A DNA stretch of 64,000 nt from Acidobacteriota bacterium (GTDB taxonomy: Bacteria > Acidobacteriota > UBA890 > WLXD01), in NCBI GenBank assembly GCA_963666215.2, contig CAXWPL010000001.1, positions 256,001-320,000 on the forward strand, written 5' to 3'. The first letter of the stretch is position 1, and each line of letters begins with the position of its first letter. This document shows, piece after piece, positions 1-64,000 of the stretch. The notes beneath the pieces were generated by a model. That model searched no databases. It saw nothing but the letters and a program-made list of their open reading frames with translations, and was not told the origin of the DNA. The position numbers and the translations under genes are program-made.

Positions 1-174
1 GGTTCGCGGCGGCGCTGACGCGCGGCCGATGCTGCAATCGCTGAAGATGGCCGCCGAGCTTGCGCATCGACAACCAGGCCGCTAGCGCATTTCGCGGCAT
101 TCGGCGTGCGCGTTGGACAAGGTCAACGCGCTCACGCAACTCGATCACCGAGTCGTGTGCACGATGACGACCGG

Positions 175-657
175 CTAACGGCGTCGATGCAATTCCTGTT
201 CGACCTCGCGCTCGACCGCCTCTTTGCGCAGCTGATCGCGCTTGTCGTACAACTTCAGGCCGCGCCCGACGCCAATCTCCACCTTGGCCCGACCGTTGGT
301 GAAGTAGATGCGTAGCGGCACCATCGTCAGCCCCTTCTCGACGATGCGACCGAGCAGGCGGTCGATCTCGAAGCGGTGCAACAACAGCTTCCGCGGCCGC
401 TCAGGCTCGTGTTGATTGAGCTTGCCGGCCGGAGGGTACGGCCCGATGTGGAGATTGTGGAGAATCAGCTCACCTCCACTGACCGCCGCGTAGGCATCCT
501 TGAGATTGGCCGTGCCGAGTCGCAGCGCCTTGACCTCGGTGCCGAGCAGCACGATTCCCGCCTCATACGTTGCGAGGATCTCGTAGTTCTTGTGCGCGCG
601 CCGGTTGACCGTCACTACGCGATCGCCGCCGATGTTCACACGTGCCCCCGGAGCCAT
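175..657 (-). CDS. smpB: SsrA-binding protein SmpB
   Basis: NRRAHKNYEILATYEAGIVLLGTEVKALR, HEPERPRKLLLHR, GLTMVPLRIYF, KLYDKR motifs. Confidence 0.97.
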   Translation of the reverse strand: MAPGARVNIGGDRVVTVNRRAHKNYEILATYEAGIVLLGTEVKALRLGTANLKDAYAAVSGGELILHNLHIGPYPPAGKLNQHEPERPRKLLLHRFEIDRLLGRIVEKGLTMVPLRIYFTNGRAKVEIGVGRGLKLYDKRDQLRKEAVEREVEQELHRRR

Positions 658-722
658 GCTTGAGGTCGGCTGCTCGGCCGCTGGCCGCGATCATCACGGC
701 GCTCGCGTGCCGCCCAGCGTTA

Positions 723-2030
723 TTACAGACGAACGATATGTGAGTCGTCGCGGCCGCGTGCGACGTTCCGTGTGTCGACGAGCAACGGCGCCGCGTCGAT
801 GATGACGGGCCAGTCGAAGGCCGAGTGATCCGTGCCAGCGACAACACAGTCATAGTCGCCGCACACGCCGGGCACACCCGAGATCGACCGCAGCGGCGGC
901 TCGAAGCCGTGAGGCCGACCCAGCTCGGGCACCCACGGATCGGCGTAGTCGACCGTGGCGCCCTTCGAGGCCAGCAAGCGCAAGATATCGACGGACGGCG
1001 ACTCGCGGGTATCGTCAACATCGCGTTTGTAGGCAACACCGAGCATCAACACGCGCGATCCCTTGACGCTCTTGGTGCGCTCGTTCAGGGCGTCCACCAC
1101 TTTCCCGACCACGTACTCCGGCATGCCCGAGTTGATCTCGGCCGCAATCTCGATCAAGCGCGCCTGGTAGTTGAGCGTGCGGACCTTCCACGTGAGGTAG
1201 TGGGGGTCGACCGGGATGCAGTGCCCACCCAGACCCGGGCCGGGGTAGAAGGGCATGAAGCCGAAGGGCTTCGTGGCGGCGGCGTCGATGACCTCCCAGG
1301 TGTCGATCCCCAGCCGATCACACATCATCGCCATCTCGTTGACCAAAGCGATGTTGACGGCTCTGAACGTGTTCTCGAGCAGCTTGACGAGCTCCGCGGC
1401 ACGCGGCGAGGAAACCGGGTAGACCTCATCGATAATGGTTCCGTAGAGACGCTTGGCGATGTTCGCGCAGGCCGGCGTCATGGCGCCGATGATCTTCGGC
1501 GTGTTCTTGAGCGTGTACGTCTCGTTTCCTGGGTCGATCCGCTCGGGCGAGAAAGCGAGATGAAAATCCACGCCAACTTCGCCGCCCTCGGCGGCGAGCC
1601 GCGGCAGCATGATCTCTTCGGTCGTACCGGGATAGGTCGTGCTCTCGAGAACGGTGAGCAGCCCGGGATGCATTCGTCGGCCGACCTCGTCTGCGACCGC
1701 GACCACGTATGAGACGTCAGGATCTTTGGTCTTGCCCAGTGGAGTGGGCACGCAAATGTGCACCGTGTCGGCGTCGGCCAGAACATCGGCATCGACGGTT
1801 GCCCGTAGGCGTCCGGCGCTGGTCTGAGCGGCAACGGATTCCGACGAGATATCGGAAATGTACGAGCGCCCAGCATTGAGCTCGTCGACCCGCCCACGCG
1901 TCACATCCAGGCCGGTAACGCGGAACCCGGCCTCGGCGAACGCCACCGCGAGCGGCAGCCCGACGTAGCCAAGGCCGACCACGCAGACGTGCGCACTCCG
2001 ATCGTCGATCTTCGTGGACAGCTCGCTCAT
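723..2030 (-). CDS. UDP-glucose/GDP-mannose (nucleotide-sugar) dehydrogenase, WbpA/WecC-like
   Basis: VVGLGYVGLP Rossmann motif, CVPTP, ESTTYPGTT, FSPERIDPG, KLLENTFRAVNIA, GPGLGGHCIPVDP; start reset to MSELSTK (ATG at 2030). Confidence 0.93.
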   Translation of the reverse strand: MSELSTKIDDRSAHVCVVGLGYVGLPLAVAFAEAGFRVTGLDVTRGRVDELNAGRSYISDISSESVAAQTSAGRLRATVDADVLADADTVHICVPTPLGKTKDPDVSYVVAVADEVGRRMHPGLLTVLESTTYPGTTEEIMLPRLAAEGGEVGVDFHLAFSPERIDPGNETYTLKNTPKIIGAMTPACANIAKRLYGTIIDEVYPVSSPRAAELVKLLENTFRAVNIALVNEMAMMCDRLGIDTWEVIDAAATKPFGFMPFYPGPGLGGHCIPVDPHYLTWKVRTLNYQARLIEIAAEINSGMPEYVVGKVVDALNERTKSVKGSRVLMLGVAYKRDVDDTRESPSVDILRLLASKGATVDYADPWVPELGRPHGFEPPLRSISGVPGVCGDYDCVVAGTDHSAFDWPVIIDAAPLLVDTRNVARGRDDSHIVRL

Positions 2031-2240
2031 TCGAAATCCCCAGGGCCTCGCGCGCAGCAGCACGCCTCGGGCGACAGTATAGGTAGTGTCTCTTCGGCGG
2101 AGCAAGCAGAACCGTCCGCGCCGCAGAAGGTCCGACCAACGGTCGCTTTCGACGTCCTGAACGCCGCGGCTCCTTGCCGCGGCAGCTTCCGACTTCCGGT
2201 CCCAAAGCCTCGAGTGCTTCACGGACGCACCCATCAACAC

Positions 2241-2774
2241 ATGCTCACCGCTTATCTCGGGCTCGGCTCCGACCTCGGGCGTCGCCCTGCACAACTGGCC
2301 GGCGGCATCGGCTGTCTCGCGCAGCTGGGATTGCGGGTCGCTCGCTGCTCGTCGCTCTACCTCACCGAGCCTCACGGCAATCCAGCCCTGCCCTGGTTCG
2401 TCAACGCGGTGGTCGAGATCCTCGACCCGCCTCCGCCCGCCCAGTTGCTGCTGGATTGTCTCGAGGCCGAACAACGCTGCGGACGTCTCAGGCATGCGCA
2501 AGGCCGCGAACCCGAAACGGCGTCGGCGCCACTGGCACGCACGCTGGACATCGACGTCTTGCTGTACGACGACCTCGTTCTGAACACCGCCGAACTGTCG
2601 ATTCCGCATCCGGAGCTGCATCTGCGGCGCTTCGTCCTGCAGCCGTTGGCAGAGCTCGCCCCGCAAGCGCTACATCCGAGCCGGCAAGAGACCGTCGCCG
2701 AGCTGCTGGCCCGTGCGCCGAGCCACCTGGGAGTCTGGTTGCTCGCACCGCCGCTCGAGTTGGCCGGTCGCTAG
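2241..2774 (+). CDS. folK: 2-amino-4-hydroxy-6-hydroxymethyldihydropteridine diphosphokinase
   Basis: AYLGLGSDLG, SSLYLTEP, FVNAVV, RTLDIDVLLY, IPHPELHLRRFVLQPLAEL; start ATG 2241. Confidence 0.93.
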   Translation: MLTAYLGLGSDLGRRPAQLAGGIGCLAQLGLRVARCSSLYLTEPHGNPALPWFVNAVVEILDPPPPAQLLLDCLEAEQRCGRLRHAQGREPETASAPLARTLDIDVLLYDDLVLNTAELSIPHPELHLRRFVLQPLAELAPQALHPSRQETVAELLARAPSHLGVWLLAPPLELAGR

Positions 2775-2963
2775 GCAGATCCTGTCGCCGACTCCCGCCG
2801 CGCGCTGGCAGCGCTAGTTACTGAGCCGGCGCCGGTCTGGGTGGTATCGTGTGCCGCTGCCCGGCGGCCAGAAATCGAATCGACAGACGGAGCGACGGCG
2901 CTTCGACCGCGGCGAACCCGACAGCCAAGCACCCCAGATCGTCCCACCATGGCCTGTTAGCGC

Positions 2964-3599
2964 ATGCGAAAGAAGTACATCGCCCTCGAGGGACCCATTG
3001 GCGTCGGCAAAACGAGCCTCGTTAACCTCATGGTGGAGCGCCTCGGTGCGGCCAAGATCCTCGAGGATGTAACCAATCCCTTTCTCGAGGCTTTCTACGA
3101 GGAAGAGCCCGGCGCGGCCTTCCAAGCGCAGCTGTTCTACCTTCTTGCGCGTTACCGCACCCTCTCGGAAGCGGTCCAGACAGACCTCTTCTCCCGTTTC
3201 ACCGTCGCCGACTTCACGTTCTACAAGGACCGAATCTTCGCTCACCTGACACTCGACGACAGCGAGCTTCTGCTCTACGAGAAGCTCTGGGCCGTTCTCG
3301 AGCCGCAGGTGCCGAAGCCCGACCTGGTGGTGTACCTACAGGGGTCCACGGCGGTACTCGCGGAGCGGGTGGCAAAGCGCGATCGCGCGGAGGAGCGGAA
3401 TCTCTCGCTCGACTACCTCGAGGAGGTCCATCAGGCCTTCTCGCACTTCTTCCTGCAGTATGACGACACGCCTCTGCTGGTGATCAACACTACGGACATC
3501 GATTTCGTCGCCGACCCGGTGGATTTCGACGACCTGATTGCGCAGATCGAGTCGATGGACGCCGGACGTCAGGTCTACGTACCGCGCCGGAGCCGCTAG
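2964..3599 (+). CDS. Deoxynucleoside kinase (dGK/dCK family)
   Basis: P-loop EGPIGVGKTS, NPFLEAFY, PKPDLVVYL, RDRAEE; usual neighbour of folK. Confidence 0.92.
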   Translation: MRKKYIALEGPIGVGKTSLVNLMVERLGAAKILEDVTNPFLEAFYEEEPGAAFQAQLFYLLARYRTLSEAVQTDLFSRFTVADFTFYKDRIFAHLTLDDSELLLYEKLWAVLEPQVPKPDLVVYLQGSTAVLAERVAKRDRAEERNLSLDYLEEVHQAFSHFFLQYDDTPLLVINTTDIDFVADPVDFDDLIAQIESMDAGRQVYVPRRSR

Positions 3600-3728
3600 C
3601 GCGCCACCTACAGTGGCGCCGTTCGAGGCCACACTCGCGTGGTACGCTCGGCCGCGCTTTCCGGTTGGTCAGCCGTACAGTCAGTGTCCGCCTTCGACGC
3701 GCTCCCGCGCCGCGCCTCCGATTTGAGC

Positions 3729-5963
3729 ATGCGCAAGCTCCGTACCCGCACTCCACTCGGAGGCCTCTTCTCCGCACTGATTGCGGCCATCCTGGTGACA
3801 TCGACCAGCGAGGCGGCACAGCAGAGCGCGCAGGATTCAGACTCGAGCCGCCCAACGATTGGGGCCCACGCAGTCGACAACGGCCCGGGGATCGATGGCG
3901 TGTTGGACGAGCCGGAATGGGCCGACGCCGAGGTGGCCGGCGACTTCACCCAGCGCGAGCCGGACCCGGGCGAGCCAGCCAGCGAGTCGACCGAGTTTCG
4001 CGTCATCTACACGCGCTCCACGCTCTACATCGGAGTGATCGCCTACGACCGCAGACCCGACCAGCTGATTGCCGACGAGATGCAGCGCGACAGCATGCTC
4101 GAAAACGACGACTCGGTGAGCATCCTGCTCGACACCTTCCACGATCACCGCAACGGCTTCCTTTTCGAGACCAACGCCAACGGTGCTCGCTCTGACGCCC
4201 TCGTCGAGGCGGAAGGCAGCCAGCCGAATCGCCAGTGGGACGGCGTCTGGCGCGTTCGCTCCACCCGCACCACCGAGGGCTGGATCGCCGAGATCGCGAT
4301 CCCCTTCTCGACGCTGCGCTTCAGCGCTGGGAACGACACCTGGGGCTTCAACATGCGACGTCTCGTGCGGCGCCGCTCGGAGGAAACTTTCTGGTCGCCG
4401 ATTGGTCTCGAGGCGAACGGGACCCGGGTCTCGCTCGCTGGACATATCACCGGCCTGAACAACCTGCAGCCGGGATTGAACCTGCGCGTCAAGCCGTTCG
4501 CGCTTGGCAGTAGCGGTCGCTCGTTCGAGGCTGGGGCGGAAGATCCCGGCGACGACCTGACGGGCGGTGCGGACATGAGATGGGGCGTGACGCAGGGCTT
4601 GACTCTCGACATGACCTACAACACCGACTTCGCGCAGGTCGAGGTTGACGAGCAACGCGTCAACCTGACGCGCTTCTCGCTGTTCTTTCCCGAGAAGCGT
4701 GAGTTCTTCCTCGAGAACGCCGGGATCTTCGAGTTCGGACCGCCGGCCGGACGCTCGGACTTCCGACCACCGTTCTTCAAGGCCTTCTTCTCTCGCCGTA
4801 TCGGGCTCGAAAACGACGAGCGTGTGCCAATCGACTACGGCGCACGTCTCACCGGCCGCGTCGGAGGCTGGAACATTGGCCTACTCGATGTGCAGACGGA
4901 GACGACGCCGCTCGACGAGGGCGAGATCGTGCCCTCGGCCAACTGGGGCGTCGTGCGCATCAAGCGGAACCTCGGCGAGCGCTCATCGATTGGTGCCATC
5001 TTCACGAATCGGCAGAGCGATGCCGGCGACTGGAACCGCGCCGCAGGCGTCGATTTCGACGTCAACCCGTCGGCGCGAGTCAATCTCAATGGCTTCTTCA
5101 TCGCCAGCCAGGATCCGGGCCAGAAGCTTACCGATCTTTCCGACAACTGGGCTGCCGGCGCCGGGTTCGTCTGGAGAGGAAGCACCTGGCGGGCCAACGC
5201 CGAGTACCAGGAGATCCGCGAGAATTTCAACCCGGAGATGGGGTTCCTGCTGCGCGAAGGGGTCCGCCGCTACAACAGCAACGTCGACTTCGAGCCCCGC
5301 CCGCAGAACAATCTCGGACTACGCAGTCTGTCGTTCAACCTGCGCTCCGAGATCGTCACCGACACCGAGGGCACCCTGGAGACGGTCGACACAACGGTGC
5401 GGTTGCTGGGCTTGCAGTTTCGGTCGGGCGATCGACTCACCTTCTTCGGTTCGTACAACTACGAGTTCCTCGAAGAGCCGTTCGAGATCCAGGACGACCT
5501 CTTCATCCCACAGGGTGAGTACGAGTCCTTCGACGTTGGCGTGTTCGTGACCACCGACGGAGGCCGACCGGTTTCGTTCTTTGGCTTCTGGACGTTGGGC
5601 GACTTCTACACCGGCAAGCGAACCACCGGCAGCAGCAGGGTGACGACGCGAATCAACAAGCACCTGAACATGGCGACGTCGTGGAACCACAACAACGTCG
5701 ATCTGCCGCAGGGGTCCTTCGTAACCAACGTCCTCCAGCAGCGGGTCAACTTGGCACTCACGCCTGACCTGTTCTTCAACACGTTCGCCCAGATCAACGA
5801 CGCGGACGATCTGTTCGCGATCAACGCCCGCCTCAACTGGATCTACAAGCCGGGCGCGGATCTGTTCCTGGTCTACAACCAGCAGTGGGACACCAGCGGC
5901 GACGCGTTCCCGGCAATTAACAGGGCGGTGATTGTGAAGTTCACCTACCTGTTGATTCTGTAG
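3729..5963 (+). CDS. DUF5916 / CBM9-like domain outer-membrane protein
   Basis: Signal peptide, IDGVLDEPEW, WIAEIAIPFSTLRF, NTDFAQVEVD, FFPEKREFFLE, FFSRRIG, beta-strand-rich C-terminus (VKFTYL). Confidence 0.8.
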   Translation: MRKLRTRTPLGGLFSALIAAILVTSTSEAAQQSAQDSDSSRPTIGAHAVDNGPGIDGVLDEPEWADAEVAGDFTQREPDPGEPASESTEFRVIYTRSTLYIGVIAYDRRPDQLIADEMQRDSMLENDDSVSILLDTFHDHRNGFLFETNANGARSDALVEAEGSQPNRQWDGVWRVRSTRTTEGWIAEIAIPFSTLRFSAGNDTWGFNMRRLVRRRSEETFWSPIGLEANGTRVSLAGHITGLNNLQPGLNLRVKPFALGSSGRSFEAGAEDPGDDLTGGADMRWGVTQGLTLDMTYNTDFAQVEVDEQRVNLTRFSLFFPEKREFFLENAGIFEFGPPAGRSDFRPPFFKAFFSRRIGLENDERVPIDYGARLTGRVGGWNIGLLDVQTETTPLDEGEIVPSANWGVVRIKRNLGERSSIGAIFTNRQSDAGDWNRAAGVDFDVNPSARVNLNGFFIASQDPGQKLTDLSDNWAAGAGFVWRGSTWRANAEYQEIRENFNPEMGFLLREGVRRYNSNVDFEPRPQNNLGLRSLSFNLRSEIVTDTEGTLETVDTTVRLLGLQFRSGDRLTFFGSYNYEFLEEPFEIQDDLFIPQGEYESFDVGVFVTTDGGRPVSFFGFWTLGDFYTGKRTTGSSRVTTRINKHLNMATSWNHNNVDLPQGSFVTNVLQQRVNLALTPDLFFNTFAQINDADDLFAINARLNWIYKPGADLFLVYNQQWDTSGDAFPAINRAVIVKFTYLLIL

Positions 5964-6045
5964 GGAAAGCCCGCGGGAAGAGCCACGATCGTGCGGCCAT
6001 GCTCGGCCCTGGCCGCTGCGACGGCGAGATCGACGTCGGCGCCTG

Positions 6046-7443
<1,398 letters not shown>

Positions 7444-7518
7444 TCGCCTCCCCTATGTCCGTGCGGCCCGTACGCGTGGCGGACTGCATCGTATCGAACC
7501 GACAGCGCGGGAAACCCG

Positions 7519-10425
7519 CTAGCTGGCGCGCGCCGCTTCGGTGTCGATCAACTCGCTCGTGGGCAGCTCGATGACGAAGCGCGTTCCCACGCCCGGCTCG
7601 CTGTGGACGTTAATGCTGCCGCGATGCTCTTGAACGATCCCGTAGCTCACCGAGAGCCCTAGCCCGGTTCCCTTTCCCACCCCTTTTGTGGTGAAGAACG
7701 GGTCGTAGACCTTGTGAACGTGCTCGGCGTCGATACCGCTACCGTTATCGATCACCTCGAGCACCGCGTCGCCGTCGCGCTGGGCTGTGACGATTCTCAC
7801 CTCGCCGCCCTGAGGCATGGCATCGCGGGCGTTGAGCACGAGGTTCATCAGCACCTGTTGCAGCTTGATGGGGTCGCCGATCACCGGGCGCATGTCGCTG
7901 GCAAGCTCGGTATCCACCCGTACGCGGCGCTCTTTGAGCTGGATCTCCGCCAGCGCCAAGGTGTCGAGAACCACGGTGTTCAGATCGATCGGACGCTGCT
8001 GCCCGCTCTCCTGACGCGAAAAATTGAGCAGGTTGTTGACGATCTGTGACGCCCTGAAGGTCTGCTTCTCGATTTTCTCGAGGATGGCACGACGAGGATC
8101 CGTTTCGGGCATCTTGCGCTGCAACATCTGCACGTAGGACGAAATCCCCGTAAGAGGTGTGTTGACCTCGTGCGCCACTCCAGCGGCGAGCAGGCCAACC
8201 GATGTCAGCTTCTCGGCCTGCTGTAACCGCGACTCGAGCTGGGTCCGCTCCGTGACGTCGTCGACGATGATCACCGTGCCCGTGTCGCCTGACTCACCCA
8301 GCAGGGGTGCCAGCGACAATGTCACCACCTTGTCCTCGCCGCGCCGAGTCCTCAACGAGATTCGATAGGCCGACGTGATGGGCTCCAGTCCCTGATCAAC
8401 CTCGGCACGCGCTGCATTCAAGACGGCGAGGAAACCGCTCGGGAAGAGCTCCTCGACCTGACGGCCCATCACCTCCTTGGGAGGCTGCCCGTAGATCTCG
8501 GCAAGCGAGCGGTTCCAGGAGAGCACGGAGCCATCGCTGTCGAGCACCATCACACCGGCGGTGATGCTCTCGACGATGTTCTCGTTGTAGGTCTTCAAGC
8601 GCTCGAGCTCGACCGCCTTGTTCTCGGACTCGCGATACAAGAGCGCGTTATCGATCGCCAGCGCGGCATGCGCCACCAAGGGCTGCAGAACGTTGAGGTC
8701 TTCGGTGGAGAGGTAGTCGCCAGAGAGACGGCGGCCCAACGCCAGCACGCCAATGATGTCGCCCTTCACCTCGAGCGGCAGGAAATAGGCAAGATCCTCA
8801 GACTCGAGTATCTCGAGATCCTGCGGGTATTCGTCGAGAAGTCCGCGCAGATCATCGACGTAGACGAACTCGCGGCGCGACAGCGCGCCACAGACAAACT
8901 GCGAGAACGTTGACGACAGCGGTTGGCCGCTGCGGAGCTCTCCGCCGGCGGCGACGATCCGCAGCGTGTCGCTCTCGTGGACGCGTAGAAGCACCGCCAC
9001 TTGGCCAACACCGAGGGTGTCGCGCACGCGCTTGACGAGCAGCTCGACAACGCTGCCCAGGTCATTCTCGGCGTTGAGCTCCCGCGCGAAGTCGGTAAGC
9101 GTGCGCCGCGCGCGGTAGCGCTCGCGGTAGTAGAACCGATCTACGAGATTCTGCACCCGGTCTCGCAGCGGCGCAAAGAGGATGGCTACCAGGAGTGTGG
9201 CCACGAGCGAGCCTACGCGGCGGACATCCGCATCGAGCCCTCCGAATGTGCGTGACAAGCCCCATTCGGAGGCCAGATAGATCGCCAGCACGCCCAGAAT
9301 GCTCAGCGCGTGGATCAGCCCGCGCTTCAGGATGATCTCCACGTCCCATAGGCGGAAGCCAACGGCAGCGTAGGCGAACGACAGTGGCACCAGGATGAGT
9401 GGCAGAACCGTGAGTGCCGTTACCGACCAGGTCTCGAGCCCCATCAGCTTCAAAGGCATGTAGAAGGCCACCAATGGCATGAGGCCGAGCCCGGTGCCAC
9501 CCACCAGCCACTTGAGTCGCTTGCGCTCGTCCGGCGCGGTGGCCTGAGTGTACGAGTGCGCCAGCGCCAGAATCGCGAGAACCACCGCCAGTCCCATATA
9601 AACCAGCCCAACCAGCGAAGTGAGCTGGAACACACGGTCTTGGCCGGCGAGCGACAGCGCCCGGAACGGCCAGCTACCGCGCGCCAACCCGATCTGGACG
9701 AACGTGAGTGGCACGGCGGGGCCGAACGCCGCCAGCAGCAGTAGGTTGTGGTATTCGCGATAGACCGGCTTGAGGCGCGGGAACGTCAGCGAGAAGTAGA
9801 GAAACAGCCCCGGCACCAGATTCCGGGCGAGTTGGTCACCCCAGAAGATGGAGTTGAACCATGGATCGCTCAGGCGCGATGTGGGCGACAGCGCCAGCAA
9901 ACAGAACAGCGCCGCGGCGAGGAAAAACAGGCGGAGGCTGCCGACATCCGGCTGCCGCAACAGCGCGAACACACCCACCACGAGAAAGCCCAAACCGACG
10001 AAGCTCAGATACAAGTACAAGTCGTTCTCGGGTGCGACGCCCCTGAGACTGACGAAGGCATGCACCTGCTCGCCACCACGGTCGAGCACGTACTCCAGAC
10101 GTTCTCCGACCTCGCGGCCGAACAGCACGATGTCGACAAAGACCGGAGTGTCGGGCCTGGCGCCGTCGACACTGACGAGCCCGTCACCGGTTCGAACCCC
10201 GGCGCTGGCTCCAGCGCCTCCGACATCGACGCGCGCTGCCGTCAGCCGGGAGCCACGCAGCTCCCAGTCGATGCCATCCTCGGGCTCTTCCCAGCTGAGT
10301 CGGTTGACAACGCTCATCACGCCCAGGAAGAGCAGAGTTCCGGCAACGCCAATCAAAATGGCGGTCTGCAGCGAGTCCAGCCTCAGGCGGTTCGGACTCG
10401 TCGAGTTGGGGCCGTGGTTTGTCAC
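7519..10425 (-). CDS. Multi-TM sensor histidine kinase with PDZ-like, GAF and PAS domains
   Basis: H-box AGVAHEVNTPL, N-box QVLMNLVLNARDA, DNGSG, FTTKGVGKGTGLGL; N-terminal PDZ-like AGVRTGDGLVSVDG; many TM helices; adjacent to response regulator. Confidence 0.92.
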   Translation of the reverse strand: MTNHGPNSTSPNRLRLDSLQTAILIGVAGTLLFLGVMSVVNRLSWEEPEDGIDWELRGSRLTAARVDVGGAGASAGVRTGDGLVSVDGARPDTPVFVDIVLFGREVGERLEYVLDRGGEQVHAFVSLRGVAPENDLYLYLSFVGLGFLVVGVFALLRQPDVGSLRLFFLAAALFCLLALSPTSRLSDPWFNSIFWGDQLARNLVPGLFLYFSLTFPRLKPVYREYHNLLLLAAFGPAVPLTFVQIGLARGSWPFRALSLAGQDRVFQLTSLVGLVYMGLAVVLAILALAHSYTQATAPDERKRLKWLVGGTGLGLMPLVAFYMPLKLMGLETWSVTALTVLPLILVPLSFAYAAVGFRLWDVEIILKRGLIHALSILGVLAIYLASEWGLSRTFGGLDADVRRVGSLVATLLVAILFAPLRDRVQNLVDRFYYRERYRARRTLTDFARELNAENDLGSVVELLVKRVRDTLGVGQVAVLLRVHESDTLRIVAAGGELRSGQPLSSTFSQFVCGALSRREFVYVDDLRGLLDEYPQDLEILESEDLAYFLPLEVKGDIIGVLALGRRLSGDYLSTEDLNVLQPLVAHAALAIDNALLYRESENKAVELERLKTYNENIVESITAGVMVLDSDGSVLSWNRSLAEIYGQPPKEVMGRQVEELFPSGFLAVLNAARAEVDQGLEPITSAYRISLRTRRGEDKVVTLSLAPLLGESGDTGTVIIVDDVTERTQLESRLQQAEKLTSVGLLAAGVAHEVNTPLTGISSYVQMLQRKMPETDPRRAILEKIEKQTFRASQIVNNLLNFSRQESGQQRPIDLNTVVLDTLALAEIQLKERRVRVDTELASDMRPVIGDPIKLQQVLMNLVLNARDAMPQGGEVRIVTAQRDGDAVLEVIDNGSGIDAEHVHKVYDPFFTTKGVGKGTGLGLSVSYGIVQEHRGSINVHSEPGVGTRFVIELPTSELIDTEAARAS

Positions 10426-10667
10426 AGTCTAGGCATCAGCTGGATCGGACGATCCGAGTCGTTCGGCCGAGGGAGGCATCAATCCACTGTCCTCGCAATC
10501 TTCGTACCAACTCGCCGTCTTCGTCGCGCTGCGGCAATAACGGTCGCTCGGGCCAAGCGGGGGCATCTGCGTGACTCGGGCAGTCCCGAGTGACGGAAAA
10601 TGTCATTCCGAGATCCAATATCTTGGCTTGAAGATCCATGTCATTGGATGAGAGGTGAAAAGGCCTC

Positions 10668-10702
10668 AAACAAAAAACGGCGAGGGATTGCCGCCCTCGC
10701 CC
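10668..10702 (-). terminator. Rho-independent terminator
   Basis: Minus strand GGCGAGGG-(7 nt)-CCCTCGCC followed by GTTTTTTGTTT, ~80 nt after the stop of the 10782 gene. Confidence 0.75.
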
Positions 10703-10781
10703 GCCGTGATCTGGTTATTGCTCGTCGCATCAGGCCGCCCCACGGCCACAGATACGACGATCGCTTCCGACCCGCCCGACC

Positions 10782-12551
10782 CTAGAACCTCACCGCCAGT
10801 CCGCCCGCCACGCCGCGTGTGAGGCCGGCGAGATCGGATAGCGATACGTTGAAGAGGCCGTCGTAGGCGGGCCCCATCAGGTTGTGAACTCGCAACATCG
10901 CCGACCACTCGCTGTCGAGCGCCCGGAACGGTAGCGGCTGACGCAGCATGACGTCTAGCCGGCTGTACTCGTCGCGCAACTCGCCATCGTCCACGATGGG
11001 CATGCCCTGCTTCCAGTTGTAGCTCGCCTCGAGGCGCGTCTGGAGGCGGCCGAGCACGGCCGCGAACATTGCCTGAACCTCGTGGGTCTGGCGGAAAGCA
11101 ACGTCGGTAGCGCTCTCGTCGTCGAAGAGCCCACGCTCCTCAGCGACGTCAACCGGATACTCGCCTCCCCTACGGCTACCGTAGGCGTAGCTAACCGCCC
11201 CCGAAACCAGGTCGGTCAGACTCCCAGCCAGCGCCAGCTCGAAGCCCTTGATCGAGGCGTCGCCAACGTTGAACAGAAGGTAGTCGGCGCTATCACCGTC
11301 AACTCCGCCGCCCGACAAATAGACGCCTACGAGCTCGTTGGTGACGTCGTCGTAGTAGGCGTTGACCCGCAGATCCGCCGCGCCGATTTGCCGCGCCAAC
11401 CCCAGCTTGTAGCGCAGCGTTCTCTCCGGTTTGATCGAGGCCATGTCGCCGACTCGGAGGTTGGTCCGCGACAGCAGGGACGCGGTTTCGAATCCACCCT
11501 CCTCGGTGAGATCCAGGCCCTCGGCCTCGTAGGAGATGCCGGTGAATACGTGCGTGTCGTCGTTGAGCCGGTAGTCGGCCTCGAGCCTCGGCGAAATGAG
11601 CGTCGAGTCGGCAAGGTAGTTGTTGTGCTCGTAGCGCACGGCAGCCGATACCAGCAATGTGTCGGTCGCCTGCCATTCGTCTCGCAGCGACAGGCTGCCA
11701 ATCCAGCTGTCGTGCTCCTCGGCGTCCTCAACCGGCAGCCGCTCGGGAATGAGGAGACCGCTGCCGATGTAGCCGAACCCGAGCTGTAGACGGTGGCCGA
11801 GACCCGTGTCGTGGGTTATCGAGCTGTCAGCCCAAATCGCACCACCCTCGCCGACGCTGGCTCGCAGGTTCCAGCCCTCGGCGCCGGACCCGCCGAGAGC
11901 GAGCGACGTCACACCGACGGTCTCACTACCGTCAGCTACAGGCGTGAAGCTCCACAAACGGAACTCTCCGAGCGCTGCATCGTCGGACGGCGCCAAGCTC
12001 CAACCGCTCCGGGAGCCGACTCCAACAGGGCCTCCAGCCGGCGAGCCGTCGGCGAGCACCATGTCGGTTTGCCGCAGCACATCGCGAGCTCGTGACCGCA
12101 GCGCCCAACCGAGCTGGAGGGGCGCGTTCACGCTGGCCAAGTCGCGATCGGTGTCTTCGTCGAGCTGCAGGCTGAGCGTTTCGGGTGACGGAATGTTGAT
12201 GCCGGCGAGAACTTTGCCGGTGAACCCCAGGCTACCCACCAGCAGCGAGTACACACCCTGTGGCAACCCGGGAACGGAGAATTCGCCACGAGCGTCCGTA
12301 ACGACGATCGCCGACGGGCGTTCGGATCCGAGCGCGATCACCGCTACAAAGGCGCCCAGCAGCGGCATTCCACGAGCATCGCGGACGGCGCCAAGAAGCG
12401 CTCCACTCAGGCTCTGCAGCTGCGGCTCTGGCTCGGGCGGCGGTATCGGCGCTGCGCCGATCGCCGCCGACGGAGTCGCGAATGAAGCCACGACAAAGGC
12501 CAGTGCGATCGCCGCTGTCGGGCGGGCACCTACGGTACGCGAAGTTGGCAT
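10782..12551 (-). CDS. Carboxypeptidase-regulatory-like domain + TonB-receptor-like beta-barrel outer-membrane protein
   Basis: Signal peptide, GAVRDARGMPLLGAFV...TDARGEF...LPQGVY, ISPRL, KPER, terminal aromatic (GGLAVRF); start chosen at MPTSR. Confidence 0.65.
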   Translation of the reverse strand: MPTSRTVGARPTAAIALAFVVASFATPSAAIGAAPIPPPEPEPQLQSLSGALLGAVRDARGMPLLGAFVAVIALGSERPSAIVVTDARGEFSVPGLPQGVYSLLVGSLGFTGKVLAGINIPSPETLSLQLDEDTDRDLASVNAPLQLGWALRSRARDVLRQTDMVLADGSPAGGPVGVGSRSGWSLAPSDDAALGEFRLWSFTPVADGSETVGVTSLALGGSGAEGWNLRASVGEGGAIWADSSITHDTGLGHRLQLGFGYIGSGLLIPERLPVEDAEEHDSWIGSLSLRDEWQATDTLLVSAAVRYEHNNYLADSTLISPRLEADYRLNDDTHVFTGISYEAEGLDLTEEGGFETASLLSRTNLRVGDMASIKPERTLRYKLGLARQIGAADLRVNAYYDDVTNELVGVYLSGGGVDGDSADYLLFNVGDASIKGFELALAGSLTDLVSGAVSYAYGSRRGGEYPVDVAEERGLFDDESATDVAFRQTHEVQAMFAAVLGRLQTRLEASYNWKQGMPIVDDGELRDEYSRLDVMLRQPLPFRALDSEWSAMLRVHNLMGPAYDGLFNVSLSDLAGLTRGVAGGLAVRF

Positions 12552-12789
12552 AGGGCTTCCGTCAGGGGGGTCCACGGAATCCGAATCTATCATCGGGCCG
12601 CGAACACGGTCAACCGAGCTGCCCCTTCGCTCGGGAGCAGGCTGCCGCTTGGCGGAGAGCATCCTCCAGCATTCACTCAGTCGAGTCAACCATGGCCCCC
12701 AGCAGGCCGCGCAGCGCGGAGGCCGCATATTGAAGGACGGCCTTCCGGGCAGGTGGCGAGCGGTCATCGGACCGACTAGCGTGGGCGAC

Positions 12790-15474
12790 ATGAAACGCTC
12801 GCTGCTCTGCCTGATCGACGCTAACAACTACATGCATCGCGCGTTCCACGCGCTACCACCACTCTCGACGTCGGGTGGTCTGCCAACCAACGCGGTTCTC
12901 GGCTTCGCCACCATGCTGCGCAAGCTGCTCGATGAGAGGCAGCCCGACTATTGTGCGGCGATCTTCGACGCTCCCGGCCCGAACGTGCGCCACCAGGAAT
13001 ACTCGCGCTACAAGAGCAGCCGACCGCCGACCGCGGAGGAGCTCAAGGTCCAGTTCCCCTACATCAAGAGGGTGTGTGAAGCCTTCCGCATCCCGATGCT
13101 CGAGGCGCCGGGCTTCGAAGCCGACGATCTCATCGCAACGTTGGCTCGCCTTGCAGAGGGGCGCGGCCTCGATTCACTCATCGTGTCGGGCGACAAGGAC
13201 CTTCTTCAGGTCGTCAGCCTGCACACAGTGCAGCTGAGTGAGGGACGGGCAGGCGAGCGCATCTACGACCCCGCGGCGGTCGAAGAGAAGTACGGAGTGC
13301 CGCCGCAGCTCATCCCGGACCTGTTCGGGCTCATGGGCGACAGCGTCGACGACATCCCGGGTGTGCCGGGCATCGGCCCCAAGCGGGCCCGAGAGCTGCT
13401 GCAGACCTACGGTTCCATGGAAGGCGCCATCGAGCATGCCGGCGAGCTGTCGCGGTACAAGTACGGTCGCGACCTCGCCGAGCACGCGGATCAGGCTGTG
13501 CTTTCGAAGCAGCTCGCGACCATCCGCGAGGTCGATGACGTACCACTGGACCTCGACGCCCTGCGGACGCGTGACCCCGACAGGGGTGCCTGCCGCGAGC
13601 TGTTCATGGAGCTCGAGTTTCGCCGCCTGCTCGACAGCTACGCCGAGGCGCCAACGCACTCCGATGTGGAATACCGGACCATCGCCAACCGCAGTGAGCT
13701 TCGCGACGTGGTCGCGCAGATTCGTGAGGCCGGTCGTTTCGCGCTCCACCTGCAACCCGATTCGCATGATCCGGCGTCGGCGCGCATCGTCGGCATTGGC
13801 CTGGCCTGGAAAGCCGGCGAGGCCTGCTACGTTCCCCTTGGACACTCAGGACTTACGGCGACCAACGCCACCGAGCCAGGCGTCGCGCTCAGCGAGCTCG
13901 AAGAGGTTTGTGCAGACGAACGCATCGAGCTCGTCGGTCACGATCTGAAATACGCCTCTCGTCTGCTCGCTTGCCACGAGCTCGGCCTCGCGCCGCGCGT
14001 CGACGTGATGCTCGCCTCCTACGTCCTGCACCCGACGCGCGCGAGCCACGCGCTGGACGCACTCGCCGCCGATTTCTTGCAGCTGCAGATGGTGGCGCTG
14101 AAGGACATCCTTCCGGACCGCCGCTCGGGCTTCAATGATGTGCCCGTGCCCGAGGCCACGCGCTACGTCGGCGAGAGGGTGGAAAGCGCCTTCCGGCTGG
14201 CCGCCCAGTTCGAAGTCGACCTTGCCACCCAAGCCCGTCTGTCGGCGCTGTTCTACGACCTCGAGATGCCGCTGCTTCAGGTGCTTCTGAGGATGGAGCT
14301 CCGCGGGGTTGGGCTCGACGTCCCCTACCTGCAACAGATGAGCCAGCGTTTCTCAGTCAACCTGGGAAAGCTCGAAGCCGCCATCTACGACGACGCCGAC
14401 GGCCCCTTCAACCTCAACTCACCGAAGCAGCTAGCCGAGGTCCTCTTCGACCGACTCGGTCTGCCCTCGGGCGGCAAAACCGCCAAGTCGGGAAGTCGGT
14501 CCACCCGCGCCGAAGTCTTGGAAACACTGGCGGCAGAACATGCGGTCGTGCGCAATATCCTCGAATACCGCGAGCTATCGAAGCTCAAGAGCACCTACCT
14601 CGAGGCCTTGCCGGCTCGTGTGTCGCCACGGACTGGGAGGGTTCACGCTTCCTTCGATCAAGCCGTCGCCGCCACAGGACGCCTGTCGAGCAGCAACCCG
14701 AACCTGCAGAACATTCCTACACGATCGGCGACCGGTCGACAGATCCGTCGGGCTTTCGTGCCGGCGGCGGGGCACATGCTAATGGCGGCCGATTACTCGC
14801 AGATCGAGCTGCGGATCATGGCGAGTCTGGCAAAAGACCCCACCCTCACCGCGGCCTTCGTCGAAGGAAGAGACATCCACAGGGCGACGGCCGCAGAGAT
14901 CTTCGGCGTCGAGCTGGAGGACGTGACCTACGAGCAGCGCGATCGAGCCAAGGTCATCAACTTCGGCGTCCTCTACGGCATGGGACCACAGCGGCTGGCA
15001 CGCGAGTTCGGCATCTCGGTCGCGGAGGCGCGCGCTTTCATCGAACGTTACCTCGGTGCCTTCGAGGGGGTCGGTAAGTTCATCGCGCGCACGATCGCCG
15101 AGGCCAAAGATCGCGGATACGTCACAACGCTGCTGGGCCGCGTCCGACATCTTCCAGAGCTTCAGAGCAGCCGCCCGATGCTGCGCTCGTTCGGCGAGCG
15201 CATCGCGGTCAATACTCCCGTTCAGGGCACCGCAGCCGACCTCATCAAGCTGGCGATGGTGAACATCGATCGACGCCTGATCTCCGAGAAGATGGATGCC
15301 GGGATGACCATCCAGGTGCACGACGAGCTGGTTCTCGAAGTGCCGCACCACGAGATCGACCAGGTGACCGAGATCGTCCGCACGGAGATGGAGGGCGCCA
15401 TTCAACTCGACGTGCCACTCGTGGTCGAGATCGGCATGGGGCCCAACTGGATGGAGGCGAAAGGCCAGCCGTAG
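12790..15474 (+). CDS. polA: DNA polymerase I
   Basis: 5'-3' exonuclease (IDANNYMHRAFHA, EADD, DDIPGVPGIGPK) and polymerase motifs (TGRLSSSNPNLQNIP, ADYSQIELR, AKVINFGVLYG, QVHDELV); start ATG 12790. Confidence 0.97.
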   Translation: MKRSLLCLIDANNYMHRAFHALPPLSTSGGLPTNAVLGFATMLRKLLDERQPDYCAAIFDAPGPNVRHQEYSRYKSSRPPTAEELKVQFPYIKRVCEAFRIPMLEAPGFEADDLIATLARLAEGRGLDSLIVSGDKDLLQVVSLHTVQLSEGRAGERIYDPAAVEEKYGVPPQLIPDLFGLMGDSVDDIPGVPGIGPKRARELLQTYGSMEGAIEHAGELSRYKYGRDLAEHADQAVLSKQLATIREVDDVPLDLDALRTRDPDRGACRELFMELEFRRLLDSYAEAPTHSDVEYRTIANRSELRDVVAQIREAGRFALHLQPDSHDPASARIVGIGLAWKAGEACYVPLGHSGLTATNATEPGVALSELEEVCADERIELVGHDLKYASRLLACHELGLAPRVDVMLASYVLHPTRASHALDALAADFLQLQMVALKDILPDRRSGFNDVPVPEATRYVGERVESAFRLAAQFEVDLATQARLSALFYDLEMPLLQVLLRMELRGVGLDVPYLQQMSQRFSVNLGKLEAAIYDDADGPFNLNSPKQLAEVLFDRLGLPSGGKTAKSGSRSTRAEVLETLAAEHAVVRNILEYRELSKLKSTYLEALPARVSPRTGRVHASFDQAVAATGRLSSSNPNLQNIPTRSATGRQIRRAFVPAAGHMLMAADYSQIELRIMASLAKDPTLTAAFVEGRDIHRATAAEIFGVELEDVTYEQRDRAKVINFGVLYGMGPQRLAREFGISVAEARAFIERYLGAFEGVGKFIARTIAEAKDRGYVTTLLGRVRHLPELQSSRPMLRSFGERIAVNTPVQGTAADLIKLAMVNIDRRLISEKMDAGMTIQVHDELVLEVPHHEIDQVTEIVRTEMEGAIQLDVPLVVEIGMGPNWMEAKGQP

Positions 15475-15539
15475 ACTGCGCGCCTCGGCCGGCTACCGAC
15501 CGACTGGTGCGCGGCGCTTGTGGTAGTTAGTACATTGAC

Positions 15540-15899
15540 ATGCCCATATTCGAGTATCAGTGTCGCAAGTGCGGGCACCGTTTCGAGCGTCTGCAAAAGA
15601 GTTCCACGCAGCGCGTCCGCACCTGTCCAGAGTGCAAGGCGCGACGCGTCGAACGCATGACCAGCGCCCCCGCCATCCGTTTCAAGGGATCCGGCTTCTA
15701 CATCACCGACTACACCGACAAGGGCAAGGAGCCGAAGAAGGCGGAAGCCTCCGGTGGCGGCGAGAAGTCGAAGAAGGACAGCGGCACTTCGAAAGGGAGT
15801 GGCGACTCGAGTAGCTCTTCGAAGTCCGCTCCGGAGAACAAATCAGGCTCGGGCGCTTCCAGCGGCGCCGGCAAGTCGGGACCGTCCAAGTCGAAGTAG
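15540..15899 (+). CDS. FmdB-family zinc-ribbon protein
   Basis: MPIFEYQCRKCG...CPEC...FKGSGFYITDY with low-complexity S/K/G tail. Confidence 0.9.
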   Translation: MPIFEYQCRKCGHRFERLQKSSTQRVRTCPECKARRVERMTSAPAIRFKGSGFYITDYTDKGKEPKKAEASGGGEKSKKDSGTSKGSGDSSSSSKSAPENKSGSGASSGAGKSGPSKSK

Positions 15900-15914
15900 G
15901 CGACACCGATTGCC

Positions 15915-16778
15915 TTAGCGAGCCAGGTACTCTTCCAGTTCGGGGCCGATGTCGGCGCGTCGACGCGCGTGCTCGATCGTGGCCTTGACGAAACCGAGCT
16001 TGCTACCGCAGTCGAAACGCAGCCCCTCGAACTCGACGACGTGGCACGGCAGGTCACCGAGCGCGGCTTTCATGGCATCGGTGATTTGAATCTCGCCGCC
16101 AACTCCGGGCGTGGTGAGCGCGAGTCGATCGAAGATCTCGACGGGAAGCACGTAGCGCCCCACCACAGCGAGATTCGAAGGCGCCTCTTCCGGCTTCGGC
16201 TTCTCCACCATGTCGTCTACCCGGTAGACGTTGCCGGCCACGCGTTCGCCGCTGATTACACCATATCGATCGACCTGGTCGCGTGGCACGCGTTCGACCG
16301 CGATAACGATGCCTCCGTACTGTTCCTGGACGCGCCGCAACTGCTCCATGACGGGATCGTCGGCAATGATGAAGTCGTCGGGGAACATGACTCCGAAGGC
16401 CTCTCCAGCAGATGCACCGACAGCGTCTCGCGCAAGCAGAATCGCATGGCCAACGCCCAGCGGCTCGGGCTGCTCGACCTCGCTCACGCTCGCCATCTCG
16501 TTGGTCGCCTCGACTAACGCCAACAGATCAGCCTTGCCACGGTCAGCGAGACGGCGCTCGAGCTCAGGATGCGGCCGAAAATGCCGCGAGACTGATTCCT
16601 TGCCCGGTGACGAGACCAACACGATTCGCTCCGCGCCGGCCGCTACCGCTTCTTCGACCGCAAACTGGATCAGTGGTCGATCTACGAGCGTCATCAACTC
16701 CTTCGGCTGTACCTTGGTGGCGGGCAGAAAACGGGTGCCGAGGCCGGCGACGGGCATCACGACAGTGCGAAAGCTCAT
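15915..16778 (-). CDS. galU: UTP--glucose-1-phosphate uridylyltransferase
   Basis: PVAGLGTRFLPATKVQPKEL, EPLGVGHAI, VEKP, GGEIQITDA, FDCGSKLGF. Confidence 0.95.
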   Translation of the reverse strand: MSFRTVVMPVAGLGTRFLPATKVQPKELMTLVDRPLIQFAVEEAVAAGAERIVLVSSPGKESVSRHFRPHPELERRLADRGKADLLALVEATNEMASVSEVEQPEPLGVGHAILLARDAVGASAGEAFGVMFPDDFIIADDPVMEQLRRVQEQYGGIVIAVERVPRDQVDRYGVISGERVAGNVYRVDDMVEKPKPEEAPSNLAVVGRYVLPVEIFDRLALTTPGVGGEIQITDAMKAALGDLPCHVVEFEGLRFDCGSKLGFVKATIEHARRRADIGPELEEYLAR

Positions 16779-16918
16779 GGCCCGGATCGTATCGCAGCGC
16801 CTCGAGCAGCAGCGGCCCCCGGGTGATCATGGATCCGGTGTCGCGCAGGTATTCTTCCAACGTCAGTCTTGATCCATCTGGCCAAGCCAACATCCGCCCC
16901 ACCTACAGGCGACTCAGC

Positions 16919-18217
16919 ATGCTCGACTTCAAAACCATACGAGAACGCACCGACGAGGTCCGGTCGATGCTGGTCAACAGGAACTCGGACGTCGACCTCG
17001 ACGGCTTCCTGTCGGCCGACGCGCGCCGTCGCGAACAACTTGCCGAGCTCGAAGGGCTGCAGGCGGAGCGCAATACCAAGAGCAAACGCATCGGCAGTGC
17101 GCAACGCAGCGGCGAGGAGGTATCGGAGCTGATCGCCTCGATGGGCGCGCTCTCGAAAAGAATCAAAGAGCTCAAGGCGCAGCAAAGGGAGGTCGACGAA
17201 GAAATCGCGGCCCTGCTGCTGGCCTTCCCGAACCTGCCGCACGACAGCGCGCCGATCGGCGACGACGAGAGCTGCAACCGCGAGGAACGCCGCTGGGGTG
17301 AGCCTGCGAAGCTCGATTTCGAGCCCCGCGATCACGTCGAGATCGCCGAGAACCTCGGCATTCTCGACTTGCCGCGCGCCGCCAAGATTTCCGGCGCCCG
17401 TTTCTCGGCGCAGTTCGGCATCGGCGCCCGCATCGAGCGAGCGCTGGCGGCCTACATGATCGACGTCCACACCGCCAACGGTTATCTAGAAGTCTCGACG
17501 CCGCTCCTTGTGTCGCCCGGGGCGATGCAGGGCACCGGGCAGTTACCGAAGTTCGCAGACGACTCCTTCTACATCGAAAAGGACGACCTGTATCTCATCC
17601 CGACTTCGGAGGTGCCTCTAGTCAATCTGCACTCCGGCGAAACCCTCGAAGACCGCGACCTGCCAGTGCGCTACTGCGCCTTCACCCCTTGCTTCCGTCG
17701 CGAGGCGGGCTCCTATGGTCGCGACACACGTGGCCTGATTCGCATGCACCAGTTCAACAAGGTCGAGCTCGTCTGGCTCACCCGGGCCGAGAGCTCGCAG
17801 GAAGATCTCGAAGCGTTAGCGGGCGACGCCGAGCGCATACTCCAGGGCCTGGAATTACCCTACCGGGTCGTGACTCTCGCCACCGGAGACATGGGCTTTT
17901 CTGCCACCAAGACCTATGACCTCGAGGTCTGGCTGCCGTCGCAGGGACGGTATCGAGAGATTTCCTCGTGCAGCAACTGCGGCGACTTTCAGGCGCGTCG
18001 AGCGAGTATCCGCTACCGCCCCGAGGGCCACAGCAAAACGAGGCTGGCCCACACTCTCAATGGGTCGGGCGTCGCCGTGGGCCGCGCCCTTGTGGCGCTG
18101 CTCGAGGTCCACCAACGCGAGGATGGCACCGTCAACGTTCCGCCTGCTCTGCGGCCCTATCTCAACGGCCTCGAGCGCATCGAACCCCTGGATCGCCCCG
18201 GCTTCGGGGCACGCTGA
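16919..18217 (+). CDS. serS: Serine--tRNA ligase
   Basis: MLDFKTIRE N-terminal coiled coil, GTGQLPKF, LIPTSEVP, CFRREAGS, HQFNKVE, EISSCSNC, HTLNGSG; start ATG 16919. Confidence 0.97.
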   Translation: MLDFKTIRERTDEVRSMLVNRNSDVDLDGFLSADARRREQLAELEGLQAERNTKSKRIGSAQRSGEEVSELIASMGALSKRIKELKAQQREVDEEIAALLLAFPNLPHDSAPIGDDESCNREERRWGEPAKLDFEPRDHVEIAENLGILDLPRAAKISGARFSAQFGIGARIERALAAYMIDVHTANGYLEVSTPLLVSPGAMQGTGQLPKFADDSFYIEKDDLYLIPTSEVPLVNLHSGETLEDRDLPVRYCAFTPCFRREAGSYGRDTRGLIRMHQFNKVELVWLTRAESSQEDLEALAGDAERILQGLELPYRVVTLATGDMGFSATKTYDLEVWLPSQGRYREISSCSNCGDFQARRASIRYRPEGHSKTRLAHTLNGSGVAVGRALVALLEVHQREDGTVNVPPALRPYLNGLERIEPLDRPGFGAR

Positions 18218-18293
18218 GGGCAGACGCGAGGCCAAATGGGCGCCGAATGCGATGCTTCCGCCACGTGCCGCTTTGGTAAGGTATAGCGCGGTC

Positions 18294-18382
18294 GGAGGGA
18301 TGGCTGAGTCAGGTTGAAGGCGGCGGTCTTGAAAACCGTTGACCGCTCACGCGGTCCGAAGGTTCGAATCCTTCTCCCTCCG
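18294..18382 (+). tRNA. tRNA-Ser(TGA)
   Basis: GGAGGGA acceptor / TCCCTCC-G, anticodon arm GCGGT-CT-TGA-AA-ACCGT, long variable arm, GGTTCGAATCC; CCA not encoded. Confidence 0.95.
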
Positions 18383-18444
18383 CCTTAAGCGTGCCGCATC
18401 GCCAGACCATGCGGCGATCCAATGCGACAGTCCGACTGTCAGCA

Positions 18445-18533
18445 GGAGGGGTGCTAGAGTGGACGAATAGGGCGGCCTGCTAAGCCGTTGCACGGGTCAC
18501 ACTGTGCCGTGGGTTCGAATCCCACCCCCTCCG
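18445..18533 (+). tRNA. tRNA-Ser(GCT)
   Basis: GGAGGGG acceptor / CCCCTCC-G, GCGGC-CT-GCT-AA-GCCGT, long variable arm, GGTTCGAATCC. Confidence 0.95.
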
Positions 18534-18745
18534 CTCTTCCTCAATAGACCACGTACTGGCGTCCGTCGGCGGCGTCCACAGATCACATGCAGAAGCGCTC
18601 CCCTGGTTTGCAGTCCGCGACCGGTGCTCCCGTCACGGAGCGCCGACAACGGTCCGTGCGTCAACACAGCGACGACACCGAGCGACTCCATAGGGAACGC
18701 TCGATCGATTCCGCTGCTCCGCCGCTATCAGCAGACCCGTCAGGC

Positions 18746-19033
18746 ATGCTCGACCCGATCGACGAGCGAACACGCTCGGCCGGAGTCGCCGCGGAAGTCT
18801 GTCCGTCGTGCGACTCCCCCGGCTCCTGGACTCTGAGTCGGCGTCATCGGTTCAACCCCTTCGGTGGAGTCACCGCGCTCGTGCTCACGTTTTGGGTGGC
18901 CTTGCTCGGGTGGGCGCTGGATTTCGGTTTTCTGCCGGCGGCTGGCCTCGCTCTCTTCGGCGCGCTCCTGCTGATCGCTCGTCGCACGGCTCTGGTGTGC
19001 CAGGTGTGCGGCTTCGTGAAGCCGCGCGGTTAG
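18746..19033 (+). CDS. Small membrane protein with split zinc ribbon (CxxC-TM-TM-CxxC)
   Basis: 95 aa from ATG 18746: CPSC, two hydrophobic segments, CQVC. Confidence 0.6.
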   Translation: MLDPIDERTRSAGVAAEVCPSCDSPGSWTLSRRHRFNPFGGVTALVLTFWVALLGWALDFGFLPAAGLALFGALLLIARRTALVCQVCGFVKPRG

Positions 19034-19253
19034 GGCACACCACCCGCAACCGGGCCCACCAACGCGTCCTCGGAGCGCGGCTGGCGGGTGTGCGGCCGAT
19101 TCGCTACCATGGGCAGTCGCCGCGCTGGCGCTCCGGATCGCCGAAACCCGATCTCAGGACGCCGCTCTCGCGCCTCGCACAGCCCGCCGCCGCCAGTGCC
19201 TACAGCCCGAGCGCTCGGCTCGAAAGCCTTCAAAGTTTCTGAGAGAGGTTCGA

Positions 19254-20747
19254 ATGTCCGACAATAACGAAGTCCGGGTGCGTTTCGCGCCCAGTCCGAC
19301 CGGAGACCTGCACGTCGGTGGTGCGCGGACGGCGCTGTTCAACTGGCTCTATGCCCGCAAGCACGGCGGCACCTTCGTCCTTCGCATCGAAGACACCGAC
19401 GAGCAGCGCTCGAACGAGGAATCGCTCGAGGGCATCCTCGAGGCGCTGACCTGGCTGGGCCTGGAGTGGGACGAAGGTCCGATCCAGCAAGCCGACCGGC
19501 TCGAGCTGTACAGCGACTACGTCTCGCTGCTGATGAGCTCCGGCCACGCCTACTACTGCTTCGCCAGCAACGACTCCATCGAGGAAGCACGCAACGCGGC
19601 ACAGGAAAGCGGCGAGAACTGGATCTACCGCGGCGCCGATCGCGATCTATCAGCGGACGAGGTGCGCGAGAAACTCGAGGAAGAGCTGCCGCACACGGTG
19701 CGGTTCAAAGTCCCCTCCGAAGAGTCGATCGTGGTCAACGACATCGTTCACGGTGACGTCACGTTCGAGACCGAGAACATCGAGGACTTCGTTCTGCTGC
19801 GCTCCGACGAGCGCCCGACGTATCACCTTTCGAACGTCGTCGACGATATCCAGATGGGAATCACCCACGTGATCCGCGGCGCCGACCATGTGTCCAACAC
19901 GCCGAAGCAGATCCTCGTCTACAAAGCGCTCGAAGCCAACGTCCCGCTGTTCGCCCACCTGCCGCTGATTCTCGGACCCGATCAGAAACGACTCTCGAAG
20001 CGTCATGGCGCGACGTCGATCAACATCTTTCGCAACAAGGGATATCTTCCCGGTGCCGTGGTCAACTATCTGGCGCTGCTCGGTTGGTCGCCCGGCGACG
20101 ACCGCGAGGTGTTCACCGTCCCGGACCTGATTCGCGAATTCACCCTCGAACGGGTGAACTCGTCGAACGCCGTTTTCGACGTCGCCAAGCTCGGATGGAT
20201 GAATGGCCAGTACATCTCGCAGGTGCCCGCCGGCGAGCTGCGCCTGTCGATCCGCGAGGCGTTACAAATTCGCGGCTGCTGGCAGGAAGAGCTCGACATG
20301 GAGCGCCGCGACTTCTTCTTCGCGCTCATCGAGCTGTGGCAATCGCGATCGCGCACGATCAACGATCTGGCCGACAACGTCACGCCGTTCCTGAGTGAGG
20401 CCTTTGCCTACCAGCCGGACGCGCTGAAGGAGCACATCCACAGCAAGGACCTCCTGGGCGGCGTTCAGGCCCTGCGCGAGGCGCTCATGCAGGTCGACCC
20501 GTGGGCCGCCGATGAGATCGAGGGCACCCTGCGAGAGGTTGCGGCGGGACTCGACATGGAAGCCGCCTCGCTGATCCATGCGCTGCGGCTTGCGCTCACA
20601 GGCAAGAAGGTCTCGCCTGGTCTCTTCGAGGTTGTCGAGATGATGGATCGCGAGAAGACTCGCAGTCGCATCGACCGCCTGCTGCGCTATCTCAAGAAGC
20701 TCGCCGACGCTCGCGACAAGCGCGAGACTCAGATGGCCAGGGCGTAG
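19254..20747 (+). CDS. gltX: Glutamate--tRNA ligase
   Basis: VRVRFAPSPTGDLHVGGARTALFN, LRIEDTD, THVIRGADH, RLSKRHGA. Confidence 0.96.
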   Translation: MSDNNEVRVRFAPSPTGDLHVGGARTALFNWLYARKHGGTFVLRIEDTDEQRSNEESLEGILEALTWLGLEWDEGPIQQADRLELYSDYVSLLMSSGHAYYCFASNDSIEEARNAAQESGENWIYRGADRDLSADEVREKLEEELPHTVRFKVPSEESIVVNDIVHGDVTFETENIEDFVLLRSDERPTYHLSNVVDDIQMGITHVIRGADHVSNTPKQILVYKALEANVPLFAHLPLILGPDQKRLSKRHGATSINIFRNKGYLPGAVVNYLALLGWSPGDDREVFTVPDLIREFTLERVNSSNAVFDVAKLGWMNGQYISQVPAGELRLSIREALQIRGCWQEELDMERRDFFFALIELWQSRSRTINDLADNVTPFLSEAFAYQPDALKEHIHSKDLLGGVQALREALMQVDPWAADEIEGTLREVAAGLDMEAASLIHALRLALTGKKVSPGLFEVVEMMDREKTRSRIDRLLRYLKKLADARDKRETQMARA

Positions 20748-20760
20748 ACAAAGCCCGCCA

Positions 20761-21861
20761 TCAAAGCGAGCCGGCGTTTCTGTACCAAGCGGCGGTCAAC
20801 TCGAACCCTCGGCGAGCTTCGATCTCAGCAGTCATGCCGATCTCGGCTGCGAGCTTGTCGACGCTGCAGACAAAGCCTGGCGCGGTGAGCTCTCGGTAGC
20901 GCGAGCGGTTCACCAAGCCGGGAGTGCCGAGCAAACGCCCTTGAAGCTCGCCGAGCTGAGCGAGCGTCCAGAGCACTGCGCGAGGAACAGGAATCTGCCG
21001 GATCGTTCGCGGTGAGCGGACCTGGCCATCGGGTCCGCGCGACCGGTCGAGAGCGCCGCTGATGAGCTCTGCGAGCTGGCCCTGGGTTACGGGATCAGGG
21101 TGACCCAGGAAGAATTTCTGGTGCAGCGCGGGACCGTTGGCGAGAACCGATTCAGCGATTGCTACGAGCGCCGCGGTGACGTCGTCGACGTGGCCGAAGG
21201 TATACGCCGTATTCGGGTCGCCGAGAAGCGGCACCAGCCCGCGCTTGCCGGCCTGGAATAGAGCGAGAAAGTCCTTGTCGTGTGGGCCGTACACGGCGGG
21301 CGGACGAGCGACAGTCCAGCGCAGGCCGTCGACTCGCTCCACGGCGCGTTCGCCGGCGAGCTTGCTGCGACCGTAGAGACTCACCGGGGCTGGCGCATCG
21401 GTTTCGCGCCGTGGTCGTGCCGGGATCCCTGGGCCGGCCGCGGCGAGGCTGGATACCAGCACGAAGGCGGCCTCGGCATCTCGCGCGGCAACCGCTGCCT
21501 GGCGCGCACCTTCTTCGTTGACCGCGCAGAACTGCTCGTAGCTCACCGCGCGCGTCAGCCCGGCCAGATGAAATACCACCGTCGCCATCTCGCACGCCGG
21601 TGCCATGGCGCCGGCGGCGAGCTCGGCGTCGAACCTTGCCACTCCGGCGGGCAGCGGGTTGCGGCTCGATCGTCGGACGGCCGCGCGCACCGCCCAGCCC
21701 TGCGTAATCAGCCTCTCGCACAGATTCCAGCCGATGAAACCGGTTGCGCCCGTCACGAGAGCGACTCGCTCCGCGTTGCCGCGCGGGCGTTCCTGCCCGA
21801 AAGGTCGGTGGGTCGCCCGCCCCACGTCGCCCCCAGTACAGCCGTCGGGACCCGACGTCAT
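20761..21861 (-). CDS. NAD-dependent epimerase/dehydratase-family reductase, putative oxidized-ceramide/3-ketosphinganine reductase (CerR-like)
   Basis: GATGFIG, VSSLAAAG, YGRSK, RPPAVYGP; ATGA overlap with upstream GNAT gene; function inferred from operon with spt. Confidence 0.75.
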   Translation of the reverse strand: MTSGPDGCTGGDVGRATHRPFGQERPRGNAERVALVTGATGFIGWNLCERLITQGWAVRAAVRRSSRNPLPAGVARFDAELAAGAMAPACEMATVVFHLAGLTRAVSYEQFCAVNEEGARQAAVAARDAEAAFVLVSSLAAAGPGIPARPRRETDAPAPVSLYGRSKLAGERAVERVDGLRWTVARPPAVYGPHDKDFLALFQAGKRGLVPLLGDPNTAYTFGHVDDVTAALVAIAESVLANGPALHQKFFLGHPDPVTQGQLAELISGALDRSRGPDGQVRSPRTIRQIPVPRAVLWTLAQLGELQGRLLGTPGLVNRSRYRELTAPGFVCSVDKLAAEIGMTAEIEARRGFELTAAWYRNAGSL

Positions 21862-23000
21862 CGCAGCCGTTTCTCGTAGAGCCGGTAGGTCTTGGTGTGC
21901 TCACCACCGACGATACGGATCGCCTTCGAGATCCCTTCGTTCTCTTCCAACGTCCACGAACACTCACCCAGCGTGTACCCCAGGGCCCTGGCACGGCGCC
22001 ACGACTCTGTGATCAACAGCAGCTCGAGCCCCTTCTTGCGGAATTCCGGCAGCACACCGAGAAGCAGCATGCGAACACGATCCATGTAGCGCCTGCGGCG
22101 CAGGAGCCGGAAGATCCCGAACGGCAGCAGGCGGCCGTTCATCGGCTTGAATACCTGATTCAAATCACCGAGCGACAACGAGAACGCCGCCGGGCGCCCA
22201 TCGATGTCCATCATGAGTGCGAGCTCCGGATCGAGAACCTGTTTGAGATCCTTGGCCGCGTGCGCAAACTCCGCTTCGGTGGGGGCCACGAACCCCCAGT
22301 TGTCAGACCAGGCCGCCGAGTAGATCGTGCGGACGGCCTCCACCTCGACACTGAACCGCCGCATATCCAGCGATCGCAGCTGCGGCGGCGGCGTGACGTT
22401 ACGCAAGATACGGCGCTCAATGCGCAGCACCCGCTCGCTGAACTCGGCGGTGAGGTCGACGTTCCAGCTGAGAAGGTCCTTCAGCTTGCTGTAGCCCGCG
22501 GCTTCGAACCACTCCGGGTATTCTGGGCGGTTGTAGGGTGTCATCACGAACGGGTCGGTGCCGAAGTTGTCGAGCTGCAATCCGGCCGTGTCGTTGAGCG
22601 AGGGATTCGCCGGTCCGCGAATCCGATCTCGACCGCGGTCGACAACCCACTTCTCGGCGGCGCGCAGCAGAGCGAGCGCGACGTGCTGATCGGCGGCCTC
22701 GAAAAAGCCGAGCCACCCCGTCTCACCATGTATCTCGTTGTGCCGCGAGTCATCGATCGCGGCGATGCGGCCCACCGGCTCGCGCGAGCCCGACTCGGAA
22801 TACGCCAGGAACAGTTGCGCCTCGCCGTGCTCGAAGAAGGGGTTCTTGGCCGGGTCGATGCGGTCGACCTCAGCAATGAGCAGCGGTGGCACCCAGTTCG
22901 GATGTCCACGATAAATCGAAAACGGAACTCGCACGAAGGCGCGTCGTGCGGAGCGGCCCGCCACCGCCTCGACGCGAACGCCCGCTACCGCGTCAGTCAA
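21858..23000 (-). CDS. GNAT-fold N-acyltransferase, putative bacterial ceramide synthase (bCerS-like)
   Basis: WVPPL, NPFFEH, GRIAA, GFFE, GPANPSLND, MTPYNRPEY, AWSDNWGFV, LGVLPEFRKKG, SWTLEEN, KTYRLY; overlaps spt stop. Confidence 0.8.
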   Translation of the reverse strand: MTDAVAGVRVEAVAGRSARRAFVRVPFSIYRGHPNWVPPLLIAEVDRIDPAKNPFFEHGEAQLFLAYSESGSREPVGRIAAIDDSRHNEIHGETGWLGFFEAADQHVALALLRAAEKWVVDRGRDRIRGPANPSLNDTAGLQLDNFGTDPFVMTPYNRPEYPEWFEAAGYSKLKDLLSWNVDLTAEFSERVLRIERRILRNVTPPPQLRSLDMRRFSVEVEAVRTIYSAAWSDNWGFVAPTEAEFAHAAKDLKQVLDPELALMMDIDGRPAAFSLSLGDLNQVFKPMNGRLLPFGIFRLLRRRRYMDRVRMLLLGVLPEFRKKGLELLLITESWRRARALGYTLGECSWTLEENEGISKAIRIVGGEHTKTYRLYEKRLR

Positions 23001-24207
23001 TCACGCGATGCCGACGACCCACATCGGCGAAGACCGCGAGACCCTCGTCGATTTCCTCGCGGCTGTGGCTGGCGTTGACCGCCGTGCGGATCAGGCACTG
23101 TCCGTCGGGGACGCTTGGCGGCAACGCCGGCAGCGCGAAGATCCCGGCGTCCCAGACGCCTTTCCAGAGCTGCAGCGTGCGTGCCTCGTCGCCAATCGAC
23201 ACCGGGATAATCGGCCCTTCAGAGGTCAGAACGTCGAAGCCGAGACCACGGAGACCGTCTCGGAACTGCCCGATCCGATTCCACAGCGTCTCGCGATGCC
23301 AGGGCTCACTAGCGACAATCTTCACGGCGCGACTGGTGATCGCCACCTGCGCAGGCGGCAGCGCCGCGGTAAAGATAAAGGGTCGAGCAACGCACTTCAC
23401 GAAGTCCACCACTCGAGCGTCGCCTGCCACGAAGCCGCCCACCGAGGCGAATGCCTTGGAGAACGTGCCGATAATGAGGTCAACCTCTTCTTCGAGGCCG
23501 AAGCGCTCGGAAGTACCACGGCCGTTGGCGCCCAGCACTCCGGAGGCATGGGCATCGTCGACAACGATCCGCGCTCCGTAACGCTTGGCCACGTCGACGA
23601 TGGCCGGCAGGTTCGCGACCGAGCCACTCATCGAGAAAACGCCGTCGGTAACAACCAAGCGACCACCGCGTTTCCCTTCGTCGCTCCGCAGTAGCCTTTC
23701 GAGATCCGCGATGTCGTTGTGCCGGTACTTGCGTAGCTTGCCGAACGAGAGGCGCGCCCCGTCGAAAAGGCTGGCGTGATTCTCGCGGTCGAAATAGAGA
23801 ATGTCGTGACGATCGGCAAGTGCCGTGATCACGCTCAGCGAGCCCAGGAAGCCGGTGCTGAACGTCAGCGCAGCTTCCTGGTTGAGGTAGGCCGCGAGCT
23901 CGGCTTCGAGAGATTCGTGCAGCGCCAAGGTGCCGTTGAGGAAGCGCGAGCCGGTGCAGCTGGTGCCGAACTCGTCGAGTGCGGCGGTGCCGGCGCGGCG
24001 CACTCGTTCGTCCTGCGACAAACCCAGGTAGTCGTTGGAGCCCATCATTAACATGCTCCGTCCCTCGACCGTCACGCGGTTGCCGTCCTGGCCTTCGAGC
24101 GGCTTGAAGTACGGAAACAGCCCTACGTCGCGCAGGTCGTTGGCGCGCGAGAAGCTGCGCGCCTTCTCGAAGATATCGACGGTTCGAGTTGCCGTGTCGG
24201 TCGTCAT
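22993..24207 (-). CDS. spt: Serine palmitoyltransferase-like alpha-oxoamine synthase (PLP)
   Basis: GLFPYFKPLE, MGSNDYLGL, SCTGSRFLNGT, NHASL, DGVFSM, DDAH, PLP-Lys motif GTFSKAF, FIFTAALPP; N-terminus and GTFSK resemble bacterial SPT more than BioF/Kbl. Confidence 0.8.
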   Translation of the reverse strand: MTTDTATRTVDIFEKARSFSRANDLRDVGLFPYFKPLEGQDGNRVTVEGRSMLMMGSNDYLGLSQDERVRRAGTAALDEFGTSCTGSRFLNGTLALHESLEAELAAYLNQEAALTFSTGFLGSLSVITALADRHDILYFDRENHASLFDGARLSFGKLRKYRHNDIADLERLLRSDEGKRGGRLVVTDGVFSMSGSVANLPAIVDVAKRYGARIVVDDAHASGVLGANGRGTSERFGLEEEVDLIIGTFSKAFASVGGFVAGDARVVDFVKCVARPFIFTAALPPAQVAITSRAVKIVASEPWHRETLWNRIGQFRDGLRGLGFDVLTSEGPIIPVSIGDEARTLQLWKGVWDAGIFALPALPPSVPDGQCLIRTAVNASHSREEIDEGLAVFADVGRRHRVID

Positions 24208-24398
24208 GAACATGTGCTTCCGCGCGGTCGCGGTAGCCCAACCTGGAGCGCGCGAGTTGCGCACCCGATCCAAGTCGATAACCGCTACGCAGCAGCCGAT
24301 AGAGGGATCGCGTCTCGTATGAACCGTAAGACGATGCCGCTAGTGGAGTGAAACAGCAACTCCCAGGCGCCCACTAGGGTACGCCCAATGCCAAGTGG

Positions 24399-25094
24399 CT
24401 AGTGCGCCGAGTCTGCGGGTTCGGCCCGGAGTTCGGCGATGCGGGCTTGTAATCGCCCAATAACCTCCTCGACGCTTTCCTCCTGGAGCAAGCGCCGGAA
24501 CCGAGTACGCCACCCCCGAACCGTATTCGAGCCATCGAAAACGTAGTTGACGATCATCCAGCCGCTGTCCGATCGGCGCAACTCGTAGTCGAGAGTGAAC
24601 TCCTCGTCGTCATAGTACGCCAGCGTGTTGACAGTGGCAGTGTCGATTTCGACCTCTTCGCCGATGTACTCGAAACGCTCGGCGCGATAGCGACCGAGGC
24701 TCTTGACCGAGCGCACCCGCAGCAGCTCGGCGAACGTGCTGCCGAACTCCGCGCACACTGTCGGGTCGGCGGTACAGAGCTCGCCAACCGCCGCTTCCGA
24801 CATGGCGGCGAAATCGGTGACCCCGTCCATGATTTGGTAAACCTCCGCTTCGGCTTCGGGGGCCAGCGCGTCGGAGTCACCGAACTTGGCGAGGATCGCA
24901 GCGTTCGAGCCGCGCACCGCGTCGAGCGGCGTGGTCGCCTCAACGGCTGCCTGTGCCACCTGGGCCCCCAGGGCTACGTGCCCGCGCCCGCGCGTCGTGA
25001 CCGGACTCGCCAATACGAGCGCGCAGGTCAGTAGGGCGAGAGCGGGGGTGGTTCGACTTGGAAGCCTTCGGTTACGAGCTTGTCGCGTTGCCAT
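24399..25094 (-). CDS. MlaC/Ttg2D (HpnM-like) periplasmic lipid-binding protein
   Basis: Signal peptide, TDFAAMSEAAVG, FAELL, LDYEL, WMIVNYVFDGS...RTRFRRLL; overlaps tolC 3' end. Confidence 0.75.
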   Translation of the reverse strand: MATRQARNRRLPSRTTPALALLTCALVLASPVTTRGRGHVALGAQVAQAAVEATTPLDAVRGSNAAILAKFGDSDALAPEAEAEVYQIMDGVTDFAAMSEAAVGELCTADPTVCAEFGSTFAELLRVRSVKSLGRYRAERFEYIGEEVEIDTATVNTLAYYDDEEFTLDYELRRSDSGWMIVNYVFDGSNTVRGWRTRFRRLLQEESVEEVIGRLQARIAELRAEPADSAH

Positions 25095-26508
25095 TCTCAA
25101 CCCATGTCAAATAGAGATCGAAGTCGCCCAGAACAAACGCCAGCTCGACCAGAGCGATCCTGAACTCATACTCCTGCGCAACCACCTGGGCCCGCAAGCG
25201 ATAATCCTGCCTGTAGGCCTTGACGAGCGGCTCTGCCTCGCCGATGCCCAGGTCGAACTCGTCGGCGGCCGCGCGTAACCAGCGCCGGGATACCAGGCGC
25301 GTTTCGATCACCGTGTCGAGCAACATGCGACTGCGGGCAAGCTTCGCGTATGCGGCTCGGACGTCGAGCTCGACCTTCATCTGCAGCGCTTGCGCCCGCG
25401 CCTCGGTGGCGTCGCGTTGGATCTTTCTGCGCGTGTACTCGATGTCGTGCTTGGCGAAGTTGAGATCCCAACGGGCCCCGAGCGCAGCCCCGCCCTGGCG
25501 GTAGTTGAACGAGTCGAAGGCGAACGGGTTCGTCTGGTCGTCGCGGTTCGGCGCGTACGCCAGCCGGAAGCCACCGCCCACAACGATCAGCGGCCAGCGC
25601 TCGCTGCGCGCCTGATCCATCGCCGACCCGAGGGCGTCCACGGCGGCATGTAATGCTCTCAGCTGGGGGCTAACACGGGCAGCCCGCGCCACGAGGCCCG
25701 CCACGTCGTCGGCCGACAGCGCTGACTCGGGCGCCTCGTCGACGACTGTGAACAACGCGTTATCGGCAAGCCCCAGGAAGGTCGCTAGCGTCCGACGCAC
25801 GAGACGACCCCCGTCGAACGCCTCCTGGTACACCTTCTCGATCTCGTAGCGGCTGCTCTGGACTTCGTACGCGTCGTTCGGATCGATCGCGTCGTCAGCA
25901 AGCTTTTCCTCGATCTGCTCGAGAATCTCCTCGTAGGATTGTCGCAGGTCCTCAGCGACCTCGAGCGCCGCTTCGGCCGCCGCGAGGCCCCAGTAACCCT
26001 TGATAACCTCGAGGCGAATCTCGTTGCGGGCCTGGTCAAGCCTCGCTTCCTCGGCACTGAGGGCGCCGCGCGCCGCTGCGGCGGCGTTCGAGATACGCCC
26101 AAATCCGTACAGCGGAATCTTGAAGCCGATGTCGAGCTTGACGAACGGGCCGAAACTGCTGAAGGCGTTGGCGGAGTCGGGCGAAAACACGGGGTTGCCG
26201 CGAGCCTCGGGCACCGCGCCGCCCTGTGCGTTGAGAGTGAACTGCGGCAGGCTCCAAAAGCCGTCGAACCGCTGTACATCGAGGCGCGTCCTCTCCACGT
26301 CGAGCTCGTGGGCGCGAGCCAGCGGACTGTTCGCCATCGCCAGTGCGAGAGCACGCCGCACGGTGAGCTCGGTGCCTGGGCGATCCGCGGAGCGAGCGCC
26401 ATGATCCGGAGCTTGTGCAGACGCCGAACCGCCCCAGCCCAGGCAAACTGCCGCGGCGCTTGCAACAAGCAGACTGGGCGCGAGCATGATGGATCTTGGG
26501 AGTCGCAT
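25072..26508 (-). CDS. TolC-family outer-membrane efflux protein
   Basis: Signal peptide, LTVRRALALAMANSP, two OEP repeats with coiled coils (EVIKGYWGL; DVRAAYAKL), FDLGIG. Confidence 0.8.
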   Translation of the reverse strand: MRLPRSIMLAPSLLVASAAAVCLGWGGSASAQAPDHGARSADRPGTELTVRRALALAMANSPLARAHELDVERTRLDVQRFDGFWSLPQFTLNAQGGAVPEARGNPVFSPDSANAFSSFGPFVKLDIGFKIPLYGFGRISNAAAAARGALSAEEARLDQARNEIRLEVIKGYWGLAAAEAALEVAEDLRQSYEEILEQIEEKLADDAIDPNDAYEVQSSRYEIEKVYQEAFDGGRLVRRTLATFLGLADNALFTVVDEAPESALSADDVAGLVARAARVSPQLRALHAAVDALGSAMDQARSERWPLIVVGGGFRLAYAPNRDDQTNPFAFDSFNYRQGGAALGARWDLNFAKHDIEYTRRKIQRDATEARAQALQMKVELDVRAAYAKLARSRMLLDTVIETRLVSRRWLRAAADEFDLGIGEAEPLVKAYRQDYRLRAQVVAQEYEFRIALVELAFVLGDFDLYLTWVENGNATSS

Positions 26509-26865
26509 GTGCACAGCCGGCGGAAGGCCTGAGGGCGGCGGGCCAGAGAAACTCACCCTACCATTCGGCGCTGGCAGTGGACCGCCCGCTCACGCCGGCC
26601 GTATTCTGGCAACCAAGCCCCCGCGAGCAAACCGGGCCGCGACTTGACGGCCCCCTGCCCGTCTAAGAGGCTTTGCCGCAAGAAGCGTGCAACTCAAACC
26701 AGCCCCGGTACCGATGCGCGCTCGAACTCGCGAGTCTCGGGCTCGCACCCGCCGGCATCTCTAAAGAGGCCGACGCCGGATCCGAACATCCGGCCGCCGC
26801 AACTCGCGCCTCAACCGGCAGCCCTTTGGAGCACTCGTGGCCCTCGCGTCCCCGGTTTTGTCGTG

Positions 26866-29286
26866 ATGCAAGTCCCTCAGCGCCGCAGACGCCACAGGAC
26901 CCTCTTCTACAAGGAGATCCGCGCCATCTGCCGATTCTCGTATCGGCACGCGTACCTCGTGTTCGCCGCATCTCTGGTGCTCTGCGTACCGGCTTTCTTC
27001 GAGGCGCGGAAGATCGGACTCGACACCGACCTCACGCGCTTGCTTCCGTCGAGCAGTGACGCGGTCCGCTGGACCGAGGAGCTCAAGCCGGTTGTGGGCG
27101 ACGGGGGCTACTTCAGCTTTATCTTCGAGGGAAGCGACCACGACGCGCTCGTGCGCACCGTCGAGGAGACCGCGCGGCGCGTTCGGCAGCTCGACGGCAT
27201 CGACGCGATCGACTACCGCTTCCCCGTCGACTTCCTCAACAAGCACCGCTACCTGCTGATTCCCACCGCCCAGCTGCGCGACCTCGTCGATACCGTCGCC
27301 GAGTGGGAAGAACAGGCGAACCCGTTTCTTGACGATCTCGGCCTGGGCGACGAAGAGAGCGAGCCGACGAAGGACGACGACCTCGAGCGACTCATCTCTC
27401 GCTACGGCAACTTTCCCGACTACAACGAGCATCCCGACGGCGGGATGCTGGGCATGCTCGTACATCCGCGCGACGGCATCAGCAACATGGGGGCGGTGCG
27501 CGACATGTATCGCGAGATGGACGCGATCTGTGCCGAGATCGCCGCCGCAAACGGCGTTGCGTACGGCATCGGCGGTTCGCTGCGCAACCGAGTCGACGAG
27601 TTCGACGTTCTCATCGAGGACCTGGGCCGCTCGGGCACGATTGCCGTCCTCGCGATCTTGTTGACGTTGATGATCAGTTTCCGCTCGATACGTGTGCTTC
27701 CGGTACTTCTGTACCCACTGGCGGCCGGGCTGCTGTGGGCGTTCGCCTTTGTCCCCTACTTGGTGGGTGACCTCAACACGATCACGTCATTCCTGTTGAT
27801 GGTGCTGTTCGGGATGGGGGTCGACTACTCGATCCATCTGGTCAAGCGTTTTCGCCTCGAGATCGCGCACCGGGATGAGCTCGACGCGCTGATCGAGACC
27901 TTCACGTCGACGGGCCGTTCGGTGGCGACCTCCGGGGTAACGACCGCGCTGGGCCTGTCGATTCTGGCGATCTCCGATTTCCGCGGATTCTCCGACTTCG
28001 GCAGAATCGGCGGCAGCTCGATGATAATCGTGACGTTGGCGATGCTCTTCCTGATGCCGGCCATCTTGATTGTCGGCAAGCGCTGGGGTCTGGTCACGGC
28101 GCGTGTCCCCAACCTGCCCAGCAAACACCTGGCGCTGCCGCCTCGCTGGGCCGCGGCTACGGTGACGGCGCTCGTCCTCATGTCGGCCGGTGCGGGAATG
28201 ACCTGGATGAGCTTCGACTACGACTTCACCAAGGTCAGCACCTCGCTACCGGAGACCGAGGTCATTCAACAGAAGGAGCGCGACATCTATCCCTTCTTTT
28301 TCGGCCCCGCCGCGGTGTGGGTCGCCCCTGACCTCGAGACCTTGGACAGCGCGCTCGACCTCCTGTACACGGCGCGAGGCGAAGAGAACACGCCTATTGG
28401 CGCGATCTCCAGCATGCGTGACTTTGTTCCGTCAGAGAGCGAACGTCGAGAGCGGCTTCAGCTGTTGTCGGAGATCAAGGAGATCCTCGGCGGACGCTGG
28501 GTGCGCAGGGTCGAGGATCCGGATCGACTGCGGGCGATTGAGGATCTGCAGGCCTGGGTCGCTCCAGACGAGCCCATCACGGTGGAGGATCTACCTGCTT
28601 CGATTCGGCGCGGGCTCGAAGCACGCGACGGCTCCGGCGAGCTGATGCTCGCCGCCAACGTCAACGGCCCGGTTCGCGACGGCCAGCTCAGCATGCGGTT
28701 CACCGAACGTATCTACGATCTCGACATGCCCGCCGCGCTGCGTGGCCCCACGGGCGAGAAGCCGGTGCTCGCCGAGATCCTCTGGCTGGTCACGAGACAG
28801 GCGCCCCTCATTGTCGGACTCACGCTCATCGGCGTCTTTCTGCTGGTCGCGCTGGATCGCCGCTCGCTGCTGCAAACGGTGTGGGTACTGCTGCCGCTGG
28901 TCTCTGGGCTGATCCTCACGTTCGGCGTCTGCGTGGTCTTTGGCTGGAAGCTCAACTTCCTCAACATGGTCACTCTGCCAGCACTGCTGGGGATCGCGGT
29001 CGACCATGGGATCCACTACTACCGCCGTTGGCGCGAGCTCGAGCGCGACACCGCCACAACCCAGCGCGAGCTCTTCGAACCCATCACCGTGAGCACTCTG
29101 ACGACGATCATGGGTTACGCCGGCATGGCCTTCGCTCGCCACCCCGGGCTGCGCTCGATCGGTCACCTCGCGATCGTCGGCCTCGTCTGCACATGGCTGA
29201 CCGCGCTGATCCTTTTGCCCGGCCTGCTCGGCTGGCGCGCGCGCCAGAGGACGGGAGCTCCGTCGAAGACTGCTACCGTCGGCTAG
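26866..29286 (+). CDS. MMPL/RND-family lipid transporter (HpnN-like)
   Basis: Duplicated architecture with ~12 TM and two periplasmic loops; LDTDLTRLLP, GMGVDYSIHL, GIAVDHGIH, HPGLRSIG. Confidence 0.88.
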   Translation: MQVPQRRRRHRTLFYKEIRAICRFSYRHAYLVFAASLVLCVPAFFEARKIGLDTDLTRLLPSSSDAVRWTEELKPVVGDGGYFSFIFEGSDHDALVRTVEETARRVRQLDGIDAIDYRFPVDFLNKHRYLLIPTAQLRDLVDTVAEWEEQANPFLDDLGLGDEESEPTKDDDLERLISRYGNFPDYNEHPDGGMLGMLVHPRDGISNMGAVRDMYREMDAICAEIAAANGVAYGIGGSLRNRVDEFDVLIEDLGRSGTIAVLAILLTLMISFRSIRVLPVLLYPLAAGLLWAFAFVPYLVGDLNTITSFLLMVLFGMGVDYSIHLVKRFRLEIAHRDELDALIETFTSTGRSVATSGVTTALGLSILAISDFRGFSDFGRIGGSSMIIVTLAMLFLMPAILIVGKRWGLVTARVPNLPSKHLALPPRWAAATVTALVLMSAGAGMTWMSFDYDFTKVSTSLPETEVIQQKERDIYPFFFGPAAVWVAPDLETLDSALDLLYTARGEENTPIGAISSMRDFVPSESERRERLQLLSEIKEILGGRWVRRVEDPDRLRAIEDLQAWVAPDEPITVEDLPASIRRGLEARDGSGELMLAANVNGPVRDGQLSMRFTERIYDLDMPAALRGPTGEKPVLAEILWLVTRQAPLIVGLTLIGVFLLVALDRRSLLQTVWVLLPLVSGLILTFGVCVVFGWKLNFLNMVTLPALLGIAVDHGIHYYRRWRELERDTATTQRELFEPITVSTLTTIMGYAGMAFARHPGLRSIGHLAIVGLVCTWLTALILLPGLLGWRARQRTGAPSKTATVG

Positions 29287-29433
29287 TCGATCCTGCGCTC
29301 CTGGGTCCGATTGCGTTGGCCAGGCGCTCGAGCTCGCAGGTAGCTCTCTCAGGCAACCCACGGCCTCCCTGCACTCCGCACGCATTGAACGATTGCGCGC
29401 CCACAGGACCCTCACTAGACTGTCCGGCTTGGT

Positions 29434-29508
29434 TGGGACGTCGTCCAATTGGCAGGACATACGGTTCTGGTCCGTAGTATCGGGGTTCGAGTCCCTGCGT
29501 CCCAGCCA
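29434..29508 (+). tRNA. tRNA-Gln(CTG)
   Basis: TGGGACG acceptor / CGTCCCA-G-CCA, TACGG-TT-CTG-GT-CCGTA, GGTTCGAGTCC. Confidence 0.95.
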
Positions 29509-29556
29509 ATCATCTTCACGCGAGTCGGGCCACGCAGCGCCGAATCTGTTGCGCTT

Positions 29557-29836
29557 CAGCCCGTGGTGGAAGTGTGGCGGGCCTGGTTACGGCGAGTTGG
29601 GGGCGGATGCAAGGCGGCCTGACGCAGGCGATGGTTGCCCCATCGTCGAGGAAGGCCAACACCGCAGACGCCCCCAAATCGCCGTAACCCCCCGATGCAA
29701 AGATCCGGCAGGGGCCCGCGGTCGTATGCTTCGTCGTTCGTCGTCAACGATGCCTTGAGCATCGCTTCCTCCTCTCTCCTCGCCTCCGCCTCGCAAGACC
29801 CTGTCGCCAGGCCCACCACACTTCCACCACGGGCTG
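29557..29836. repeat. Nested inverted-repeat element (MITE-like)
   Basis: Outer IR 29557-29586 vs 29807-29836 (29/30 match); inner IR 29585-29605 vs 29669-29689 (20/21); internal hairpins GCCTG-acg-CAGGC, CGATGG-ttgcc-CCATCG, CGATGC-cttga-GCATCG. Confidence 0.75.
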
Positions 29837-30020
29837 CTAGGGCGCGTTTCGCCGCGCCGCAGTAAGGGTCGCAGTCACCCCGCGCAGCTCAACTCCGGCG
29901 ATTGCTTCGCCTATGCTCTACCCAGGACAAGCGGTGAGCCACTGCTGTTCGCGGGAGGGAACTGCTCACCTACCGACACCCGGCCAGCGAAAACCTGAGC
30001 GCCACCACACGAGAGCGACC

Positions 30021-30287
30021 ATGAACGAGCATCACGTCGTCATCTACACATCGTCCGGGTGAGCCCCCTGTAAACAGGCGAAGGAGTTTCTTTCGCAAAG
30101 GGGGGTCGAGTTCGAAGAGATCGACATCAGTGCGTTGGACAACCCGATGGAGACGCTGCGGCGCATCACTGGGGGCATGGTGGCAACACCGACCGTCGTG
30201 ATCGGCGGCGAGGCGAAGGTCGGGTTCGATCCCGAGTGGATGGAGAGCCGACTGCAGGCGGCTGCTGAAGCGAGCGAAACCGAATAG
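30021..30287 (+). CDS. Selenocysteine-containing glutaredoxin/NrdH-like redoxin (UxxC)
   Basis: Manual translation MNEHHVVIYTSSG-U(TGA 30060-30062)-APCKQAKEFLSQRGVEFEEIDI...ATPTVVIGG...GFD, 88 aa; TGA occupies first Cys of CxxC. Confidence 0.88.
30063..30105 (+). promoter_or_regulatory. Bacterial SECIS-like hairpin
   Basis: Immediately 3' of in-frame TGA: lower stem CCCCCT/AGGGGG, apical stem GCGAAGG/CTTTCGC with a short G-containing loop. Confidence 0.75.
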
Positions 30288-30341
30288 CGGCGAGCGGCCA
30301 ACTGAGCTCGACACGACCGTTCCAGCCAGAGGCGACGTCGA

Positions 30342-31235
30342 ATGCCCATACCTGCCCCGCCCTACCTGACCAGGCCTCTCTGCGTCGGTATCACGCTGGC
30401 GGCCGCCTTGGCGTCAACGCCGGCGCCACCAGCCTCCGCGACGCTCGGCAACCCCGCGCTCCGTGAGGCGGCGATGTCGACGGCCACTGCTCCGCCGCCC
30501 GAGTCTTTCTACGAACCCTGGAAGCGAGTGCTCGCCGCCTACGTCGACGATGAAGGCCTGGTCGACTACGCCGGGCTCGCCGCAGGCGGCTGGGCGGAGC
30601 TCGAGAAGTTCATGAAAGTGCTCGCCGACGCCAACCCCGACGCCTTTGCGAACGACGACGAGCGCATCGCGTTCTGGATCAACGCCTACAACGCGGTGGT
30701 GATTTGGCAAGCTGTCGAGCGCTACCCCATTGACTCGGTGCGGGATGTTGGTGCTCTGTGGGGCCTCGTCGGCGGCTTCTTCAAGAACGAGTACCGCGTC
30801 GCCGGTCGCGATATGAGCGCCGACGACATCGAGGACGGCACCCTGCGAGCCAACTGGTCTGACACGCGTATCCACTGGGCGCTCGTCTGCGCCGCTTTCG
30901 GCTGCCCCCGCCTGCTAAATCGGCCGTACCTCGCCAGCGATCTCGACGATGTGCTCACCGAGCGCGCACGCGAGTTTCTCGGGCAGCCCCGCGGCCTGCA
31001 GCTGGACCGCGCTGCCAACACGGTCTACCTGTCGAGTTATTTCGACTGGTACGCCGGCGACTTCGAGGCGGAATCAGGCGATATCGTCAGTTACGTGCTG
31101 CGCTATGCGCCAGAGAGCGACGCCGACTTCATCCGGACTCATCGTGAGCAGCTCCGCGTGCGGATCATGGACTACGACTGGGCGCTCAACGACCAGCCGA
31201 GCGGCCCACGTAGTCGACGCCCGGTGCCGCGCTAA
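30342..31235 (+). CDS. DUF547 domain-containing secreted protein
   Basis: YVDDEGLVDY, AFWINAYNA, RIHWALVCAAFGCP, LSSYFDWYAGDF, YDWALN. Confidence 0.88.
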   Translation: MPIPAPPYLTRPLCVGITLAAALASTPAPPASATLGNPALREAAMSTATAPPPESFYEPWKRVLAAYVDDEGLVDYAGLAAGGWAELEKFMKVLADANPDAFANDDERIAFWINAYNAVVIWQAVERYPIDSVRDVGALWGLVGGFFKNEYRVAGRDMSADDIEDGTLRANWSDTRIHWALVCAAFGCPRLLNRPYLASDLDDVLTERAREFLGQPRGLQLDRAANTVYLSSYFDWYAGDFEAESGDIVSYVLRYAPESDADFIRTHREQLRVRIMDYDWALNDQPSGPRSRRPVPR

Positions 31236-31286
31236 GCCGCTTGATTGGCGATCCCCCAGCTCTCGGGGATCCGGCTCGATACCGTC

Positions 31287-32072
31287 CTAGTGGCCCCGTG
31301 CCCGCGTGAGTCGCCGTAAAGCCCGCGCGGTTGCGTAGTCGGCAGAGGCGCGCATGCGGGCAACCTGGAGGCCAACCGCGCCGTCGCGGAAGCCCTGCTG
31401 GCCAACAAAGCGTTTGAGGAAAGCGACGGCCGGGCGCAGGAGGAGGTAGTACGGCACTTTCGAGAGCGTCACGCGTCGCCCCATGTCGTACCAATCCTCA
31501 GCCGCAAGGCGCGCATAGCGCTCCGATTTCGCGCGGAACACGGCCGCATCGTCGCCGGTGTGGTGATCAACGTGGCCGGACAGCACGGCGCTGCGTGAGG
31601 AATCGTCGAGAACCGCGAACTCGTGGACCCGGCGATCGTCGAAGCGGGCGCGGCCACGCCGAAACAGACGTAGGTGGGCTAGCTTGTACCAGCCTGAGTA
31701 GCGCACCTCGCGGCCGAACAACGTTGTCAACCGTCGTACCAGATAGCCGTCGACGAACGGACTGTCGGTTTCGAGCGCGACCTGGATCGCGGCGGCGAGC
31801 TCGCCGTTGAGGCGCTCGTCGGCATCCAAGAGAAGGATCCAATCGCCGGTCGCCTGCTCGATGGCAAACTGCTTCTGGAGTCCGAAGCGATCGAGGGTTC
31901 GTGACAGAAACTGAGCGCCGTGTCGCACCGCGACTTCGCGCGTAGCGTCGGTGGAGTTGTCGTCGACGATCACGATCTCGTCGGCGAACGGCACCGAGCC
32001 CAGGCAGCCTTCGAGCGTCTGTTCCTCGTTGCGCGTGATGACGACGAGCGACAACTTGGCCATCGGAGTCAT
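31287..32072 (-). CDS. Glycosyltransferase family 2 (WaaE/KdtX-like)
   Basis: ITRNEE, VDDNSTDAT, QKQFAI, LLLDADE, RVHE, GFRDG. Confidence 0.9.
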   Translation of the reverse strand: MTPMAKLSLVVITRNEEQTLEGCLGSVPFADEIVIVDDNSTDATREVAVRHGAQFLSRTLDRFGLQKQFAIEQATGDWILLLDADERLNGELAAAIQVALETDSPFVDGYLVRRLTTLFGREVRYSGWYKLAHLRLFRRGRARFDDRRVHEFAVLDDSSRSAVLSGHVDHHTGDDAAVFRAKSERYARLAAEDWYDMGRRVTLSKVPYYLLLRPAVAFLKRFVGQQGFRDGAVGLQVARMRASADYATARALRRLTRARGH

Positions 32073-32086
32073 TCGAAAGAGTGGCG

Positions 32087-32542
32087 CTAGCGGGGCCGGG
32101 GTGCGTCGCCCTCGATCGCAAGCAGGCCAGCTCGAAACTCCGCGGGCATCGGCATGCTTGCCTCGGCAACGTAGTCGTACATCACTTGAACTGTCATGCC
32201 TTCTGCGATCAGCGCGGCATCGTCGTCGCGAACGAGACGATAGGCGAAGTCGAAAGAGCGAGTCCCGAGACGGCCGGCGCGCACCCCCAACGTCAGGCGG
32301 TCACCGACGTGCGCCGCAAGGCGAAAGTCGATCTCGGGCCTCGCGAGAACGAACGGTACGCTGGCGTAGTCGGGGTCGTACGTACCGGCCGCGGCCACAT
32401 CGACGAGCCGTCGCCAGTAGCCCATGCGTCCGTTCTCGAAGTACGTCAGGTAAACGGCGTTGTTGGCGTGCCGTATCGCGTCGGTGTCGCGAAAGCTGAC
32501 TTCGATCGGCACGAGAACCTTGAACTCGTCGAATCCCTGCAT
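32087..32542 (-). CDS. Acyl-CoA thioesterase (4HBT/YbgC family)
   Basis: FRDTDAIRHANNAVYLTYFENGR, GTRSF, AEGMTVQV. Confidence 0.88.
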   Translation of the reverse strand: MQGFDEFKVLVPIEVSFRDTDAIRHANNAVYLTYFENGRMGYWRRLVDVAAAGTYDPDYASVPFVLARPEIDFRLAAHVGDRLTLGVRAGRLGTRSFDFAYRLVRDDDAALIAEGMTVQVMYDYVAEASMPMPAEFRAGLLAIEGDAPRPR

Positions 32543-32675
32543 GCCGCCGGAGTATATCGACGCGCCCGCCAAGCAGTACCCGCCAAAGGGCTCGAGCTCG
32601 CGCGAGCGTGACGGGCGGCTACGCAGCCGTCGCGCTGGCGGGTCGTGGCGGAAACTTTCCAGGGCGCGGCGCCGT

Positions 32676-33995
32676 TCAGACAGTCAAACCGTGGGTAACC
32701 GCGTGCTCGAACGCGTCGCAGAAGCGGTCGAGCTCTTCGAGCGTTGTGAACACGCTCGGGGAGATTCTCAGGCCGGTGTACTCGTCGTGGTTGATGGCCA
32801 CACTGATGATCTTGTGCTCGCGCCACAGCCAGCTGTTGAGCTCCGACGTGTCGAGGCCGCGCACGCCAACATTGGCAATGCCCGCCGCGAAGCCCGGCTT
32901 TTGACTCGTGTTGAGGTACACGCGGTCCGAGAAGGACTGCAACCGGTTCGCCCAATAGTCGCGCAAGAAGACCAGGCGTTCGGTCTTTCTGACGCTCCCG
33001 ATGCCCTGATGGAATGTCAGCGCGTCGCCGATCCCCAGGTAGTTGGCCGCCGGGTGGGTGCCGATCTCCTCGAACTTGCGAATATTGTCGTCCTGGGCCT
33101 GGTTCGCTGCCATCAGAGGCCACAGATTCTTGATCTTGTTGCGGCGGACGTAGAGCAAGCCGGTACCGTGCGGTGCGAACAGCCACTTATGCAGGCTGCT
33201 GGAGTAGTAGTCGCAGTCGAGGTCGGAAAGCTTGAAGTCGAAATGCGCCAGCGTATGGGCGCCGTCGACGATCACCGGAATCCCGCGCGCTCTCGCCATC
33301 TGCGCCACCTTGGCCACTGGCAGGATCTGCCCGGTGAGGTTAATCATGTGGCACATGTGAATGATCTTGGTGCGCGGCGTGATGTGGCTCTCGAAGGCTG
33401 CGACGATCTCGTCGGGGTTCTCCGACGGCACCGGAAGCGAGATCTGCGTGAGCACAACGCCCTCACGACGTTCACGCTGCTTGTAGGTGGTGATCATGCG
33501 GCCGTAGTCCTGATTGCTCGTCAGAATCTCGTCGCCTGGCTTCAGATCGATCCCGAATTGGCAAATCTGGAGTCCCTCGGAGGCGTTGCGCACCAGCGCG
33601 ATCTCCTCCGAGTCGACGGCCCACTCGCGAGCCAACCGTTCGCGCACCTGCTCACGCTGCGGCTCGAGGATCTGCCACATCGTGTAAGTGGGCGACGTGT
33701 TCGAGAAGGCGAGGTAGCGCTCCATCGCCTCCTGCACCACCACGGGTGACGGTGAGACCCCGCCGCTGTTCAGGTTGATGATTCCGGGCTCCGCCGAGAA
33801 GGCTTGCCGGACCTGATACCAGTAGTCTTCGTCTTCGGCGATCGCACTCGGGGCGCCGGGGTGAGCTTCGAGCTCGCCAGCCATTGCGAGCGCGCGCCCC
33901 ATCCGATCCGGCTCGAACAGCACCCCCGAGACCGCGGCCGTGGCCGGCATCGACATCCATCCGAAAAAGACGCGGCGATTCAGAGCGTTGCGCAT
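32676..33995 (-). CDS. Class V PLP aminotransferase-fold enzyme (isopenicillin-N epimerase-like) with Tat-like signal
   Basis: NRRVFF twin-arginine motif, NLNSGGVSPSP, RNASEGL, VDGAH, SSLHKW, EEIGT. Confidence 0.85.
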   Translation of the reverse strand: MRNALNRRVFFGWMSMPATAAVSGVLFEPDRMGRALAMAGELEAHPGAPSAIAEDEDYWYQVRQAFSAEPGIINLNSGGVSPSPVVVQEAMERYLAFSNTSPTYTMWQILEPQREQVRERLAREWAVDSEEIALVRNASEGLQICQFGIDLKPGDEILTSNQDYGRMITTYKQRERREGVVLTQISLPVPSENPDEIVAAFESHITPRTKIIHMCHMINLTGQILPVAKVAQMARARGIPVIVDGAHTLAHFDFKLSDLDCDYYSSSLHKWLFAPHGTGLLYVRRNKIKNLWPLMAANQAQDDNIRKFEEIGTHPAANYLGIGDALTFHQGIGSVRKTERLVFLRDYWANRLQSFSDRVYLNTSQKPGFAAGIANVGVRGLDTSELNSWLWREHKIISVAINHDEYTGLRISPSVFTTLEELDRFCDAFEHAVTHGLTV

Positions 33996-34148
33996 GCGAA
34001 ACCTCGAGGACGGCTGTGTTGGGTCGATCTTGAACAACGGCTGCGCGGATTCTACCGGTCCGGTGAGCAAACCGCGCGGGCAGGCGTGGATGACCGGATA
34101 ATCCGAGCTGGCGGAGTGCCGGAAATCAACGGCGGGGCTTGCTTATTG

Positions 34149-34178
34149 GATCGGATCTCGTTATAACGGAATCCGATC
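34149..34178. promoter_or_regulatory. 30-bp palindrome, putative PadR operator
   Basis: GATCGGAT-ct-CGTTATAACG-ga-ATCCGATC (13/15 pairs) in the divergent intergenic region just upstream of padR. Confidence 0.55.
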
Positions 34179-34223
34179 TAGTTGTTCAATCCCACCCAAC
34201 CCCGCATGGAAGACTGCACGCTC

Positions 34224-34565
34224 ATGGACGACGCTCACCAGTTCCTGCCACTTACGCCGCGAGTGCTCCACATCCTGCTGGCGCTGCTGCACGGTCCGCA
34301 GCACGGCTATCGAATCATGAAGGATGTCGAGGAGCTCAGCTCGGGCCTCGTGAAGATCGGCCCGGGCACGCTGTATGAAGCGATCCACGGACTACGCGAG
34401 AAGGCTCTGATCGAGCCCGCGGCCTCAGAAGGCGACGCTCGCCGCCGCGCCTATCGCCTCACAGAGCTCGGCCGCGACGTCGTAGCGGCCGAGACCAGCC
34501 GGCTCGCCGACGTTGTCGACTATGCGCGCTCGGCCGCCGCTGGCGGCACCGGAACCTCACGGTGA
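34224..34565 (+). CDS. PadR-family transcriptional regulator
   Basis: ILLALLHGPQHGYRIM, GPGTLYEAI, RRRAYRLTELGR; GTGA overlap with permease. Confidence 0.92.
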   Translation: MDDAHQFLPLTPRVLHILLALLHGPQHGYRIMKDVEELSSGLVKIGPGTLYEAIHGLREKALIEPAASEGDARRRAYRLTELGRDVVAAETSRLADVVDYARSAAAGGTGTSR

Positions 34566-37260
34566 GTCGCAAACTCTACCGCTGGACGCTGGTCGCCTAC
34601 CCGCCCTCCTTCCGCAACGAGTACGGCGATGAGATGGCCGAGACCTTCGCGGTGGGTCTCCAGAGTGCCACCGGACTGCGCGCTCGACTGGGATTCGTGC
34701 TCCGCTCGGGCCTCGACTTGGGAGTCTCTGCCGCGCGTCTGCGCCTGGATTCGCGGCGTGGTCGCGGCAAACGGGATGCCGATCATGGATTTGCTCGATT
34801 GGGCGGGCCTGGTCGACGTGGGAGCCGAGCAGGCGGCGACCGCACCGCAATCGACGGGTTGCTCAACGACCTCCGATTCTCGGCGCGCAGCCTTCTGCAT
34901 CGACCCGGCTTTGCTGCGATCGCCCTGATCACCCTGGCGGTGGGCATCGGCGCCAACGTCGCGATGTTCAGCCTCGTGAAGGCCACTCTTCTGCAGTCGT
35001 TGGGCTACGGCGAGCCCGAGCAGCTCGTAACGCTTCACTCGGCGATCGCGCGCGAGGGGATCGAGTTCGGACAGACCTCGATGGCCGACTTCCTCGACAT
35101 CCGTGAGCGCAACCGCGCCTTCGAAGCGGTTTCGCTGTGGTCATTTCGCTCCGCCAGCGTGGCCACCGACGAGGGCGCCGTGTGGATCTCTGGCGTGGCG
35201 GCGACAACCAACATCTTCGACCTGCTACAGGTGCGCCCTTTGTTGGGGAGTACATTCGCCATCGGCGACGACGGCCCCGACGGGCCGCGAAACGTGGTGA
35301 TCAGCGAGGGCCTGTGGAACACGCTGTTTGGCGGCCGCGCCGAGGCGATCGGAGAGTCGCTGCGTCTCGACGGCGTAGAGCACACAGTGGTCGGGATTGT
35401 GGCCGACGACGCAGCCTTTCCCGGTGGCACGCAACTGTGGGTGCCGCTGCCGCTCGAGCTCGAGAACGAGCCGCGCTATCGGCGAGTGTACTGGGGCTGG
35501 CGCGCGTAAAGCGCAACACCAGCGCGCTACAACTGCGGGAAGACCTCGACCGGATTGCAACCGAGCTCGCCAATGAGCACGAGGCCAGCAACGGTGGCGT
35601 TGCGCTGGCGACCCAGTCGGTGCACGACTATCGCTTTGGGCAGATGCGCGCGGCGCTCACGCTGGCCAGCGGAGCGGGCGCCGCTCTGCTCTTGATCGTG
35701 TGCGCTAATCTCGCGAACCTGCTGATCGCCCGTGGACTCGACCGCGCCAACGAGGTCGGCGTCCGCAGTGCCCTAGGCGCGAGCCAGGGACGGATCATCC
35801 GGCAACTGGCCACCGAGAACGCGTTGTTGGCCGTCGTCGGTGGCGCACTTGGCTTGGCCCTGGGTACCGGTCTCACAGCGGGCATCGATCGCTACGTTGC
35901 CGCCAACGGAACAGACTGGATCAACGTCAGCGTCGATGGGGGCGTGATCGTGTTCACGGTCGGCGTCTGTTTCCTGTCGACACTTCTGTTCGGTTTTCTG
36001 CCGGCGGTGGGCCTGGCACGGCAGGGCGCGAGATCGATTGCCGGAACCACGGGCCGATCGCGCGCCACCAGTGCCGGCCTACGATCGTCGCTCGTCGTCG
36101 TCGAGGTTGCGATCTCAACGGTGCTGCTGGTGGCAGCGGGACTCATGGTCCGCAGCCTGGTCGAGCTGCGTTCGGTCGACCCCGGGTTCGACCCCGAAGC
36201 CAGCTTGACCGTCACGATTCGACTACCCGCGGCGAACTACCGCTGGCTCGCGCGCGCCGACTTCGTACGCGCCACCGAGGAGAGCCTGGCCACGCTGCCG
36301 GGCGTTCAGGCGGTGGGTACGAGCGCAATGGTGCCGCTGGCAGGCACGGCATTCACGTCTGTTATCAGGTCTGGGCAAACTCCGGAGGAGGCACGCGGCA
36401 ATCCGCCGGTTCATTTCATGCCGGTCAGCGCCGGCTTCTTCAAAGCCATGGGAATACCTCTGCAGACTGGACGACTGTTCGAGGCCGACGACGGGCAGCG
36501 CGACGAGAACGGCGATCTGCTCGGCCGACCGGTCGCGATCGTCAACCGGACGATGGCCGAGCGCCTCTGGCCCGGGCGCGATCCGGTGGGGCTCGGCTTC
36601 CGCACAACCGGTGATGAGCAAGACACCATCGTGGTGGGAGTCGTCGGAGACGTGCGACAGGTCTCGCTGCGCGAGAGCTCAACGCTGCAGATGTATGTGC
36701 CGTTCGCGCAAGACCCCTGGCGGCTGATGAGCTTCGTCTTACGCACCGCGGGCGACCCACTGGCGCTCGCCGACGGCGCACGAGCGGTGATCCAGCAGGG
36801 AGATCCAGAGCTCGCGATCGCGCGCGTGGCGACGCTCAGCGATGTGCTGCAACAATCGCTGACAACAGAGCGCCTGTTCACCACACAGTTTTGGATGATC
36901 GGCGCCGTCGCTCTCGGACTCGCGGCCATTGGCCTTTATGGATTGATCACCCACTCGATCTCGCAACGAACGCGGGAGATCGGTATCCGCATGGCACTCG
37001 GTGCACGCTCAGCGAGCCTCGTTGTGATGGTGACCCGCCAGGCTGTCGGACTGGTTGCGCTGGGACTGGTGCTCGGCCTGGGAGCGGCCGTGGCGGGCTC
37101 GCGACTCCTGGAGAGCCAGCTGTTCGCCGTCAGTGCGCTCGACCCCGCGACCTACGCCGGCGTCGCCATCGCCCTACTGGCAGTAGCCGCGATCGCCGCC
37201 GCTGCGCCGGCACGACGGGCCGCGCGGGTGGAGCCGACTCAATCGTTGCGCAGCGAGTAG
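34562..37260 (+). CDS. ADOP-type duplicated ABC permease (MacB_PCD/FtsX repeats), frameshifted near 35493-35496
   Basis: N-half (DLRFSARSL, TLAVGIGANVAMFS) and C-half (CANLANLL, DPGF, IGLYG, RTREIGIRMALGA, PARRAARVEP) in different frames; one extra G in TGGGG joins VYWG to LARVK. Confidence 0.85.
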
Positions 37261-37311
37261 CCGGTTGCAGTGCTGAGATCGGGACGTTCGAGCCGCTAAA
37301 CAGAAGATGTG

Positions 37312-38427
37312 TCAGAGCTCAGACGGCAGCAGGAGGCGGATCCAACGATCCCGGCTGTTACCCATTGTGCTCTCGAGATCGACCCTCAACACCTTGCCGT
37401 CGGGCTCGATGTAGACCTTCTTGATGCCGTCACTGACCTCGATTTCCCACGCATGGAACCGCCGCGGTCCAAGCTCGATGTCGACGCTGGCGCCGAGCTC
37501 CATCTTGGTGCGTTCGAAATAGCGCCGCAGGTTGTTGATGTTGTTGCGCTCGCGGTGCACCCAGGGGTCGATGCGGATCATCTGGAACGGCGACACGTTG
37601 ATGCCGGCCGGCATGAAGAACATCACGTCGCGCTCGCCGTCCTCCTCCTCGAGCAAGGCCGGCATCATCAAGCTGAGAAGTCCGGGATTCGAAAAGGCCG
37701 GGTCGTTCTCACCGCAGAGCCCGCCGTAAGCATCGCCCAGGCAAGCGACGGACGAGGGGACAAACGTGAACAGCCCTCGCGGAATCGATAAATCCACGGT
37801 CTTGTCGCTGGCGATGCCAATCTTGAAGTCCCAGTTCCGCTCGTCGAACCAGACTTGCTTCTCCATCCTTCTGCCGTCAAACGAAAAGCGAACGAACCGG
37901 CGCCCGTAGCGCGACATCTCCTCACCCGCGATGCTGTGTTTTTCGACGTACTCGAGCTCGAGCGGGAACCCGTCGAGGTTTACCGTGAGCTCGCCTTCCA
38001 CCGAGACGTTGAGAAAGCGCCGCTGGGTATTCAGCGCCTGTCGTAAGAACTCGAAGCGCTCGTGCTCGAAAGCGAAGATCGCCCGCACGTCACGTGCGCC
38101 GTTGACGCCTGCTCCGTCGTCGAAATGATCGAGACGCAGCACCCAATCGGCCGACTCGCCCGCCCGCATCGAGTCTTCCGACCCCATCCGATAGCGCCGC
38201 TCCTCGCCGAGCTTGAAGCTGAACGCACCCATCATCATGCCCGTCGCGGTGTTCTGCGCCGCCGACTCCTCGGCGGCCAGAGCGCCCGCCTCCATTTCGA
38301 CGAGGGCCGCAAGCGGAAGCGCGGAAGCCAACGCGAGTAGCAGGACAGCAGCCAGCCCCTGCCGCAGTATCAGCGATCTCGAAACCGCGGCGCCGCGGTC
38401 CGTGACCGAGCCGCCCGTGCTCCTCAC
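37312..38427 (-). CDS. Secreted hypothetical protein, paralog of the adjacent upstream gene
   Basis: Signal-like hydrophobic segment; blocks shared with 38424..39596; GTG start overlaps upstream TGA. Confidence 0.7.
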   Translation of the reverse strand: MRSTGGSVTDRGAAVSRSLILRQGLAAVLLLALASALPLAALVEMEAGALAAEESAAQNTATGMMMGAFSFKLGEERRYRMGSEDSMRAGESADWVLRLDHFDDGAGVNGARDVRAIFAFEHERFEFLRQALNTQRRFLNVSVEGELTVNLDGFPLELEYVEKHSIAGEEMSRYGRRFVRFSFDGRRMEKQVWFDERNWDFKIGIASDKTVDLSIPRGLFTFVPSSVACLGDAYGGLCGENDPAFSNPGLLSLMMPALLEEEDGERDVMFFMPAGINVSPFQMIRIDPWVHRERNNINNLRRYFERTKMELGASVDIELGPRRFHAWEIEVSDGIKKVYIEPDGKVLRVDLESTMGNSRDRWIRLLLPSEL

Positions 38428-39596
38428 GAGCTTTCCGGGAGCGTGAGCTCGATCCACCGGTCGCTCGAGTTGCGCTCGCTCGGCTGCAGATCAACACGCA
38501 GGATCCTGCCGCTGGGCTCGAGATAGACGCGGCGCATCGGCCCCTCTACGTCGAGCTGCCACGCATGGAGCTGGCGGTCGCCAAGCTCGATCGTCGTACT
38601 CTCGCCGAGCTTCAGCGTGTTGATGTCGAAGTAGCGATCGTAGTTGGCGCGTGTGTCACGCTCGCGGATCGACCACTCGCGCACGTTCACCTGGCCAACC
38701 GGATTCCCTCCGAATCCGATCGGCTTGAAGAACACGAAGTCGCGCTGGTTGCCTGACTCGTCGTCGAGCATCGGCAGCAACGCCAGGCTCAGCAGCCCGG
38801 GATTGGCGAACGCTGGCTCCCAGTCACACGTATCGACCACGCCCGCGAGCAAACACCCCAGCGCCGACGGCATGAACACGAACACGCCGCTGGGGACCCG
38901 AGCGTCCACCGTGCCATGCCGAACCGGCGTGATCTCGAAATCCCACTCGCGCCCGCCGAACTCAAGCTCCTTGTGGATCTTGCGGTCGCGATAGGTGTAA
39001 CGAATGCGGTTCGGCGCACCGGCGTAGCGCGCTTGTTCGCCGGAACTGAGCTGGCGCTCCGAAAACTCGAGCTGCAGTGGAAAGCCATGCCGGTTGAGGC
39101 GTAACTCACCCTCCACAAGCACCATATGCGAGCGGCTGCCGGAGAGGTTGCCGAAGACACGGTCGGAGCGCTCGTGCGTAAGCGTGAAGACGGCCTCGAA
39201 GTCGTCGACGGAGCGGCCGGCATCCACGGCACTCCCGTCGAGCGTGCCGTCCACAACTCGATCAAGCTCGATCGTCCATGTCGCGTGCTCGGCGCCGCTG
39301 AGCGCACTTTCGGGTGCCAGTCGATACTCGCGCGATTCGCCAACCACGAACCCGAAAGCGCCCACGGCGGGCTCGCTCTGGCTGGGCGCGGACTCGCCGG
39401 CAACGGGATCAACCGCGAAGCCGATCCCGGCGGCCGCCCCGGTTAGCGCCAACAGCACGAGAGCAAGGCGCCCGTGAGCTCGCGAAGCCGGCGCCAGCCT
39501 CGTTGCCTCCGCCGTATCGCTGCGAAACAGCGCCACGGGAACACGATCCCGTCGGGATTTCCCGTGCCGCCGCGTCGATCTCAACATCAACTCCAA
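38424..39596 (-). CDS. Secreted hypothetical protein, paralog of the adjacent downstream gene (start uncertain)
   Basis: Signal-like segment; AFGFVVGESREY, VEGELRLNRHGFPL, PAFANPGLLSL, RVYLEPSGRILRVDL. Confidence 0.7.
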   Translation of the reverse strand: MELMLRSTRRHGKSRRDRVPVALFRSDTAEATRLAPASRAHGRLALVLLALTGAAAGIGFAVDPVAGESAPSQSEPAVGAFGFVVGESREYRLAPESALSGAEHATWTIELDRVVDGTLDGSAVDAGRSVDDFEAVFTLTHERSDRVFGNLSGSRSHMVLVEGELRLNRHGFPLQLEFSERQLSSGEQARYAGAPNRIRYTYRDRKIHKELEFGGREWDFEITPVRHGTVDARVPSGVFVFMPSALGCLLAGVVDTCDWEPAFANPGLLSLALLPMLDDESGNQRDFVFFKPIGFGGNPVGQVNVREWSIRERDTRANYDRYFDINTLKLGESTTIELGDRQLHAWQLDVEGPMRRVYLEPSGRILRVDLQPSERNSSDRWIELTLPESS

Positions 39597-39723
39597 GGGT
39601 CATGCAGAGGACAGAAATCCCGCCGTGCGCGATTTTGACTACTGTACCAGCAGCCTTCAATCTCCCGTGAGGGCTATCATTGCAGCCCATCATGCAGATC
39701 ACGCGCCGGAGACGACACAGGCC

Positions 39724-39945
39724 ATGAACGAGCTCGAGCCGTGCTGCCGAACCGAGGCTGAAAATACCCTCCGTCGCCATCGCGATGTCGCGGTGTGCGA
39801 CGACTGCGGCCAGCTCCTGCTCGCCTACGGCAACAATGCCGACTATGAGGCAACGCTCCAGGAGCTCGGCGACCACGCGGTTTCCTTCCAAGCCGGCACT
39901 CTGAGCCTGCCCGCCAAGCTGCTCGTGATCTCGAAAGAACGTTGA
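39724..39945 (+). CDS. Small Cys-rich hypothetical protein (CC...CxxC)
   Basis: 73 aa from ATG 39724; stop overlaps the patatin gene start (TTGA). Confidence 0.55.
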   Translation: MNELEPCCRTEAENTLRRHRDVAVCDDCGQLLLAYGNNADYEATLQELGDHAVSFQAGTLSLPAKLLVISKER

Positions 39946-42131
39946 CCGTGCGGCCGCCTGGGCTCTTGGCATCGATCGCCCTCTTCGGAGCAATCGGAGT
40001 ATTGGGCGCACTCCCCGCCAAGGCGCATGCTCAGGCGTCGCCGCAGCCCCGGTGCCGACTCGGCCTCGCGCTCAGCGGAGGCGGCGCCCGCGGCATCGCC
40101 GAGCTCGGCGTTCTGCAAGCATTCCAAGAGGCCGGCGTCCACGTCGACTGCATCGCGGGGGCGAGTGTGGGCGCGATCATTGGCTCGCTCTACGCCAGCG
40201 GCTACGACCTGGCGAGCATCGAACGCCTGGTGCGAGAGCTCGACTGGCAGCAGCTCTACGCCGACCCTCACAATCGCAACCAGTACCCGCTCGTCCATCG
40301 TCTCGAGCGGCGCAGGACCGCGCTACGGCTGGGCATCGACAGCAGCGGCGTGAAGCTACCACGCGCCTTTCTGAACGACTACCTCGTCAACCGCGTGTTG
40401 ATTGAACATCTCGCCGAGGCAGGGTTCGCTGCCGGGCGCGATTTCTCGAGGCTGCCGATCTCCTTCCGCGCCGTTGGCACCGATCTGCACACCGGCGCCC
40501 GCGTCGTGCTGGCGAGTGGCGACCTCGGCCGCGCGGTGCGCAGCAGCATGTCGGTACCCCTCGCCTACCCGCCGGTGGAGTGGAACGAGTACCTGCTGGT
40601 TGACGGCGGGCTGGTCGACAACATCCCGGTCAGCCTGATTGCCGAGATGGGAGCCCAGTTCACCGTAGCGGTCGATGTGTCGACACCCATCACACCGGAA
40701 GCAACACCCGATGTGTTCGGTGTTACCTCGCGCATCATCGACCTGCTGTACGACGCCAAGAACAGCATCCACTACCGCGAGCCCGACTTGCTGATCAAGC
40801 CGGAGCTTGGCGACCACTCGTTCGCCGACTATTCCGACATCGACAAGCTCATCGACCTTGGCCACGCGGCCGCCTCGAAGGCCATCGAGGAGATTCCCGC
40901 CGAATACCGTCTCGGACCCGGCGGCACGGCACCGGCGGCAAGCGACAGCGCGCCAGGCGCCGTAATCGGGCTGCAGCAGCGCAGCGTCAGCGAGATCCGC
41001 GTCAGCGGCAATCGTTACGTCAACAGCGACGTGCTGCGCCATGAGTTCGGCATGCGCCCGGGTGACCGACTCGATCTAACGCGAGCTCTGCGCGGCCTCG
41101 ACCATGTGTTCTCCTCCGGGCTGCTCGACAGCGCATGGCTCGACTTCATCCCCGACGGCGACGAGGAGGCGATTGTCGAGATTGTTGTTCGCGAGCAGTT
41201 CCGCCGCACGCTCGACGTGGGCCTCGCCTACCAAAACGACGATCAAGCGCAAGCCTACGCGGCAATCGAGCTGCGCAACGAATTGGGCGCTGGCGAGCGA
41301 CTGATGTTCCGCTTTCTGGCCAGCGAGAAGGACCTGGTCCTCGGGGTCCGCGTGCGCAGCGACCAGATCTTCGGCAGCCACTTCGGTTATCAGATCGACA
41401 TCGAGTCGCACCGGGAGAAGCCTAAGGTGTACCGCGACGGGGCCCTCGTGAACCGCGCGGAGTTTCAACGCAGCGACGCGCGCATCCTGGCCGTGGTGCC
41501 AATCGCCTCGCAGCACCTGATCCAGCTCGGATTCCGATTCGGCGAGGTCGATGTCGGTGACCGCCTGGGCCTCGATATCCCCGCGATCTCATTCCAGCAT
41601 CGTGGCCTGCTGGCTCGCTATCTGTGGGACGACCTCGACGCGGTGGTTCTACCAACCAGCGGGCGCCAGCTGACGGTGAATGTGGAGCGTAATCTCAGCG
41701 GGCTCAACTCCACCGCGGCGTACTGGCGAGGCGAGGCGAGCGGACGGGCGATAGTCACGATCACCGACCGCTGGACGCTCGACGCGCGTGCGCGTTTCGG
41801 CTACTCCTCGGGCGCGCTGCCGATCCACGAGCAGTTTCGGCTCGGCGGCCCCGACTACGTACCAGGCCTCGACCGCGAGGAGCTGTGGAACAACCATCTG
41901 CTGGCTGGCAGCGCCGCGGTTGGCTACGAGCTGATGGCCGGAGCACGCGTGACAGCCCGTCTGGGCGCTGGCAATTCGTGGGCCGAGTTCGGCGAAGTCG
42001 ACCCGGCCGACCTAGGAGTGGGGGCTGCGTTGGGGGTGATCTTCTCCACCCCGATCGGCCCCCTGCGCTTCGAGTACGGCTTCGCCGATGGCGATCGCAG
42101 CGAGCTCTACGTCGCGCTTGGGCATCAGTAG
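39942..42131 (+). CDS. Patatin-like phospholipase with POTRA and Omp85 barrel (PlpD / type Vd-like)
   Basis: Signal peptide, SGGGARG, GASVG nucleophile, DGG, POTRA-like segment, barrel ending TPIGPLRFEYG...LYVALG. Confidence 0.88.
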   Translation: MTVRPPGLLASIALFGAIGVLGALPAKAHAQASPQPRCRLGLALSGGGARGIAELGVLQAFQEAGVHVDCIAGASVGAIIGSLYASGYDLASIERLVRELDWQQLYADPHNRNQYPLVHRLERRRTALRLGIDSSGVKLPRAFLNDYLVNRVLIEHLAEAGFAAGRDFSRLPISFRAVGTDLHTGARVVLASGDLGRAVRSSMSVPLAYPPVEWNEYLLVDGGLVDNIPVSLIAEMGAQFTVAVDVSTPITPEATPDVFGVTSRIIDLLYDAKNSIHYREPDLLIKPELGDHSFADYSDIDKLIDLGHAAASKAIEEIPAEYRLGPGGTAPAASDSAPGAVIGLQQRSVSEIRVSGNRYVNSDVLRHEFGMRPGDRLDLTRALRGLDHVFSSGLLDSAWLDFIPDGDEEAIVEIVVREQFRRTLDVGLAYQNDDQAQAYAAIELRNELGAGERLMFRFLASEKDLVLGVRVRSDQIFGSHFGYQIDIESHREKPKVYRDGALVNRAEFQRSDARILAVVPIASQHLIQLGFRFGEVDVGDRLGLDIPAISFQHRGLLARYLWDDLDAVVLPTSGRQLTVNVERNLSGLNSTAAYWRGEASGRAIVTITDRWTLDARARFGYSSGALPIHEQFRLGGPDYVPGLDREELWNNHLLAGSAAVGYELMAGARVTARLGAGNSWAEFGEVDPADLGVGAALGVIFSTPIGPLRFEYGFADGDRSELYVALGHQ

Positions 42132-43727
42132 TTGACGACTCCGAACCCGTCGAGAGAGCCCTCCGCATCGTCCAGAGAAGGACGAACCCCGCAGCGCCAA
42201 GGCGCGCGGCAGATCCAGATGGCTCTGCTCGTGCTCATCGTCCTGTGGGCCGGTTGGGTCCGCACCCACGGAATCGCTCGGACCGGCTTCTCTCCCGACG
42301 AGGAGATCACGCGCCTGGCGGTGCAAGCGGTGCGCGACCACGGACTGCCGCAGCTACCGTCCGGGGAAGTTTACGTCCGCGGCATCGCCTACACCTATGC
42401 GGCGTGGGCGGCGGGCTCGATCTTGGGGCACGACCTGCCGAGCTACCGATGGCCGAGCTGGATCTTCGGGTTGGCAACGATGTTGATCATCTTTCTGATC
42501 GCACATCAGTCGGCCGGTCCAGTGGTGGCGCTTGCGGCACTGGCGATGGTCGCGGTCTCCGACAGCCAGATCATGATGTCGAAGTGGGCCCGCTTCTACA
42601 CGCAGTTCCACTTCTTCTATTTCCTCACGCTCCTGCTCGCGATGCGCCGCAACTGGCGAGATTCGCCGCGGCTTCGCCTTGCCGCCGGCGCGTCGATGGT
42701 GATGTGCATCCTCAGCGCTCGACTCGGCGTGACGCTGCTGGCACTGCCCGTGTTCGAGTACCTACGCGGCTGGTGGGGGCGTCGTGGCGCGAGTGACCCA
42801 AGCGACGACGAGTCAGGGCGCACAGGTCTATCGAAGGGCACCGTACTCACGGCGGTTGGCGCCTTCCTCCTGTTTGCCGCGCTCGCCATGGTCGCTCCGC
42901 CGAGCCTTTCTCTACAGCCGGGAGCGTCGGCGATCTACGCCTGGAGGCATTGGCCAGCGAATGTCCTGCTGCTCGCCGCTGTTGCCGCAGCCTATCTCTG
43001 GATGAATCGGCTGCGCCTTTCTCGCCCGGTCGCGCTCTACGGCTGGATGTTGATGACGGGTTTGGTGGCGTTGGACCTCGTCGATCTCGGCCTGGTGCCG
43101 CGATACTTCGATCACCTTCGCCTGGTTTCTTGGTTGCTGCTGCTGCAAATGGCGCACGAGGCGTTCCCTGCCGCCGCCGCCGACGGTCATGGTGTGGCCC
43201 CGCGCCGCGTGTCGGCGGAGACGGTCGCAGTCCTGTTGCTGGCCGTGGCCATGGTAGTTGTCGACAACACCCGAGCTTTCGGCACCGACCCACTTTCGCC
43301 TGCGCCGCTTACCAGCGGGGCGGTGCCCCTGACGATCGACGTCGACGGCTGGCAGCAAGCGAAAGATCTCATCCGGCCAGACGACCTGGTTCTGACCAAC
43401 GACGAGATCGTCGGCGGCCAGATCGCCGGACGCGTTGATTGCTGGATGCTGTCGGAGTTCCACCCAGGCCAGTCCGAGATCCAATTCACCGACGCGGGCC
43501 AGCGCGGCTACTACCGTGGGTCGCCAATCTGCTGGCGACTCGACGTGGAACTGACAGTTGAGCGGCTACAGCCAGGCCGGCGGCTGACGATGCTGCTGGT
43601 CGACTCCGTGAAGAACACGAGTGGCGATTGGGACGACTTGCTCGCCGACCTTGCGTCCCGCGATGAGCTCCTCTCCAGCCGCACGCGCCACGGCTCGTTG
43701 ACACTCTTCCACGTGTCAAGAAACTAG
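42132..43727 (+). CDS. Multi-TM GT-C fold (ArnT/PMT-like) glycosyltransferase
   Basis: First-loop PDE motif, YVRG, RWPS, ARFY, many TM helices. Confidence 0.65.
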   Translation: MTTPNPSREPSASSREGRTPQRQGARQIQMALLVLIVLWAGWVRTHGIARTGFSPDEEITRLAVQAVRDHGLPQLPSGEVYVRGIAYTYAAWAAGSILGHDLPSYRWPSWIFGLATMLIIFLIAHQSAGPVVALAALAMVAVSDSQIMMSKWARFYTQFHFFYFLTLLLAMRRNWRDSPRLRLAAGASMVMCILSARLGVTLLALPVFEYLRGWWGRRGASDPSDDESGRTGLSKGTVLTAVGAFLLFAALAMVAPPSLSLQPGASAIYAWRHWPANVLLLAAVAAAYLWMNRLRLSRPVALYGWMLMTGLVALDLVDLGLVPRYFDHLRLVSWLLLLQMAHEAFPAAAADGHGVAPRRVSAETVAVLLLAVAMVVVDNTRAFGTDPLSPAPLTSGAVPLTIDVDGWQQAKDLIRPDDLVLTNDEIVGGQIAGRVDCWMLSEFHPGQSEIQFTDAGQRGYYRGSPICWRLDVELTVERLQPGRRLTMLLVDSVKNTSGDWDDLLADLASRDELLSSRTRHGSLTLFHVSRN

Positions 43728-43856
43728 CCGGGGCGGCGGCCAGGACCGCGAAGGCCCCGATCGCGCCGCCGGCCAGTTGCAATTCTCGTGTCGATCCCAT
43801 ACGACGGGCGCATCACGTCAGTTGAGCACTACTGTTGATGTACTCGGGAGACCCTG

Positions 43857-44792
43857 ATGGGCATGTCCAGACGCATGGCGTTCGTTCTGATTCTGCTGGC
43901 GGGAGCGGCGGCTCTCACGTTTTCTCCAGCCCAGCACCTGGCCGGAGCGACGGTCGTCACCGACTACAGCGACGTCGACGCGGCGGCGATACTGGAAGAG
44001 TGGATCGACAGCAAGAACCTCTCGGGAATGGGCGACACGTCGGCGATGGTCGCGGCGGCGAACGAGAGCCCATCCATGCTCTACGCAACGGCGTACTCCG
44101 GCCTCGGCGACTCCACGCGTTCGCGGCTGTACAAGATCAACCTCGACACTCAAGAAGCTGAGTTGCTCAGATTGATCCCCTTCGATCGGGTGAGCGCGAT
44201 GGCCTACAACCCGCGGGACGGCTTTCTGTACGCGATCGGTCGTCCCGACAACCCGATTGACAACAAGGCGGTGCTGATTCGGATCGATCCGGCGACCGGC
44301 AAGGCCGTCAAGGAAACGTCGATCCGCAAGAACGTGGTCGACCAGTACTACACGCTGTACGCCTCCGACATGCTGTTCGCCAAGGAAGGCCGCGGCTTTC
44401 CTGTGCGAGTCCAAGACGCGCAAGAGGGCTTCTTCTCCTTGCGGCGGCGAGGTGCCGCTCGACAGCTCGACAAGGGCACCTCTCCCTCGGGCTCCGCACT
44501 GGCGCGACGCACGAACGGTCGGAAGTACCTGCGGTTCACCAACACAGAGCTGCAGATACTGACCAAGCAGGGTTATCAGATCAATACGAAGCCGCTCACA
44601 TGCGAAGCTGGCGGAAGTGCGCGGGCCACCGCAGCTGTGAACTGCAACAGGCGGATCTTCGTCGTGGTCACCAACGACTTCGGTGGGGGCTCGCCCTCGA
44701 CGCTCGGCGAGCTCGACCAGGCCGCCGGGAAGGTGAACACGCTCTTCGAGTTGCCCGAGCACTTCGAGTCGCTCGCCTGCTGCCCCGAGTAG
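43857..44792 (+). CDS. Secreted hypothetical protein, beta-propeller-like
   Basis: Signal peptide; repeated LYKINLDT / LIRIDPATG / LGELDQAAG blade-like motifs. Confidence 0.6.
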   Translation: MGMSRRMAFVLILLAGAAALTFSPAQHLAGATVVTDYSDVDAAAILEEWIDSKNLSGMGDTSAMVAAANESPSMLYATAYSGLGDSTRSRLYKINLDTQEAELLRLIPFDRVSAMAYNPRDGFLYAIGRPDNPIDNKAVLIRIDPATGKAVKETSIRKNVVDQYYTLYASDMLFAKEGRGFPVRVQDAQEGFFSLRRRGAARQLDKGTSPSGSALARRTNGRKYLRFTNTELQILTKQGYQINTKPLTCEAGGSARATAAVNCNRRIFVVVTNDFGGGSPSTLGELDQAAGKVNTLFELPEHFESLACCPE

Positions 44793-44893
44793 CACAAGGC
44801 AAGCCTGACACCAGCCCATCGGGCCGCCAGGTACAAGACCCACCGAAGTCGACTGCCGCCCGACTAGCCCACAGCGCGCCTGGCGCTCGCTGG

Positions 44894-47800
44894 CTACCGC
44901 CCCGAAGAAAGGTGCGCGCGGATGGCCGCGATGAAGCGTGGCACGGTCTCCCAAACGTCTCCGACGATGGGGTGAACGAGTGGCCGCGCGCGCTGCTCAT
45001 TGAGCCGCATCAGAGGCGCGGCCGGATCGATATTGAACGACAAGATCGTGGCGCGCTCGCCGATGTAGTCGACGTGCTGCGGCGCTCCTGAGACAGCAAG
45101 CGCGATGATCAGCCGCGGGTTAACGGCGAAGCCCGTCTGCCCGATCTGCCGGTCCATCGGCAGCAGCTCCAGGTCTTGAGTGACCTTGCGGGTGGCCCCG
45201 ATCATCACGCCCGGCAGGCCGAGCTCGTCGGCCAGCAGCTTGCGCAGCGGCTCGGCGAGTTGATCGATGCCGTCACGCCCGCCGGCACCGTAGCCGAAGT
45301 CGATGATGACCTCGGCGTCGGCAATCGACGTGTCGCCGGCGCCGAGTCGCGAGAGCAGCGTGGCAACGGGGTCGTCGGCAACACAATAGTCGAGCCGCGG
45401 CGACCAGTAGAACACCTGGCTGTCGGCCGAGCCGGGCATGGCGTACGAGGCACGGCCGAGGTCAACCTGCACGGACCGCCCCAGGGTGACCACTCGGAGT
45501 CCCTCACGCTGCTGGGGGGGCAGGCTGACGGCGGCAGCAGCGGCGCCGCCGTAGATAGGCGTCGCTAGTTGCACGCCGCGGCCCGCGGCGGACGCGTTGG
45601 GTCCGCTCGCTGCGCCGGAGCCGGCGGACAAGGGATCGTTCGCGATCGACTCGACGTTGAACCAGCTCCAACTCTGACGCCGCCCTGCACCCGGCGGCGC
45701 CGAGGCCATCAGACGAGAGAACAGCTCGTTCATCCAGCTCGTTCCCACCAGCCACTGCGGGCTGCCGCGATACATCGCCCACAGCTCTTCGAGCCACTCC
45801 AAGTGACCCGCGGCGCCGAAGCTGGCCATGCCATCGGCGGCGACTACGTAGATCCGTCGCGGTTCGGCGATCGCAGCCGCCCCGCCGGCAATCGCCGCCG
45901 CAGCCTCTTCGGCGCCGTCGATCGGCAGCACCAGATCGAGCGGCAGCCCTACGCCGTCTGCCAGCTGAGCGGCGGCGTGCAACTCCGGGCGTGCGCCCTG
46001 CCATAGCACGTCACCGAGGCTGGGCTCGCCGACGTAGATGCAGCTCGGGTCGGTATCGGTGGGCTGCTCACCAAAGCTCAGCAGGCGTCCACCGTAGGGA
46101 GAAACCACCTCGGAGGAGCTTCCGCCCCCGACCTGCGCGACCACGCGCTGCACAACGGCAGCCGCCTGCTCGGGAGTTGTCGCAAGCCCGCCGGCCACGG
46201 CATCCCCGTTGCTCCTGTTCAGTGACGAGACCCGCAGCCGATGGATCACGTGCGCCGACTCAGCGTCGGGAACAAGCGCCCGCATCGATAGGGTCTCGAT
46301 CTCGGCTGTCGACGCCCGCAGCAGCGCCGGCAACCGGTACTGCAACTCGCTGCCAGCATCACCGGCCATACCGAGCACGGCGGGCAACGCCTGCTTCAGG
46401 GCCGAGCCCTGCCACCCTGATCTGGAAACCTCGAGCGACGGCTCACCACCTGACGACCAACCCACTGTCTCGACCTGCGCGTGCACCGAAGAGCCGAGCA
46501 GCGTGGCCAGATACGGAGCAAGCAATCCTTGTTCGGTATCGGCGGCGCGGTCGCCGCAGAGCACGAGATCGGCCGGCTCGAGTCGAAGCGCAGCGGCGAG
46601 GGCGTCGGCAATAAAGCGCGGATCGTGGGCCACAGCGGCTGGATCGCCAAACGGCGCCGCACCGTTGCCATCGCCGACGCCATCCGCTGTTTCGCCCGGC
46701 TCGATGCTCACCGCGCGATCCACCCCCAGCGCCAGCGCTTCGCGGAGCAACGTCGTCGCTGGTGTGCCTGCGACCGCGTAGGCAACCACCTCCACTCGCG
46801 CAGCATCTCGCGACTTGAGGCGTAGCGCCTCGGCGAGCCCGGCGCGATCGGCGGCGCTCAAGGTGTACATGGGCTCGGCGAATCCAGCGTTGTCGACGCG
46901 CGGCCGCGGGGCAGGCATCGGCACCGGCTTGAGCAGCACCGCGATGCGAACCGGTGCTGCAAGCGGCGCATGGATCGGCCCAGGGACCAGACGCTTCGGC
47001 ATCAGGCCCCAGCCCTCGGTGCGTGTCCCATGCTCCTCGAGCGAGAGGTATCCGAGTTGCAGCTCCGGGGGCCGCGCATTGCGTTCCAGGTACTCGAAGG
47101 AGCTGCGGTAGCGGCGCTCCAGCGTGGCGATCCGCGCCAGCGCCCGGCGCACGAACACCCGGGCCGCGCGCTCGACACACTGCCGGTGCTCGGCCTCTAC
47201 CTGATGTCGAACACACCACGACAAGCGATAGAGCACGGCGTCGATGACCTTCGTGAGACCGGCAATCTCGGGCAGTCGGAACATGCACGGCTGCAGCCCC
47301 ACGTTGGCCCAGATCTGTTGATCGAAACGCCGGACCGCCTCCACGAGGAGCTCGCGCAGAGTCGACTTGGCACGCTCCAGCGCGGCGACGAGGTCGGCGG
47401 CGTCATCGAGGCTCGGCGGCTCGTCGACACCGCTCGACGCCGCCTGGTTTCCTGCATCGGCCGCTTCGTCCCACGACGGCAGAACACGCTGCACCAGGTC
47501 TTTGAGGAGCAGGAACCGCTGCACCTCGTTGGTGCCCTCATAGATGTTGAGCACGCGCGCGTCGCGCCGCGTCTTCTCGATACGATGCAGATGGGTTTGC
47601 CCCTCGAGACCGCGTAGCCGCTCCATCCAGTCGATGACGTCGTGCTCCGCCTCCGAGCCGTAGTACTTGCCGATGGCCGACTCCATACGCACGCTCTCGG
47701 TGTGCTTGTTGTCGAGCAGGCCCACGAGCTCGTAGGTGGTGCCGGCGGTTGCCATCAGCTCATCGGCAACTCGCCCCATCCAGTAGAGATCGAGTGGTCT

Positions 47801-50800
47801 GGCATCTGCAGGGCCGGTCCGATCAGAGTCGCCATGCTCCAGGCGGTCGGCCTCGCCAACCCCTTCCACCTGACTCTTTCTGGAAAGCAGCAGCTCACGC
47901 GCGTCTTCGACCATCTCCTGGATCGTGGCGTGCGTCGTCACCGCCAGCCCGGCGCGGCCCGTGTTGAGCGTTTCGAGCGCATTCACCTGCCCGCGGCCGC
48001 GGAAGCCGATGATGCCCTCACGCGGCACACGCACGTTATTGAACGACAGCTCATTGGTCGGCGAGCCCCTCTGTCCGAGCTTCTCCTCGTCGGCGCCCAC
48101 CACCAGGCCCTCGGCGTGGCGATCGACCATGAATCCGGTCACGCCTTCGGGCTCGGTGCGTGCGTAGAGCGCCATGCAATGCGAAAAGCGCCCGTTGGTG
48201 ATCCACATCTTCGAGCCGTTGAGCACCCAGAACTCGTATGTCAGTTGGCCTTCGACCTGACGGAGCTGGGCGATATCGGTGAAGTCGACCCGCCGGTCAC
48301 CATGCATGTAGAACCGCATGCGGTCGGGCGCATCTTTGTCGTAGTCGTAGTCGCTGTGATCGATCACCGCCGGATCTGCCTCGTCCGAATAACGGTAGAG
48401 AATGCGATGGTCGTCGTAGTCGAACTCGAGACGTTCGGCGTCGACCAGATTGCGGCGATCCGACTGGCCGTCTTCGTCGACGAAGAAGTGCAGCGACCCG
48501 TCGTCGTCGCGATGCACCCGGCGGCTCTCCAGACGGGCGAACGTCTTGACGCCGCCGGAGTCGGACCCGGCGGTCGGCTCGGTGAGCGCAAAAGCCGAGA
48601 TGTAGCCGGCCGAGATGAACTGCAGAAACTGCTCGTGGGCGAGCTCGCGACGCGGATACTCGGCAAGCCGATTGGCGGCTCCGTCGACGATGTCGCCGAG
48701 GAGATCCCGCGCCTCGCGAAGATGAGCCTCGAAGCCATCGATATCCCGCCGTTGGCCGGCGCGACCGGCGGCGAAGAAGGCTCGTAGAAAGCCACCGCCC
48801 AGATACTTGAGTACTGTCGACTTCACGACCCGTTTGCGCACCATGCCCATGAGCTCGGTGTAGTCGGCCGTGAGTTGCACGAGGTTCGGGCGCCGCATGG
48901 CGGCGATCAGCCGATCGACTCCGTCGCGGATGTCGCCAAGCAGCTCCGGGCTGCTGCGCACCTTCTCGAGCTCGGCCCGGGCCCTAGGCAGATCCTGCTC
49001 CATGCCAATGAGTACGGGGGTGGTGCCGATACTGGTGTTGGCCATGATCGCCAGCGACAACGCCGCGTCGCCGTAGCGGCCGATCAGCTTGCAAAGAACG
49101 TAGTACTCGGCCTTCAGCGCACCCCCGCCGCCGAGACGTTTAGGTATCGGCATGCGCATGAATCCGCGCTCGACCATGTAGTCGAGATCGACTTGCGGAA
49201 TGCGATGCAGCTTCTCGAGGTAGCGGTTGTAACTCAGACCCTCGAAGCTCGGCTCAACGAAGCGCGCCCGCAGCTCGCCCTCCAGTTCCTTCCAGTAGGA
49301 CGACAAGCCCGGATCGTTGTACAGAACCTCCGGGACGTAGCGCAGATGATCCGGGTCGAACGGCTCGACGAGCCAGGCTCCCGATCGATACTCGCGGTCT
49401 TCTGTACAGATCACGTCATAGCGTTCGGCGCTGGCGATGTTCGCGGCGCGCAGCTCGCCTTGGTCAAGCAGTTCCTCGCCGATGGCAACGGTCTCGGCCA
49501 GCAACGCGGCTTCGTCGGGGAGATTCGGCACTTCTGCCGCCAGCCGTTCAACCCACAACTTCGCCGCCTCGAGCGTTGCCTCGGCCGGTAGGCCTGCGTC
49601 GAGGCGCCAGAGAGCCCGCAGCAGGCATGCTTTGGCGCCCAATATGCGCACCACCGCGCCGCCTACCAGTTGCTGCAACGGTTCCTCTACCTCGCCTTTG
49701 CCTCGGACTGTTGCCGCCGCGATCGCACGCGCGATGGCGCTGGCGTCCACACCGGCCGCCCACGTTTCCACGATCTCGACCGCTTCCCGGAATCGCTCCA
49801 CGGTGATCGCGAACAACGGCTGGGCGGCGCCGAGCTCGAGCCACCACAGTTCGGCGTCGGACAGCGGTACCAGCCGCTCACCGTCCTCGACCGCGAGCAG
49901 GCGATCGCGGCCGACCTGCACGCGGAGAGCGTCGTCGTGCGCGATGAGAAAGCGGAACGGGCTGCTGTCGCGGTAGTACTTCGCAATAACGTCGTCTTCG
50001 GAGAAGGCGGTTCCGCCGAAGATCTGCCCGGCGTTGTAGGAGAAAGAGCCGAGCGCCGGTCCGAAAGCCTCGGCCGCAAGTACCTTGGCGGCGGGGGCGC
50101 CGGAGCACCTGCTGCCGGTGGCAGGGTTGTGCAGTGTCAGCGCCTCCACCAGATAGCGCTGCGCCTCCATCTCGGCGAGCAGTTGCTTAACGGCGCCGAA
50201 CTTGGCGATGGTGTCGCGGCCGGCCTCGTCTTCGAACGTTCCTGGGAACTGCACCCGGCCGCTGGCGTGGTCGCGAGCGCGGCCGAGAAGGTACTCGCCG
50301 GCGCCGCGCACAATCGCCAGCATGTCGCGTAGCGTGACGTCAATCAGGTCGGCCGCCGGCTCGCCGGCCACCGGCTGCTGCGCGGCGCGAGGGTCGCAGC
50401 CGGCTTCGAGCGACGGCAAAGCGATAACGTCGGCCGCCTCGACTTCATAGCCGTCGAAGCGCACTTGGCGGATGCCCGCACCCATCAGGCCGATCGTGCC
50501 AACATCGCGAACCTCCAACCGAGGGCCCGGCTGCTCGAGGTCGACGAGATAGGCCTTGTTGTCGTGGACCGCGACCAGCCGTGAGGCCAGCGCCAGCGGC
50601 ACGAAATTGAGCTCGCCGTGGAGGGTCGTGACGGTGGAGCTCTCGACTCGCAGCCAACCCTGATGAGCGCAGGCGGCCCACTTGCCACCGTCCCCGAGCG
50701 ACGGCGACGCGCCCTCGGACTTGTTCATCAGGTCCAAGGCTTGCAAATGCGAGGCAGCGAGCCAAGCGATGGCAGGGTCGGCGCGGGCTAGCTCTTCGAG

Positions 50801-53800
50801 AAGCACATCCCGGAAGCCGAATGCCGGAGTCGCGGGCTCGCCAGTTCCGCCCGGCTCGCGCCCGGCTCGTTCCGCCTCGGCGACGTTCTGACGTAGCCAT
50901 TCACGCTGCGCCTCTGTAGGCGCCTCGCCGTGCTCGAGTGCGCGCACCGCCTGGCTGCCAAAAAGCGACTCGCAGTCGGCGCGCAGCGTTTTGCGCCTGC
51001 TGGCGAGGCGCATCGGTTGCGCCTCGATCTCCCGCCAAGCCTGCGACCAGCGCCAGCGCTCGATGCGCTGAACGGCGGGGCTCGCAGCCGAACCGTAGGG
51101 CGCATCATCGGCGGCTTCCAGGAATTCGGTCGACGAGCTGGCGCCAACCGACTCGAACGTATCGAGCAGCGCATGCAGGCCCACGAAATGATGTTCGCGC
51201 AGCTGCTTGCCGAGCACCTCGGCCCAAAACGGCCTGCCCTGCTCGGCGTGTCCACGGAGCTCATCGAAGCGTTCGGTGGCGTCGTCCCACAGTGTGATCG
51301 CCGCTTCGCCTGCGAGCTCGCGCTCGGACGCCAGCGAATCGTCGCGCCACGCCTCGCGCGCTTCCGCGAACGCCGCACGCGCAGCATCGAGGAGTCCGCT
51401 GAGCTGCGCGCGGCCGCTGGGCTCGAGCGTCAGCGGCGCGGCCGCGAGCGCGTCGCCGTAGGCCTCGAGCGACGCTGCCGAGCGCTCCACACAGGCCCGA
51501 ACCGCCTGCAGCGGCAGCCGGCGGGCGGCGGGCGCTTCCGATCGAGCCTGCGACGCAAGCGGGCTCCAGTTGCGAGTCCAGTGGGGTGATGTCGATGTCG
51601 ATGTCGATGTCGACAAGGAGGCAGAGTCGACGGGAACCCGCGCCTGCGGCTCCGGGCGCTGCACAAGATAGTCATGCAACATCCGCTGAGCCGGACCGTA
51701 GGTCTGGTACACCAGCCGGTGTGGGGTGGCGCGGCTCCAGTGAACGTCGCCGGTGGCACGCCAACAGGCCTCGCACTTGATGCAGTTCTCGAAGTTCACC
51801 ACCACGCCCGGCATGCCGGCGCTGTTGCGACGGACCTCGTAGACCTTCGCCGGGCACACGTTCCACAACACCGAGTCTGCGAGCTTGGCCCTCGCGCCGA
51901 TGGGCTCGGGCCACAGCACCTTGATGTGCGAGTGGTGGCCCTCTCGATAGCTGATGGTGCCGAGCCTTTCCTCGTAGCTCGTCGTGTGACGCACGGTGTC
52001 GTCGTCGAGGCGGATGCGCTCGAGGTTTTCTTCTACGAGCTGGTTGGCGAACTGGCGGCGATACGCCGACCGATCCCACTTCAGCACGCCGAACTGCACC
52101 ATCTCGACCAGCCACTGGACGACAACGGTCAGCAGTAGCCCAACTCCGAGCGCTGCTGCCGCCAGCAGATCCCAAATCGCCACCTGCGCCGCGAACAGGC
52201 GCGCTGCTGTGCGCAGCTTGTCGCCGACGTCGCGATCGTCGTTGCGATAGATCGTCGAAAACGCCTCGGCCAGGGCCGGGCCGAAGCGCCGCCAGTACCA
52301 GCCGAACAACCAGGGAACACGGCCAGCTTCTTCGTCGCCGCCCATCACCCGGAACATGGCGCGCAGTCGCGCGCCCTGTGCGTCGATCGCCTCGCTGATG
52401 CCTGTACCCGGGCGTACAGTGCCGGCGAGCGGCTCGCCGCAAGCGCTGGAGCCCACGGCCGAACGCCGGCGATCGGGAAAGAAGGCTGCCAGCGTGTTGA
52501 TGAAGGCGCTGGCGAGGTTTCTTGGCGTCACAGCGGCCCGAACCAGGCCAGCGACACCGATCGTGCGCGAAAGGTCGGCGACGTCGGCCAGAATCGGCTT
52601 GCGCTTGCGCCAGGGCAGCGCCCGCCGCAGAAGGCGCACAAGCTGCCACCATCGACGCACACCGGAGCGGTTACGGCGCGACAGCACGAACGCCGAGTTG
52701 TTGATCACGTCGAGCTGACGCTCGAAGAACATCTGCGTGCGCTCGACGTAGCCCGGCCAGTCCTTCAGATACTCGACATTGCGGTAGTAGTGGCTCGCGT
52801 GCAGCTCTTTCAGGTACGTGCGCTGCAGCGCCGCCGCTGTGTACGGCGAAGCCGCGGGATCGAGTCCCCCTCCGCCGCCACCCCGACTCCGCGGCCCGCC
52901 GTTCTCAGCGGCAATCGCCTGCACCGCGCGGGCGAAGTACAGCCCCATCGCGGTGGCCGGGCCGGTGAAGTTCGGATACGGAAAATCGAGACCGATTCCG
53001 CTCGCGGCGCCACCGATGGCCAGACCATCGTCGACCATGCGAGGGACCTCCCGAAGACCGCCACCGCGGATGATCTTGGCGCCGTAGGAGCTCACGGTCC
53101 CGCCGTCGATCAGCTTGGCGATCTCGGGCAACGCCTTGAACCACTCCATCAGCAGGTTGTGGTCGCCCTGGAAGTTCTCTTTCAGATTGTCGAGCGGCAG
53201 CACGAAGCCGAGCGAGATGCTGTCGGCGTTGGTGTACAGGAAGCCGCCCATGTTGAGGCGCGCCGTGCGGCCGTTGCGCGTGGCGTTGCGCAGCAACATC
53301 TCGTACGCCGCACCATGTCCCTCCCCTTCGCCGAGCCCGAACCGGCGATCGATCTCGTCGGCCGGGAGCGAGATCACCTCCTTCACGCCCTGCAGGAAGT
53401 GCGGCGCTCCGTGCGCCTGCTCCTCGGGAGAGACACGCTCGTAACCCTCCTGGGTCACCAGATGCGACGCATCGCCCTCGGCGAGAAAAACCACGTCGGC
53501 GTACGCCGGCCCACGCTCGGTGTGGACACCGATCACGCGTCCGCGATGACGGATCAGGCTCTGCACGGTGGTCTCGCAGGCCAGCACCACGCCATGCTCG
53601 CGCGCTACCTCGGCAAGATAGCGGTCATAAACCGGTCGCAGGACGGTGTAGCAGGAGTTGTAGACGCTGGCGCCGCGGACCGTAGCGCCGAGCAGCGTGT
53701 GCCCGTTGTAGAGAAAGGCGCCACGCTCGATGAGCCGCCGCTCGTAGGGTGCCGCCTCGACGGCCTCCCGGCCGAAAGCCTCTTCGTGCTCGAGGTTCTC

Positions 53801-53968
53801 GGTGAAGTAAACGGCGCCCGACCAGTTCTCGGCGCCCGGGAAGATGGCCGCTTCGCAGACGAGCACCGAGAAGCCAGCACGACCCAGCGCCGCCGCAGCG
53901 GTAACGCCGGCCGGACCCGCACCTATGACTATGGCGTCGAAATGATCGCCAGCAGGGGCGTTCTTCAT
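44894..53968 (-). CDS. Giant fusion: FixC-like FAD oxidoreductase + FixX-like ferredoxin + two acyl-CoA dehydrogenase modules + EtfB + EtfA (~3025 aa)
   Basis: VIGAGPAG, GAENWSG, GVKEVISL, GGFLYTN; CPAKVY...NCIKCEAC; RVQFPG...AGQIFGG; FALTEPTAGSD, NGSKMWITNG, KLGQRGSPT, IYEGTNEVQR; LLKPVP...ALALGVD...CGDRAAD; GATR, QIGQTG, VSGAPQH; no internal stop. Confidence 0.9.
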   Translation of the reverse strand: MKNAPAGDHFDAIVIGAGPAGVTAAAALGRAGFSVLVCEAAIFPGAENWSGAVYFTENLEHEEAFGREAVEAAPYERRLIERGAFLYNGHTLLGATVRGASVYNSCYTVLRPVYDRYLAEVAREHGVVLACETTVQSLIRHRGRVIGVHTERGPAYADVVFLAEGDASHLVTQEGYERVSPEEQAHGAPHFLQGVKEVISLPADEIDRRFGLGEGEGHGAAYEMLLRNATRNGRTARLNMGGFLYTNADSISLGFVLPLDNLKENFQGDHNLLMEWFKALPEIAKLIDGGTVSSYGAKIIRGGGLREVPRMVDDGLAIGGAASGIGLDFPYPNFTGPATAMGLYFARAVQAIAAENGGPRSRGGGGGGLDPAASPYTAAALQRTYLKELHASHYYRNVEYLKDWPGYVERTQMFFERQLDVINNSAFVLSRRNRSGVRRWWQLVRLLRRALPWRKRKPILADVADLSRTIGVAGLVRAAVTPRNLASAFINTLAAFFPDRRRSAVGSSACGEPLAGTVRPGTGISEAIDAQGARLRAMFRVMGGDEEAGRVPWLFGWYWRRFGPALAEAFSTIYRNDDRDVGDKLRTAARLFAAQVAIWDLLAAAALGVGLLLTVVVQWLVEMVQFGVLKWDRSAYRRQFANQLVEENLERIRLDDDTVRHTTSYEERLGTISYREGHHSHIKVLWPEPIGARAKLADSVLWNVCPAKVYEVRRNSAGMPGVVVNFENCIKCEACWRATGDVHWSRATPHRLVYQTYGPAQRMLHDYLVQRPEPQARVPVDSASLSTSTSTSTSPHWTRNWSPLASQARSEAPAARRLPLQAVRACVERSAASLEAYGDALAAAPLTLEPSGRAQLSGLLDAARAAFAEAREAWRDDSLASERELAGEAAITLWDDATERFDELRGHAEQGRPFWAEVLGKQLREHHFVGLHALLDTFESVGASSSTEFLEAADDAPYGSAASPAVQRIERWRWSQAWREIEAQPMRLASRRKTLRADCESLFGSQAVRALEHGEAPTEAQREWLRQNVAEAERAGREPGGTGEPATPAFGFRDVLLEELARADPAIAWLAASHLQALDLMNKSEGASPSLGDGGKWAACAHQGWLRVESSTVTTLHGELNFVPLALASRLVAVHDNKAYLVDLEQPGPRLEVRDVGTIGLMGAGIRQVRFDGYEVEAADVIALPSLEAGCDPRAAQQPVAGEPAADLIDVTLRDMLAIVRGAGEYLLGRARDHASGRVQFPGTFEDEAGRDTIAKFGAVKQLLAEMEAQRYLVEALTLHNPATGSRCSGAPAAKVLAAEAFGPALGSFSYNAGQIFGGTAFSEDDVIAKYYRDSSPFRFLIAHDDALRVQVGRDRLLAVEDGERLVPLSDAELWWLELGAAQPLFAITVERFREAVEIVETWAAGVDASAIARAIAAATVRGKGEVEEPLQQLVGGAVVRILGAKACLLRALWRLDAGLPAEATLEAAKLWVERLAAEVPNLPDEAALLAETVAIGEELLDQGELRAANIASAERYDVICTEDREYRSGAWLVEPFDPDHLRYVPEVLYNDPGLSSYWKELEGELRARFVEPSFEGLSYNRYLEKLHRIPQVDLDYMVERGFMRMPIPKRLGGGGALKAEYYVLCKLIGRYGDAALSLAIMANTSIGTTPVLIGMEQDLPRARAELEKVRSSPELLGDIRDGVDRLIAAMRRPNLVQLTADYTELMGMVRKRVVKSTVLKYLGGGFLRAFFAAGRAGQRRDIDGFEAHLREARDLLGDIVDGAANRLAEYPRRELAHEQFLQFISAGYISAFALTEPTAGSDSGGVKTFARLESRRVHRDDDGSLHFFVDEDGQSDRRNLVDAERLEFDYDDHRILYRYSDEADPAVIDHSDYDYDKDAPDRMRFYMHGDRRVDFTDIAQLRQVEGQLTYEFWVLNGSKMWITNGRFSHCMALYARTEPEGVTGFMVDRHAEGLVVGADEEKLGQRGSPTNELSFNNVRVPREGIIGFRGRGQVNALETLNTGRAGLAVTTHATIQEMVEDARELLLSRKSQVEGVGEADRLEHGDSDRTGPADARPLDLYWMGRVADELMATAGTTYELVGLLDNKHTESVRMESAIGKYYGSEAEHDVIDWMERLRGLEGQTHLHRIEKTRRDARVLNIYEGTNEVQRFLLLKDLVQRVLPSWDEAADAGNQAASSGVDEPPSLDDAADLVAALERAKSTLRELLVEAVRRFDQQIWANVGLQPCMFRLPEIAGLTKVIDAVLYRLSWCVRHQVEAEHRQCVERAARVFVRRALARIATLERRYRSSFEYLERNARPPELQLGYLSLEEHGTRTEGWGLMPKRLVPGPIHAPLAAPVRIAVLLKPVPMPAPRPRVDNAGFAEPMYTLSAADRAGLAEALRLKSRDAARVEVVAYAVAGTPATTLLREALALGVDRAVSIEPGETADGVGDGNGAAPFGDPAAVAHDPRFIADALAAALRLEPADLVLCGDRAADTEQGLLAPYLATLLGSSVHAQVETVGWSSGGEPSLEVSRSGWQGSALKQALPAVLGMAGDAGSELQYRLPALLRASTAEIETLSMRALVPDAESAHVIHRLRVSSLNRSNGDAVAGGLATTPEQAAAVVQRVVAQVGGGSSSEVVSPYGGRLLSFGEQPTDTDPSCIYVGEPSLGDVLWQGARPELHAAAQLADGVGLPLDLVLPIDGAEEAAAAIAGGAAAIAEPRRIYVVAADGMASFGAAGHLEWLEELWAMYRGSPQWLVGTSWMNELFSRLMASAPPGAGRRQSWSWFNVESIANDPLSAGSGAASGPNASAAGRGVQLATPIYGGAAAAAVSLPPQQREGLRVVTLGRSVQVDLGRASYAMPGSADSQVFYWSPRLDYCVADDPVATLLSRLGAGDTSIADAEVIIDFGYGAGGRDGIDQLAEPLRKLLADELGLPGVMIGATRKVTQDLELLPMDRQIGQTGFAVNPRLIIALAVSGAPQHVDYIGERATILSFNIDPAAPLMRLNEQRARPLVHPIVGDVWETVPRFIAAIRAHLSSGR

Positions 53969-54092
53969 GAAGAATGATTGCGCCGAGATTGCCCCGGACG
54001 GGGCGAATGATGAGGTCATGGTAAGGGATGCGCCGCGCACCGGCCAGACGGCCTGCTAGGCTTCAGTGCTCCCACCCACGGAGACCGGATTG

Positions 54093-55610
54093 ATGCGCAA
54101 AAACCTCGCTGTTGCCGGCGCCTTCTGTTTCGCTGCCGTCATCGCTGTCGGGATCGGAGGCGGGACGTCCCAGGGGGCGCAAACGCCAGCCCTGCTGCTC
54201 GCCAACGCGCTCATCGTCGACGGGTCGGGCAACGCTCCCTACGTGGGCGACCTGCTGATCGAGGGCGATCGTGTCACCGCGGTCGGCCCCGCCGGCAGCC
54301 TGCGCCCGCGCGGCACCTACGCCTACGAGGACCTCCATGGGCTGGCGCTGGCACCCGGCTTTGTCGACATCCACAACCACTCGACCGACCGCTTCGCGCG
54401 CGACCCCGCTGCCACCACGCAGGTGGCTCAGGGCGTGACCACCGTGATCGTCGGCGCCGACGGCGGCTCCCCCTGGCCAATCGACGACTATCTGGCCAGC
54501 GTCGAGGAGATCGCCCCGGCGATCAACGTCGGCACCATGGTCGGCCACGGGACGCTGCGCGGACGCGCCATGGGCGACGACTATCGGCGCGAGGCCACCG
54601 AGAGCGAGATCGCCATCATGGCCGAGCAGGTGGCGCGCGCTATGGAAAGCGGCGCCTTCGGCCTGTCGAGCGGGCTCGAGTACGACCCCGGCTTCTATTC
54701 CTCCACCGAAGAGCTCATCGCGCTCGCCAAGGTGGCGGCAGCGGCTGGCGGCTTCTACATGTCGCATACGCGCGACGAGGAAGAGGGCGTCATGGATTCG
54801 ATTGCGGAGGCGATCCGCATCGGCCGCGAAGGAGGACTGCCGGTGCAGATCTCGCACATCAAGATGGGCAACGCCTCGGTGTGGGACCGCGCCGGCGAGG
54901 CCCTCGATTTGATCGCCGACGCTCGCGCCGAGGGCATCGACGTCACCGCCGACCAGTATCCGTACACCGCCTGGCAGTCGGGACTCGGAATCGTCGTGAG
55001 CTCGCGCCGCTTCAGCGATCCCGTCGCGGTCGCCGAGGGCCTCGAGGCGCTCGGGGGCGCCGAGCGCCTGCAGATCGTCAGCTACAGCCCCGATCGCTCC
55101 GTCGAGGGCATGCGCCTGTCGGACATCGCCGCGCGCGAGGGACGCAGCGGCGCCGAGCAGTACATCGAGATGATGGCGCAGGGTGGCGCCGGCGTGATCG
55201 GTCATACGATGAGCGTCGAGGATGTCGCCGAGCTCATGCGCAGCCCCCACGTGATGACGGCCAGCGACGGTGGCATCGGCTCGGCACACCCGCGCGGCGC
55301 CGGCGCCTTTGCGCGGGTGCTCGCCTACTACACCCGCGAGCTCGGCCTGCTGTCGATCGAGCAGGCCGTGCGACGCGGCACCACGATGCCCGCCGACCGT
55401 CTCGGCCTCACCGACCGCGGCCGTATCGCCGTCGGCGCCGTGGCCGACCTCGTGGCCTTCGATCCCGCCACCATCGCCGACAACAGCACCTTCATCGAGC
55501 CGCTGCGGACCGCTGTCGGGGTCCACAAGACCTGGGTCGCGGGACAGGTCGTCTGGGAAGACAACGCAGGCACGCAGGCACGCCCCGGCCGAGTTCTGCG
55601 GAAACAGTGA
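54093..55610 (+). CDS. N-acyl-D-amino-acid deacylase (amidohydrolase family)
   Basis: PGFVDIHNHS, QGVTT, GLSSGLEY, SHTRDE, ISHIK, DQYPY, HPRGAGAF, DRGRIAVGAVADLV. Confidence 0.9.
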   Translation: MRKNLAVAGAFCFAAVIAVGIGGGTSQGAQTPALLLANALIVDGSGNAPYVGDLLIEGDRVTAVGPAGSLRPRGTYAYEDLHGLALAPGFVDIHNHSTDRFARDPAATTQVAQGVTTVIVGADGGSPWPIDDYLASVEEIAPAINVGTMVGHGTLRGRAMGDDYRREATESEIAIMAEQVARAMESGAFGLSSGLEYDPGFYSSTEELIALAKVAAAAGGFYMSHTRDEEEGVMDSIAEAIRIGREGGLPVQISHIKMGNASVWDRAGEALDLIADARAEGIDVTADQYPYTAWQSGLGIVVSSRRFSDPVAVAEGLEALGGAERLQIVSYSPDRSVEGMRLSDIAAREGRSGAEQYIEMMAQGGAGVIGHTMSVEDVAELMRSPHVMTASDGGIGSAHPRGAGAFARVLAYYTRELGLLSIEQAVRRGTTMPADRLGLTDRGRIAVGAVADLVAFDPATIADNSTFIEPLRTAVGVHKTWVAGQVVWEDNAGTQARPGRVLRKQ

Positions 55611-55707
55611 CGACCAGAAGCGAGCACCACCCGACGGAGCGGCACGACAGTCGGAGCACGAAACGAAGCTCCGACGGCGTGCCGATCGGCGACCTCCGAG
55701 CGCGGCG

Positions 55708-56460
55708 ATGAGCGCCGCTGGATGCGACGTCGAGAGCTTGGGGATCGTCGGCTTCGGCGCCTTTGGCAGCTTCGCCGCCGACCACCTACGCCAGCACTTC
55801 GATGTCATCGTCACCGACACCGATGATCGCGCAGCGGCCGCGCGCCAGGCCGGGCTCGGCTGGGCAGCGCTCGACGTTGTCGCCCGTTGTGATGCGGTTG
55901 TGCTTTCGGTGCCCGTCCAGGCCCTGTGCGACACGCTCGACGCCGTTGCTCCGCTGCTCAGCGCCGGCACCCTGGTGGCGGATGTGGCCTCGGTCAAGAT
56001 CGAGCCGGCTCGCTGGATGCTCGAGCGTTTGCCCGCCGAGTGCGAGATCATCGGCACCCACCCGCTCTTCGGCCCGAGGAGCGCCGTGGACGGCCTTGCG
56101 GGCCACCGCATAGCCATCTGTCCGCTGCGAACCGAGCGCACGCCGGCGATCCAGGCGTTCCTCGAGCGCCTCGGACTCGAGGTCATCGTCACCGACCCCG
56201 ACACCCACGATCGGCAGGCCGCCAAGAGCCAGGCCGTGGCCCAGTACCTGGGCCGAGCTCTCCACGACCTGCAGATCGACCAGTATCCGATTCGCACGCG
56301 TACCGCCGAGCTGTTCGCAGAGGCCGGCCGCCTCATGGCGGGCGACTCGCCCGAGCTCTTCGACGCCATCCAGCACCTCAATCCGCACGCCGCCGAGGCG
56401 CGCGCCGAGCTTCGCGAGCGCCTGGTTGCGTGGATCGGATCGCCACCCACAACCGACTGA
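55708..56460 (+). CDS. Prephenate/arogenate dehydrogenase
   Basis: GIVGFGAFG, DVASVK, GTHPLFGP, HDRQAAKSQ. Confidence 0.88.
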   Translation: MSAAGCDVESLGIVGFGAFGSFAADHLRQHFDVIVTDTDDRAAAARQAGLGWAALDVVARCDAVVLSVPVQALCDTLDAVAPLLSAGTLVADVASVKIEPARWMLERLPAECEIIGTHPLFGPRSAVDGLAGHRIAICPLRTERTPAIQAFLERLGLEVIVTDPDTHDRQAAKSQAVAQYLGRALHDLQIDQYPIRTRTAELFAEAGRLMAGDSPELFDAIQHLNPHAAEARAELRERLVAWIGSPPTTD

Positions 56461-56462
56461 GA

Positions 56463-57692
56463 ATGGTGCCGCCAGGAAGCAACTCCAACGCCACGCGAGC
56501 GCCAGCTCGGGCGCATGCCGCCAGCCAGCACGGATCCCACGAACCGACCGACAACGCGGCGGCGATCTTCTCGCAGGCCGCCGGGCTTCTGACGAGCTGG
56601 TATCACGAGCATGCGCGCGACCTGCCGTGGCGCCGGACTTCGGACCCCTACGCGATTCTGGTCTCGGAGCTGATGCTGCAGCAGACGCGCGTCGAGACCG
56701 TCGCGCCGCGGTTCGAGGAGTTCTTGGAGAGGTTCCCCGACTTCGAGGCGCTGGCCACGGCGACGGCCGAGGAGGTGCTGGCGGCCTGGTCGGGACTCGG
56801 GTACTACCGCCGCGCCCGGGCGCTGCATACGCTGGCTCAGATTGTTGTCGGCGAACATGGGGGGCGTCTCCCGGACGACCGTCAAACGCTATTGACGCTG
56901 CCCGGCATCGGGCCCTACACCGCGGCGGCGGTGAGCTCGATCGCGTTCGGTACGGCGCGCCTTTCGATCGACGGCAACGTGGCGCGGGTGGCTCGTCGGC
57001 TGCTTGACCTCGACGAGGATCCCCGAGCGGGCGCTGCTCGACGGCGGCTCGAGGAGGCGGCCAACGACGCGCTGGCGCGGTTGCCGCCGGGCACGCTCAA
57101 CCAGGCACTCATGGAGCTCGGGGCGACGGTCTGCCTACCGCGCACCCCGCATTGCCACCGGTGTCCGTGCGGGGAGATCTGCGTGGCGCGAGCCAACGGG
57201 CGCGAGCGCCACCCCTCGCCCATCAAGCGGCAGGCCGTGTACGACGTGGTGGAGGCGTCGGCGGTGATCGAGCAGGGCGGCAAGCTGCTGCTGTTCCGGG
57301 GTCAAAGGCCCGGCGTACTTCAGGAGATGTGGGAGTTCCCCACTCTCGACTCGCGGCTGGCCGACTCCTCGGCAGACCACGAGCAGCCCGGCACAGACAG
57401 CAGCGATTGCCTGCTGCGGCAGCTTCGATTGCACCTCAGAAGCCTCGGGTGGGAGCTGGTAGGTACCGAGCACCTCGGCCAGATCCGCCACGGAATCACC
57501 AACCGCCGGATTCGCTGCGAAGTGTACCGAGCGAGGCTCGAGCGGTCGACCCAGCGCTCTACAATTGGCTGGCCACAGGCGTCGGCGGAGCTCGGTCCGA
57601 GCGCCCATCGATGGCTGCCGTTACGCCAAATTGCATCGCTGCCGCTGGCAGCCTCGGCCCGCAAGACTCTGGAGCTGCTCTCGCCAAGCTGA
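56463..57692 (+). CDS. mutY: A/G-specific adenine glycosylase
   Basis: RDLPWR, VSELMLQQT, WSGLGYY, LPGIGPYTA, DGNV, CLPRTPHCHRCPC Fe-S motif, WEFP. Confidence 0.95.
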   Translation: MVPPGSNSNATRAPARAHAASQHGSHEPTDNAAAIFSQAAGLLTSWYHEHARDLPWRRTSDPYAILVSELMLQQTRVETVAPRFEEFLERFPDFEALATATAEEVLAAWSGLGYYRRARALHTLAQIVVGEHGGRLPDDRQTLLTLPGIGPYTAAAVSSIAFGTARLSIDGNVARVARRLLDLDEDPRAGAARRRLEEAANDALARLPPGTLNQALMELGATVCLPRTPHCHRCPCGEICVARANGRERHPSPIKRQAVYDVVEASAVIEQGGKLLLFRGQRPGVLQEMWEFPTLDSRLADSSADHEQPGTDSSDCLLRQLRLHLRSLGWELVGTEHLGQIRHGITNRRIRCEVYRARLERSTQRSTIGWPQASAELGPSAHRWLPLRQIASLPLAASARKTLELLSPS

Positions 57693-57935
57693 CGCATCGC
57701 GTCGCCCGCGCGCGAACAGCTCGAGACCGTGTTTCCCGGGCACTTTCTTTCGCAAGTCCGCGATTCTTCTCTGCTCGGGCCACGTCATCGCCGCGAAAGG
57801 CCTTTCTTGGCGAAGCCAGCTTTCTTGTTTCGGCCGGTCCTCGGAATGCTGTTTAATGACTTTCGAGATGCACAACTGTTTGTAAGCGATCATTATTGAC
57901 GAACTCGATCGCACAGACTCCGAGGAGACACCCCG

Positions 57936-58421
57936 ATGACCTCAACCGAAAACCGCCGCAGGTTGCGCAACTTCCTGCTCGACAAGCCGGTTCAGTACCG
58001 CTACGGGCTCTACTTCTTCCTGGTGAGCGTGATGGCAGCAGTGGTCTCCCAGGTCCTGATGCTGCGCTCGGCGGAGACCCTCGTGCTCGGCACGCTGTCG
58101 GCTGGGGGTGTTGATCCGTCAATTGTCGAGAGCTTCGGCGCCGCGCCTCTGCGGCTGCTGGGACTGCTTACTCTGGTGCTGTTGCCAGCGCTCGCGCTGG
58201 TGTCGGTCGTCCTCGCGATCTTCCTGACACACCGATTTCTGGGCCCACAGGTGGCGATCAAGCGCCATGTGGAAGAGCTGCTCGACGGCAACTACGAATC
58301 TGTGTGCCGCCTCCGCAAGCACGACGAGTTGAGCGAGATCGCCGCTGGCCTGAATCGACTGGCGGCGGCGATGCGCGATGGCGTGGTCGCCCGACCTGAA
58401 CCGGAGCAGCGCGCGGCCTAG
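57936..58421 (+). CDS. Two-TM HAMP-domain protein
   Basis: RNFLLDKPVQYRY, two TM helices, THRFLGP...LRKHDELSEIAAGLN; upstream AGGAG. Confidence 0.75.
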   Translation: MTSTENRRRLRNFLLDKPVQYRYGLYFFLVSVMAAVVSQVLMLRSAETLVLGTLSAGGVDPSIVESFGAAPLRLLGLLTLVLLPALALVSVVLAIFLTHRFLGPQVAIKRHVEELLDGNYESVCRLRKHDELSEIAAGLNRLAAAMRDGVVARPEPEQRAA

Positions 58422-58616
58422 TGGTCGACCCGCCTCGAGCTCACCGTTTCGAGCCTGGCCGCCGCTAGCCCGGTACGTCCGCGGGCCCAGCCGCAGAGGC
58501 CGAGTCTGGCCCGACATGTCGCGGTTAAGTAGCGCACGACGATCAAAGCAGTTTATTTATATGTTTTTATGAGTTCTGATAGGTGACATTAATCAGAACT
58601 ACTTCAAACCAGGAGG

Positions 58617-59299
58617 GTGGCGGTGCCTACCCAGCGCGAGCAGCTTGCAAACACCGCGTCGGACGAACGCGGCTTCGGCCTGCTGATGACGCTTCTCGTT
58701 CTCGCGACGACTGTGGCACTCGGGATCAACATGATCTCGTCGGGAGTCACCGAGCTCGAGATCTCCGGCAACTACCGCAACCGAGCCACCGCCCACTTCG
58801 CGGCTGACTCGGGAATCGAGCAAACCTACGCCGACCTCAGGAACGGCGGCAGCTGGGTGCCGCAGCTGCTCAACATGTCGACCTGGACCCTCAAGCAGCC
58901 TTTCCCGAGCAGCTTCACAGTGAACGGCTTGACCATCAACGTGGCGATCGACGGCAGTGGCAACGCGGTTGCCGACAGCTACACCGTCGGGTCTCCGCAA
59001 ACGATCAGCAGCGGCACCTTCAGCCGCACGATCTTCCTTGCGCCTACCGTCGAGTTGGGCTGGAACGACGCGACGATCGTCTTCGCTACACGCAGCACTG
59101 GTACCGCCGGCACCTTCGACGATGCGCTCCAGGTGATCAAGGCCGACCTCCGCATGCATGTCGACTCGCACGGTGTGTGGGACAACGCGATCTTCGCCGG
59201 CAGTGGGGCGGCGGGAAACGCGATCAACGGCAACGTGGCGATCCGCGGATCGATCCATATCGTGGGAGACCCGCTCAGCCCGCCGACGATCGCTTTCTC
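58617..59299 (+). pseudogene. PilX-like (type IV prepilin N-terminus) protein interrupted by an IS1595-like element
   Basis: ERG/FGLLMTLLVL prepilin signal, AHFAADSGIE; codon usage and GC change abruptly after PPTIAFS at ~59300. Confidence 0.7.
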
Positions 59300-59697
59300 G
59301 GTGATCCTGCACTTGACGAATCATAGGGCCAACGGTAGCATGGCCGGATGCTGCGGATTATCTACATTGTGGCCTCGGCTATATTCTCAGTCATCGGGAT
59401 CGCTGGCATTCCTGAAGACATCGAGGTTTGGCGAAAGTGGCTGGAACCCATAATGGCGTCCGAGTGGCATTGGTGGAATTACCTACTGATGGTCGTGGGC
59501 GCATCAGGTCTTGTCCACTCCACGTACCCGTGGCTGAAAGAAATTCCTACGATTCCGAAACGGCTCCACAAGCTTCCCAGGAAACTCGGATGGGTTTATG
59601 TCCCGAAGATGGGAAAGGAGCTAAAAGTAAGGTAATTATCCCTTGACTGTATAAGCATTTCGGGCTAAAATGGCTCCATTGATAGAGGAGATAGGTC

Positions 59698-60633
59698 ATG
59701 CCACCAGGAAACAGAAAACAGCCGAAACGAGCCAAGTCGTCCGAATCCCAGTATTCGCTCATGGAGTTCATGCGCGAGTTTCCCGACGACGAGACGTGCC
59801 TTACCTGGCTTTGGGAAAACCGCTGTTCGCCTGCCGGCAAGAACGCCATGTGCCCGAAATGCGAGGACATGCGCGCTTTTGAGCGGTACAAGACGAAACA
59901 GCAGCGCCAGTCGTGGACGTGTACGACCTGCGGGCACCATATCCACCCGACCGCTGGAACGATCTTTCACAAATCGTCCACGTCGCTGCAACTGTGGTTC
60001 TACGCCATCTACCTGATGACGAGCACACGATGCGGGATATCCGCGAAGCAACTTGAGCGCGAGCTGGGCGTGACCTACAAGACGGCGTGGCGCATGGCGC
60101 ACCTGATCCGTAACGAGCTTATGGAACAGGGCGACGAGCCTCTGTCCGGCGACGTGGAAGCCGACGAGATATACCACGGCGGCTACCGCAAGGGACGGCG
60201 GGGCCGAGGCGCGGCTGGCAAGACTCCCGTGTTCGGGATGGTCCAGCGCCAAGGGAACGTGGTCGCCATGACGGTTCCCAACGTGAGAGCTGCAACGCTG
60301 CAACCGAAGATCATCGAGCGGGTGCTGCCATCGTCCAGCATCTTCACTGACGAATTGGGTTCCTACCAAGGGCTCGACTACGGCAACAACATGGGCTACC
60401 GCCACCGGCGCATCAAACACACGGAGAAGGTGTACGTAAGCGGAGAAATCCACACGAACACTATTGAGGGCTTCTGGTCGCTGGTGAAGCGTGGAATCAG
60501 TGGTGTCTACCACTCGGTATCCGCTAAGCATCTTCAGGGCTACCTGAACGAGTACGCTTGGCGATACAACCACCGAAACGAGCGCCGCTCGATGTTTCGG
60601 ACGCTACTTCTTCGTGCTGCGCTTGGGCAGTGA
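59698..60633 (+). CDS. IS1595-family transposase
   Basis: Zn ribbon CPKC/CTTC, GISAKQLERELGVTYKTAWRM HTH, VEADE, IFTDE, HTNTIEGFWSLVKRG, YLNEYAWRYN. Confidence 0.95.
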   Translation: MPPGNRKQPKRAKSSESQYSLMEFMREFPDDETCLTWLWENRCSPAGKNAMCPKCEDMRAFERYKTKQQRQSWTCTTCGHHIHPTAGTIFHKSSTSLQLWFYAIYLMTSTRCGISAKQLERELGVTYKTAWRMAHLIRNELMEQGDEPLSGDVEADEIYHGGYRKGRRGRGAAGKTPVFGMVQRQGNVVAMTVPNVRAATLQPKIIERVLPSSSIFTDELGSYQGLDYGNNMGYRHRRIKHTEKVYVSGEIHTNTIEGFWSLVKRGISGVYHSVSAKHLQGYLNEYAWRYNHRNERRSMFRTLLLRAALGQ

Positions 60634-60747
60634 GGGTTTCTCGTCCTTGCCCGGATCGACCAATGTGTTTAGGTTCTTCATGAAATCGGCGCGCTTCGGA
60701 ATCGGGATTTCGACACCGGCGGGAGTCTTCTGCTTCTGTTCGCTCAT
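60604..60747 (-). CDS. 47-aa small protein convergent with the transposase
   Basis: MSEQKQKTPAGVEIPIPKRADFMKNLNTLVDPGKDEKPSLPKRSTKK*; below the ORF-track size cutoff. Confidence 0.45.
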   Translation of the reverse strand: MSEQKQKTPAGVEIPIPKRADFMKNLNTLVDPGKDEKPSLPKRSTKK

Positions 60748-60821
60748 GACTCGAGTCTATCCGACAAGGCGGTTCTTAGGGAACGCGGGCGTTCAGCTCC
60801 GTGCCTCGAGTGGGTGTTTAA

Positions 60822-62384
60822 GTGTCTGAATTAAAACAACTTAGCCTACTCGACAGGCTCGAGGAGCCCTACGAAGCCCTGCTGACACCAAACGAAATTT
60901 TCAAACTGCTCGATGCGGACATGCTCAGGCGACTGGCCGAGGACCGGAGAATCGAATGGAAACCCGCCAGTTTTCAAGGCCATCCGCTCGGAGAATACAT
61001 CTCGATGTGGGCGAACACCGCCCCCGAGGGCGGCATCATAGTCATTGGTGTTTCCGATGACGGTCGCTTGGAAGGTCTTCGGGCAAAAGGAGATCCATAC
61101 ATCAACAAGATGGAGAAGAACCCTCGCACCTTTTGCCCAGACGCAATTGTCGAAACGTCTCGAATACCGGTCACCAACACAAAGGATAACTGCGACTTCG
61201 TACTCGCCTTTCGAGTTCAGTACCACAAGAGCCGCGTCGTCAAAACAAACAAAGGCCGAGCATATACTCGACGGGGCGATTCTAAGTACGAAGTTCATGG
61301 TGCCGAGTTGCTCGAGCTGCAAGCCGACAAGGACGAGCTCAGCTTCGAAGCGGAACCAAGTCGTCTTTCCTATCCGGATGAATTCGATCTCAAGGCTATT
61401 CGATCCTTTACTGAAAACGTCGCCGGAATACGGGACATGGAGGAGGGCCACACTCGAGAGGACATCTTGTCTCTGATGCACCTTGGTGACAGTACGACGG
61501 GAGAGTTTCAGCCGAACATCGCGTGTACCCTGCTATTCGCAAAGGACTCCCGAAAGGAGATTCCGGGATGCAGGGTCAGGTTTCTCAGGTTCGATGGGGA
61601 CGAAGAAGGAACCGGAGGGAAATGGAACGCGGTCAAGGATGAGGTAATCGATGGCCAAGTACCACAGATGATTGTGGAAACGGACACGCTTATCGAATCC
61701 CAGATTCGCACTTTCTCGAGGCTGGATTCGAACGAACGATTCACGCCACAGCCCGAATACCCCAAAACAGCTTGGCATGAAGCGATCGTAAACGCGTGCG
61801 TGCATCGCTCCTACGGGAATGGTCTGAAAACCACGAACATCTTCGTGAAGATGTTTGACAACCGGCTGGTCATTGAGAGCCCCGGTGGATTTCCGCCATT
61901 CGTAACCCCGGAGAACATCTACGATACCCACCGTCCGAGAAATCCGTACTTGATGGAAGCCATGCGACATCTTGACTTCGTGAAATGCGCACACGAAGGG
62001 ACGCGTCGAATGCGCGCGGTCATGTCGAAGATGTCCTTACCAGATCCAGAATTCCAGGAAAAGGAAAGCGGCAGCTTTCGTGTGCGGGTCACGCTTCGGA
62101 ATAACGTTCATCAACGAAAGGCGTGGGTGGACGTTGATGTAACGGAAGTGATCGGCACTTTGCTCGCTCAGCAATTAGACGAAAACGAGAAGCGATTCGT
62201 GAACTTCATCGCAGAGCATGGTGAATTGAATGTGACCGAAGCCGGCCGACTATCCAGGCTGAGCTGGGCGACTGCCAAGAAAATCCTGATGAAGCTGGTA
62301 GAACGGGGCATTCTTCGCCACGATCGTCGCCGCGATATCGATCGCGATCCTCATGCCAGGTTTAGGCTCAACAAACCGGAATAA
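60822..62384 (+). CDS. Schlafen/AlbA_2 domain + HATPase_c_4 + C-terminal HTH protein
   Basis: EDRRIEWK, WANT..GGIIVIGVSDDG, YTRRG; EAIVNACVHRSY, SPGG, PRNP, GTRRM; winged-helix tail. Confidence 0.85.
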   Translation: MSELKQLSLLDRLEEPYEALLTPNEIFKLLDADMLRRLAEDRRIEWKPASFQGHPLGEYISMWANTAPEGGIIVIGVSDDGRLEGLRAKGDPYINKMEKNPRTFCPDAIVETSRIPVTNTKDNCDFVLAFRVQYHKSRVVKTNKGRAYTRRGDSKYEVHGAELLELQADKDELSFEAEPSRLSYPDEFDLKAIRSFTENVAGIRDMEEGHTREDILSLMHLGDSTTGEFQPNIACTLLFAKDSRKEIPGCRVRFLRFDGDEEGTGGKWNAVKDEVIDGQVPQMIVETDTLIESQIRTFSRLDSNERFTPQPEYPKTAWHEAIVNACVHRSYGNGLKTTNIFVKMFDNRLVIESPGGFPPFVTPENIYDTHRPRNPYLMEAMRHLDFVKCAHEGTRRMRAVMSKMSLPDPEFQEKESGSFRVRVTLRNNVHQRKAWVDVDVTEVIGTLLAQQLDENEKRFVNFIAEHGELNVTEAGRLSRLSWATAKKILMKLVERGILRHDRRRDIDRDPHARFRLNKPE

Positions 62385-62687
62385 TTGGTCGCTGCCTTGC
62401 TCTCTCCCTGCCTTATACACACAAGGGATAGTTACCAAAAGTAAAGGGTCAGTTAATTTGGATACACGGCAACGAGCAAGCCATTCTGGTATTTGTGGAA
62501 GCAGATGACGGTAGGACTTATGAACTCACGTTCAGTGGTCGATGGAACACCGACCTTCAAAAAATGACGACAGATGATCGGCTGTGCGCAATCGGACACG
62601 TAGATAGGGTAGAAATCGACAGCGTGTCGTTGTCTGATTGCAGGCTGCTTAGGTGAACACACTTCTGGGCGCAGATGCGGGACGTGA

Positions 62688-63895
62688 TTACAGGAGCTGC
62701 AACTTGACCCGTAGATATTCCATGCCACGGTCGCCCTTAATGCGGTTGCATGAGCCACACAGCAGTTGCAGGTTGCCGATGTGGTGAGTGCCGCCCTTAG
62801 CGCGGGAGATGATATGATCGACCTCCAGGTGACGCGGCTCGAAGTGGGCGCTACATCCGCCGCAATTGCCGCCCTGGGCACCGTAGAGCGTCTGCCGGTT
62901 GGCCGTGCAGTTGTAGGGCGGTATCTTCCCCAGGTCGGTACGGTGCGGAATATCGGTGCGGTGGGAGCCGTCGTAGTACAAGCCCAGTTCATCGTGCATG
63001 CGTCTCTGGACCAGCTCGGCAGCTTTGGGGCTAATGTCGATGCCGATCCACTGACGGTTCAATCCCTGGGCCGAGATGCACGTTGTGGCGCAGCCACAGA
63101 ATGGTCGAGCACCATGTCTCCTTCGTTCGAGCTGGCAGCGATGATGCGGTCGAGCAACTCGAGTGGCTTCTGGGTGGGGTAGCCGACGCGCTCCTTCGCA
63201 TTGGCATTCAGGAAGGAAAGCTCCCACACATCGCGCATAGCCTTGGTGCCGGAGGTAGCAACATAGGTCTGAGCAAGGCTGCCATCGGACTCTATCCGTG
63301 TCGTTCTGTTTTGTCCCTTGTGCCTTTTGATTCCCTTTGCGCTGTGCGGCTCAAACAGTTGATTGAACTTTGCATCTCCAGACTTGCCAAACATGAGCAC
63401 GACATCATGCATTCTCTGAAAGTTCTTGGTCGCACCAGTCCAGCGGTGGTAGCTCCACACGATCTCGTTGCGGAAGTTGCGTCGCCCGAACACCGCATCC
63501 ATGACCAGTTTCAGGTAGTGGCTCATGGTGGGATCGCAGTGCAGGTAGATGCTTGCCGTAGGCTTCATTGTGTGCCGCAGCCCCAGGAGCCGCGCGGCCA
63601 TGTAAGCGAGATAGGACTTGTCCGATGGAGTCATGGCGGCGAGCAGCACCCGATACAGCGCGGGGTGTTTAGCTTCGATCAGGTTGATCCACTCGGCGTC
63701 AACGTCCGAGAGCGTCCAGGTGTCCTTGAACGCGGCTCCGGCCGCCTTAGATCCGATCGGGGCCGCGTAGTTGGCCTTGGAGTTAAAGGGCGGATCGAGG
63801 TAGATCAGGTCAACGGACTCGCTGTTCATGCCGCGCATGATATCTAGGCAATCGCCAGTCCAAATGGTCTGGTGCGCCCAGTTCGGGGCAGCCAT
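62688..63895 (-). CDS. N6/N4 DNA methyltransferase (beta class) fused to HNH endonuclease, frameshifted at ~63103
   Basis: GDCL, YLDPPF, YPTQKP, then LD/PFCGCATT, GIDIS in the next frame; C-terminal CGGC...VDHII...GGTH...NLQLLCGSCNRIKG; one extra C joins the frames. Confidence 0.85.
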
Positions 63896-63898
63896 CAG

Positions 63899-64000
63899 TT
63901 AAGCAACCAGGTCCCGGTATTTCAGCGGGTCGGTGTTGACGATGCGCCGCAACGTATCCATGAAGATACTCGGATTGTCGCGGTTGTTGAACCGCCACTC
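63899..64000 (-). CDS. C-terminal fragment of a second IS1595-family transposase (runs off window)
   Basis: EWRFNNRDNPSIFMDTLRRIVNTDPLKYRDLVA*; stop lies 3 nt before the methyltransferase ATG. Confidence 0.7.
   Translation of the reverse strand, partial: EWRFNNRDNPSIFMDTLRRIVNTDPLKYRDLVA

What the first reader, a model, noticed from the sequence alone, without database searches (positions are those of the whole stretch)
20761..29286. Ceramide-synthesis operon physically linked to an MMPL/RND + MlaC-like + TolC module: candidate sphingolipid export system
Seen: tolC overlaps mlaC-like, followed on the same strand by spt, GNAT and NAD-epimerase genes, which overlap each other by 8 and 4 bp. 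An MMPL/RND gene is transcribed divergently from the same intergenic region. Established: Spt, a GNAT-fold ceramide synthase (bCerS) and an NAD-epimerase-like reductase (CerR) make ceramide in Caulobacter; RND (HpnN) and MlaC-like (HpnM) proteins are linked to hopanoid trafficking. Inference: inner-membrane RND, periplasmic carrier and outer-membrane channel could move sphingolipid across the envelope, a step I know of no well-characterised RND/TolC route for.
Basis: partly seen in the sequence, partly recalled or inferred. Interest (0 to 1): 0.85.

Follow-up and report, generated by a model that had tools for sequence, protein, structure and literature searches.

The report
Ceramide operon with lipid-export cassette
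An Acidobacteriota-like bacterium keeps its three ceramide-making genes beside a three-part envelope transporter set that probably carries the finished sphingolipid to the outer membrane, a step whose machinery is unknown in most bacteria.

Summary
Six intact genes lie at 20761-29286: cerR-like, bCerS-like (tandem GNAT), spt, MlaC-like and TolC-like OEP on the minus strand, with 4, 8 and 23-29 nt overlaps, and a divergent HpnN/MmpL-type RND gene (true start probably 26866).

The export interpretation is plausible but only partly supported. The same architecture recurs in 7 of 79 related loci, all Acidobacteriota MAGs. These form one clade with the window and also share gltX synteny, so they count as roughly one event. 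One Polyangiaceae MAG keeps spt, cerR, MlaC, OEP and RND together in a different setting.

The main new result is that OEP-MlaC-RND is a widespread cassette. MlaC-like genes occur in 50 of 79 loci and OEP genes in 44 of 79, across several phyla. No membrane-fusion protein was seen in the window cluster. Outside the ceramide clade the cassette sits in operons for inositol-phosphate lipid head groups (MIPS, CDP-inositol-type enzymes, a phosphoinositol-dihydroceramide-synthase-like gene), glycosyltransferases or a PKS.

It is therefore best read as a dedicated exporter of specialised envelope lipids, here probably a ceramide-based one. The substrate, the transport direction and the role of the OEP are inferred. 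I rate it a new variant of a known kind.

The parts
20761..21861 (-). cerR-like NAD(P)-dependent SDR/epimerase-family reductase (366 aa). Last gene of the spt-bCerS-cerR unit.
   Evidence: Pfam Epimerase 101 bits. No NCBIfam model reaches its cut-off; HpnA 57 bits is the best. 54-57% identical over 91-98% of its length in six Acidobacteriota loci, and 63% over a truncated copy (48% coverage) in L004. 40% in L008 and 46% in L010. No hydrophobic segment found. Start overlaps the bCerS stop by 4 nt.
21858..23000 (-). bCerS-like tandem-GNAT N-acyltransferase (380 aa).
   Evidence: No Pfam or NCBIfam hit itself. 5520 homologues at E<=1e-3 among 8000 scored, many carrying PF00583/PF13480. Atlas GNAT clusters score 0.98. 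AF2 model pLDDT 92.3, pTM 0.90. Foldseek best matches are tandem GNAT amine N-acyltransferases: 5kf1 1.3e-12, 7q3a, MshD, NMT. The TTG start overlaps the spt stop by 8 nt.
22993..24273 (-). spt, serine palmitoyltransferase-like alpha-oxoamine synthase (maximal ORF 426 aa; probable ATG start near 24213).
   Evidence: NCBIfam best is SerpalmtaseCFB 436 bits (cut-off 640), then bioF 382 and Kbl 355. PDB sequence search: Sphingobacterium SPT 8guh/3a2b 367 bits, other SPTs 264-279, best non-SPT 263. 63-69% identical in the 7 Acidobacteriota loci and 55% in L008.
24399..25100 (-). MlaC-like periplasmic lipid-carrier candidate (233 aa; probable ATG start 25094; N-terminal signal-like hydrophobic stretch).
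   Evidence: Pfam MlaC 64 bits. HpnM 42.5 bits against a cut-off of 160. AF2 model pLDDT 84.4. The top 12 Foldseek PDB matches are all MlaC/Ttg2D lipid-binding proteins, E 8e-9 to 2.8e-5. Family alignment A2: Y145, Y172 and D189 invariant in 34 of 34; the Cys109/Cys116 pair is present in 15 and 14 of 34.
25072..26556 (-). TolC-like outer-membrane factor, OEP (maximal ORF 494 aa; probable start 26508; hydrophobic N-terminal segment followed by an ASA-Q motif that I read as a signal peptide).
   Evidence: Pfam OEP 122 bits in 2 stretches. NodT/TolC subfamily models score far below their cut-offs. Hydrophobic N-terminal segment at residues 22-40. The stop lies inside the MlaC start region, giving a 23-29 nt overlap.
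26557..26865 (.). Divergent intergenic region between the OEP and the RND (about 310-360 nt, depending on the OEP start).
   Evidence: Coordinates. No sigma-70-like promoter, no inverted repeat and no Rfam family were found.
26866..29286 (+). HpnN/MmpL-type RND inner-membrane transporter (806 aa; maximal ORF from 26644).
   Evidence: Pfam MMPL in 2 stretches. HpnN TIGR03480 250 bits against a cut-off of 752; BstA 153 against 1400. The best solved relatives are HpnN 5khn (117 bits) and 6wu0 (108 bits). Hydropathy fits TM1, a periplasmic domain of about 200 aa, TM2-6, a second periplasmic domain of about 200 aa, and TM8-12. TM4 D/E320 and H324 and TM10 D713 are conserved in 60 of 60, H717 in 59 of 60. 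P0121 is 100% identical over 806 aa.
29434..29508 (+). tRNA-Gln(CTG), which marks the end of the RND transcription unit. The ORF 29393-29758 over it is spurious.
   Evidence: Rfam tRNA 54 bits. ARAGORN.
30342..34070 (.). Syntenic neighbours of uncertain relation: DUF547 (30342-31235 +), GT2 glycosyltransferase (31287-32072 -) and a class-V aminotransferase, PvdN-like (32676-34070 -).
   Evidence: Pfam and NCBIfam. DUF547 and GT2 are present in all 7 Acidobacteriota loci at 55-69% identity. The aminotransferase is present in 6 of the 7 at 76-80% identity. GT2 could add a sugar head group; this was not tested.

Best explanation
The locus couples ceramide synthesis to a dedicated trans-envelope lipid exporter.

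Synthesis. Spt condenses serine with an acyl thioester. The tandem-GNAT bCerS-like enzyme N-acylates the product, and the CerR-like SDR reduces the 3-keto group, giving dihydroceramide. This order is taken from the Caulobacter model in the papers read.

Export. After the lipid reaches the outer leaflet of the inner membrane, the proton-driven HpnN/MmpL-type RND extracts it through its two periplasmic domains. It passes the lipid to the secreted MlaC-like carrier. The carrier ferries it to the outer membrane, where the TolC-like OEP serves as receptor, insertion site or channel.

Family. The OEP-MlaC-RND trio is a modular cassette. Different phyla attach it to different specialised-lipid pathways: ceramide here, and inositol-phosphate lipids, glycolipids or PKS lipids elsewhere.

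Shown: the gene content, the folds, the conserved charged transmembrane residues and the neighbourhood patterns. Inferred: the substrate, the direction, the hand-over steps and the role of the OEP.
For: 1. The biosynthetic trio is coherent.
- Spt ranks above BioF/Kbl.
- The acyltransferase has a tandem-GNAT fold.
- The reductase is an SDR.
- The 4 nt and 8 nt overlaps suggest translational coupling.

2. The transporter is of a lipid-exporter type, not a drug-pump type.
- It matches MMPL in two stretches. ACR_tran scores only 21.5 bits, below its cut-off of 28.
- Its best solved relatives are HpnN, then MmpL4/5.
- The acidic residue and His in TM4 and Asp/His in TM10 are conserved in 59-60 of 60 family members.

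3. The MlaC-like protein has the lipid-carrier fold and an N-terminal hydrophobic stretch that I read as a signal peptide.

4. The cassette is conserved.
- Of the 79 loci found with the RND profile, 50 hold an MlaC-like gene and 44 an OEP gene.
- Of the 41 loci with at least 9 kb on both sides, 27 hold both.
- Nine loci have a contiguous co-directional OEP>MlaC>RND, and 7 have the window's divergent form.

5. Link to ceramide genes.
- Window-type architecture in 7 of 79 loci.
- L008 (Polyangiaceae MAG) has cerR<spt<MlaC<OEP< then two CDP-alcohol transferases, the RND, and NTP-transferase<MIPS<.
- bCerS and RND database hits share 8 identical longest-contig lengths. Five of these are 35 kb or less.

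6. Link to sphingolipid-type head groups.
- MIPS occurs in 16 of 79 loci, and at least one of MIPS/NTP-transferase/CDP-alcohol transferase in 27 of 79.
- Five loci carry NTP>DUF2141>u49>CDPOH>LPG-synthase-TM>HAD>MIPS>OEP>MlaC>RND as one co-directional run, and L028 carries a partial version. This matches the putative alternative inositol-lipid cluster of Bacteroides vulgatus, proposed to end in inositol-phosphoryl dihydroceramide (PMC9246714, passages).
- In L009 the RND is followed directly by a PAP2_3 gene that scores 176.5 bits to NCBIfam 'phosphoinositol dihydroceramide synthase' (cut-off 480).

7. Complex prediction of the RND with MlaC residues 50-233 gave weak support only.
- Score 0.42; best control 0.00.
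- The mark was reached by 58 of 80 solved complexes and 2 of 110 mismatched pairs.
- At 0.60 or under it was reached by only 7 of those 80 and by both mismatches that passed.
- The runs agree in at least 92% of contacts, and the partner's pLDDT is at least 77.

8. The field regards sphingolipid transport outside Caulobacter as open.
Against: - The ceramide linkage is phylogenetically narrow. Only 8 of 79 loci have at least two of spt/bCerS/cerR, and the label needs just 2 changes on the RND tree.
- The 7 window-type loci also share gltX (3 of 7), DUF547, GT2 and aminotransferase synteny. Their agreement may be inheritance rather than selection for linkage.
- Seventy of the 79 cassette-family loci show no ceramide gene within 10 kb. 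Some sit by a PKS (L023, L027) or by glycosyltransferase/Wzx/Wzi genes. The family's substrate is therefore not uniformly a sphingolipid.
- The window holds no MIPS, CDP-inositol, Wzx or PAP2_3 genes, so the inositol link does not apply directly here.
- All the family-specific NCBIfam scores quoted (Spt, HpnN, HpnM, PI-DHC synthase, IPCT/DIPPS) are below their curated cut-offs.
- Orthology of the GNAT and the SDR to the characterised Caulobacter bCerS and CerR was not tested, because no reference sequence was on hand.
- MlaC proteins are known as phospholipid carriers, and the direction of Mla transport is debated (my recollection).
- A gap of about 125-190 nt separates the MlaC-OEP pair from spt, and co-transcription is not shown.
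- The complex score is in the range that is more often wrong than right without a prior.
- There is no experimental evidence of any kind.
Confidence: 0.5

Rival explanations
1. The cassette exports or maintains another envelope lipid (an inositol phospholipid, a glycolipid, a PKS-derived lipid or bulk phospholipid). Its position beside the ceramide operon in this Acidobacteriota lineage is inherited synteny with no functional tie.
For: Seventy of 79 family loci have no ceramide gene within 10 kb. Contexts vary: inositol genes, GT4/Wzx/Wzi genes, PKS. gltX and other unrelated genes are syntenic as well in the window's clade. MlaC-fold proteins with solved structures bind glycerophospholipids (descriptions).
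Against: L008, whose RND is only 51% identical and whose flanks differ, retains spt-cerR directly abutting MlaC-OEP. Family members recurrently sit inside lipid-biosynthetic operons rather than at random places. The OEP-MlaC pair is immediately upstream of spt on the same strand in the window.
Confidence: 0.3
2. It is a solvent or drug efflux system (a TolC-type OMF plus an RND pump with a Ttg2/toluene-tolerance-type helper), unrelated to lipid biogenesis.
For: The OEP family is typical of efflux systems. The closest structural matches of the carrier are annotated as toluene-tolerance proteins. Database names call relatives 'efflux RND transporter permease'.
Against: No membrane-fusion (HlyD) gene was found among the ORFs of 15.9-34.1 kb sent to Pfam. 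In 9 loci OEP, MlaC and RND are contiguous, leaving no room for one. The RND is MMPL/HpnN-like, and ACR_tran is below its cut-off. The neighbours across the family are lipid head-group enzymes.
Confidence: 0.1
3. The cassette works inward (retrograde), like one reading of Mla. It would retrieve mislocalised lipid from the outer membrane rather than export sphingolipid.
For: The carrier has the MlaC fold.
Against: The inner-membrane partner is a proton-driven RND of the HpnN/MmpL exporter type, not an MlaFEDB ABC/MCE complex. No MCE or MlaE hit appeared in the Pfam scans. Placement inside biosynthetic operons fits delivery of a newly made lipid.
Confidence: 0.07
4. It is a hopanoid HpnN/HpnM transport pair.
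For: HpnN and HpnM are the best-scoring named NCBIfam models. HpnN is the best solved relative.
Against: The scores are far below the cut-offs: 250 against 752, 164 against 1100 and 42.5 against 160. HpnN-named database proteins are only 23-25% identical (105-125 bits), against 566 bits or more within the family. No squalene-hopene cyclase or hpn gene appeared in the Pfam scans of the window or among the locus clusters I annotated.
Confidence: 0.03

Closest known systems
HpnN (with HpnM), hopanoid-associated RND transporter and MlaC-like protein
   Same: An RND of the same broad type with an MlaC-family gene encoded beside it. HpnN is the best solved relative (117 bits). It moves a specialised lipid towards the outer membrane (the role is as described in PMC11713862, passages).
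   Different: Scores are far below the HpnN and HpnM cut-offs, and identity to HpnN-named proteins is 23-25%. There are no hopanoid genes nearby. A TolC-like OEP is part of the cassette. The neighbours are ceramide or inositol-lipid genes.
BstABC sterol transport system of Methylococcus capsulatus
   Same: The logic and layout match: an MmpL/HpnN-like inner-membrane RND, a periplasmic carrier and an outer-membrane component, all encoded with the lipid's biosynthetic genes and found by co-localisation (PMC11713862, passages).
   Different: The carrier here has the MlaC fold, not a PhnD-like binding-protein fold. The outer-membrane part is a TolC-like barrel, not a TatT/TPR lipoprotein. BstA scores 153 bits against a cut-off of 1400. 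The implied substrate is a sphingolipid, not a sterol.
LptB-LptF2-LptG2 (LptC2) sphingolipid transport of Caulobacter crescentus
   Same: Transport genes are embedded in the sphingolipid locus, and they do the same proposed job of moving sphingolipid from the inner to the outer membrane (10.64898/2026.04.12.717747: abstract, passages, Discussion).
   Different: That system is an ATP-driven ABC transporter of the Lpt type. This one is a proton-driven RND with a soluble carrier and an OEP. No LptF/G-type gene appeared in the Pfam scans of the window. In Caulobacter cerS lies in a separate operon and acpR/aasR accompany spt (PMC11324152, passages). Here bCerS sits between spt and cerR, and no ACP or acyl-ACP synthetase gene lies in the cluster.
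MmpL-family gene immediately downstream of spt in Myxococcus xanthus (one-sentence hypothesis in the 2026 preprint)
   Same: An MmpL/RND gene next to spt, proposed as an alternative sphingolipid transporter.
   Different: It is uncharacterised. Whether it belongs to this RND clade could not be checked. The preprint mentions neither an MlaC-like gene nor an OEP partner (0 occurrences of MlaC, TolC or RND).
Mla phospholipid transport system (MlaA-OmpC/F, MlaC, MlaFEDB)
   Same: A soluble MlaC-fold periplasmic lipid carrier shuttles between an inner-membrane machine and an outer-membrane protein (fold match).
   Different: The inner-membrane partner is an RND rather than an ABC/MCE complex. The outer-membrane partner is a TolC-like OEP rather than MlaA-porin. 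Sequence similarity to solved MlaC proteins is marginal (E 0.07).
Classical tripartite RND efflux pumps (AcrAB-TolC type)
   Same: An RND inner-membrane protein plus a TolC-family outer-membrane factor, encoded together.
   Different: There is no membrane-fusion adaptor; an MlaC-like soluble protein occupies the middle operon position. The RND belongs to the MMPL/HpnN branch.

Membership tests
Bacterial ceramide pathway Spt-bCerS-CerR (Caulobacter type) | Spt: an alpha-oxoamine synthase closer to known serine palmitoyltransferases than to BioF/Kbl/HemA | tested here: met
   NCBIfam: SerpalmtaseCFB 436 bits, above bioF 382 and Kbl 355, but below its own cut-off of 640. PDB: SPT 367 bits against 263 for the best non-SPT chain. 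No full phylogeny was built.
Bacterial ceramide pathway Spt-bCerS-CerR (Caulobacter type) | bCerS: a GNAT-fold N-acyltransferase encoded with spt and cerR | tested here: met
   High-confidence tandem-GNAT model and fold matches. Homologues carry PF00583/PF13480. The gene lies between spt and cerR with overlapping stop and start codons.
Bacterial ceramide pathway Spt-bCerS-CerR (Caulobacter type) | Sequence homology of the GNAT and the SDR to the characterised Caulobacter bCerS (CCNA_01212) and CerR (CCNA_01222) | not tested
   No reference sequence was available through the tools.
Bacterial ceramide pathway Spt-bCerS-CerR (Caulobacter type) | CerR: an NAD(P)-binding epimerase/SDR-family reductase | tested here: met
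   Pfam Epimerase 101 bits, RmlD_sub_bind and 3Beta_HSD.
Bacterial ceramide pathway Spt-bCerS-CerR (Caulobacter type) | Dedicated ACP (acpR) and acyl-ACP synthetase (aasR) next to spt, with cerS in a separate operon (alpha/beta/gamma-proteobacterial layout, PMC11324152) | tested here: not met
   The span 20761-26556 is filled by the five genes listed, and bCerS sits inside the operon. This is a different layout. The Spt is most like the Sphingobacterium enzyme.
Bacterial ceramide pathway Spt-bCerS-CerR (Caulobacter type) | Production of (dihydro)ceramide | not testable with these tools
   This needs lipidomics.
HpnN/HpnM hopanoid transport | Scores at or above the curated HpnN and HpnM cut-offs | tested here: not met
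   TIGR03480 250 against 752, NF052374 164 against 1100, TIGR03481 42.5 against 160.
HpnN/HpnM hopanoid transport | Hopanoid biosynthesis genes in the neighbourhood | tested here: not met
   None appeared in the Pfam scans of the window ORFs or of the locus gene clusters I sent.
HpnN/HpnM hopanoid transport | A 12-TM RND with two periplasmic domains and conserved charged transmembrane residues | tested here: met
   Hydropathy profile. D/E320, H324 and D713 conserved in 60 of 60, H717 in 59 of 60. Best solved relative is HpnN.
Tripartite RND-MFP-OMF efflux pump | A membrane-fusion (HlyD-family) adaptor gene alongside the RND and the OMF | tested here: not met
   No HlyD hit among the ORFs of 15.9-34.1 kb sent to Pfam. 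In 9 loci OEP>MlaC>RND are contiguous.
Tripartite RND-MFP-OMF efflux pump | A TolC-family outer-membrane factor | tested here: met
   Pfam OEP in two stretches, 122 bits. Hydrophobic N-terminal segment read as a signal peptide.
Mla system | An MlaC-fold periplasmic carrier | tested here: met
   Pfam MlaC 64 bits. The top 12 Foldseek matches are MlaC/Ttg2D.
Mla system | MlaFEDB (ABC plus MCE) and MlaA partners | tested here: not met
   No MCE, MlaE or MlaA hits among the window ORFs scanned. Only 64 kb was examined.
Lpt-type sphingolipid transporter (LptF2G2) | LptF/LptG paralogues in the sphingolipid locus | tested here: not met
   No such Pfam hit in the window scans. The rest of the genome was not seen.
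BstABC sterol transporter | BstA equivalog score, plus a PhnD-like BstB and a TatT-like BstC | tested here: not met
   BstA 153 bits against a cut-off of 1400. The carrier is MlaC-like and the outer-membrane part is an OEP. This is an analogy only.

The most novel reading that the evidence does not exclude
OEP-MlaC-like-RND is a previously unrecognised, widespread trans-envelope lipid export machine. The record titles place it in Acidobacteriota, Myxococcota, Spirochaetota, Aminicenantes, Kapabacteria/Chlorobiota, Latescibacterota, Balneolota and others. In it a soluble MlaC-fold carrier takes the place of the membrane-fusion adaptor, and a TolC-like barrel serves as the outer-membrane lipid acceptor. 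Its ancestral cargo would be polar-headed sphingolipids (inositol-phosphoryl or glycosyl ceramides). It would then be the missing sphingolipid route for the many phyla that lack LptF2G2.
Probability: 0.3. Interest if true: 0.85.

Novelty: new variant of a known kind. Interest (0 to 1): 0.65.

Why it matters
[quoted passage not shown] It has been addressed only for Caulobacter-type LptF2G2 in a 2026 preprint, which itself expects other taxa to use something else.

This locus and its relatives give a concrete three-gene candidate that can be cloned and tested. They also show that the same cassette is wired into putative inositol-lipid operons of the kind proposed for gut Bacteroidetes.

If confirmed, this would:
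- add a new architecture (RND + MlaC-fold carrier + TolC-like barrel, without an adaptor) to the short list of envelope lipid transporters;
- explain how sphingolipid- and inositol-lipid-producing bacteria outside the Proteobacteria build their outer membranes;
- provide a genomic marker for such lipids in uncultured phyla.

Tried and rejected
- **M. xanthus link.** I looked for a Myxococcus member of this RND family to connect with the preprint's MmpL remark. None is named among the 120 listed hits of either search. This stays unverified rather than excluded.
- **Defining bCerS/CerR paper.** I tried to read it by DOI and by PMC id. It is not held, so orthology to the Caulobacter enzymes was not tested.
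- **Head-group and flippase genes in the window.** tblastn with 22 representative locus proteins (MIPS, NTP/CDP-alcohol transferases, HAD, LPG-synthase-TM, DUF2141, DUF3047, GT4, Wzx, PAP2_3, GtrA, radical SAM and unknowns) gave no hit in the 64 kb at E<=1e-3 or 1e-2.
- **Regulatory signals.** I checked the divergent intergenic region and the MlaC-spt gap. There are no sigma-70-like promoters, terminator-like sites are at background level (6 found against 5.9 expected), and there are no inverted repeats and no Rfam family.
- **ORF 29393-29758.** First treated as a gene, now rejected: it covers tRNA-Gln.
- **Unknown conserved neighbours.** Clusters u12, u14, u25 and u38 had no Pfam or NCBIfam hit. 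u49 had only weak RimK-like hits.
- **Hopanoid and classical efflux readings.** Considered and rejected; see the rival explanations.
- **Left unchecked.** The supplementary gene lists of Stankeviciute 2022, Ding 2024 and Olea-Ozuna 2024 may already catalogue these Acidobacteriota spt/bCerS/cerR genes or their neighbours.
- **Literature searches for prior description.** Sphingolipid + outer membrane + RND + MlaC: 0 papers. Serine palmitoyltransferase + MmpL + bacteria: 0 papers. HpnN + sphingolipid: 8 papers, none on this topic judging by title and abstract start.

Full report
**What is there**

The window has 63-70% G+C over its first 58 kb. Between gltX (19254-20747, +) and a tRNA-Gln gene (29434-29508, +) lie six intact genes.

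On the minus strand, in order of transcription:
- a TolC-like OEP (25072-26556);
- an MlaC-like protein (24399-25100);
- a gap of about 125-190 nt;
- an Spt-like alpha-oxoamine synthase (22993-24273);
- a 380-aa protein with no Pfam hit (21858-23000);
- an epimerase-family SDR (20761-21861).

The OEP stop lies 23-29 nt inside the MlaC-like ORF. The spt stop overlaps the next start by 8 nt, and that gene's stop overlaps the SDR start by 4 nt.

On the plus strand, diverging from the OEP, is an MMPL-type RND gene. A 100% identical 806-aa database protein (P0121) puts the RND start at 26866, not 26644.

**The biosynthetic genes**

- **PLP enzyme.** Its best NCBIfam score is to a serine palmitoyltransferase model (436 bits), ahead of bioF (382) and Kbl (355). 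All are below their curated cut-offs. Among solved structures it matches Sphingobacterium SPT at 367 bits and other bacterial SPTs at 264-279 bits. The best non-SPT chain scores 263, E. coli Kbl 226 and BioF 212. I did not build a full tree.
- **380-aa protein.** It belongs to a very large family: 5520 hits at E<=1e-3 among 8000 scored. Its members often carry Acetyltransf_1 or Acetyltransf_6. Its AlphaFold model is confident (pLDDT 92.3). The model matches tandem-GNAT amine N-acyltransferases such as glucosamine N-acetyltransferase, MAB_4324, mycothiol synthase and N-myristoyltransferase. This fits an enzyme that N-acylates a sphingoid amine.
- **SDR.** It is an NAD(P) Rossmann protein of the epimerase family.

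Papers I read in passages describe Spt, bCerS and CerR as the bacterial ceramide pathway and say the genes are often clustered (PMC11087976; PMC11334938; PMC10191378).

I could not compare the GNAT and the SDR directly with the Caulobacter enzymes. The defining paper is not held and no reference sequence was at hand.

The layout differs from the alpha/beta/gamma-proteobacterial one. There, cerS lies in a separate operon and acpR/aasR accompany spt (PMC11324152, passages). Here bCerS sits between spt and cerR, and there is no ACP or acyl-ACP synthetase gene in the cluster.

**The transport genes**

- **RND.** It has MMPL matches in both halves. Its ACR_tran score is below that family's cut-off. 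Its best solved relatives are two HpnN structures (117 and 108 bits), then MmpL5/MmpL4. Its hydropathy fits the usual 12-helix RND plan with two periplasmic domains of about 200 residues each. In an alignment of 60 family members, an acidic residue and a histidine in TM4 (D/E320, H324) and an aspartate and a histidine in TM10 (D713, H717) are kept in 59-60 of 60. This fits proton coupling. It is not HpnN in the strict sense: its scores are 250 against a cut-off of 752 and 164 against 1100. HpnN-named database proteins are only 23-25% identical.
- **MlaC-like protein.** Its sequence similarity to solved MlaC proteins is only marginal (E 0.07). Its model (pLDDT 84.4) nevertheless has the MlaC/Ttg2D fold: the best 12 PDB matches are all such lipid carriers. 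All 34 aligned family members start with a hydrophobic stretch that I read as a signal peptide. The window's clade has a conserved cysteine pair. Both features point to the periplasm.
- **OEP.** It has two OEP repeats and a hydrophobic N-terminal segment that I read as a signal peptide.
- **Missing adaptor.** No membrane-fusion protein is encoded in the cluster.

**Neighbourhood survey**

Of 588 pattern matches, 470 encoded relatives, and the best 80 gave 79 loci. I translated all ORFs, compared them with the window's proteins and clustered them. I annotated cluster representatives with Pfam and NCBIfam.

1. **The window's exact architecture.** It recurs in 7 of 79 loci (L001-L006, L029), all Acidobacteriota MAGs. 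Identities to the window are RND 56-59%, Spt 63-69%, bCerS 53-57% and MlaC-like 46-49%. On the RND tree these seven and the window form one fully supported clade of 8. The same genomes also share gltX (71-72% identity, 3 of 7), DUF547, GT2 and a class-V aminotransferase in synteny. This agreement is therefore essentially one data point and could be simple inheritance. bCerS hits and RND hits in the protein database share 8 identical longest-contig lengths, five of them 35 kb or less. This suggests more members of the same clade.
2. **The sister group.** It contains L008, a MAG labelled Polyangiaceae (RND 51% identical). Its order is Wzx-like<, cerR<, spt<, MlaC<, OEP<, then two CDP-alcohol transferases>, RND>, then radical-SAM<, NTP-transferase<, MIPS<. 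The ceramide genes are again welded to the OEP-MlaC pair, but in a different setting and together with inositol-phosphate head-group genes. bCerS is absent within 10 kb.
3. **Overall ceramide linkage.** Only 8 of 79 loci have two or more of spt/bCerS/cerR, or 9 counting a lone cerR-like gene on the 5.6-kb contig L010. The label needs 2 changes on the tree.

**The cassette as a unit**

- An MlaC-like gene is present in 50 of 79 loci and an OEP gene in 44 of 79.
- Among the 41 loci with at least 9 kb on both sides of the RND, 27 have both.
- Nine loci carry OEP>MlaC>RND contiguously on one strand, and 7 have the window's divergent form.
- Nineteen loci have an adjacent OEP-MlaC pair with the RND apart from it. 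In the 17 co-directional ones the RND lies 1.3-8.9 kb downstream, mostly with biosynthetic genes between.
- Five loci have MlaC>RND without a visible OEP.
- Twenty-eight loci show the RND alone, several of them on short contigs.
- Going by the record titles, the cassette occurs in Acidobacteriota, Myxococcota, Spirochaetota, Aminicenantes, Kapabacteria/Chlorobiota, Latescibacterota, Balneolota, Rhodothermota and others.
- Where the three genes are contiguous there is no room for an adaptor gene. The MlaC-like gene holds the operon position that an MFP holds in classical pumps.

**What the cassette travels with**

- **Inositol-phosphate genes.** MIPS is found in 16 of 79 loci. An NTP-transferase cluster, sometimes fused to a CDP-alcohol transferase, is found in 25 of 79. 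The fused form scores 240 bits to the IPCT/DIPPS model, against a cut-off of 580. At least one of MIPS, NTP-transferase or CDP-alcohol transferase occurs in 27 of 79 loci, spread over both halves of the RND tree (26 'Ino' rows, 16 changes).
- **A complete inositol-lipid operon.** Five loci (L017, L019, L022, L030, L033) have NTP-transferase>DUF2141>u49>CDP-alcohol transferase>LPG-synthase-TM>HAD>MIPS>OEP>MlaC>RND in a single run. L028 has a partial version. This is the gene set that Heaver et al. describe as the putative alternative inositol-lipid cluster of Bacteroides vulgatus and Prevotella. They propose that it yields inositol-phosphoryl dihydroceramide via CDP-inositol, and say this is unconfirmed (PMC9246714, passages).
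- **A PI-DHC-synthase-like neighbour.** In L009 the RND is followed at once by a PAP2_3 gene and then GtrA. The PAP2_3 gene scores 176.5 bits to NCBIfam 'phosphoinositol dihydroceramide synthase' (cut-off 480).
- **Other settings.** The Balneolaceae loci add GT4 glycosyltransferases, a Wzx-like flippase, Wzi and DUF3047. Two Aminicenantes loci have a type I PKS diverging from MlaC>RND.

The common denominator is a specialised envelope lipid made by the neighbouring genes. Two of the recurring contexts (ceramide core and inositol-phosphate head group) meet in inositol-phosphoryl ceramide, and they physically meet in L008.

The window itself has no MIPS, CDP-inositol, Wzx or PAP2_3 genes. Its candidate head-group genes are only the syntenic GT2, and galU and UDP-glucose dehydrogenase further away.

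**Mechanism**

I propose that ceramide made by Spt, bCerS and CerR, possibly after head-group addition, is taken from the inner membrane by the proton-driven RND. It is passed to the MlaC-like carrier and delivered to the outer membrane at the OEP.

A complex prediction of the RND with the mature MlaC-like protein gave weak support only:
- score 0.42, best control 0.00;
- the mark was reached by 58 of 80 solved complexes and 2 of 110 mismatched pairs;
- at 0.60 or under it was reached by only 7 of the 80 and by both mismatches that passed;
- the runs agree in at least 92% of contacts, and the partner's pLDDT is at least 77.

I count this as a hint, not as evidence of binding. The direction of transport, the flipping step and what the OEP does are all inferred.

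**Comparison with what is known**

The closest systems are:
- HpnN with HpnM (same protein types, different lipid, no OEP);
- BstABC (same three-tier logic, found by the same kind of co-localisation, but with a different carrier and a different outer-membrane part; PMC11713862, passages);
- Mla (same carrier fold, different membrane machines);
- the Caulobacter LptB-F2-G2 sphingolipid transporter (same job, unrelated machine).

The 2026 preprint on that last system notes that M. xanthus has an MmpL gene right after spt, and expects transport to differ among taxa. This is the only printed hint of an RND route that my searches found. It mentions neither the MlaC-like gene nor the OEP partner.

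I could not establish whether the M. xanthus gene belongs to this clade.

**Verdict**

- The ceramide-synthesis reading is well supported.
- The cassette is a lipid-export type and a conserved unit.
- Its assignment to sphingolipid in this organism is the best single reading (about 0.5). It rests on one to two independent linkages plus family-wide context.
- It is a new variant of a known kind, of clear interest to people working on envelope lipid trafficking, and directly testable.

Closed collections and closed supplementary files leave open whether larger surveys already list these loci.

Noticed in passing
window 29393-29758 / 29434-29508: The 121-aa ORF after the RND is spurious. It covers a tRNA-Gln(CTG) gene, which is also conserved after the RND in 4 related loci (the short, high-identity 'orf121' hits). 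Two tRNA-Ser genes follow serS at 18294-18384 and 18445-18534.
   Followed up: yes
window 44894-54040 (-): A 9.1-kb frame (3048 aa) is open in a stretch of 64-69% G+C. It has patchy, partial Pfam matches in this order: FixC-like FAD oxidoreductase, acyl-CoA dehydrogenase domains, ETF-beta and ETF-alpha. None of the 12 other-frame ORFs tested in the region has any Pfam hit. It could be a giant fusion protein, a run of frameshifted genes or something else. This is unresolved.
   Followed up: partly
window 39942-42131 (+): A patatin-like phospholipase fused to an Omp85 domain (PlpD-like outer-membrane lipase), 729 aa.
   Followed up: no
window 58000-64000: G+C drops from about 65-70% to 55-60%. 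The region holds a Schlafen/AlbA_2 plus HATPase_c_4 protein (60822-62384), an N6/N4 DNA methylase (63059-63895) and several ORFs without a family. This is possibly an acquired defence or mobile island.
   Followed up: no
window 34182-37260 (+): A PadR-family regulator is followed by MacB-like permease ORFs (MacB_PCD, FtsX), shortly downstream of the syntenic aminotransferase. Any relation to the lipid locus is unknown.
   Followed up: no
L017, L019, L022, L030, L033 (about 1.5-12.4 kb each); L028 partial: Kapabacteria, Chlorobiota and related MAGs carry a complete Bacteroides vulgatus-type putative inositol-lipid cluster (NTP-transferase, CDP-alcohol transferase, HAD, MIPS, LPG-synthase-TM, DUF2141). 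It is fused into one co-directional operon with OEP>MlaC>RND.
   Followed up: partly
L009 9968-14126; L011 (same MAG): The RND is followed directly by a PAP2_3 gene resembling phosphoinositol-dihydroceramide synthase (176.5 bits, cut-off 480) and then GtrA. The same MAG holds a second RND paralogue (L011) in an unrelated setting.
   Followed up: partly
L023 3257-12355; L027 6959-12463: In two Aminicenantes MAGs a large type I PKS (KS-AT-DH-...-ER) diverges from MlaC>RND. A paper on PKS-derived sphingolipids appeared in a search listing (PMC12134224) but I did not read it. A PKS-made long-chain base as cargo is a lead only.
   Followed up: no
L025 7370-12520: Tandem duplication of the RND gene behind OEP>MlaC in a Spirochaetota MAG.
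   Followed up: no
L042-L073 (Balneolaceae loci): An unannotated protein of about 340 aa (cluster u14, 14 loci) usually follows MlaC directly. Clusters u12, u25 and u38 also recur without any Pfam or NCBIfam hit. They are possibly further cassette or lipid-pathway components.
   Followed up: partly

Follow-up and report, generated by a model that had tools for sequence, protein, structure and literature searches.

A 9-kb gene from an Acidobacteriota bacterium encodes a candidate single-chain acyl-CoA:(mena)quinone oxidoreductase

Gene layout and domain order

We analyzed a 64,000-nucleotide window of an Acidobacteriota genome and found that 44894..54040 on the minus strand translates without a stop as a single ORF of 3048 aa, counted from an upstream GTG. 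The ATG at 53968 (M25) is invariant in an alignment of 26 homologues, and both the gene-caller product P0002 and the homologues start there; this ATG, over the GTG at 54040, is the likely true start. From M25 the gene comprises 3024 codons plus a stop, with a predicted product of 330 kDa. Sequence, profiles and models together establish the domain order from the N-terminus: a FixC-type FAD domain, a helical insertion with a hydrophobic helix, a FixX-type [4Fe-4S] domain, a helical bundle, two acyl-CoA dehydrogenase (ACAD) modules, an EtfB-like module, and EtfA domains I and II (Table 1). The original prediction had described a stop-free 9-kb ORF with seven modules at given places; the ORF listing, translation and conserved ATG confirm the former, and Pfam, NCBIfam, PDB profiles and Foldseek the latter. 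Electron transfer from acyl-CoA to the respiratory quinone pool normally takes four to six separate proteins, and here one chain unites all the parts of such an electron chain.

With a divergently transcribed gene upstream and a convergent gene at its 3' side, the megagene is monocistronic. A 940-aa minus-strand ORF opposite the amidohydrolase gene was rejected as a shadow, having an Arg/Ala/Gly-rich translation that matches no family. Another minus-strand ORF (43818-44954), which overlaps the convergent gene, also looks like a shadow.

Table 1 Features of the locus, in window coordinates (residues counted from the GTG at 54040).
Feature	Residues	Coordinates	Strand	Basis or remark
Convergent gene, secreted protein with signal-peptide-like N-terminus		43857..44792	+	Weak DUF6923 match, 23.7 bits
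Whole 9-kb gene		44894..53968	-	ORF listing and translation; alternative in-frame GTG at 54040
EtfA domain II, electron-transfer FAD domain	2896-3048	44897..45355	-	Pfam ETF_alpha
EtfA domain I-like module	2641-2895	45356..46120	-	Alignment to 5ol2_A, 6fah_A
EtfB-like module (ETF domain III)	2361-2640	46121..46960	-	Pfam ETF
ACAD module 2	1601-2340	47021..49240	-	Pfam N, M and C domains
ACAD module 1	about 1076-1527	49460..50815	-	VLCAD-like fold, no catalytic Glu
Helical bundle, putative spacer or scaffold	819-1060	50861..51586	-	Model
FixX / ETF-QO-type [4Fe-4S] ferredoxin domain	716-790	51671..51895	-	Pfam Fer4_ETF_QO
Helical insertion between FixC and FixX	454-715	51896..52681	-	Hydropathy, model
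FixC / ETF-QO-type FAD flavoprotein domain	32-453	52682..53947	-	Profiles, model, Foldseek
Amidohydrolase gene, divergently transcribed		54066..55610	+	Amidohydro_3, 104 bits

Integrity and distribution of the family

In DNA of 65% GC, very long ORFs may be spurious; two neighboring long ORFs are shadows, and one relative (G055) carries an internal TAA. All of this would fit an assembly chimera, read-through between adjacent genes or a pseudogene in decay. Against this, contigs from four runs of four studies span 44894-48220, 48194-53163 and 53138-54040, bridging every domain junction with zero indels (one variant shows 30 substitutions, of which 16 are synonymous). The listed runs that contain the gene included no RNA run. 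Among the 93 loci examined, which come from independent assemblies, 53 have an ORF that extends over 2400 aa or more without interruption, and 22 other genomes of the order have the uninterrupted architecture. Across sequences that share 35-60% identity, the catalytic and cofactor residues do not vary. Homologues, invariant residues and indel-free contigs refute the artefact or pseudogene explanation for practical purposes, and we give it a negligible probability. The fusion originally predicted is intact: no stops or indels were seen at its junctions, and its homologues occur as fusions too, rather than solely as separate genes.

The megaprotein is not a one-off but belongs to a widespread family of hundreds of proteins that are generically named in databases. 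We identified 247 proteins at E ≤ 1e-3 within a length band of 1676-5334 aa; among the 120 matches listed of these, about 44 were covered to at least 98% by a single alignment, well beyond what chance would give. A further view came from metagenomes (138 relatives) and from a 301-genome sample of the phylum, where the megagene occurs in 23 genomes: all 10 of family f1, 12 of 15 of family f2, and G000, with 0 of 275 in other families. Relatives are labeled Acidobacteriota, Planctomycetes/Gemmataceae and Verrucomicrobia, and the family is conserved at full length in several phyla and is under constraint. It seems never to have been studied: in the literature we found no paper on the full fusion and no characterized protein of this architecture, in agreement with the original prediction.

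Modules and their cofactor sites

The FixC module matched NCBIfam PRK10015 (E = 3.2e-45) and FixC PRK10157 (E = 1.4e-41), neither of which reached its curated cut-off, and its profile matched 7koe_C in the PDB (E = 6.9e-29). A model of the region (pLDDT 83.1, pTM 0.87) retrieved 7koe_C (E = 3.3e-25, TMt 0.82, rmsd 3.3) and porcine ETF-QO 2gmh (E = 1.8e-17) in Foldseek, and the GxGxxG motif (G16, G18, G21) is invariant across 45 sequences. In the FixX module, Fer4_ETF_QO scored 26.6 bits when scanned as a piece (cut-off 24) and 22.9 bits in the whole-protein scan. The motif CPAKVY...CIKCEAC (residues 729-759) supplies the predicted cluster ligands C729, C753, C756 and C759, all four invariant in both the 26- and the 45-sequence sets.

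Between these two modules, residues 615-653 form the sole part of the protein with hydropathy above 1.6 (Kyte-Doolittle, 19-residue window). They contain one long modeled helix, 622-651 (52088-52177; R2 598-627), a predicted membrane anchor. In 37 of 45 relatives, hydropathy at the equivalent place in the alignment is at least 1.6, and the sequence there is little conserved. A lone hydrophobic helix placed between these two modules poses a topological problem if truly membrane-spanning; because the model packs FixX against FixC (pTM 0.87), a monotopic anchor must be assumed. The helical bundle that follows FixX has no Pfam match and is modeled as long helices (R1 29-270, pLDDT mostly 85-96); in the Verrucomicrobia-type class it is shorter, at about 144 versus 224 aa.

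ACAD module 2 exceeded the cut-offs of Pfam Acyl-CoA_dh_N (27.5 bits), _M (69.2) and _1 (69.3), and scored 164 bits against Bacillus-type FadE NF058590 (cut-off 600). Its PDB matches were led by CarC 6fah_C (3e-32) and included 5lnx, Bcd 5ol2_C, 2z1q, ACAD9 and VLCAD; it also has two insertions, and its C-terminal extension is of the VLCAD/FadE type. The motifs ALTE..GSD, KMW.T and Y567-E568-G569 (YEG Glu = E2168) are invariant in 45 sequences, marking module 2 as an active, VLCAD/FadE-like acyl-CoA dehydrogenase.

The original prediction of two ACAD modules stands as to fold, since both are present; the first is no second enzyme. Module 1 matched Pfam Acyl-CoA_dh_1 with 28 bits and 2z1q_A with E = 3.6e-11, the FEG Glu of 2z1q being aligned to Leu. 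Leu likewise occupies the catalytic Glu position in an hhalign alignment with module 2 (probability 83.7%, E = 8e-6). Its model (pLDDT 81.1, pTM 0.83) most closely resembled human VLCAD (2uxw, 3b96, 7s7g; E about 1e-11, TMt 0.62-0.64 over about 590 columns). Judged by these comparisons, module 1 retains the VLCAD-like fold in full and is catalytically dead. What it conserves are the motifs RVQFPG and GQIFGGTA(F/Y)SEDD, with R472, Q474, F475, P476, Q549, G552 and G553 invariant (numbering of the 791-1600 piece); module 2 lacks exactly the RVQFPG and GQIFGG motifs. In a short class (13 of 47 relatives) the module 1 beta-barrel is mostly cut to about 19 of 85 aa (group mean about 22 aa), and the C-domain with both motifs is kept. 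In ACAD dimers, RxQF and QxxGG motifs presumably bind the FAD of the partner subunit.

We modeled module 2 (1601-2200, with FAD riding along) with module 1 (1060-1390) and obtained a score of 0.86, against 0.01 for the best of three controls. In a benchmark, 58 of 80 solved complexes scored this high, as did 2 of 110 mismatched pairs; these counts hold only roughly here given the custom alignments and the ligand. Runs agreed in at least 74% of contacts, with partner pLDDT of at least 79. The lowest-error contacts join G225-S226-D227 of module 2 to Q474-F475 of module 1, and I566, which adjoins the YEG Glu, to Q549, G552 and G553. Because the retained motifs touch the module 2 flavin loop in this model, module 1 is probably an in-chain pseudo-subunit of module 2. 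The result shows likeness to ACAD dimers and, since these are solved structures, may stem from the predictor having memorized them.

In the ETF region, EtfA domain II is the best-conserved piece (ETF_alpha 54.6 bits, cut-off 27), and the EtfA part as a whole matched CarE/EtfA by profile (3e-30). The electron-transfer FAD site is kept: its Arg R2951 is found in 45 of 45 sequences, and QIGQ.G and SG.PQH are invariant (n = 45; T and A at at least 90%). The EtfB module (Pfam ETF 41.0 bits, cut-off 26.7; 1o94_C 2.9e-28, CarD 1.1e-25, 4kpu_B 1.8e-25) and EtfA domain I are least conserved; just a few of their columns are invariant.

Proposed electron path and alternatives

Our favored reading, which we hold to be reasonably likely though well short of secure, is that the megagene encodes a self-contained, membrane-anchored acyl-CoA:(mena)quinone oxidoreductase. 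Module 1 would pack against module 2 as an in-chain pseudo-dimer and supply the partner-subunit half of its single FAD site. Module 2 would oxidize a fatty or other acyl-CoA, and electrons would exit singly through the FAD of a mobile EtfA domain II, then travel by way of the FixX cluster and the FixC FAD to reduce menaquinone at the membrane. The EtfB/EtfA-domain-I base would serve as scaffold only, and the predicted cofactors per chain are three FAD and one [4Fe-4S]. The tethered megaenzyme of the original prediction, running from acyl-CoA through ETF to quinone, gains support, and nothing tested contradicts it. Two MqnA/MqnD-family proteins belonging to the futalosine pathway of menaquinone synthesis are encoded in the genome (222 and 139 bits), in line with this reading. 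The genome also encodes stand-alone EtfBA and FixCX, which makes the megaprotein an extra, dedicated wire rather than the sole one; they leave the need for it unexplained, which counts against the favored reading. Also against it, an ETF base that lacks its nucleotide site has no known precedent.

Alternatively, the protein could be a fused bifurcating or confurcating system akin to FixABCX/EtfABCX or Bcd-EtfAB. A bifurcating FAD housed in the EtfB/EtfA base would then split the electron pair of NADH or of a different two-electron donor: quinone or enoyl-CoA would receive one electron, and ferredoxin or flavodoxin the second. The nearest solved relatives do come from bifurcating complexes, namely T. 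maritima EtfC 7koe_C for FixC, 5ol2_A, 6fah_A and 7koe_B for EtfA, and CarC 6fah_C and Bcd 5ol2_C for ACAD2, and this weighs against the favored oxidoreductase; matches to non-bifurcating ETFs and ACADs have E-values just a few orders of magnitude weaker. FixCX-type partners, where characterized, belong to bifurcating Fix systems (PMC8958531). According to the same paper, the EtfB zipper is DGDTAQ in bifurcating ETFs and DDDSNQ in canonical ones, and an EtfA Arg (Rpa-165 / Afe-146), whose removal destabilized the ETF, is retained in 214 of 216 and 447 of 449 sequences. Unlike both ETF types, the megaprotein family lacks both signatures: at the zipper it has D-T-x-Q-G-(V/I/L) or gaps (12-16 of 45), and the Arg hydrogen-bonded to the bifurcating flavin (TRPAFGG in 5ol2_A and 6fah_A) aligns to Thr, this AMP/Bf-FAD-site position (T2827) being T in 22, S in 13 and R in 1 of 45 sequences. 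With the signatures of both bifurcating and canonical nucleotide sites lost, the ETF part is probably not bifurcating, and NADH-dependent bifurcation would not be expected. No ferredoxin or flavodoxin is fused to the megaprotein or is a conserved neighbor, and we consider bifurcation quite improbable.

In vivo, the same wire might carry electrons the other way. It would then reduce enoyl-CoA with menaquinol and serve as an electron sink ("enoyl-CoA respiration"), not as an entry point for beta-oxidation. Because the domain chemistry is identical both ways, sequence cannot settle the direction. The acyl-CoA/enoyl-CoA couple lies at about -10 mV. With an E0' of -74 mV for menaquinone (PMC10734219), electron flow from menaquinol to enoyl-CoA is favored and acyl-CoA oxidation by menaquinone is slightly uphill, a point against our main reading. 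Enoyl-CoA respiration via ETF and a membrane oxidoreductase has been reported in syntrophs (PMC8805022), and the separate EtfBA and FixCX fit this direction as well. Two observations make it unlikely in our estimate. Sampled carriers include Gemmataceae- and Verrucomicrobia-labeled genomes, types that are mostly aerobic heterotrophs. The genome also has full beta-oxidation partners, which supports the main reading as well: 3-hydroxyacyl-CoA dehydrogenase and thiolase matches lie elsewhere, among them a FadB-like frame of 843 aa with a thiolase match some 2 kb away. That no beta-oxidation gene is a conserved neighbor of the megagene speaks against the main reading.

Integrity and distribution of the single-chain megagene

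The open reading frame at 44894..54040 on the minus strand encodes 3048 residues from a GTG codon, in a stop-free translation. Met25, an ATG at 53968, is invariant in a 26-sequence alignment, and both the gene-caller's own product (P0002) and all homologues inspected start at this position, 8-12 residues ahead of the GxGxxG motif. The megagene is therefore best stated as 44894..53968, encoding a "megaenzyme" of 3024 residues. The original prediction placed seven modules along this frame; converted to residue ranges, their coordinates agree with our search results to within a few tens of residues.

Near-identical DNA is present in 20 sequencing runs of 11 studies, and no RNA run holding the megagene sequence is among the runs listed. 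Our coverage evidence comes from Logan contigs, which in four runs of four studies cover 44894-48220, 48194-53163 and 53138-54040 with zero letters omitted or inserted, the full gene not being spanned by any one listed contig. Stops or indels where domains meet would have spoken against the original prediction; these contigs show none, and each inter-domain junction lies inside one contig piece. The pieces end at 48190-48223 and 53134-53167, identically in all four runs, and words of ~30 bases at both break sites recur in many short contigs of other depth. Because 48190-48223 falls within the conserved KMWITNG region of ACAD2, the second acyl-CoA dehydrogenase (ACAD) module, other organisms in the samples probably carry the same word. 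One run holds a variant with 30 substitutions (16 synonymous, 14 not), most of the 14 in linkers and weakly conserved modules. That the long frame is an artefact or a pseudogene is, in our judgement, barely conceivable.

Features of the megaenzyme and of the surrounding window. Residue numbers count from the GTG codon; neighbouring genes are given in window coordinates.
Feature	Location	Strand	Remarks
FixC/ETF-QO-type flavoprotein	residues 32-453	-	NCBIfam PRK10015, E 3e-45; FixC PRK10157, E 1e-41; each below curated cut-off
Helical insertion	residues 454-715	-	sole strongly hydrophobic stretch of the protein at 615-653
FixX/ETF-QO-type ferredoxin domain	residues 716-790	-	cysteines C729, C753, C756, C759
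ACAD2	residues 1601-2340	-	PF02771 27.5 bits (cut-off 22.9); PF02770 69.2 (33.3); PF00441 69.3 (22.4)
EtfB-like	residues 2361-2640	-	Pfam ETF 41.0 bits (cut-off 26.7)
EtfA-like	residues 2641-3048	-	ETF_alpha 54.6 bits (cut-off 27)
Two adjacent paralogous putative ORFs (381 and 390 aa)	37312-38457, 38424-39596	-	no Pfam match
Patatin-like phospholipase fused to Omp85-type barrel	39942-42131	+	
Convergent secreted protein	43857-44792	+	downstream of megagene
Divergent amidohydrolase	54066-55610	+	Amidohydro_3, 104 bits; upstream of megagene
IS1595-family transposase	59698-60633	+	
Schlafen/AlbA_2 + HATPase_c_4 protein	60822-62384	+	
N6_N4 DNA methylase	63059-63895	-	

In a word-seeded search of 5.8 billion proteins, we identified 247 relatives at E ≤ 1e-3 in the 1676-5334 aa band, and for ~44 of the best 120 of these 247 (a hand count) a single alignment covers at least 98%. 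The relatives form two size classes of about 2850-3036 and about 2470-2590 aa, carry generic database names ("acyl-CoA dehydrogenase family protein" or "ETF-quinone oxidoreductase"), and are labelled as Acidobacteriota, Planctomycetes, Gemmataceae and Verrucomicrobiae/-iia. Among 301 sampled genomes of the phylum, all counts being a floor because of a stricter first look, 23 contain matches at E ≤ 1e-50: the window's own (4.65 Mb in 5 contigs, 91.7% complete), 10 of 10 in family f1, 12 of 15 in family f2, and 0 of 275 in other families. One copy, in genome G055 of this sample, contains an internal TAA. Another sampled genome, G130, carries two full-length copies (C15:996526-1005153 and C14:524251-532914) with 59% and 56% identity to the query, which suggests paralogues with different substrates.

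Scanning metagenomes gave 138 confirmed relatives, of which 80 loci were kept. Among 93 fetched loci (L005-L097), 53 contain an uninterrupted frame of at least 2400 aa, so that full-length homologues do exist, and homologues occurring as separate genes only, which would have counted against the original prediction, are not what we see. Candidate split two-gene forms, comprising 33 loci with partial matches, were re-examined by tblastn; contig ends or the weak conservation of the 800-1240 region account for every one, and none of the 33 has a stop between modules. Exact peptide patterns over genome contigs retrieved 2 loci only.

When 1.84 billion cluster representatives were searched exhaustively with HMMER using residues 25-800, 1195 matched at E ≤ 1e-3, of which 135 reached E ≤ 1e-30. 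Proteins of the fusion type fill roughly the top 75 places; ordinary FixC proteins of 430 aa, 33-41% identical, do not start until about E 1e-43. Among the proteins found is a class of ~1350-1460 aa (P0163, P0165, P0166, P0167, P0170, P0180 and P0181) with the same front end of FixC, anchor helix and FixX; Pfam detects neither an ACAD nor an ETF domain in these seven. Behind the front end, P0165 has only stretches that resemble the C-domain of ACAD1 and the C-terminal extension of ACAD2. This class may be a reduced relative that uses separate ACAD and ETF proteins.

Putative quinone-reductase front end and electron-transfer flavoprotein

The best match for the N-terminal flavoprotein, in both structure and sequence, is the T. 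maritima EtfABCX / Azotobacter FixABCX system (7koe). Against solved structures, phmmer matched the FixC module to T. maritima EtfC (7koe_C) at E 7e-29. An AlphaFold2 model of residues 25-800, built from a 45-sequence alignment (pLDDT 83.1, pTM 0.87), is nearer to FixC than to ETF-QO: in Foldseek, 7koe_C ranks first (E 3e-25, TMt 0.82, rmsd 3.3 A) and porcine ETF-QO 2gmh_A second (E 1.8e-17, TMt 0.52). The FixC GxGxxG motif and the four FixX cysteines are invariant in 45 sequences. The FixX module scores 26.6 bits for Fer4_ETF_QO (cut-off 24) as a separate piece and 22.9 in the whole-protein scan, and the ETF-QO quinone-binding domain PF21162 reaches 17.7 bits at residues 263-324 (cut-off 27.7). 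Present in the megaenzyme are both the FixC and FixX homologues of the FixABCX/EtfABCX kind and the ETF-QO layout, in which an FAD domain and one four-Cys [4Fe-4S] domain share one chain.

In an alignment of 45 relatives, 37 have a hydrophobic segment (19-residue Kyte-Doolittle score of at least 1.6) at the same position, although its sequence is poorly conserved; the remaining eight have a weaker segment (0.42-1.54). The model renders the 39-aa hydrophobic stretch as one 30-residue helix rather than a helical hairpin. We assume that the predicted anchor is monotopic, since FixX is packed on FixC in the model and the downstream modules require cytoplasmic substrates.

A profile of the ETF region matched the solved structures CarE (3e-30), 5ol2_A (5e-30), 1o94_C (3e-28) and 4kpu_B (2e-25). 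A survey of 216 bifurcating and 449 canonical ETFs (PMC8958531) gives the zipper of EtfB as DGDTAQ for the former and DDDSNQ for the latter; an Arg in domain I of EtfA (Rpa-165 = Afe-146) is conserved in 214/216 and 447/449 of them. The same survey reports that loss of this Arg's charge impairs FAD or AMP binding, and gives the Arg of the electron-transfer (ET) site as Rpa-273 (human alpha-R249) (PMC8958531). Our HMMER alignments map the 4kpu_B zipper (D122 to Q127) and the TRPAFGG Arg of 5ol2_A/6fah_A onto defined columns of the megagene family, and a +10 offset to 4kpu_A sets the TRPAFGG Arg at position 146. Across 45 family sequences, the zipper columns read D-T-x-Q-G-(V/I/L), or are gaps in 12-16 of them, and the base Arg column holds T in 22, S in 13 and R in 1. 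Neither nucleotide-site signature of the ETF base, the EtfA Arg or a DGDTAQ or DDDSNQ zipper, is characteristic of these 45 sequences, nor did their EtfB and EtfA modules show the bifurcating-FAD signatures of FixABCX/EtfABCX. The ET-site Arg, R2951, is found in 45 of 45, and the neighbouring QIGQ.G and SG.PQH motifs are invariant, indicating that the electron-transfer flavin site is intact. From these motifs we infer that the megaenzyme ETF would carry no bifurcating FAD, and possibly no AMP either. In the stand-alone ETF of the same genome (L098, G000:C2:563123-566365), the EtfB zipper is D-L-A-G-A-Q, an exact fit to neither published signature, and the EtfA Arg is kept.

The two acyl-CoA dehydrogenase modules

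Pfam is nearly blank over residues 791-1600, the exception being one Acyl-CoA_dh_1 match of 28 bits. Our model of this stretch (47-sequence alignment; pLDDT 81.1, pTM 0.83) shows a helical bundle at 819-1060, followed by a full ACAD fold with a C-terminal helical extension. The best Foldseek matches are human VLCAD structures 2uxw, 7s7g and 3b96 (E ~1e-11, TMt 0.62-0.64, ~590 columns; for 2uxw, E 1.3e-11 and TMt 0.63 over 592 columns), with ACAD9 and 2z1q next, and a profile of the alignment matches 2z1q_A at E 3.6e-11. The first of the two ACAD modules in the original prediction (ACAD1, residues about 1076-1527) is therefore real as a fold. It is missing the catalytic Glu at its usual site, although LCAD and IVD carry their base elsewhere: the Glu position is a Leu when aligned to 2z1q and, by profile-profile comparison, to ACAD2. 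ACAD1 and ACAD2 also match each other in hhalign (probability 83.7%, E 8e-6, 266 columns), identifying them as an internal tandem duplication.

ACAD2 contains two insertions (about 1701-1810 and 1851-1930) and a FadE/VLCAD-type extension, and its best solved matches are CarC, MmgC, Bcd, 2z1q, ACAD9 and VLCAD. Its score for the Bacillus FadE equivalog NF058590, 164.4 bits, is below the curated cut-off of 600. Residues Y2167-E2168-G2169 are invariant in alignments of 26 and 45 sequences and align to CarC YEGT, a motif that we take to hold the catalytic Glu; ALTE..GSD and KMW.T, presumably flavin-loop motifs, are invariant in 45 sequences.

The only invariant blocks in ACAD1 are RVQFPG and GQIFGGTA(F/Y)SEDD, and ACAD2 lacks exactly the RVQFPG and GQIFGG-type blocks, so that the two modules are degenerate in complementary ways. 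A short class (13 of 47 sequences) keeps the C-terminal helical domain of ACAD1 (~145/156 aa) and has lost its beta-barrel (~19/85 aa in most members; group mean ~22). ACADs use their RxQF and QxxGG motifs to contact the ADP moiety of the FAD held by the partner subunit. Taken with the complementary motif loss, this role leads us to infer that ACAD1 is probably an in-chain pseudo-subunit completing the single FAD site of ACAD2.

We modeled ACAD2 (1601-2200, with FAD riding along) in complex with ACAD1 (1060-1390) as separate chains, a setup in which in-chain and two-chain pairing are indistinguishable. The prediction scored 0.86, with 0.01 for the best of three controls; of the solved complexes, 58 of 80 reach the same mark, and of the mismatched pairs 2 of 110, counts that are only rough here. 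Contact agreement between runs was at least 74% and partner pLDDT at least 79. The lowest-error contacts join ACAD2 G225, S226 and D227 to ACAD1 Q474 and F475, and ACAD2 I566 to ACAD1 Q549, G552 and G553 (ACAD1 numbered within the 791-1600 piece). Since ACAD dimers have already been solved, the high score establishes resemblance to them and may reflect memorization by the predictor.

Proposed electron path, known systems and genomic setting

We consider it fairly likely that the megaenzyme passes electrons from acyl-CoA oxidized by ACAD2 through ETF, FixX and FixC to menaquinone within one chain. Acyl-CoA would be oxidized at ACAD2, and electrons would then move from the ET-FAD in EtfA domain II to the FixX cluster, the FixC FAD and menaquinone, with ACAD1, the helical bundle and the ETF base acting as scaffold. 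Two genes of the MqnA/MqnD family, which belong to the futalosine pathway of menaquinone synthesis, are present in the genome. Counting against this path, the electron step to menaquinone is mildly uphill, and a separate EtfB-EtfA operon and FixC-FixX pair elsewhere in the genome are a redundancy that it does not explain. The same wire run backwards, a direction on which sequence has no bearing, would be a menaquinol:enoyl-CoA reductase, an alternative that we regard as unlikely. A third observation against the oxidative path is that the nearest solved relatives are bifurcating; a fused bifurcating system is nonetheless an improbable account, since the published signatures of one are not seen.

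A fuller version of the oxidative path, which we put forward tentatively and at slightly short of an even chance, is an all-in-one respiratory input module. It would combine an obligate in-chain ACAD heterodimer with one active site, an ETF without AMP or second-FAD nucleotide, and a mobile flavin domain shuttling to a one-helix-anchored, FixCX-type menaquinone reductase. The base nucleotide could be dispensed with because covalent fusion holds the ETF base together.

The mitochondrial/proteobacterial ACAD to ETF to ETF-QO pathway (porcine ETF-QO 2gmh, human ETF 1efv, VLCAD 2uxw) shares with the megaenzyme its four redox centres and their inferred sequence, from the FAD of the ACAD to the domain-II ETF FAD, the [4Fe-4S] cluster and the quinone-reductase FAD. 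Common to both are also a one-cluster, four-Cys ferredoxin domain and the VLCAD-type fold, which both ACAD modules of the megaenzyme have. The megaenzyme differs in carrying all parts on one chain instead of on separate soluble and membrane proteins, in an ETF base that lacks the AMP-site signatures, and in having two ACAD modules of which one is probably dead. Bcd-EtfAB and CarCDE (5ol2, 6fah), which ACAD2 and EtfA match best in sequence, are stable ACAD-ETF assemblies, but are soluble NADH-dependent bifurcating enoyl-CoA reductases of separate subunits, without a quinone reductase. Mycobacterial alpha2beta2 ACADs (FadE26-27, ChsE4-5) pair an active with a degenerate ACAD, one FAD site per pair, as two gene products; in the megaenzyme, the pair is a one-chain tandem duplication whose probably dead copy can lose its beta-barrel.

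EtfABCX/FixABCX likewise pairs a FixX-type ferredoxin with ETF, and is described as a membrane-associated menaquinone reductase (PMC10734219). These four-subunit systems bifurcate from NADH and have no ACAD, whereas the megaenzyme has an ACAD pair fused in, no bifurcating-FAD signatures, and a 260-aa anchor-helix insertion between FixC and FixX. In Sulfolobus acidocaldarius SaETF, EtfB precedes EtfA in one chain, as in the megaenzyme; the available text presents it as ETF alone (~600 aa), bifurcating by consensus identity, with ACAD and FixCX or ETF-QO as adjoining, unfused genes (PMC12042025). Mycobacterial EtfD is another link between ETF and the respiratory chain for electrons of beta-oxidation, again in an organism that uses menaquinone. 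Two reports describe it as an unrelated membrane iron-sulfur protein, neither of FixCX type nor fused to ETF or ACAD (PMC13083937; bioRxiv 10.1101/2025.05.14.654035).

We found no description of a FixC-FixX-ACAD-ACAD-EtfB-EtfA fusion in full-text literature, a scope that mostly leaves out subscription journals and in which not found does not mean unpublished. The nearest described fusion is the EtfB-EtfA chain of SaETF, going by the available text (PMC12042025). Each domain is of a known kind; the combination is undescribed in the papers searched, and three traits are unusual: a complete three-protein electron pathway on one 330-kDa chain, a seemingly dead ACAD copy that may be kept as a structural half-site, and an ETF without the Arg and zipper motif that are near-universal in surveyed ETFs and thought to be needed for nucleotide binding and stability. 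If the all-in-one reading holds, no earlier ETF is known to function with its base free of nucleotide, nor any earlier acyl-CoA-to-quinone pathway to lie complete on a single chain. The swing of the ETF flavin domain between dehydrogenase and quinone reductase has so far been studied on transient complexes; a single chain fixes the stoichiometry of donor, carrier and acceptor, making it an obvious cryo-EM target for the whole path. The chain also works as a natural "Rosetta-stone" fusion, arguing that in organisms with menaquinone plain acyl-CoA oxidation, without bifurcation, can be served by FixCX-type reductases. For the hundreds of proteins of Acidobacteriota, Planctomycetes and Verrucomicrobia, abundant heterotrophs of soil and water, that bear no better label than "acyl-CoA dehydrogenase family protein", it offers a clue to function.

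The megagene stands alone between a divergent upstream and a convergent downstream gene. A 940-aa frame at 54063-56885 on the minus strand, which clusters in 11 loci, was rejected as an operon partner, being the antisense shadow of the amidohydrolase; a minus-strand frame at 43818-44954 was likewise rejected as a shadow. A sigma-70 promoter scan gave no match at either end of the megagene, and the 100-bp gap to the convergent gene holds no terminator-like minus-strand site, the nearest lying ~1.15 kb past the stop.

Acidobacteriota-type loci share MutY and the amidohydrolase, with a 4HBT thioesterase in 7. In 14 Verrucomicrobia-type loci, probably close kin (L036, L038, L042, L043, L046, L050, L051, L053-L055, L059, L060, L063 and L079), the megagene is followed on the opposite strand by a glycerophosphodiester phosphodiesterase (GDPD) and an 830-aa GlpD-like FAD dehydrogenase, neighbours with a flavour of phospholipid breakdown. 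These conserved neighbours are clade-specific synteny, and the comparison of loci revealed no beta-oxidation gene as a conserved neighbour. The VLCAD-like folds and the lipid-related neighbours in some clades hint, weakly, at long-chain or lipid-derived acyl-CoAs as substrate. Several further ACADs are encoded elsewhere in the genome. So are thiolases and 3-hydroxyacyl-CoA dehydrogenases; one FadB-like frame of 843 aa lies ~2 kb away from a thiolase match.

At 11 Acidobacteriota-type loci, one of them in the window, relatives of the two paralogous putative ORFs follow the megagene within a few kb downstream, on its own strand. In the window, the patatin-like phospholipase gene sits between the megagene and these two syntenic ORFs. 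At the other end of the window, G+C falls from about 0.65-0.70 to 0.55-0.60 over 58000-64000, and this segment, with its transposase, Schlafen/AlbA_2 protein and DNA methylase, is probably a mobile or defence island.
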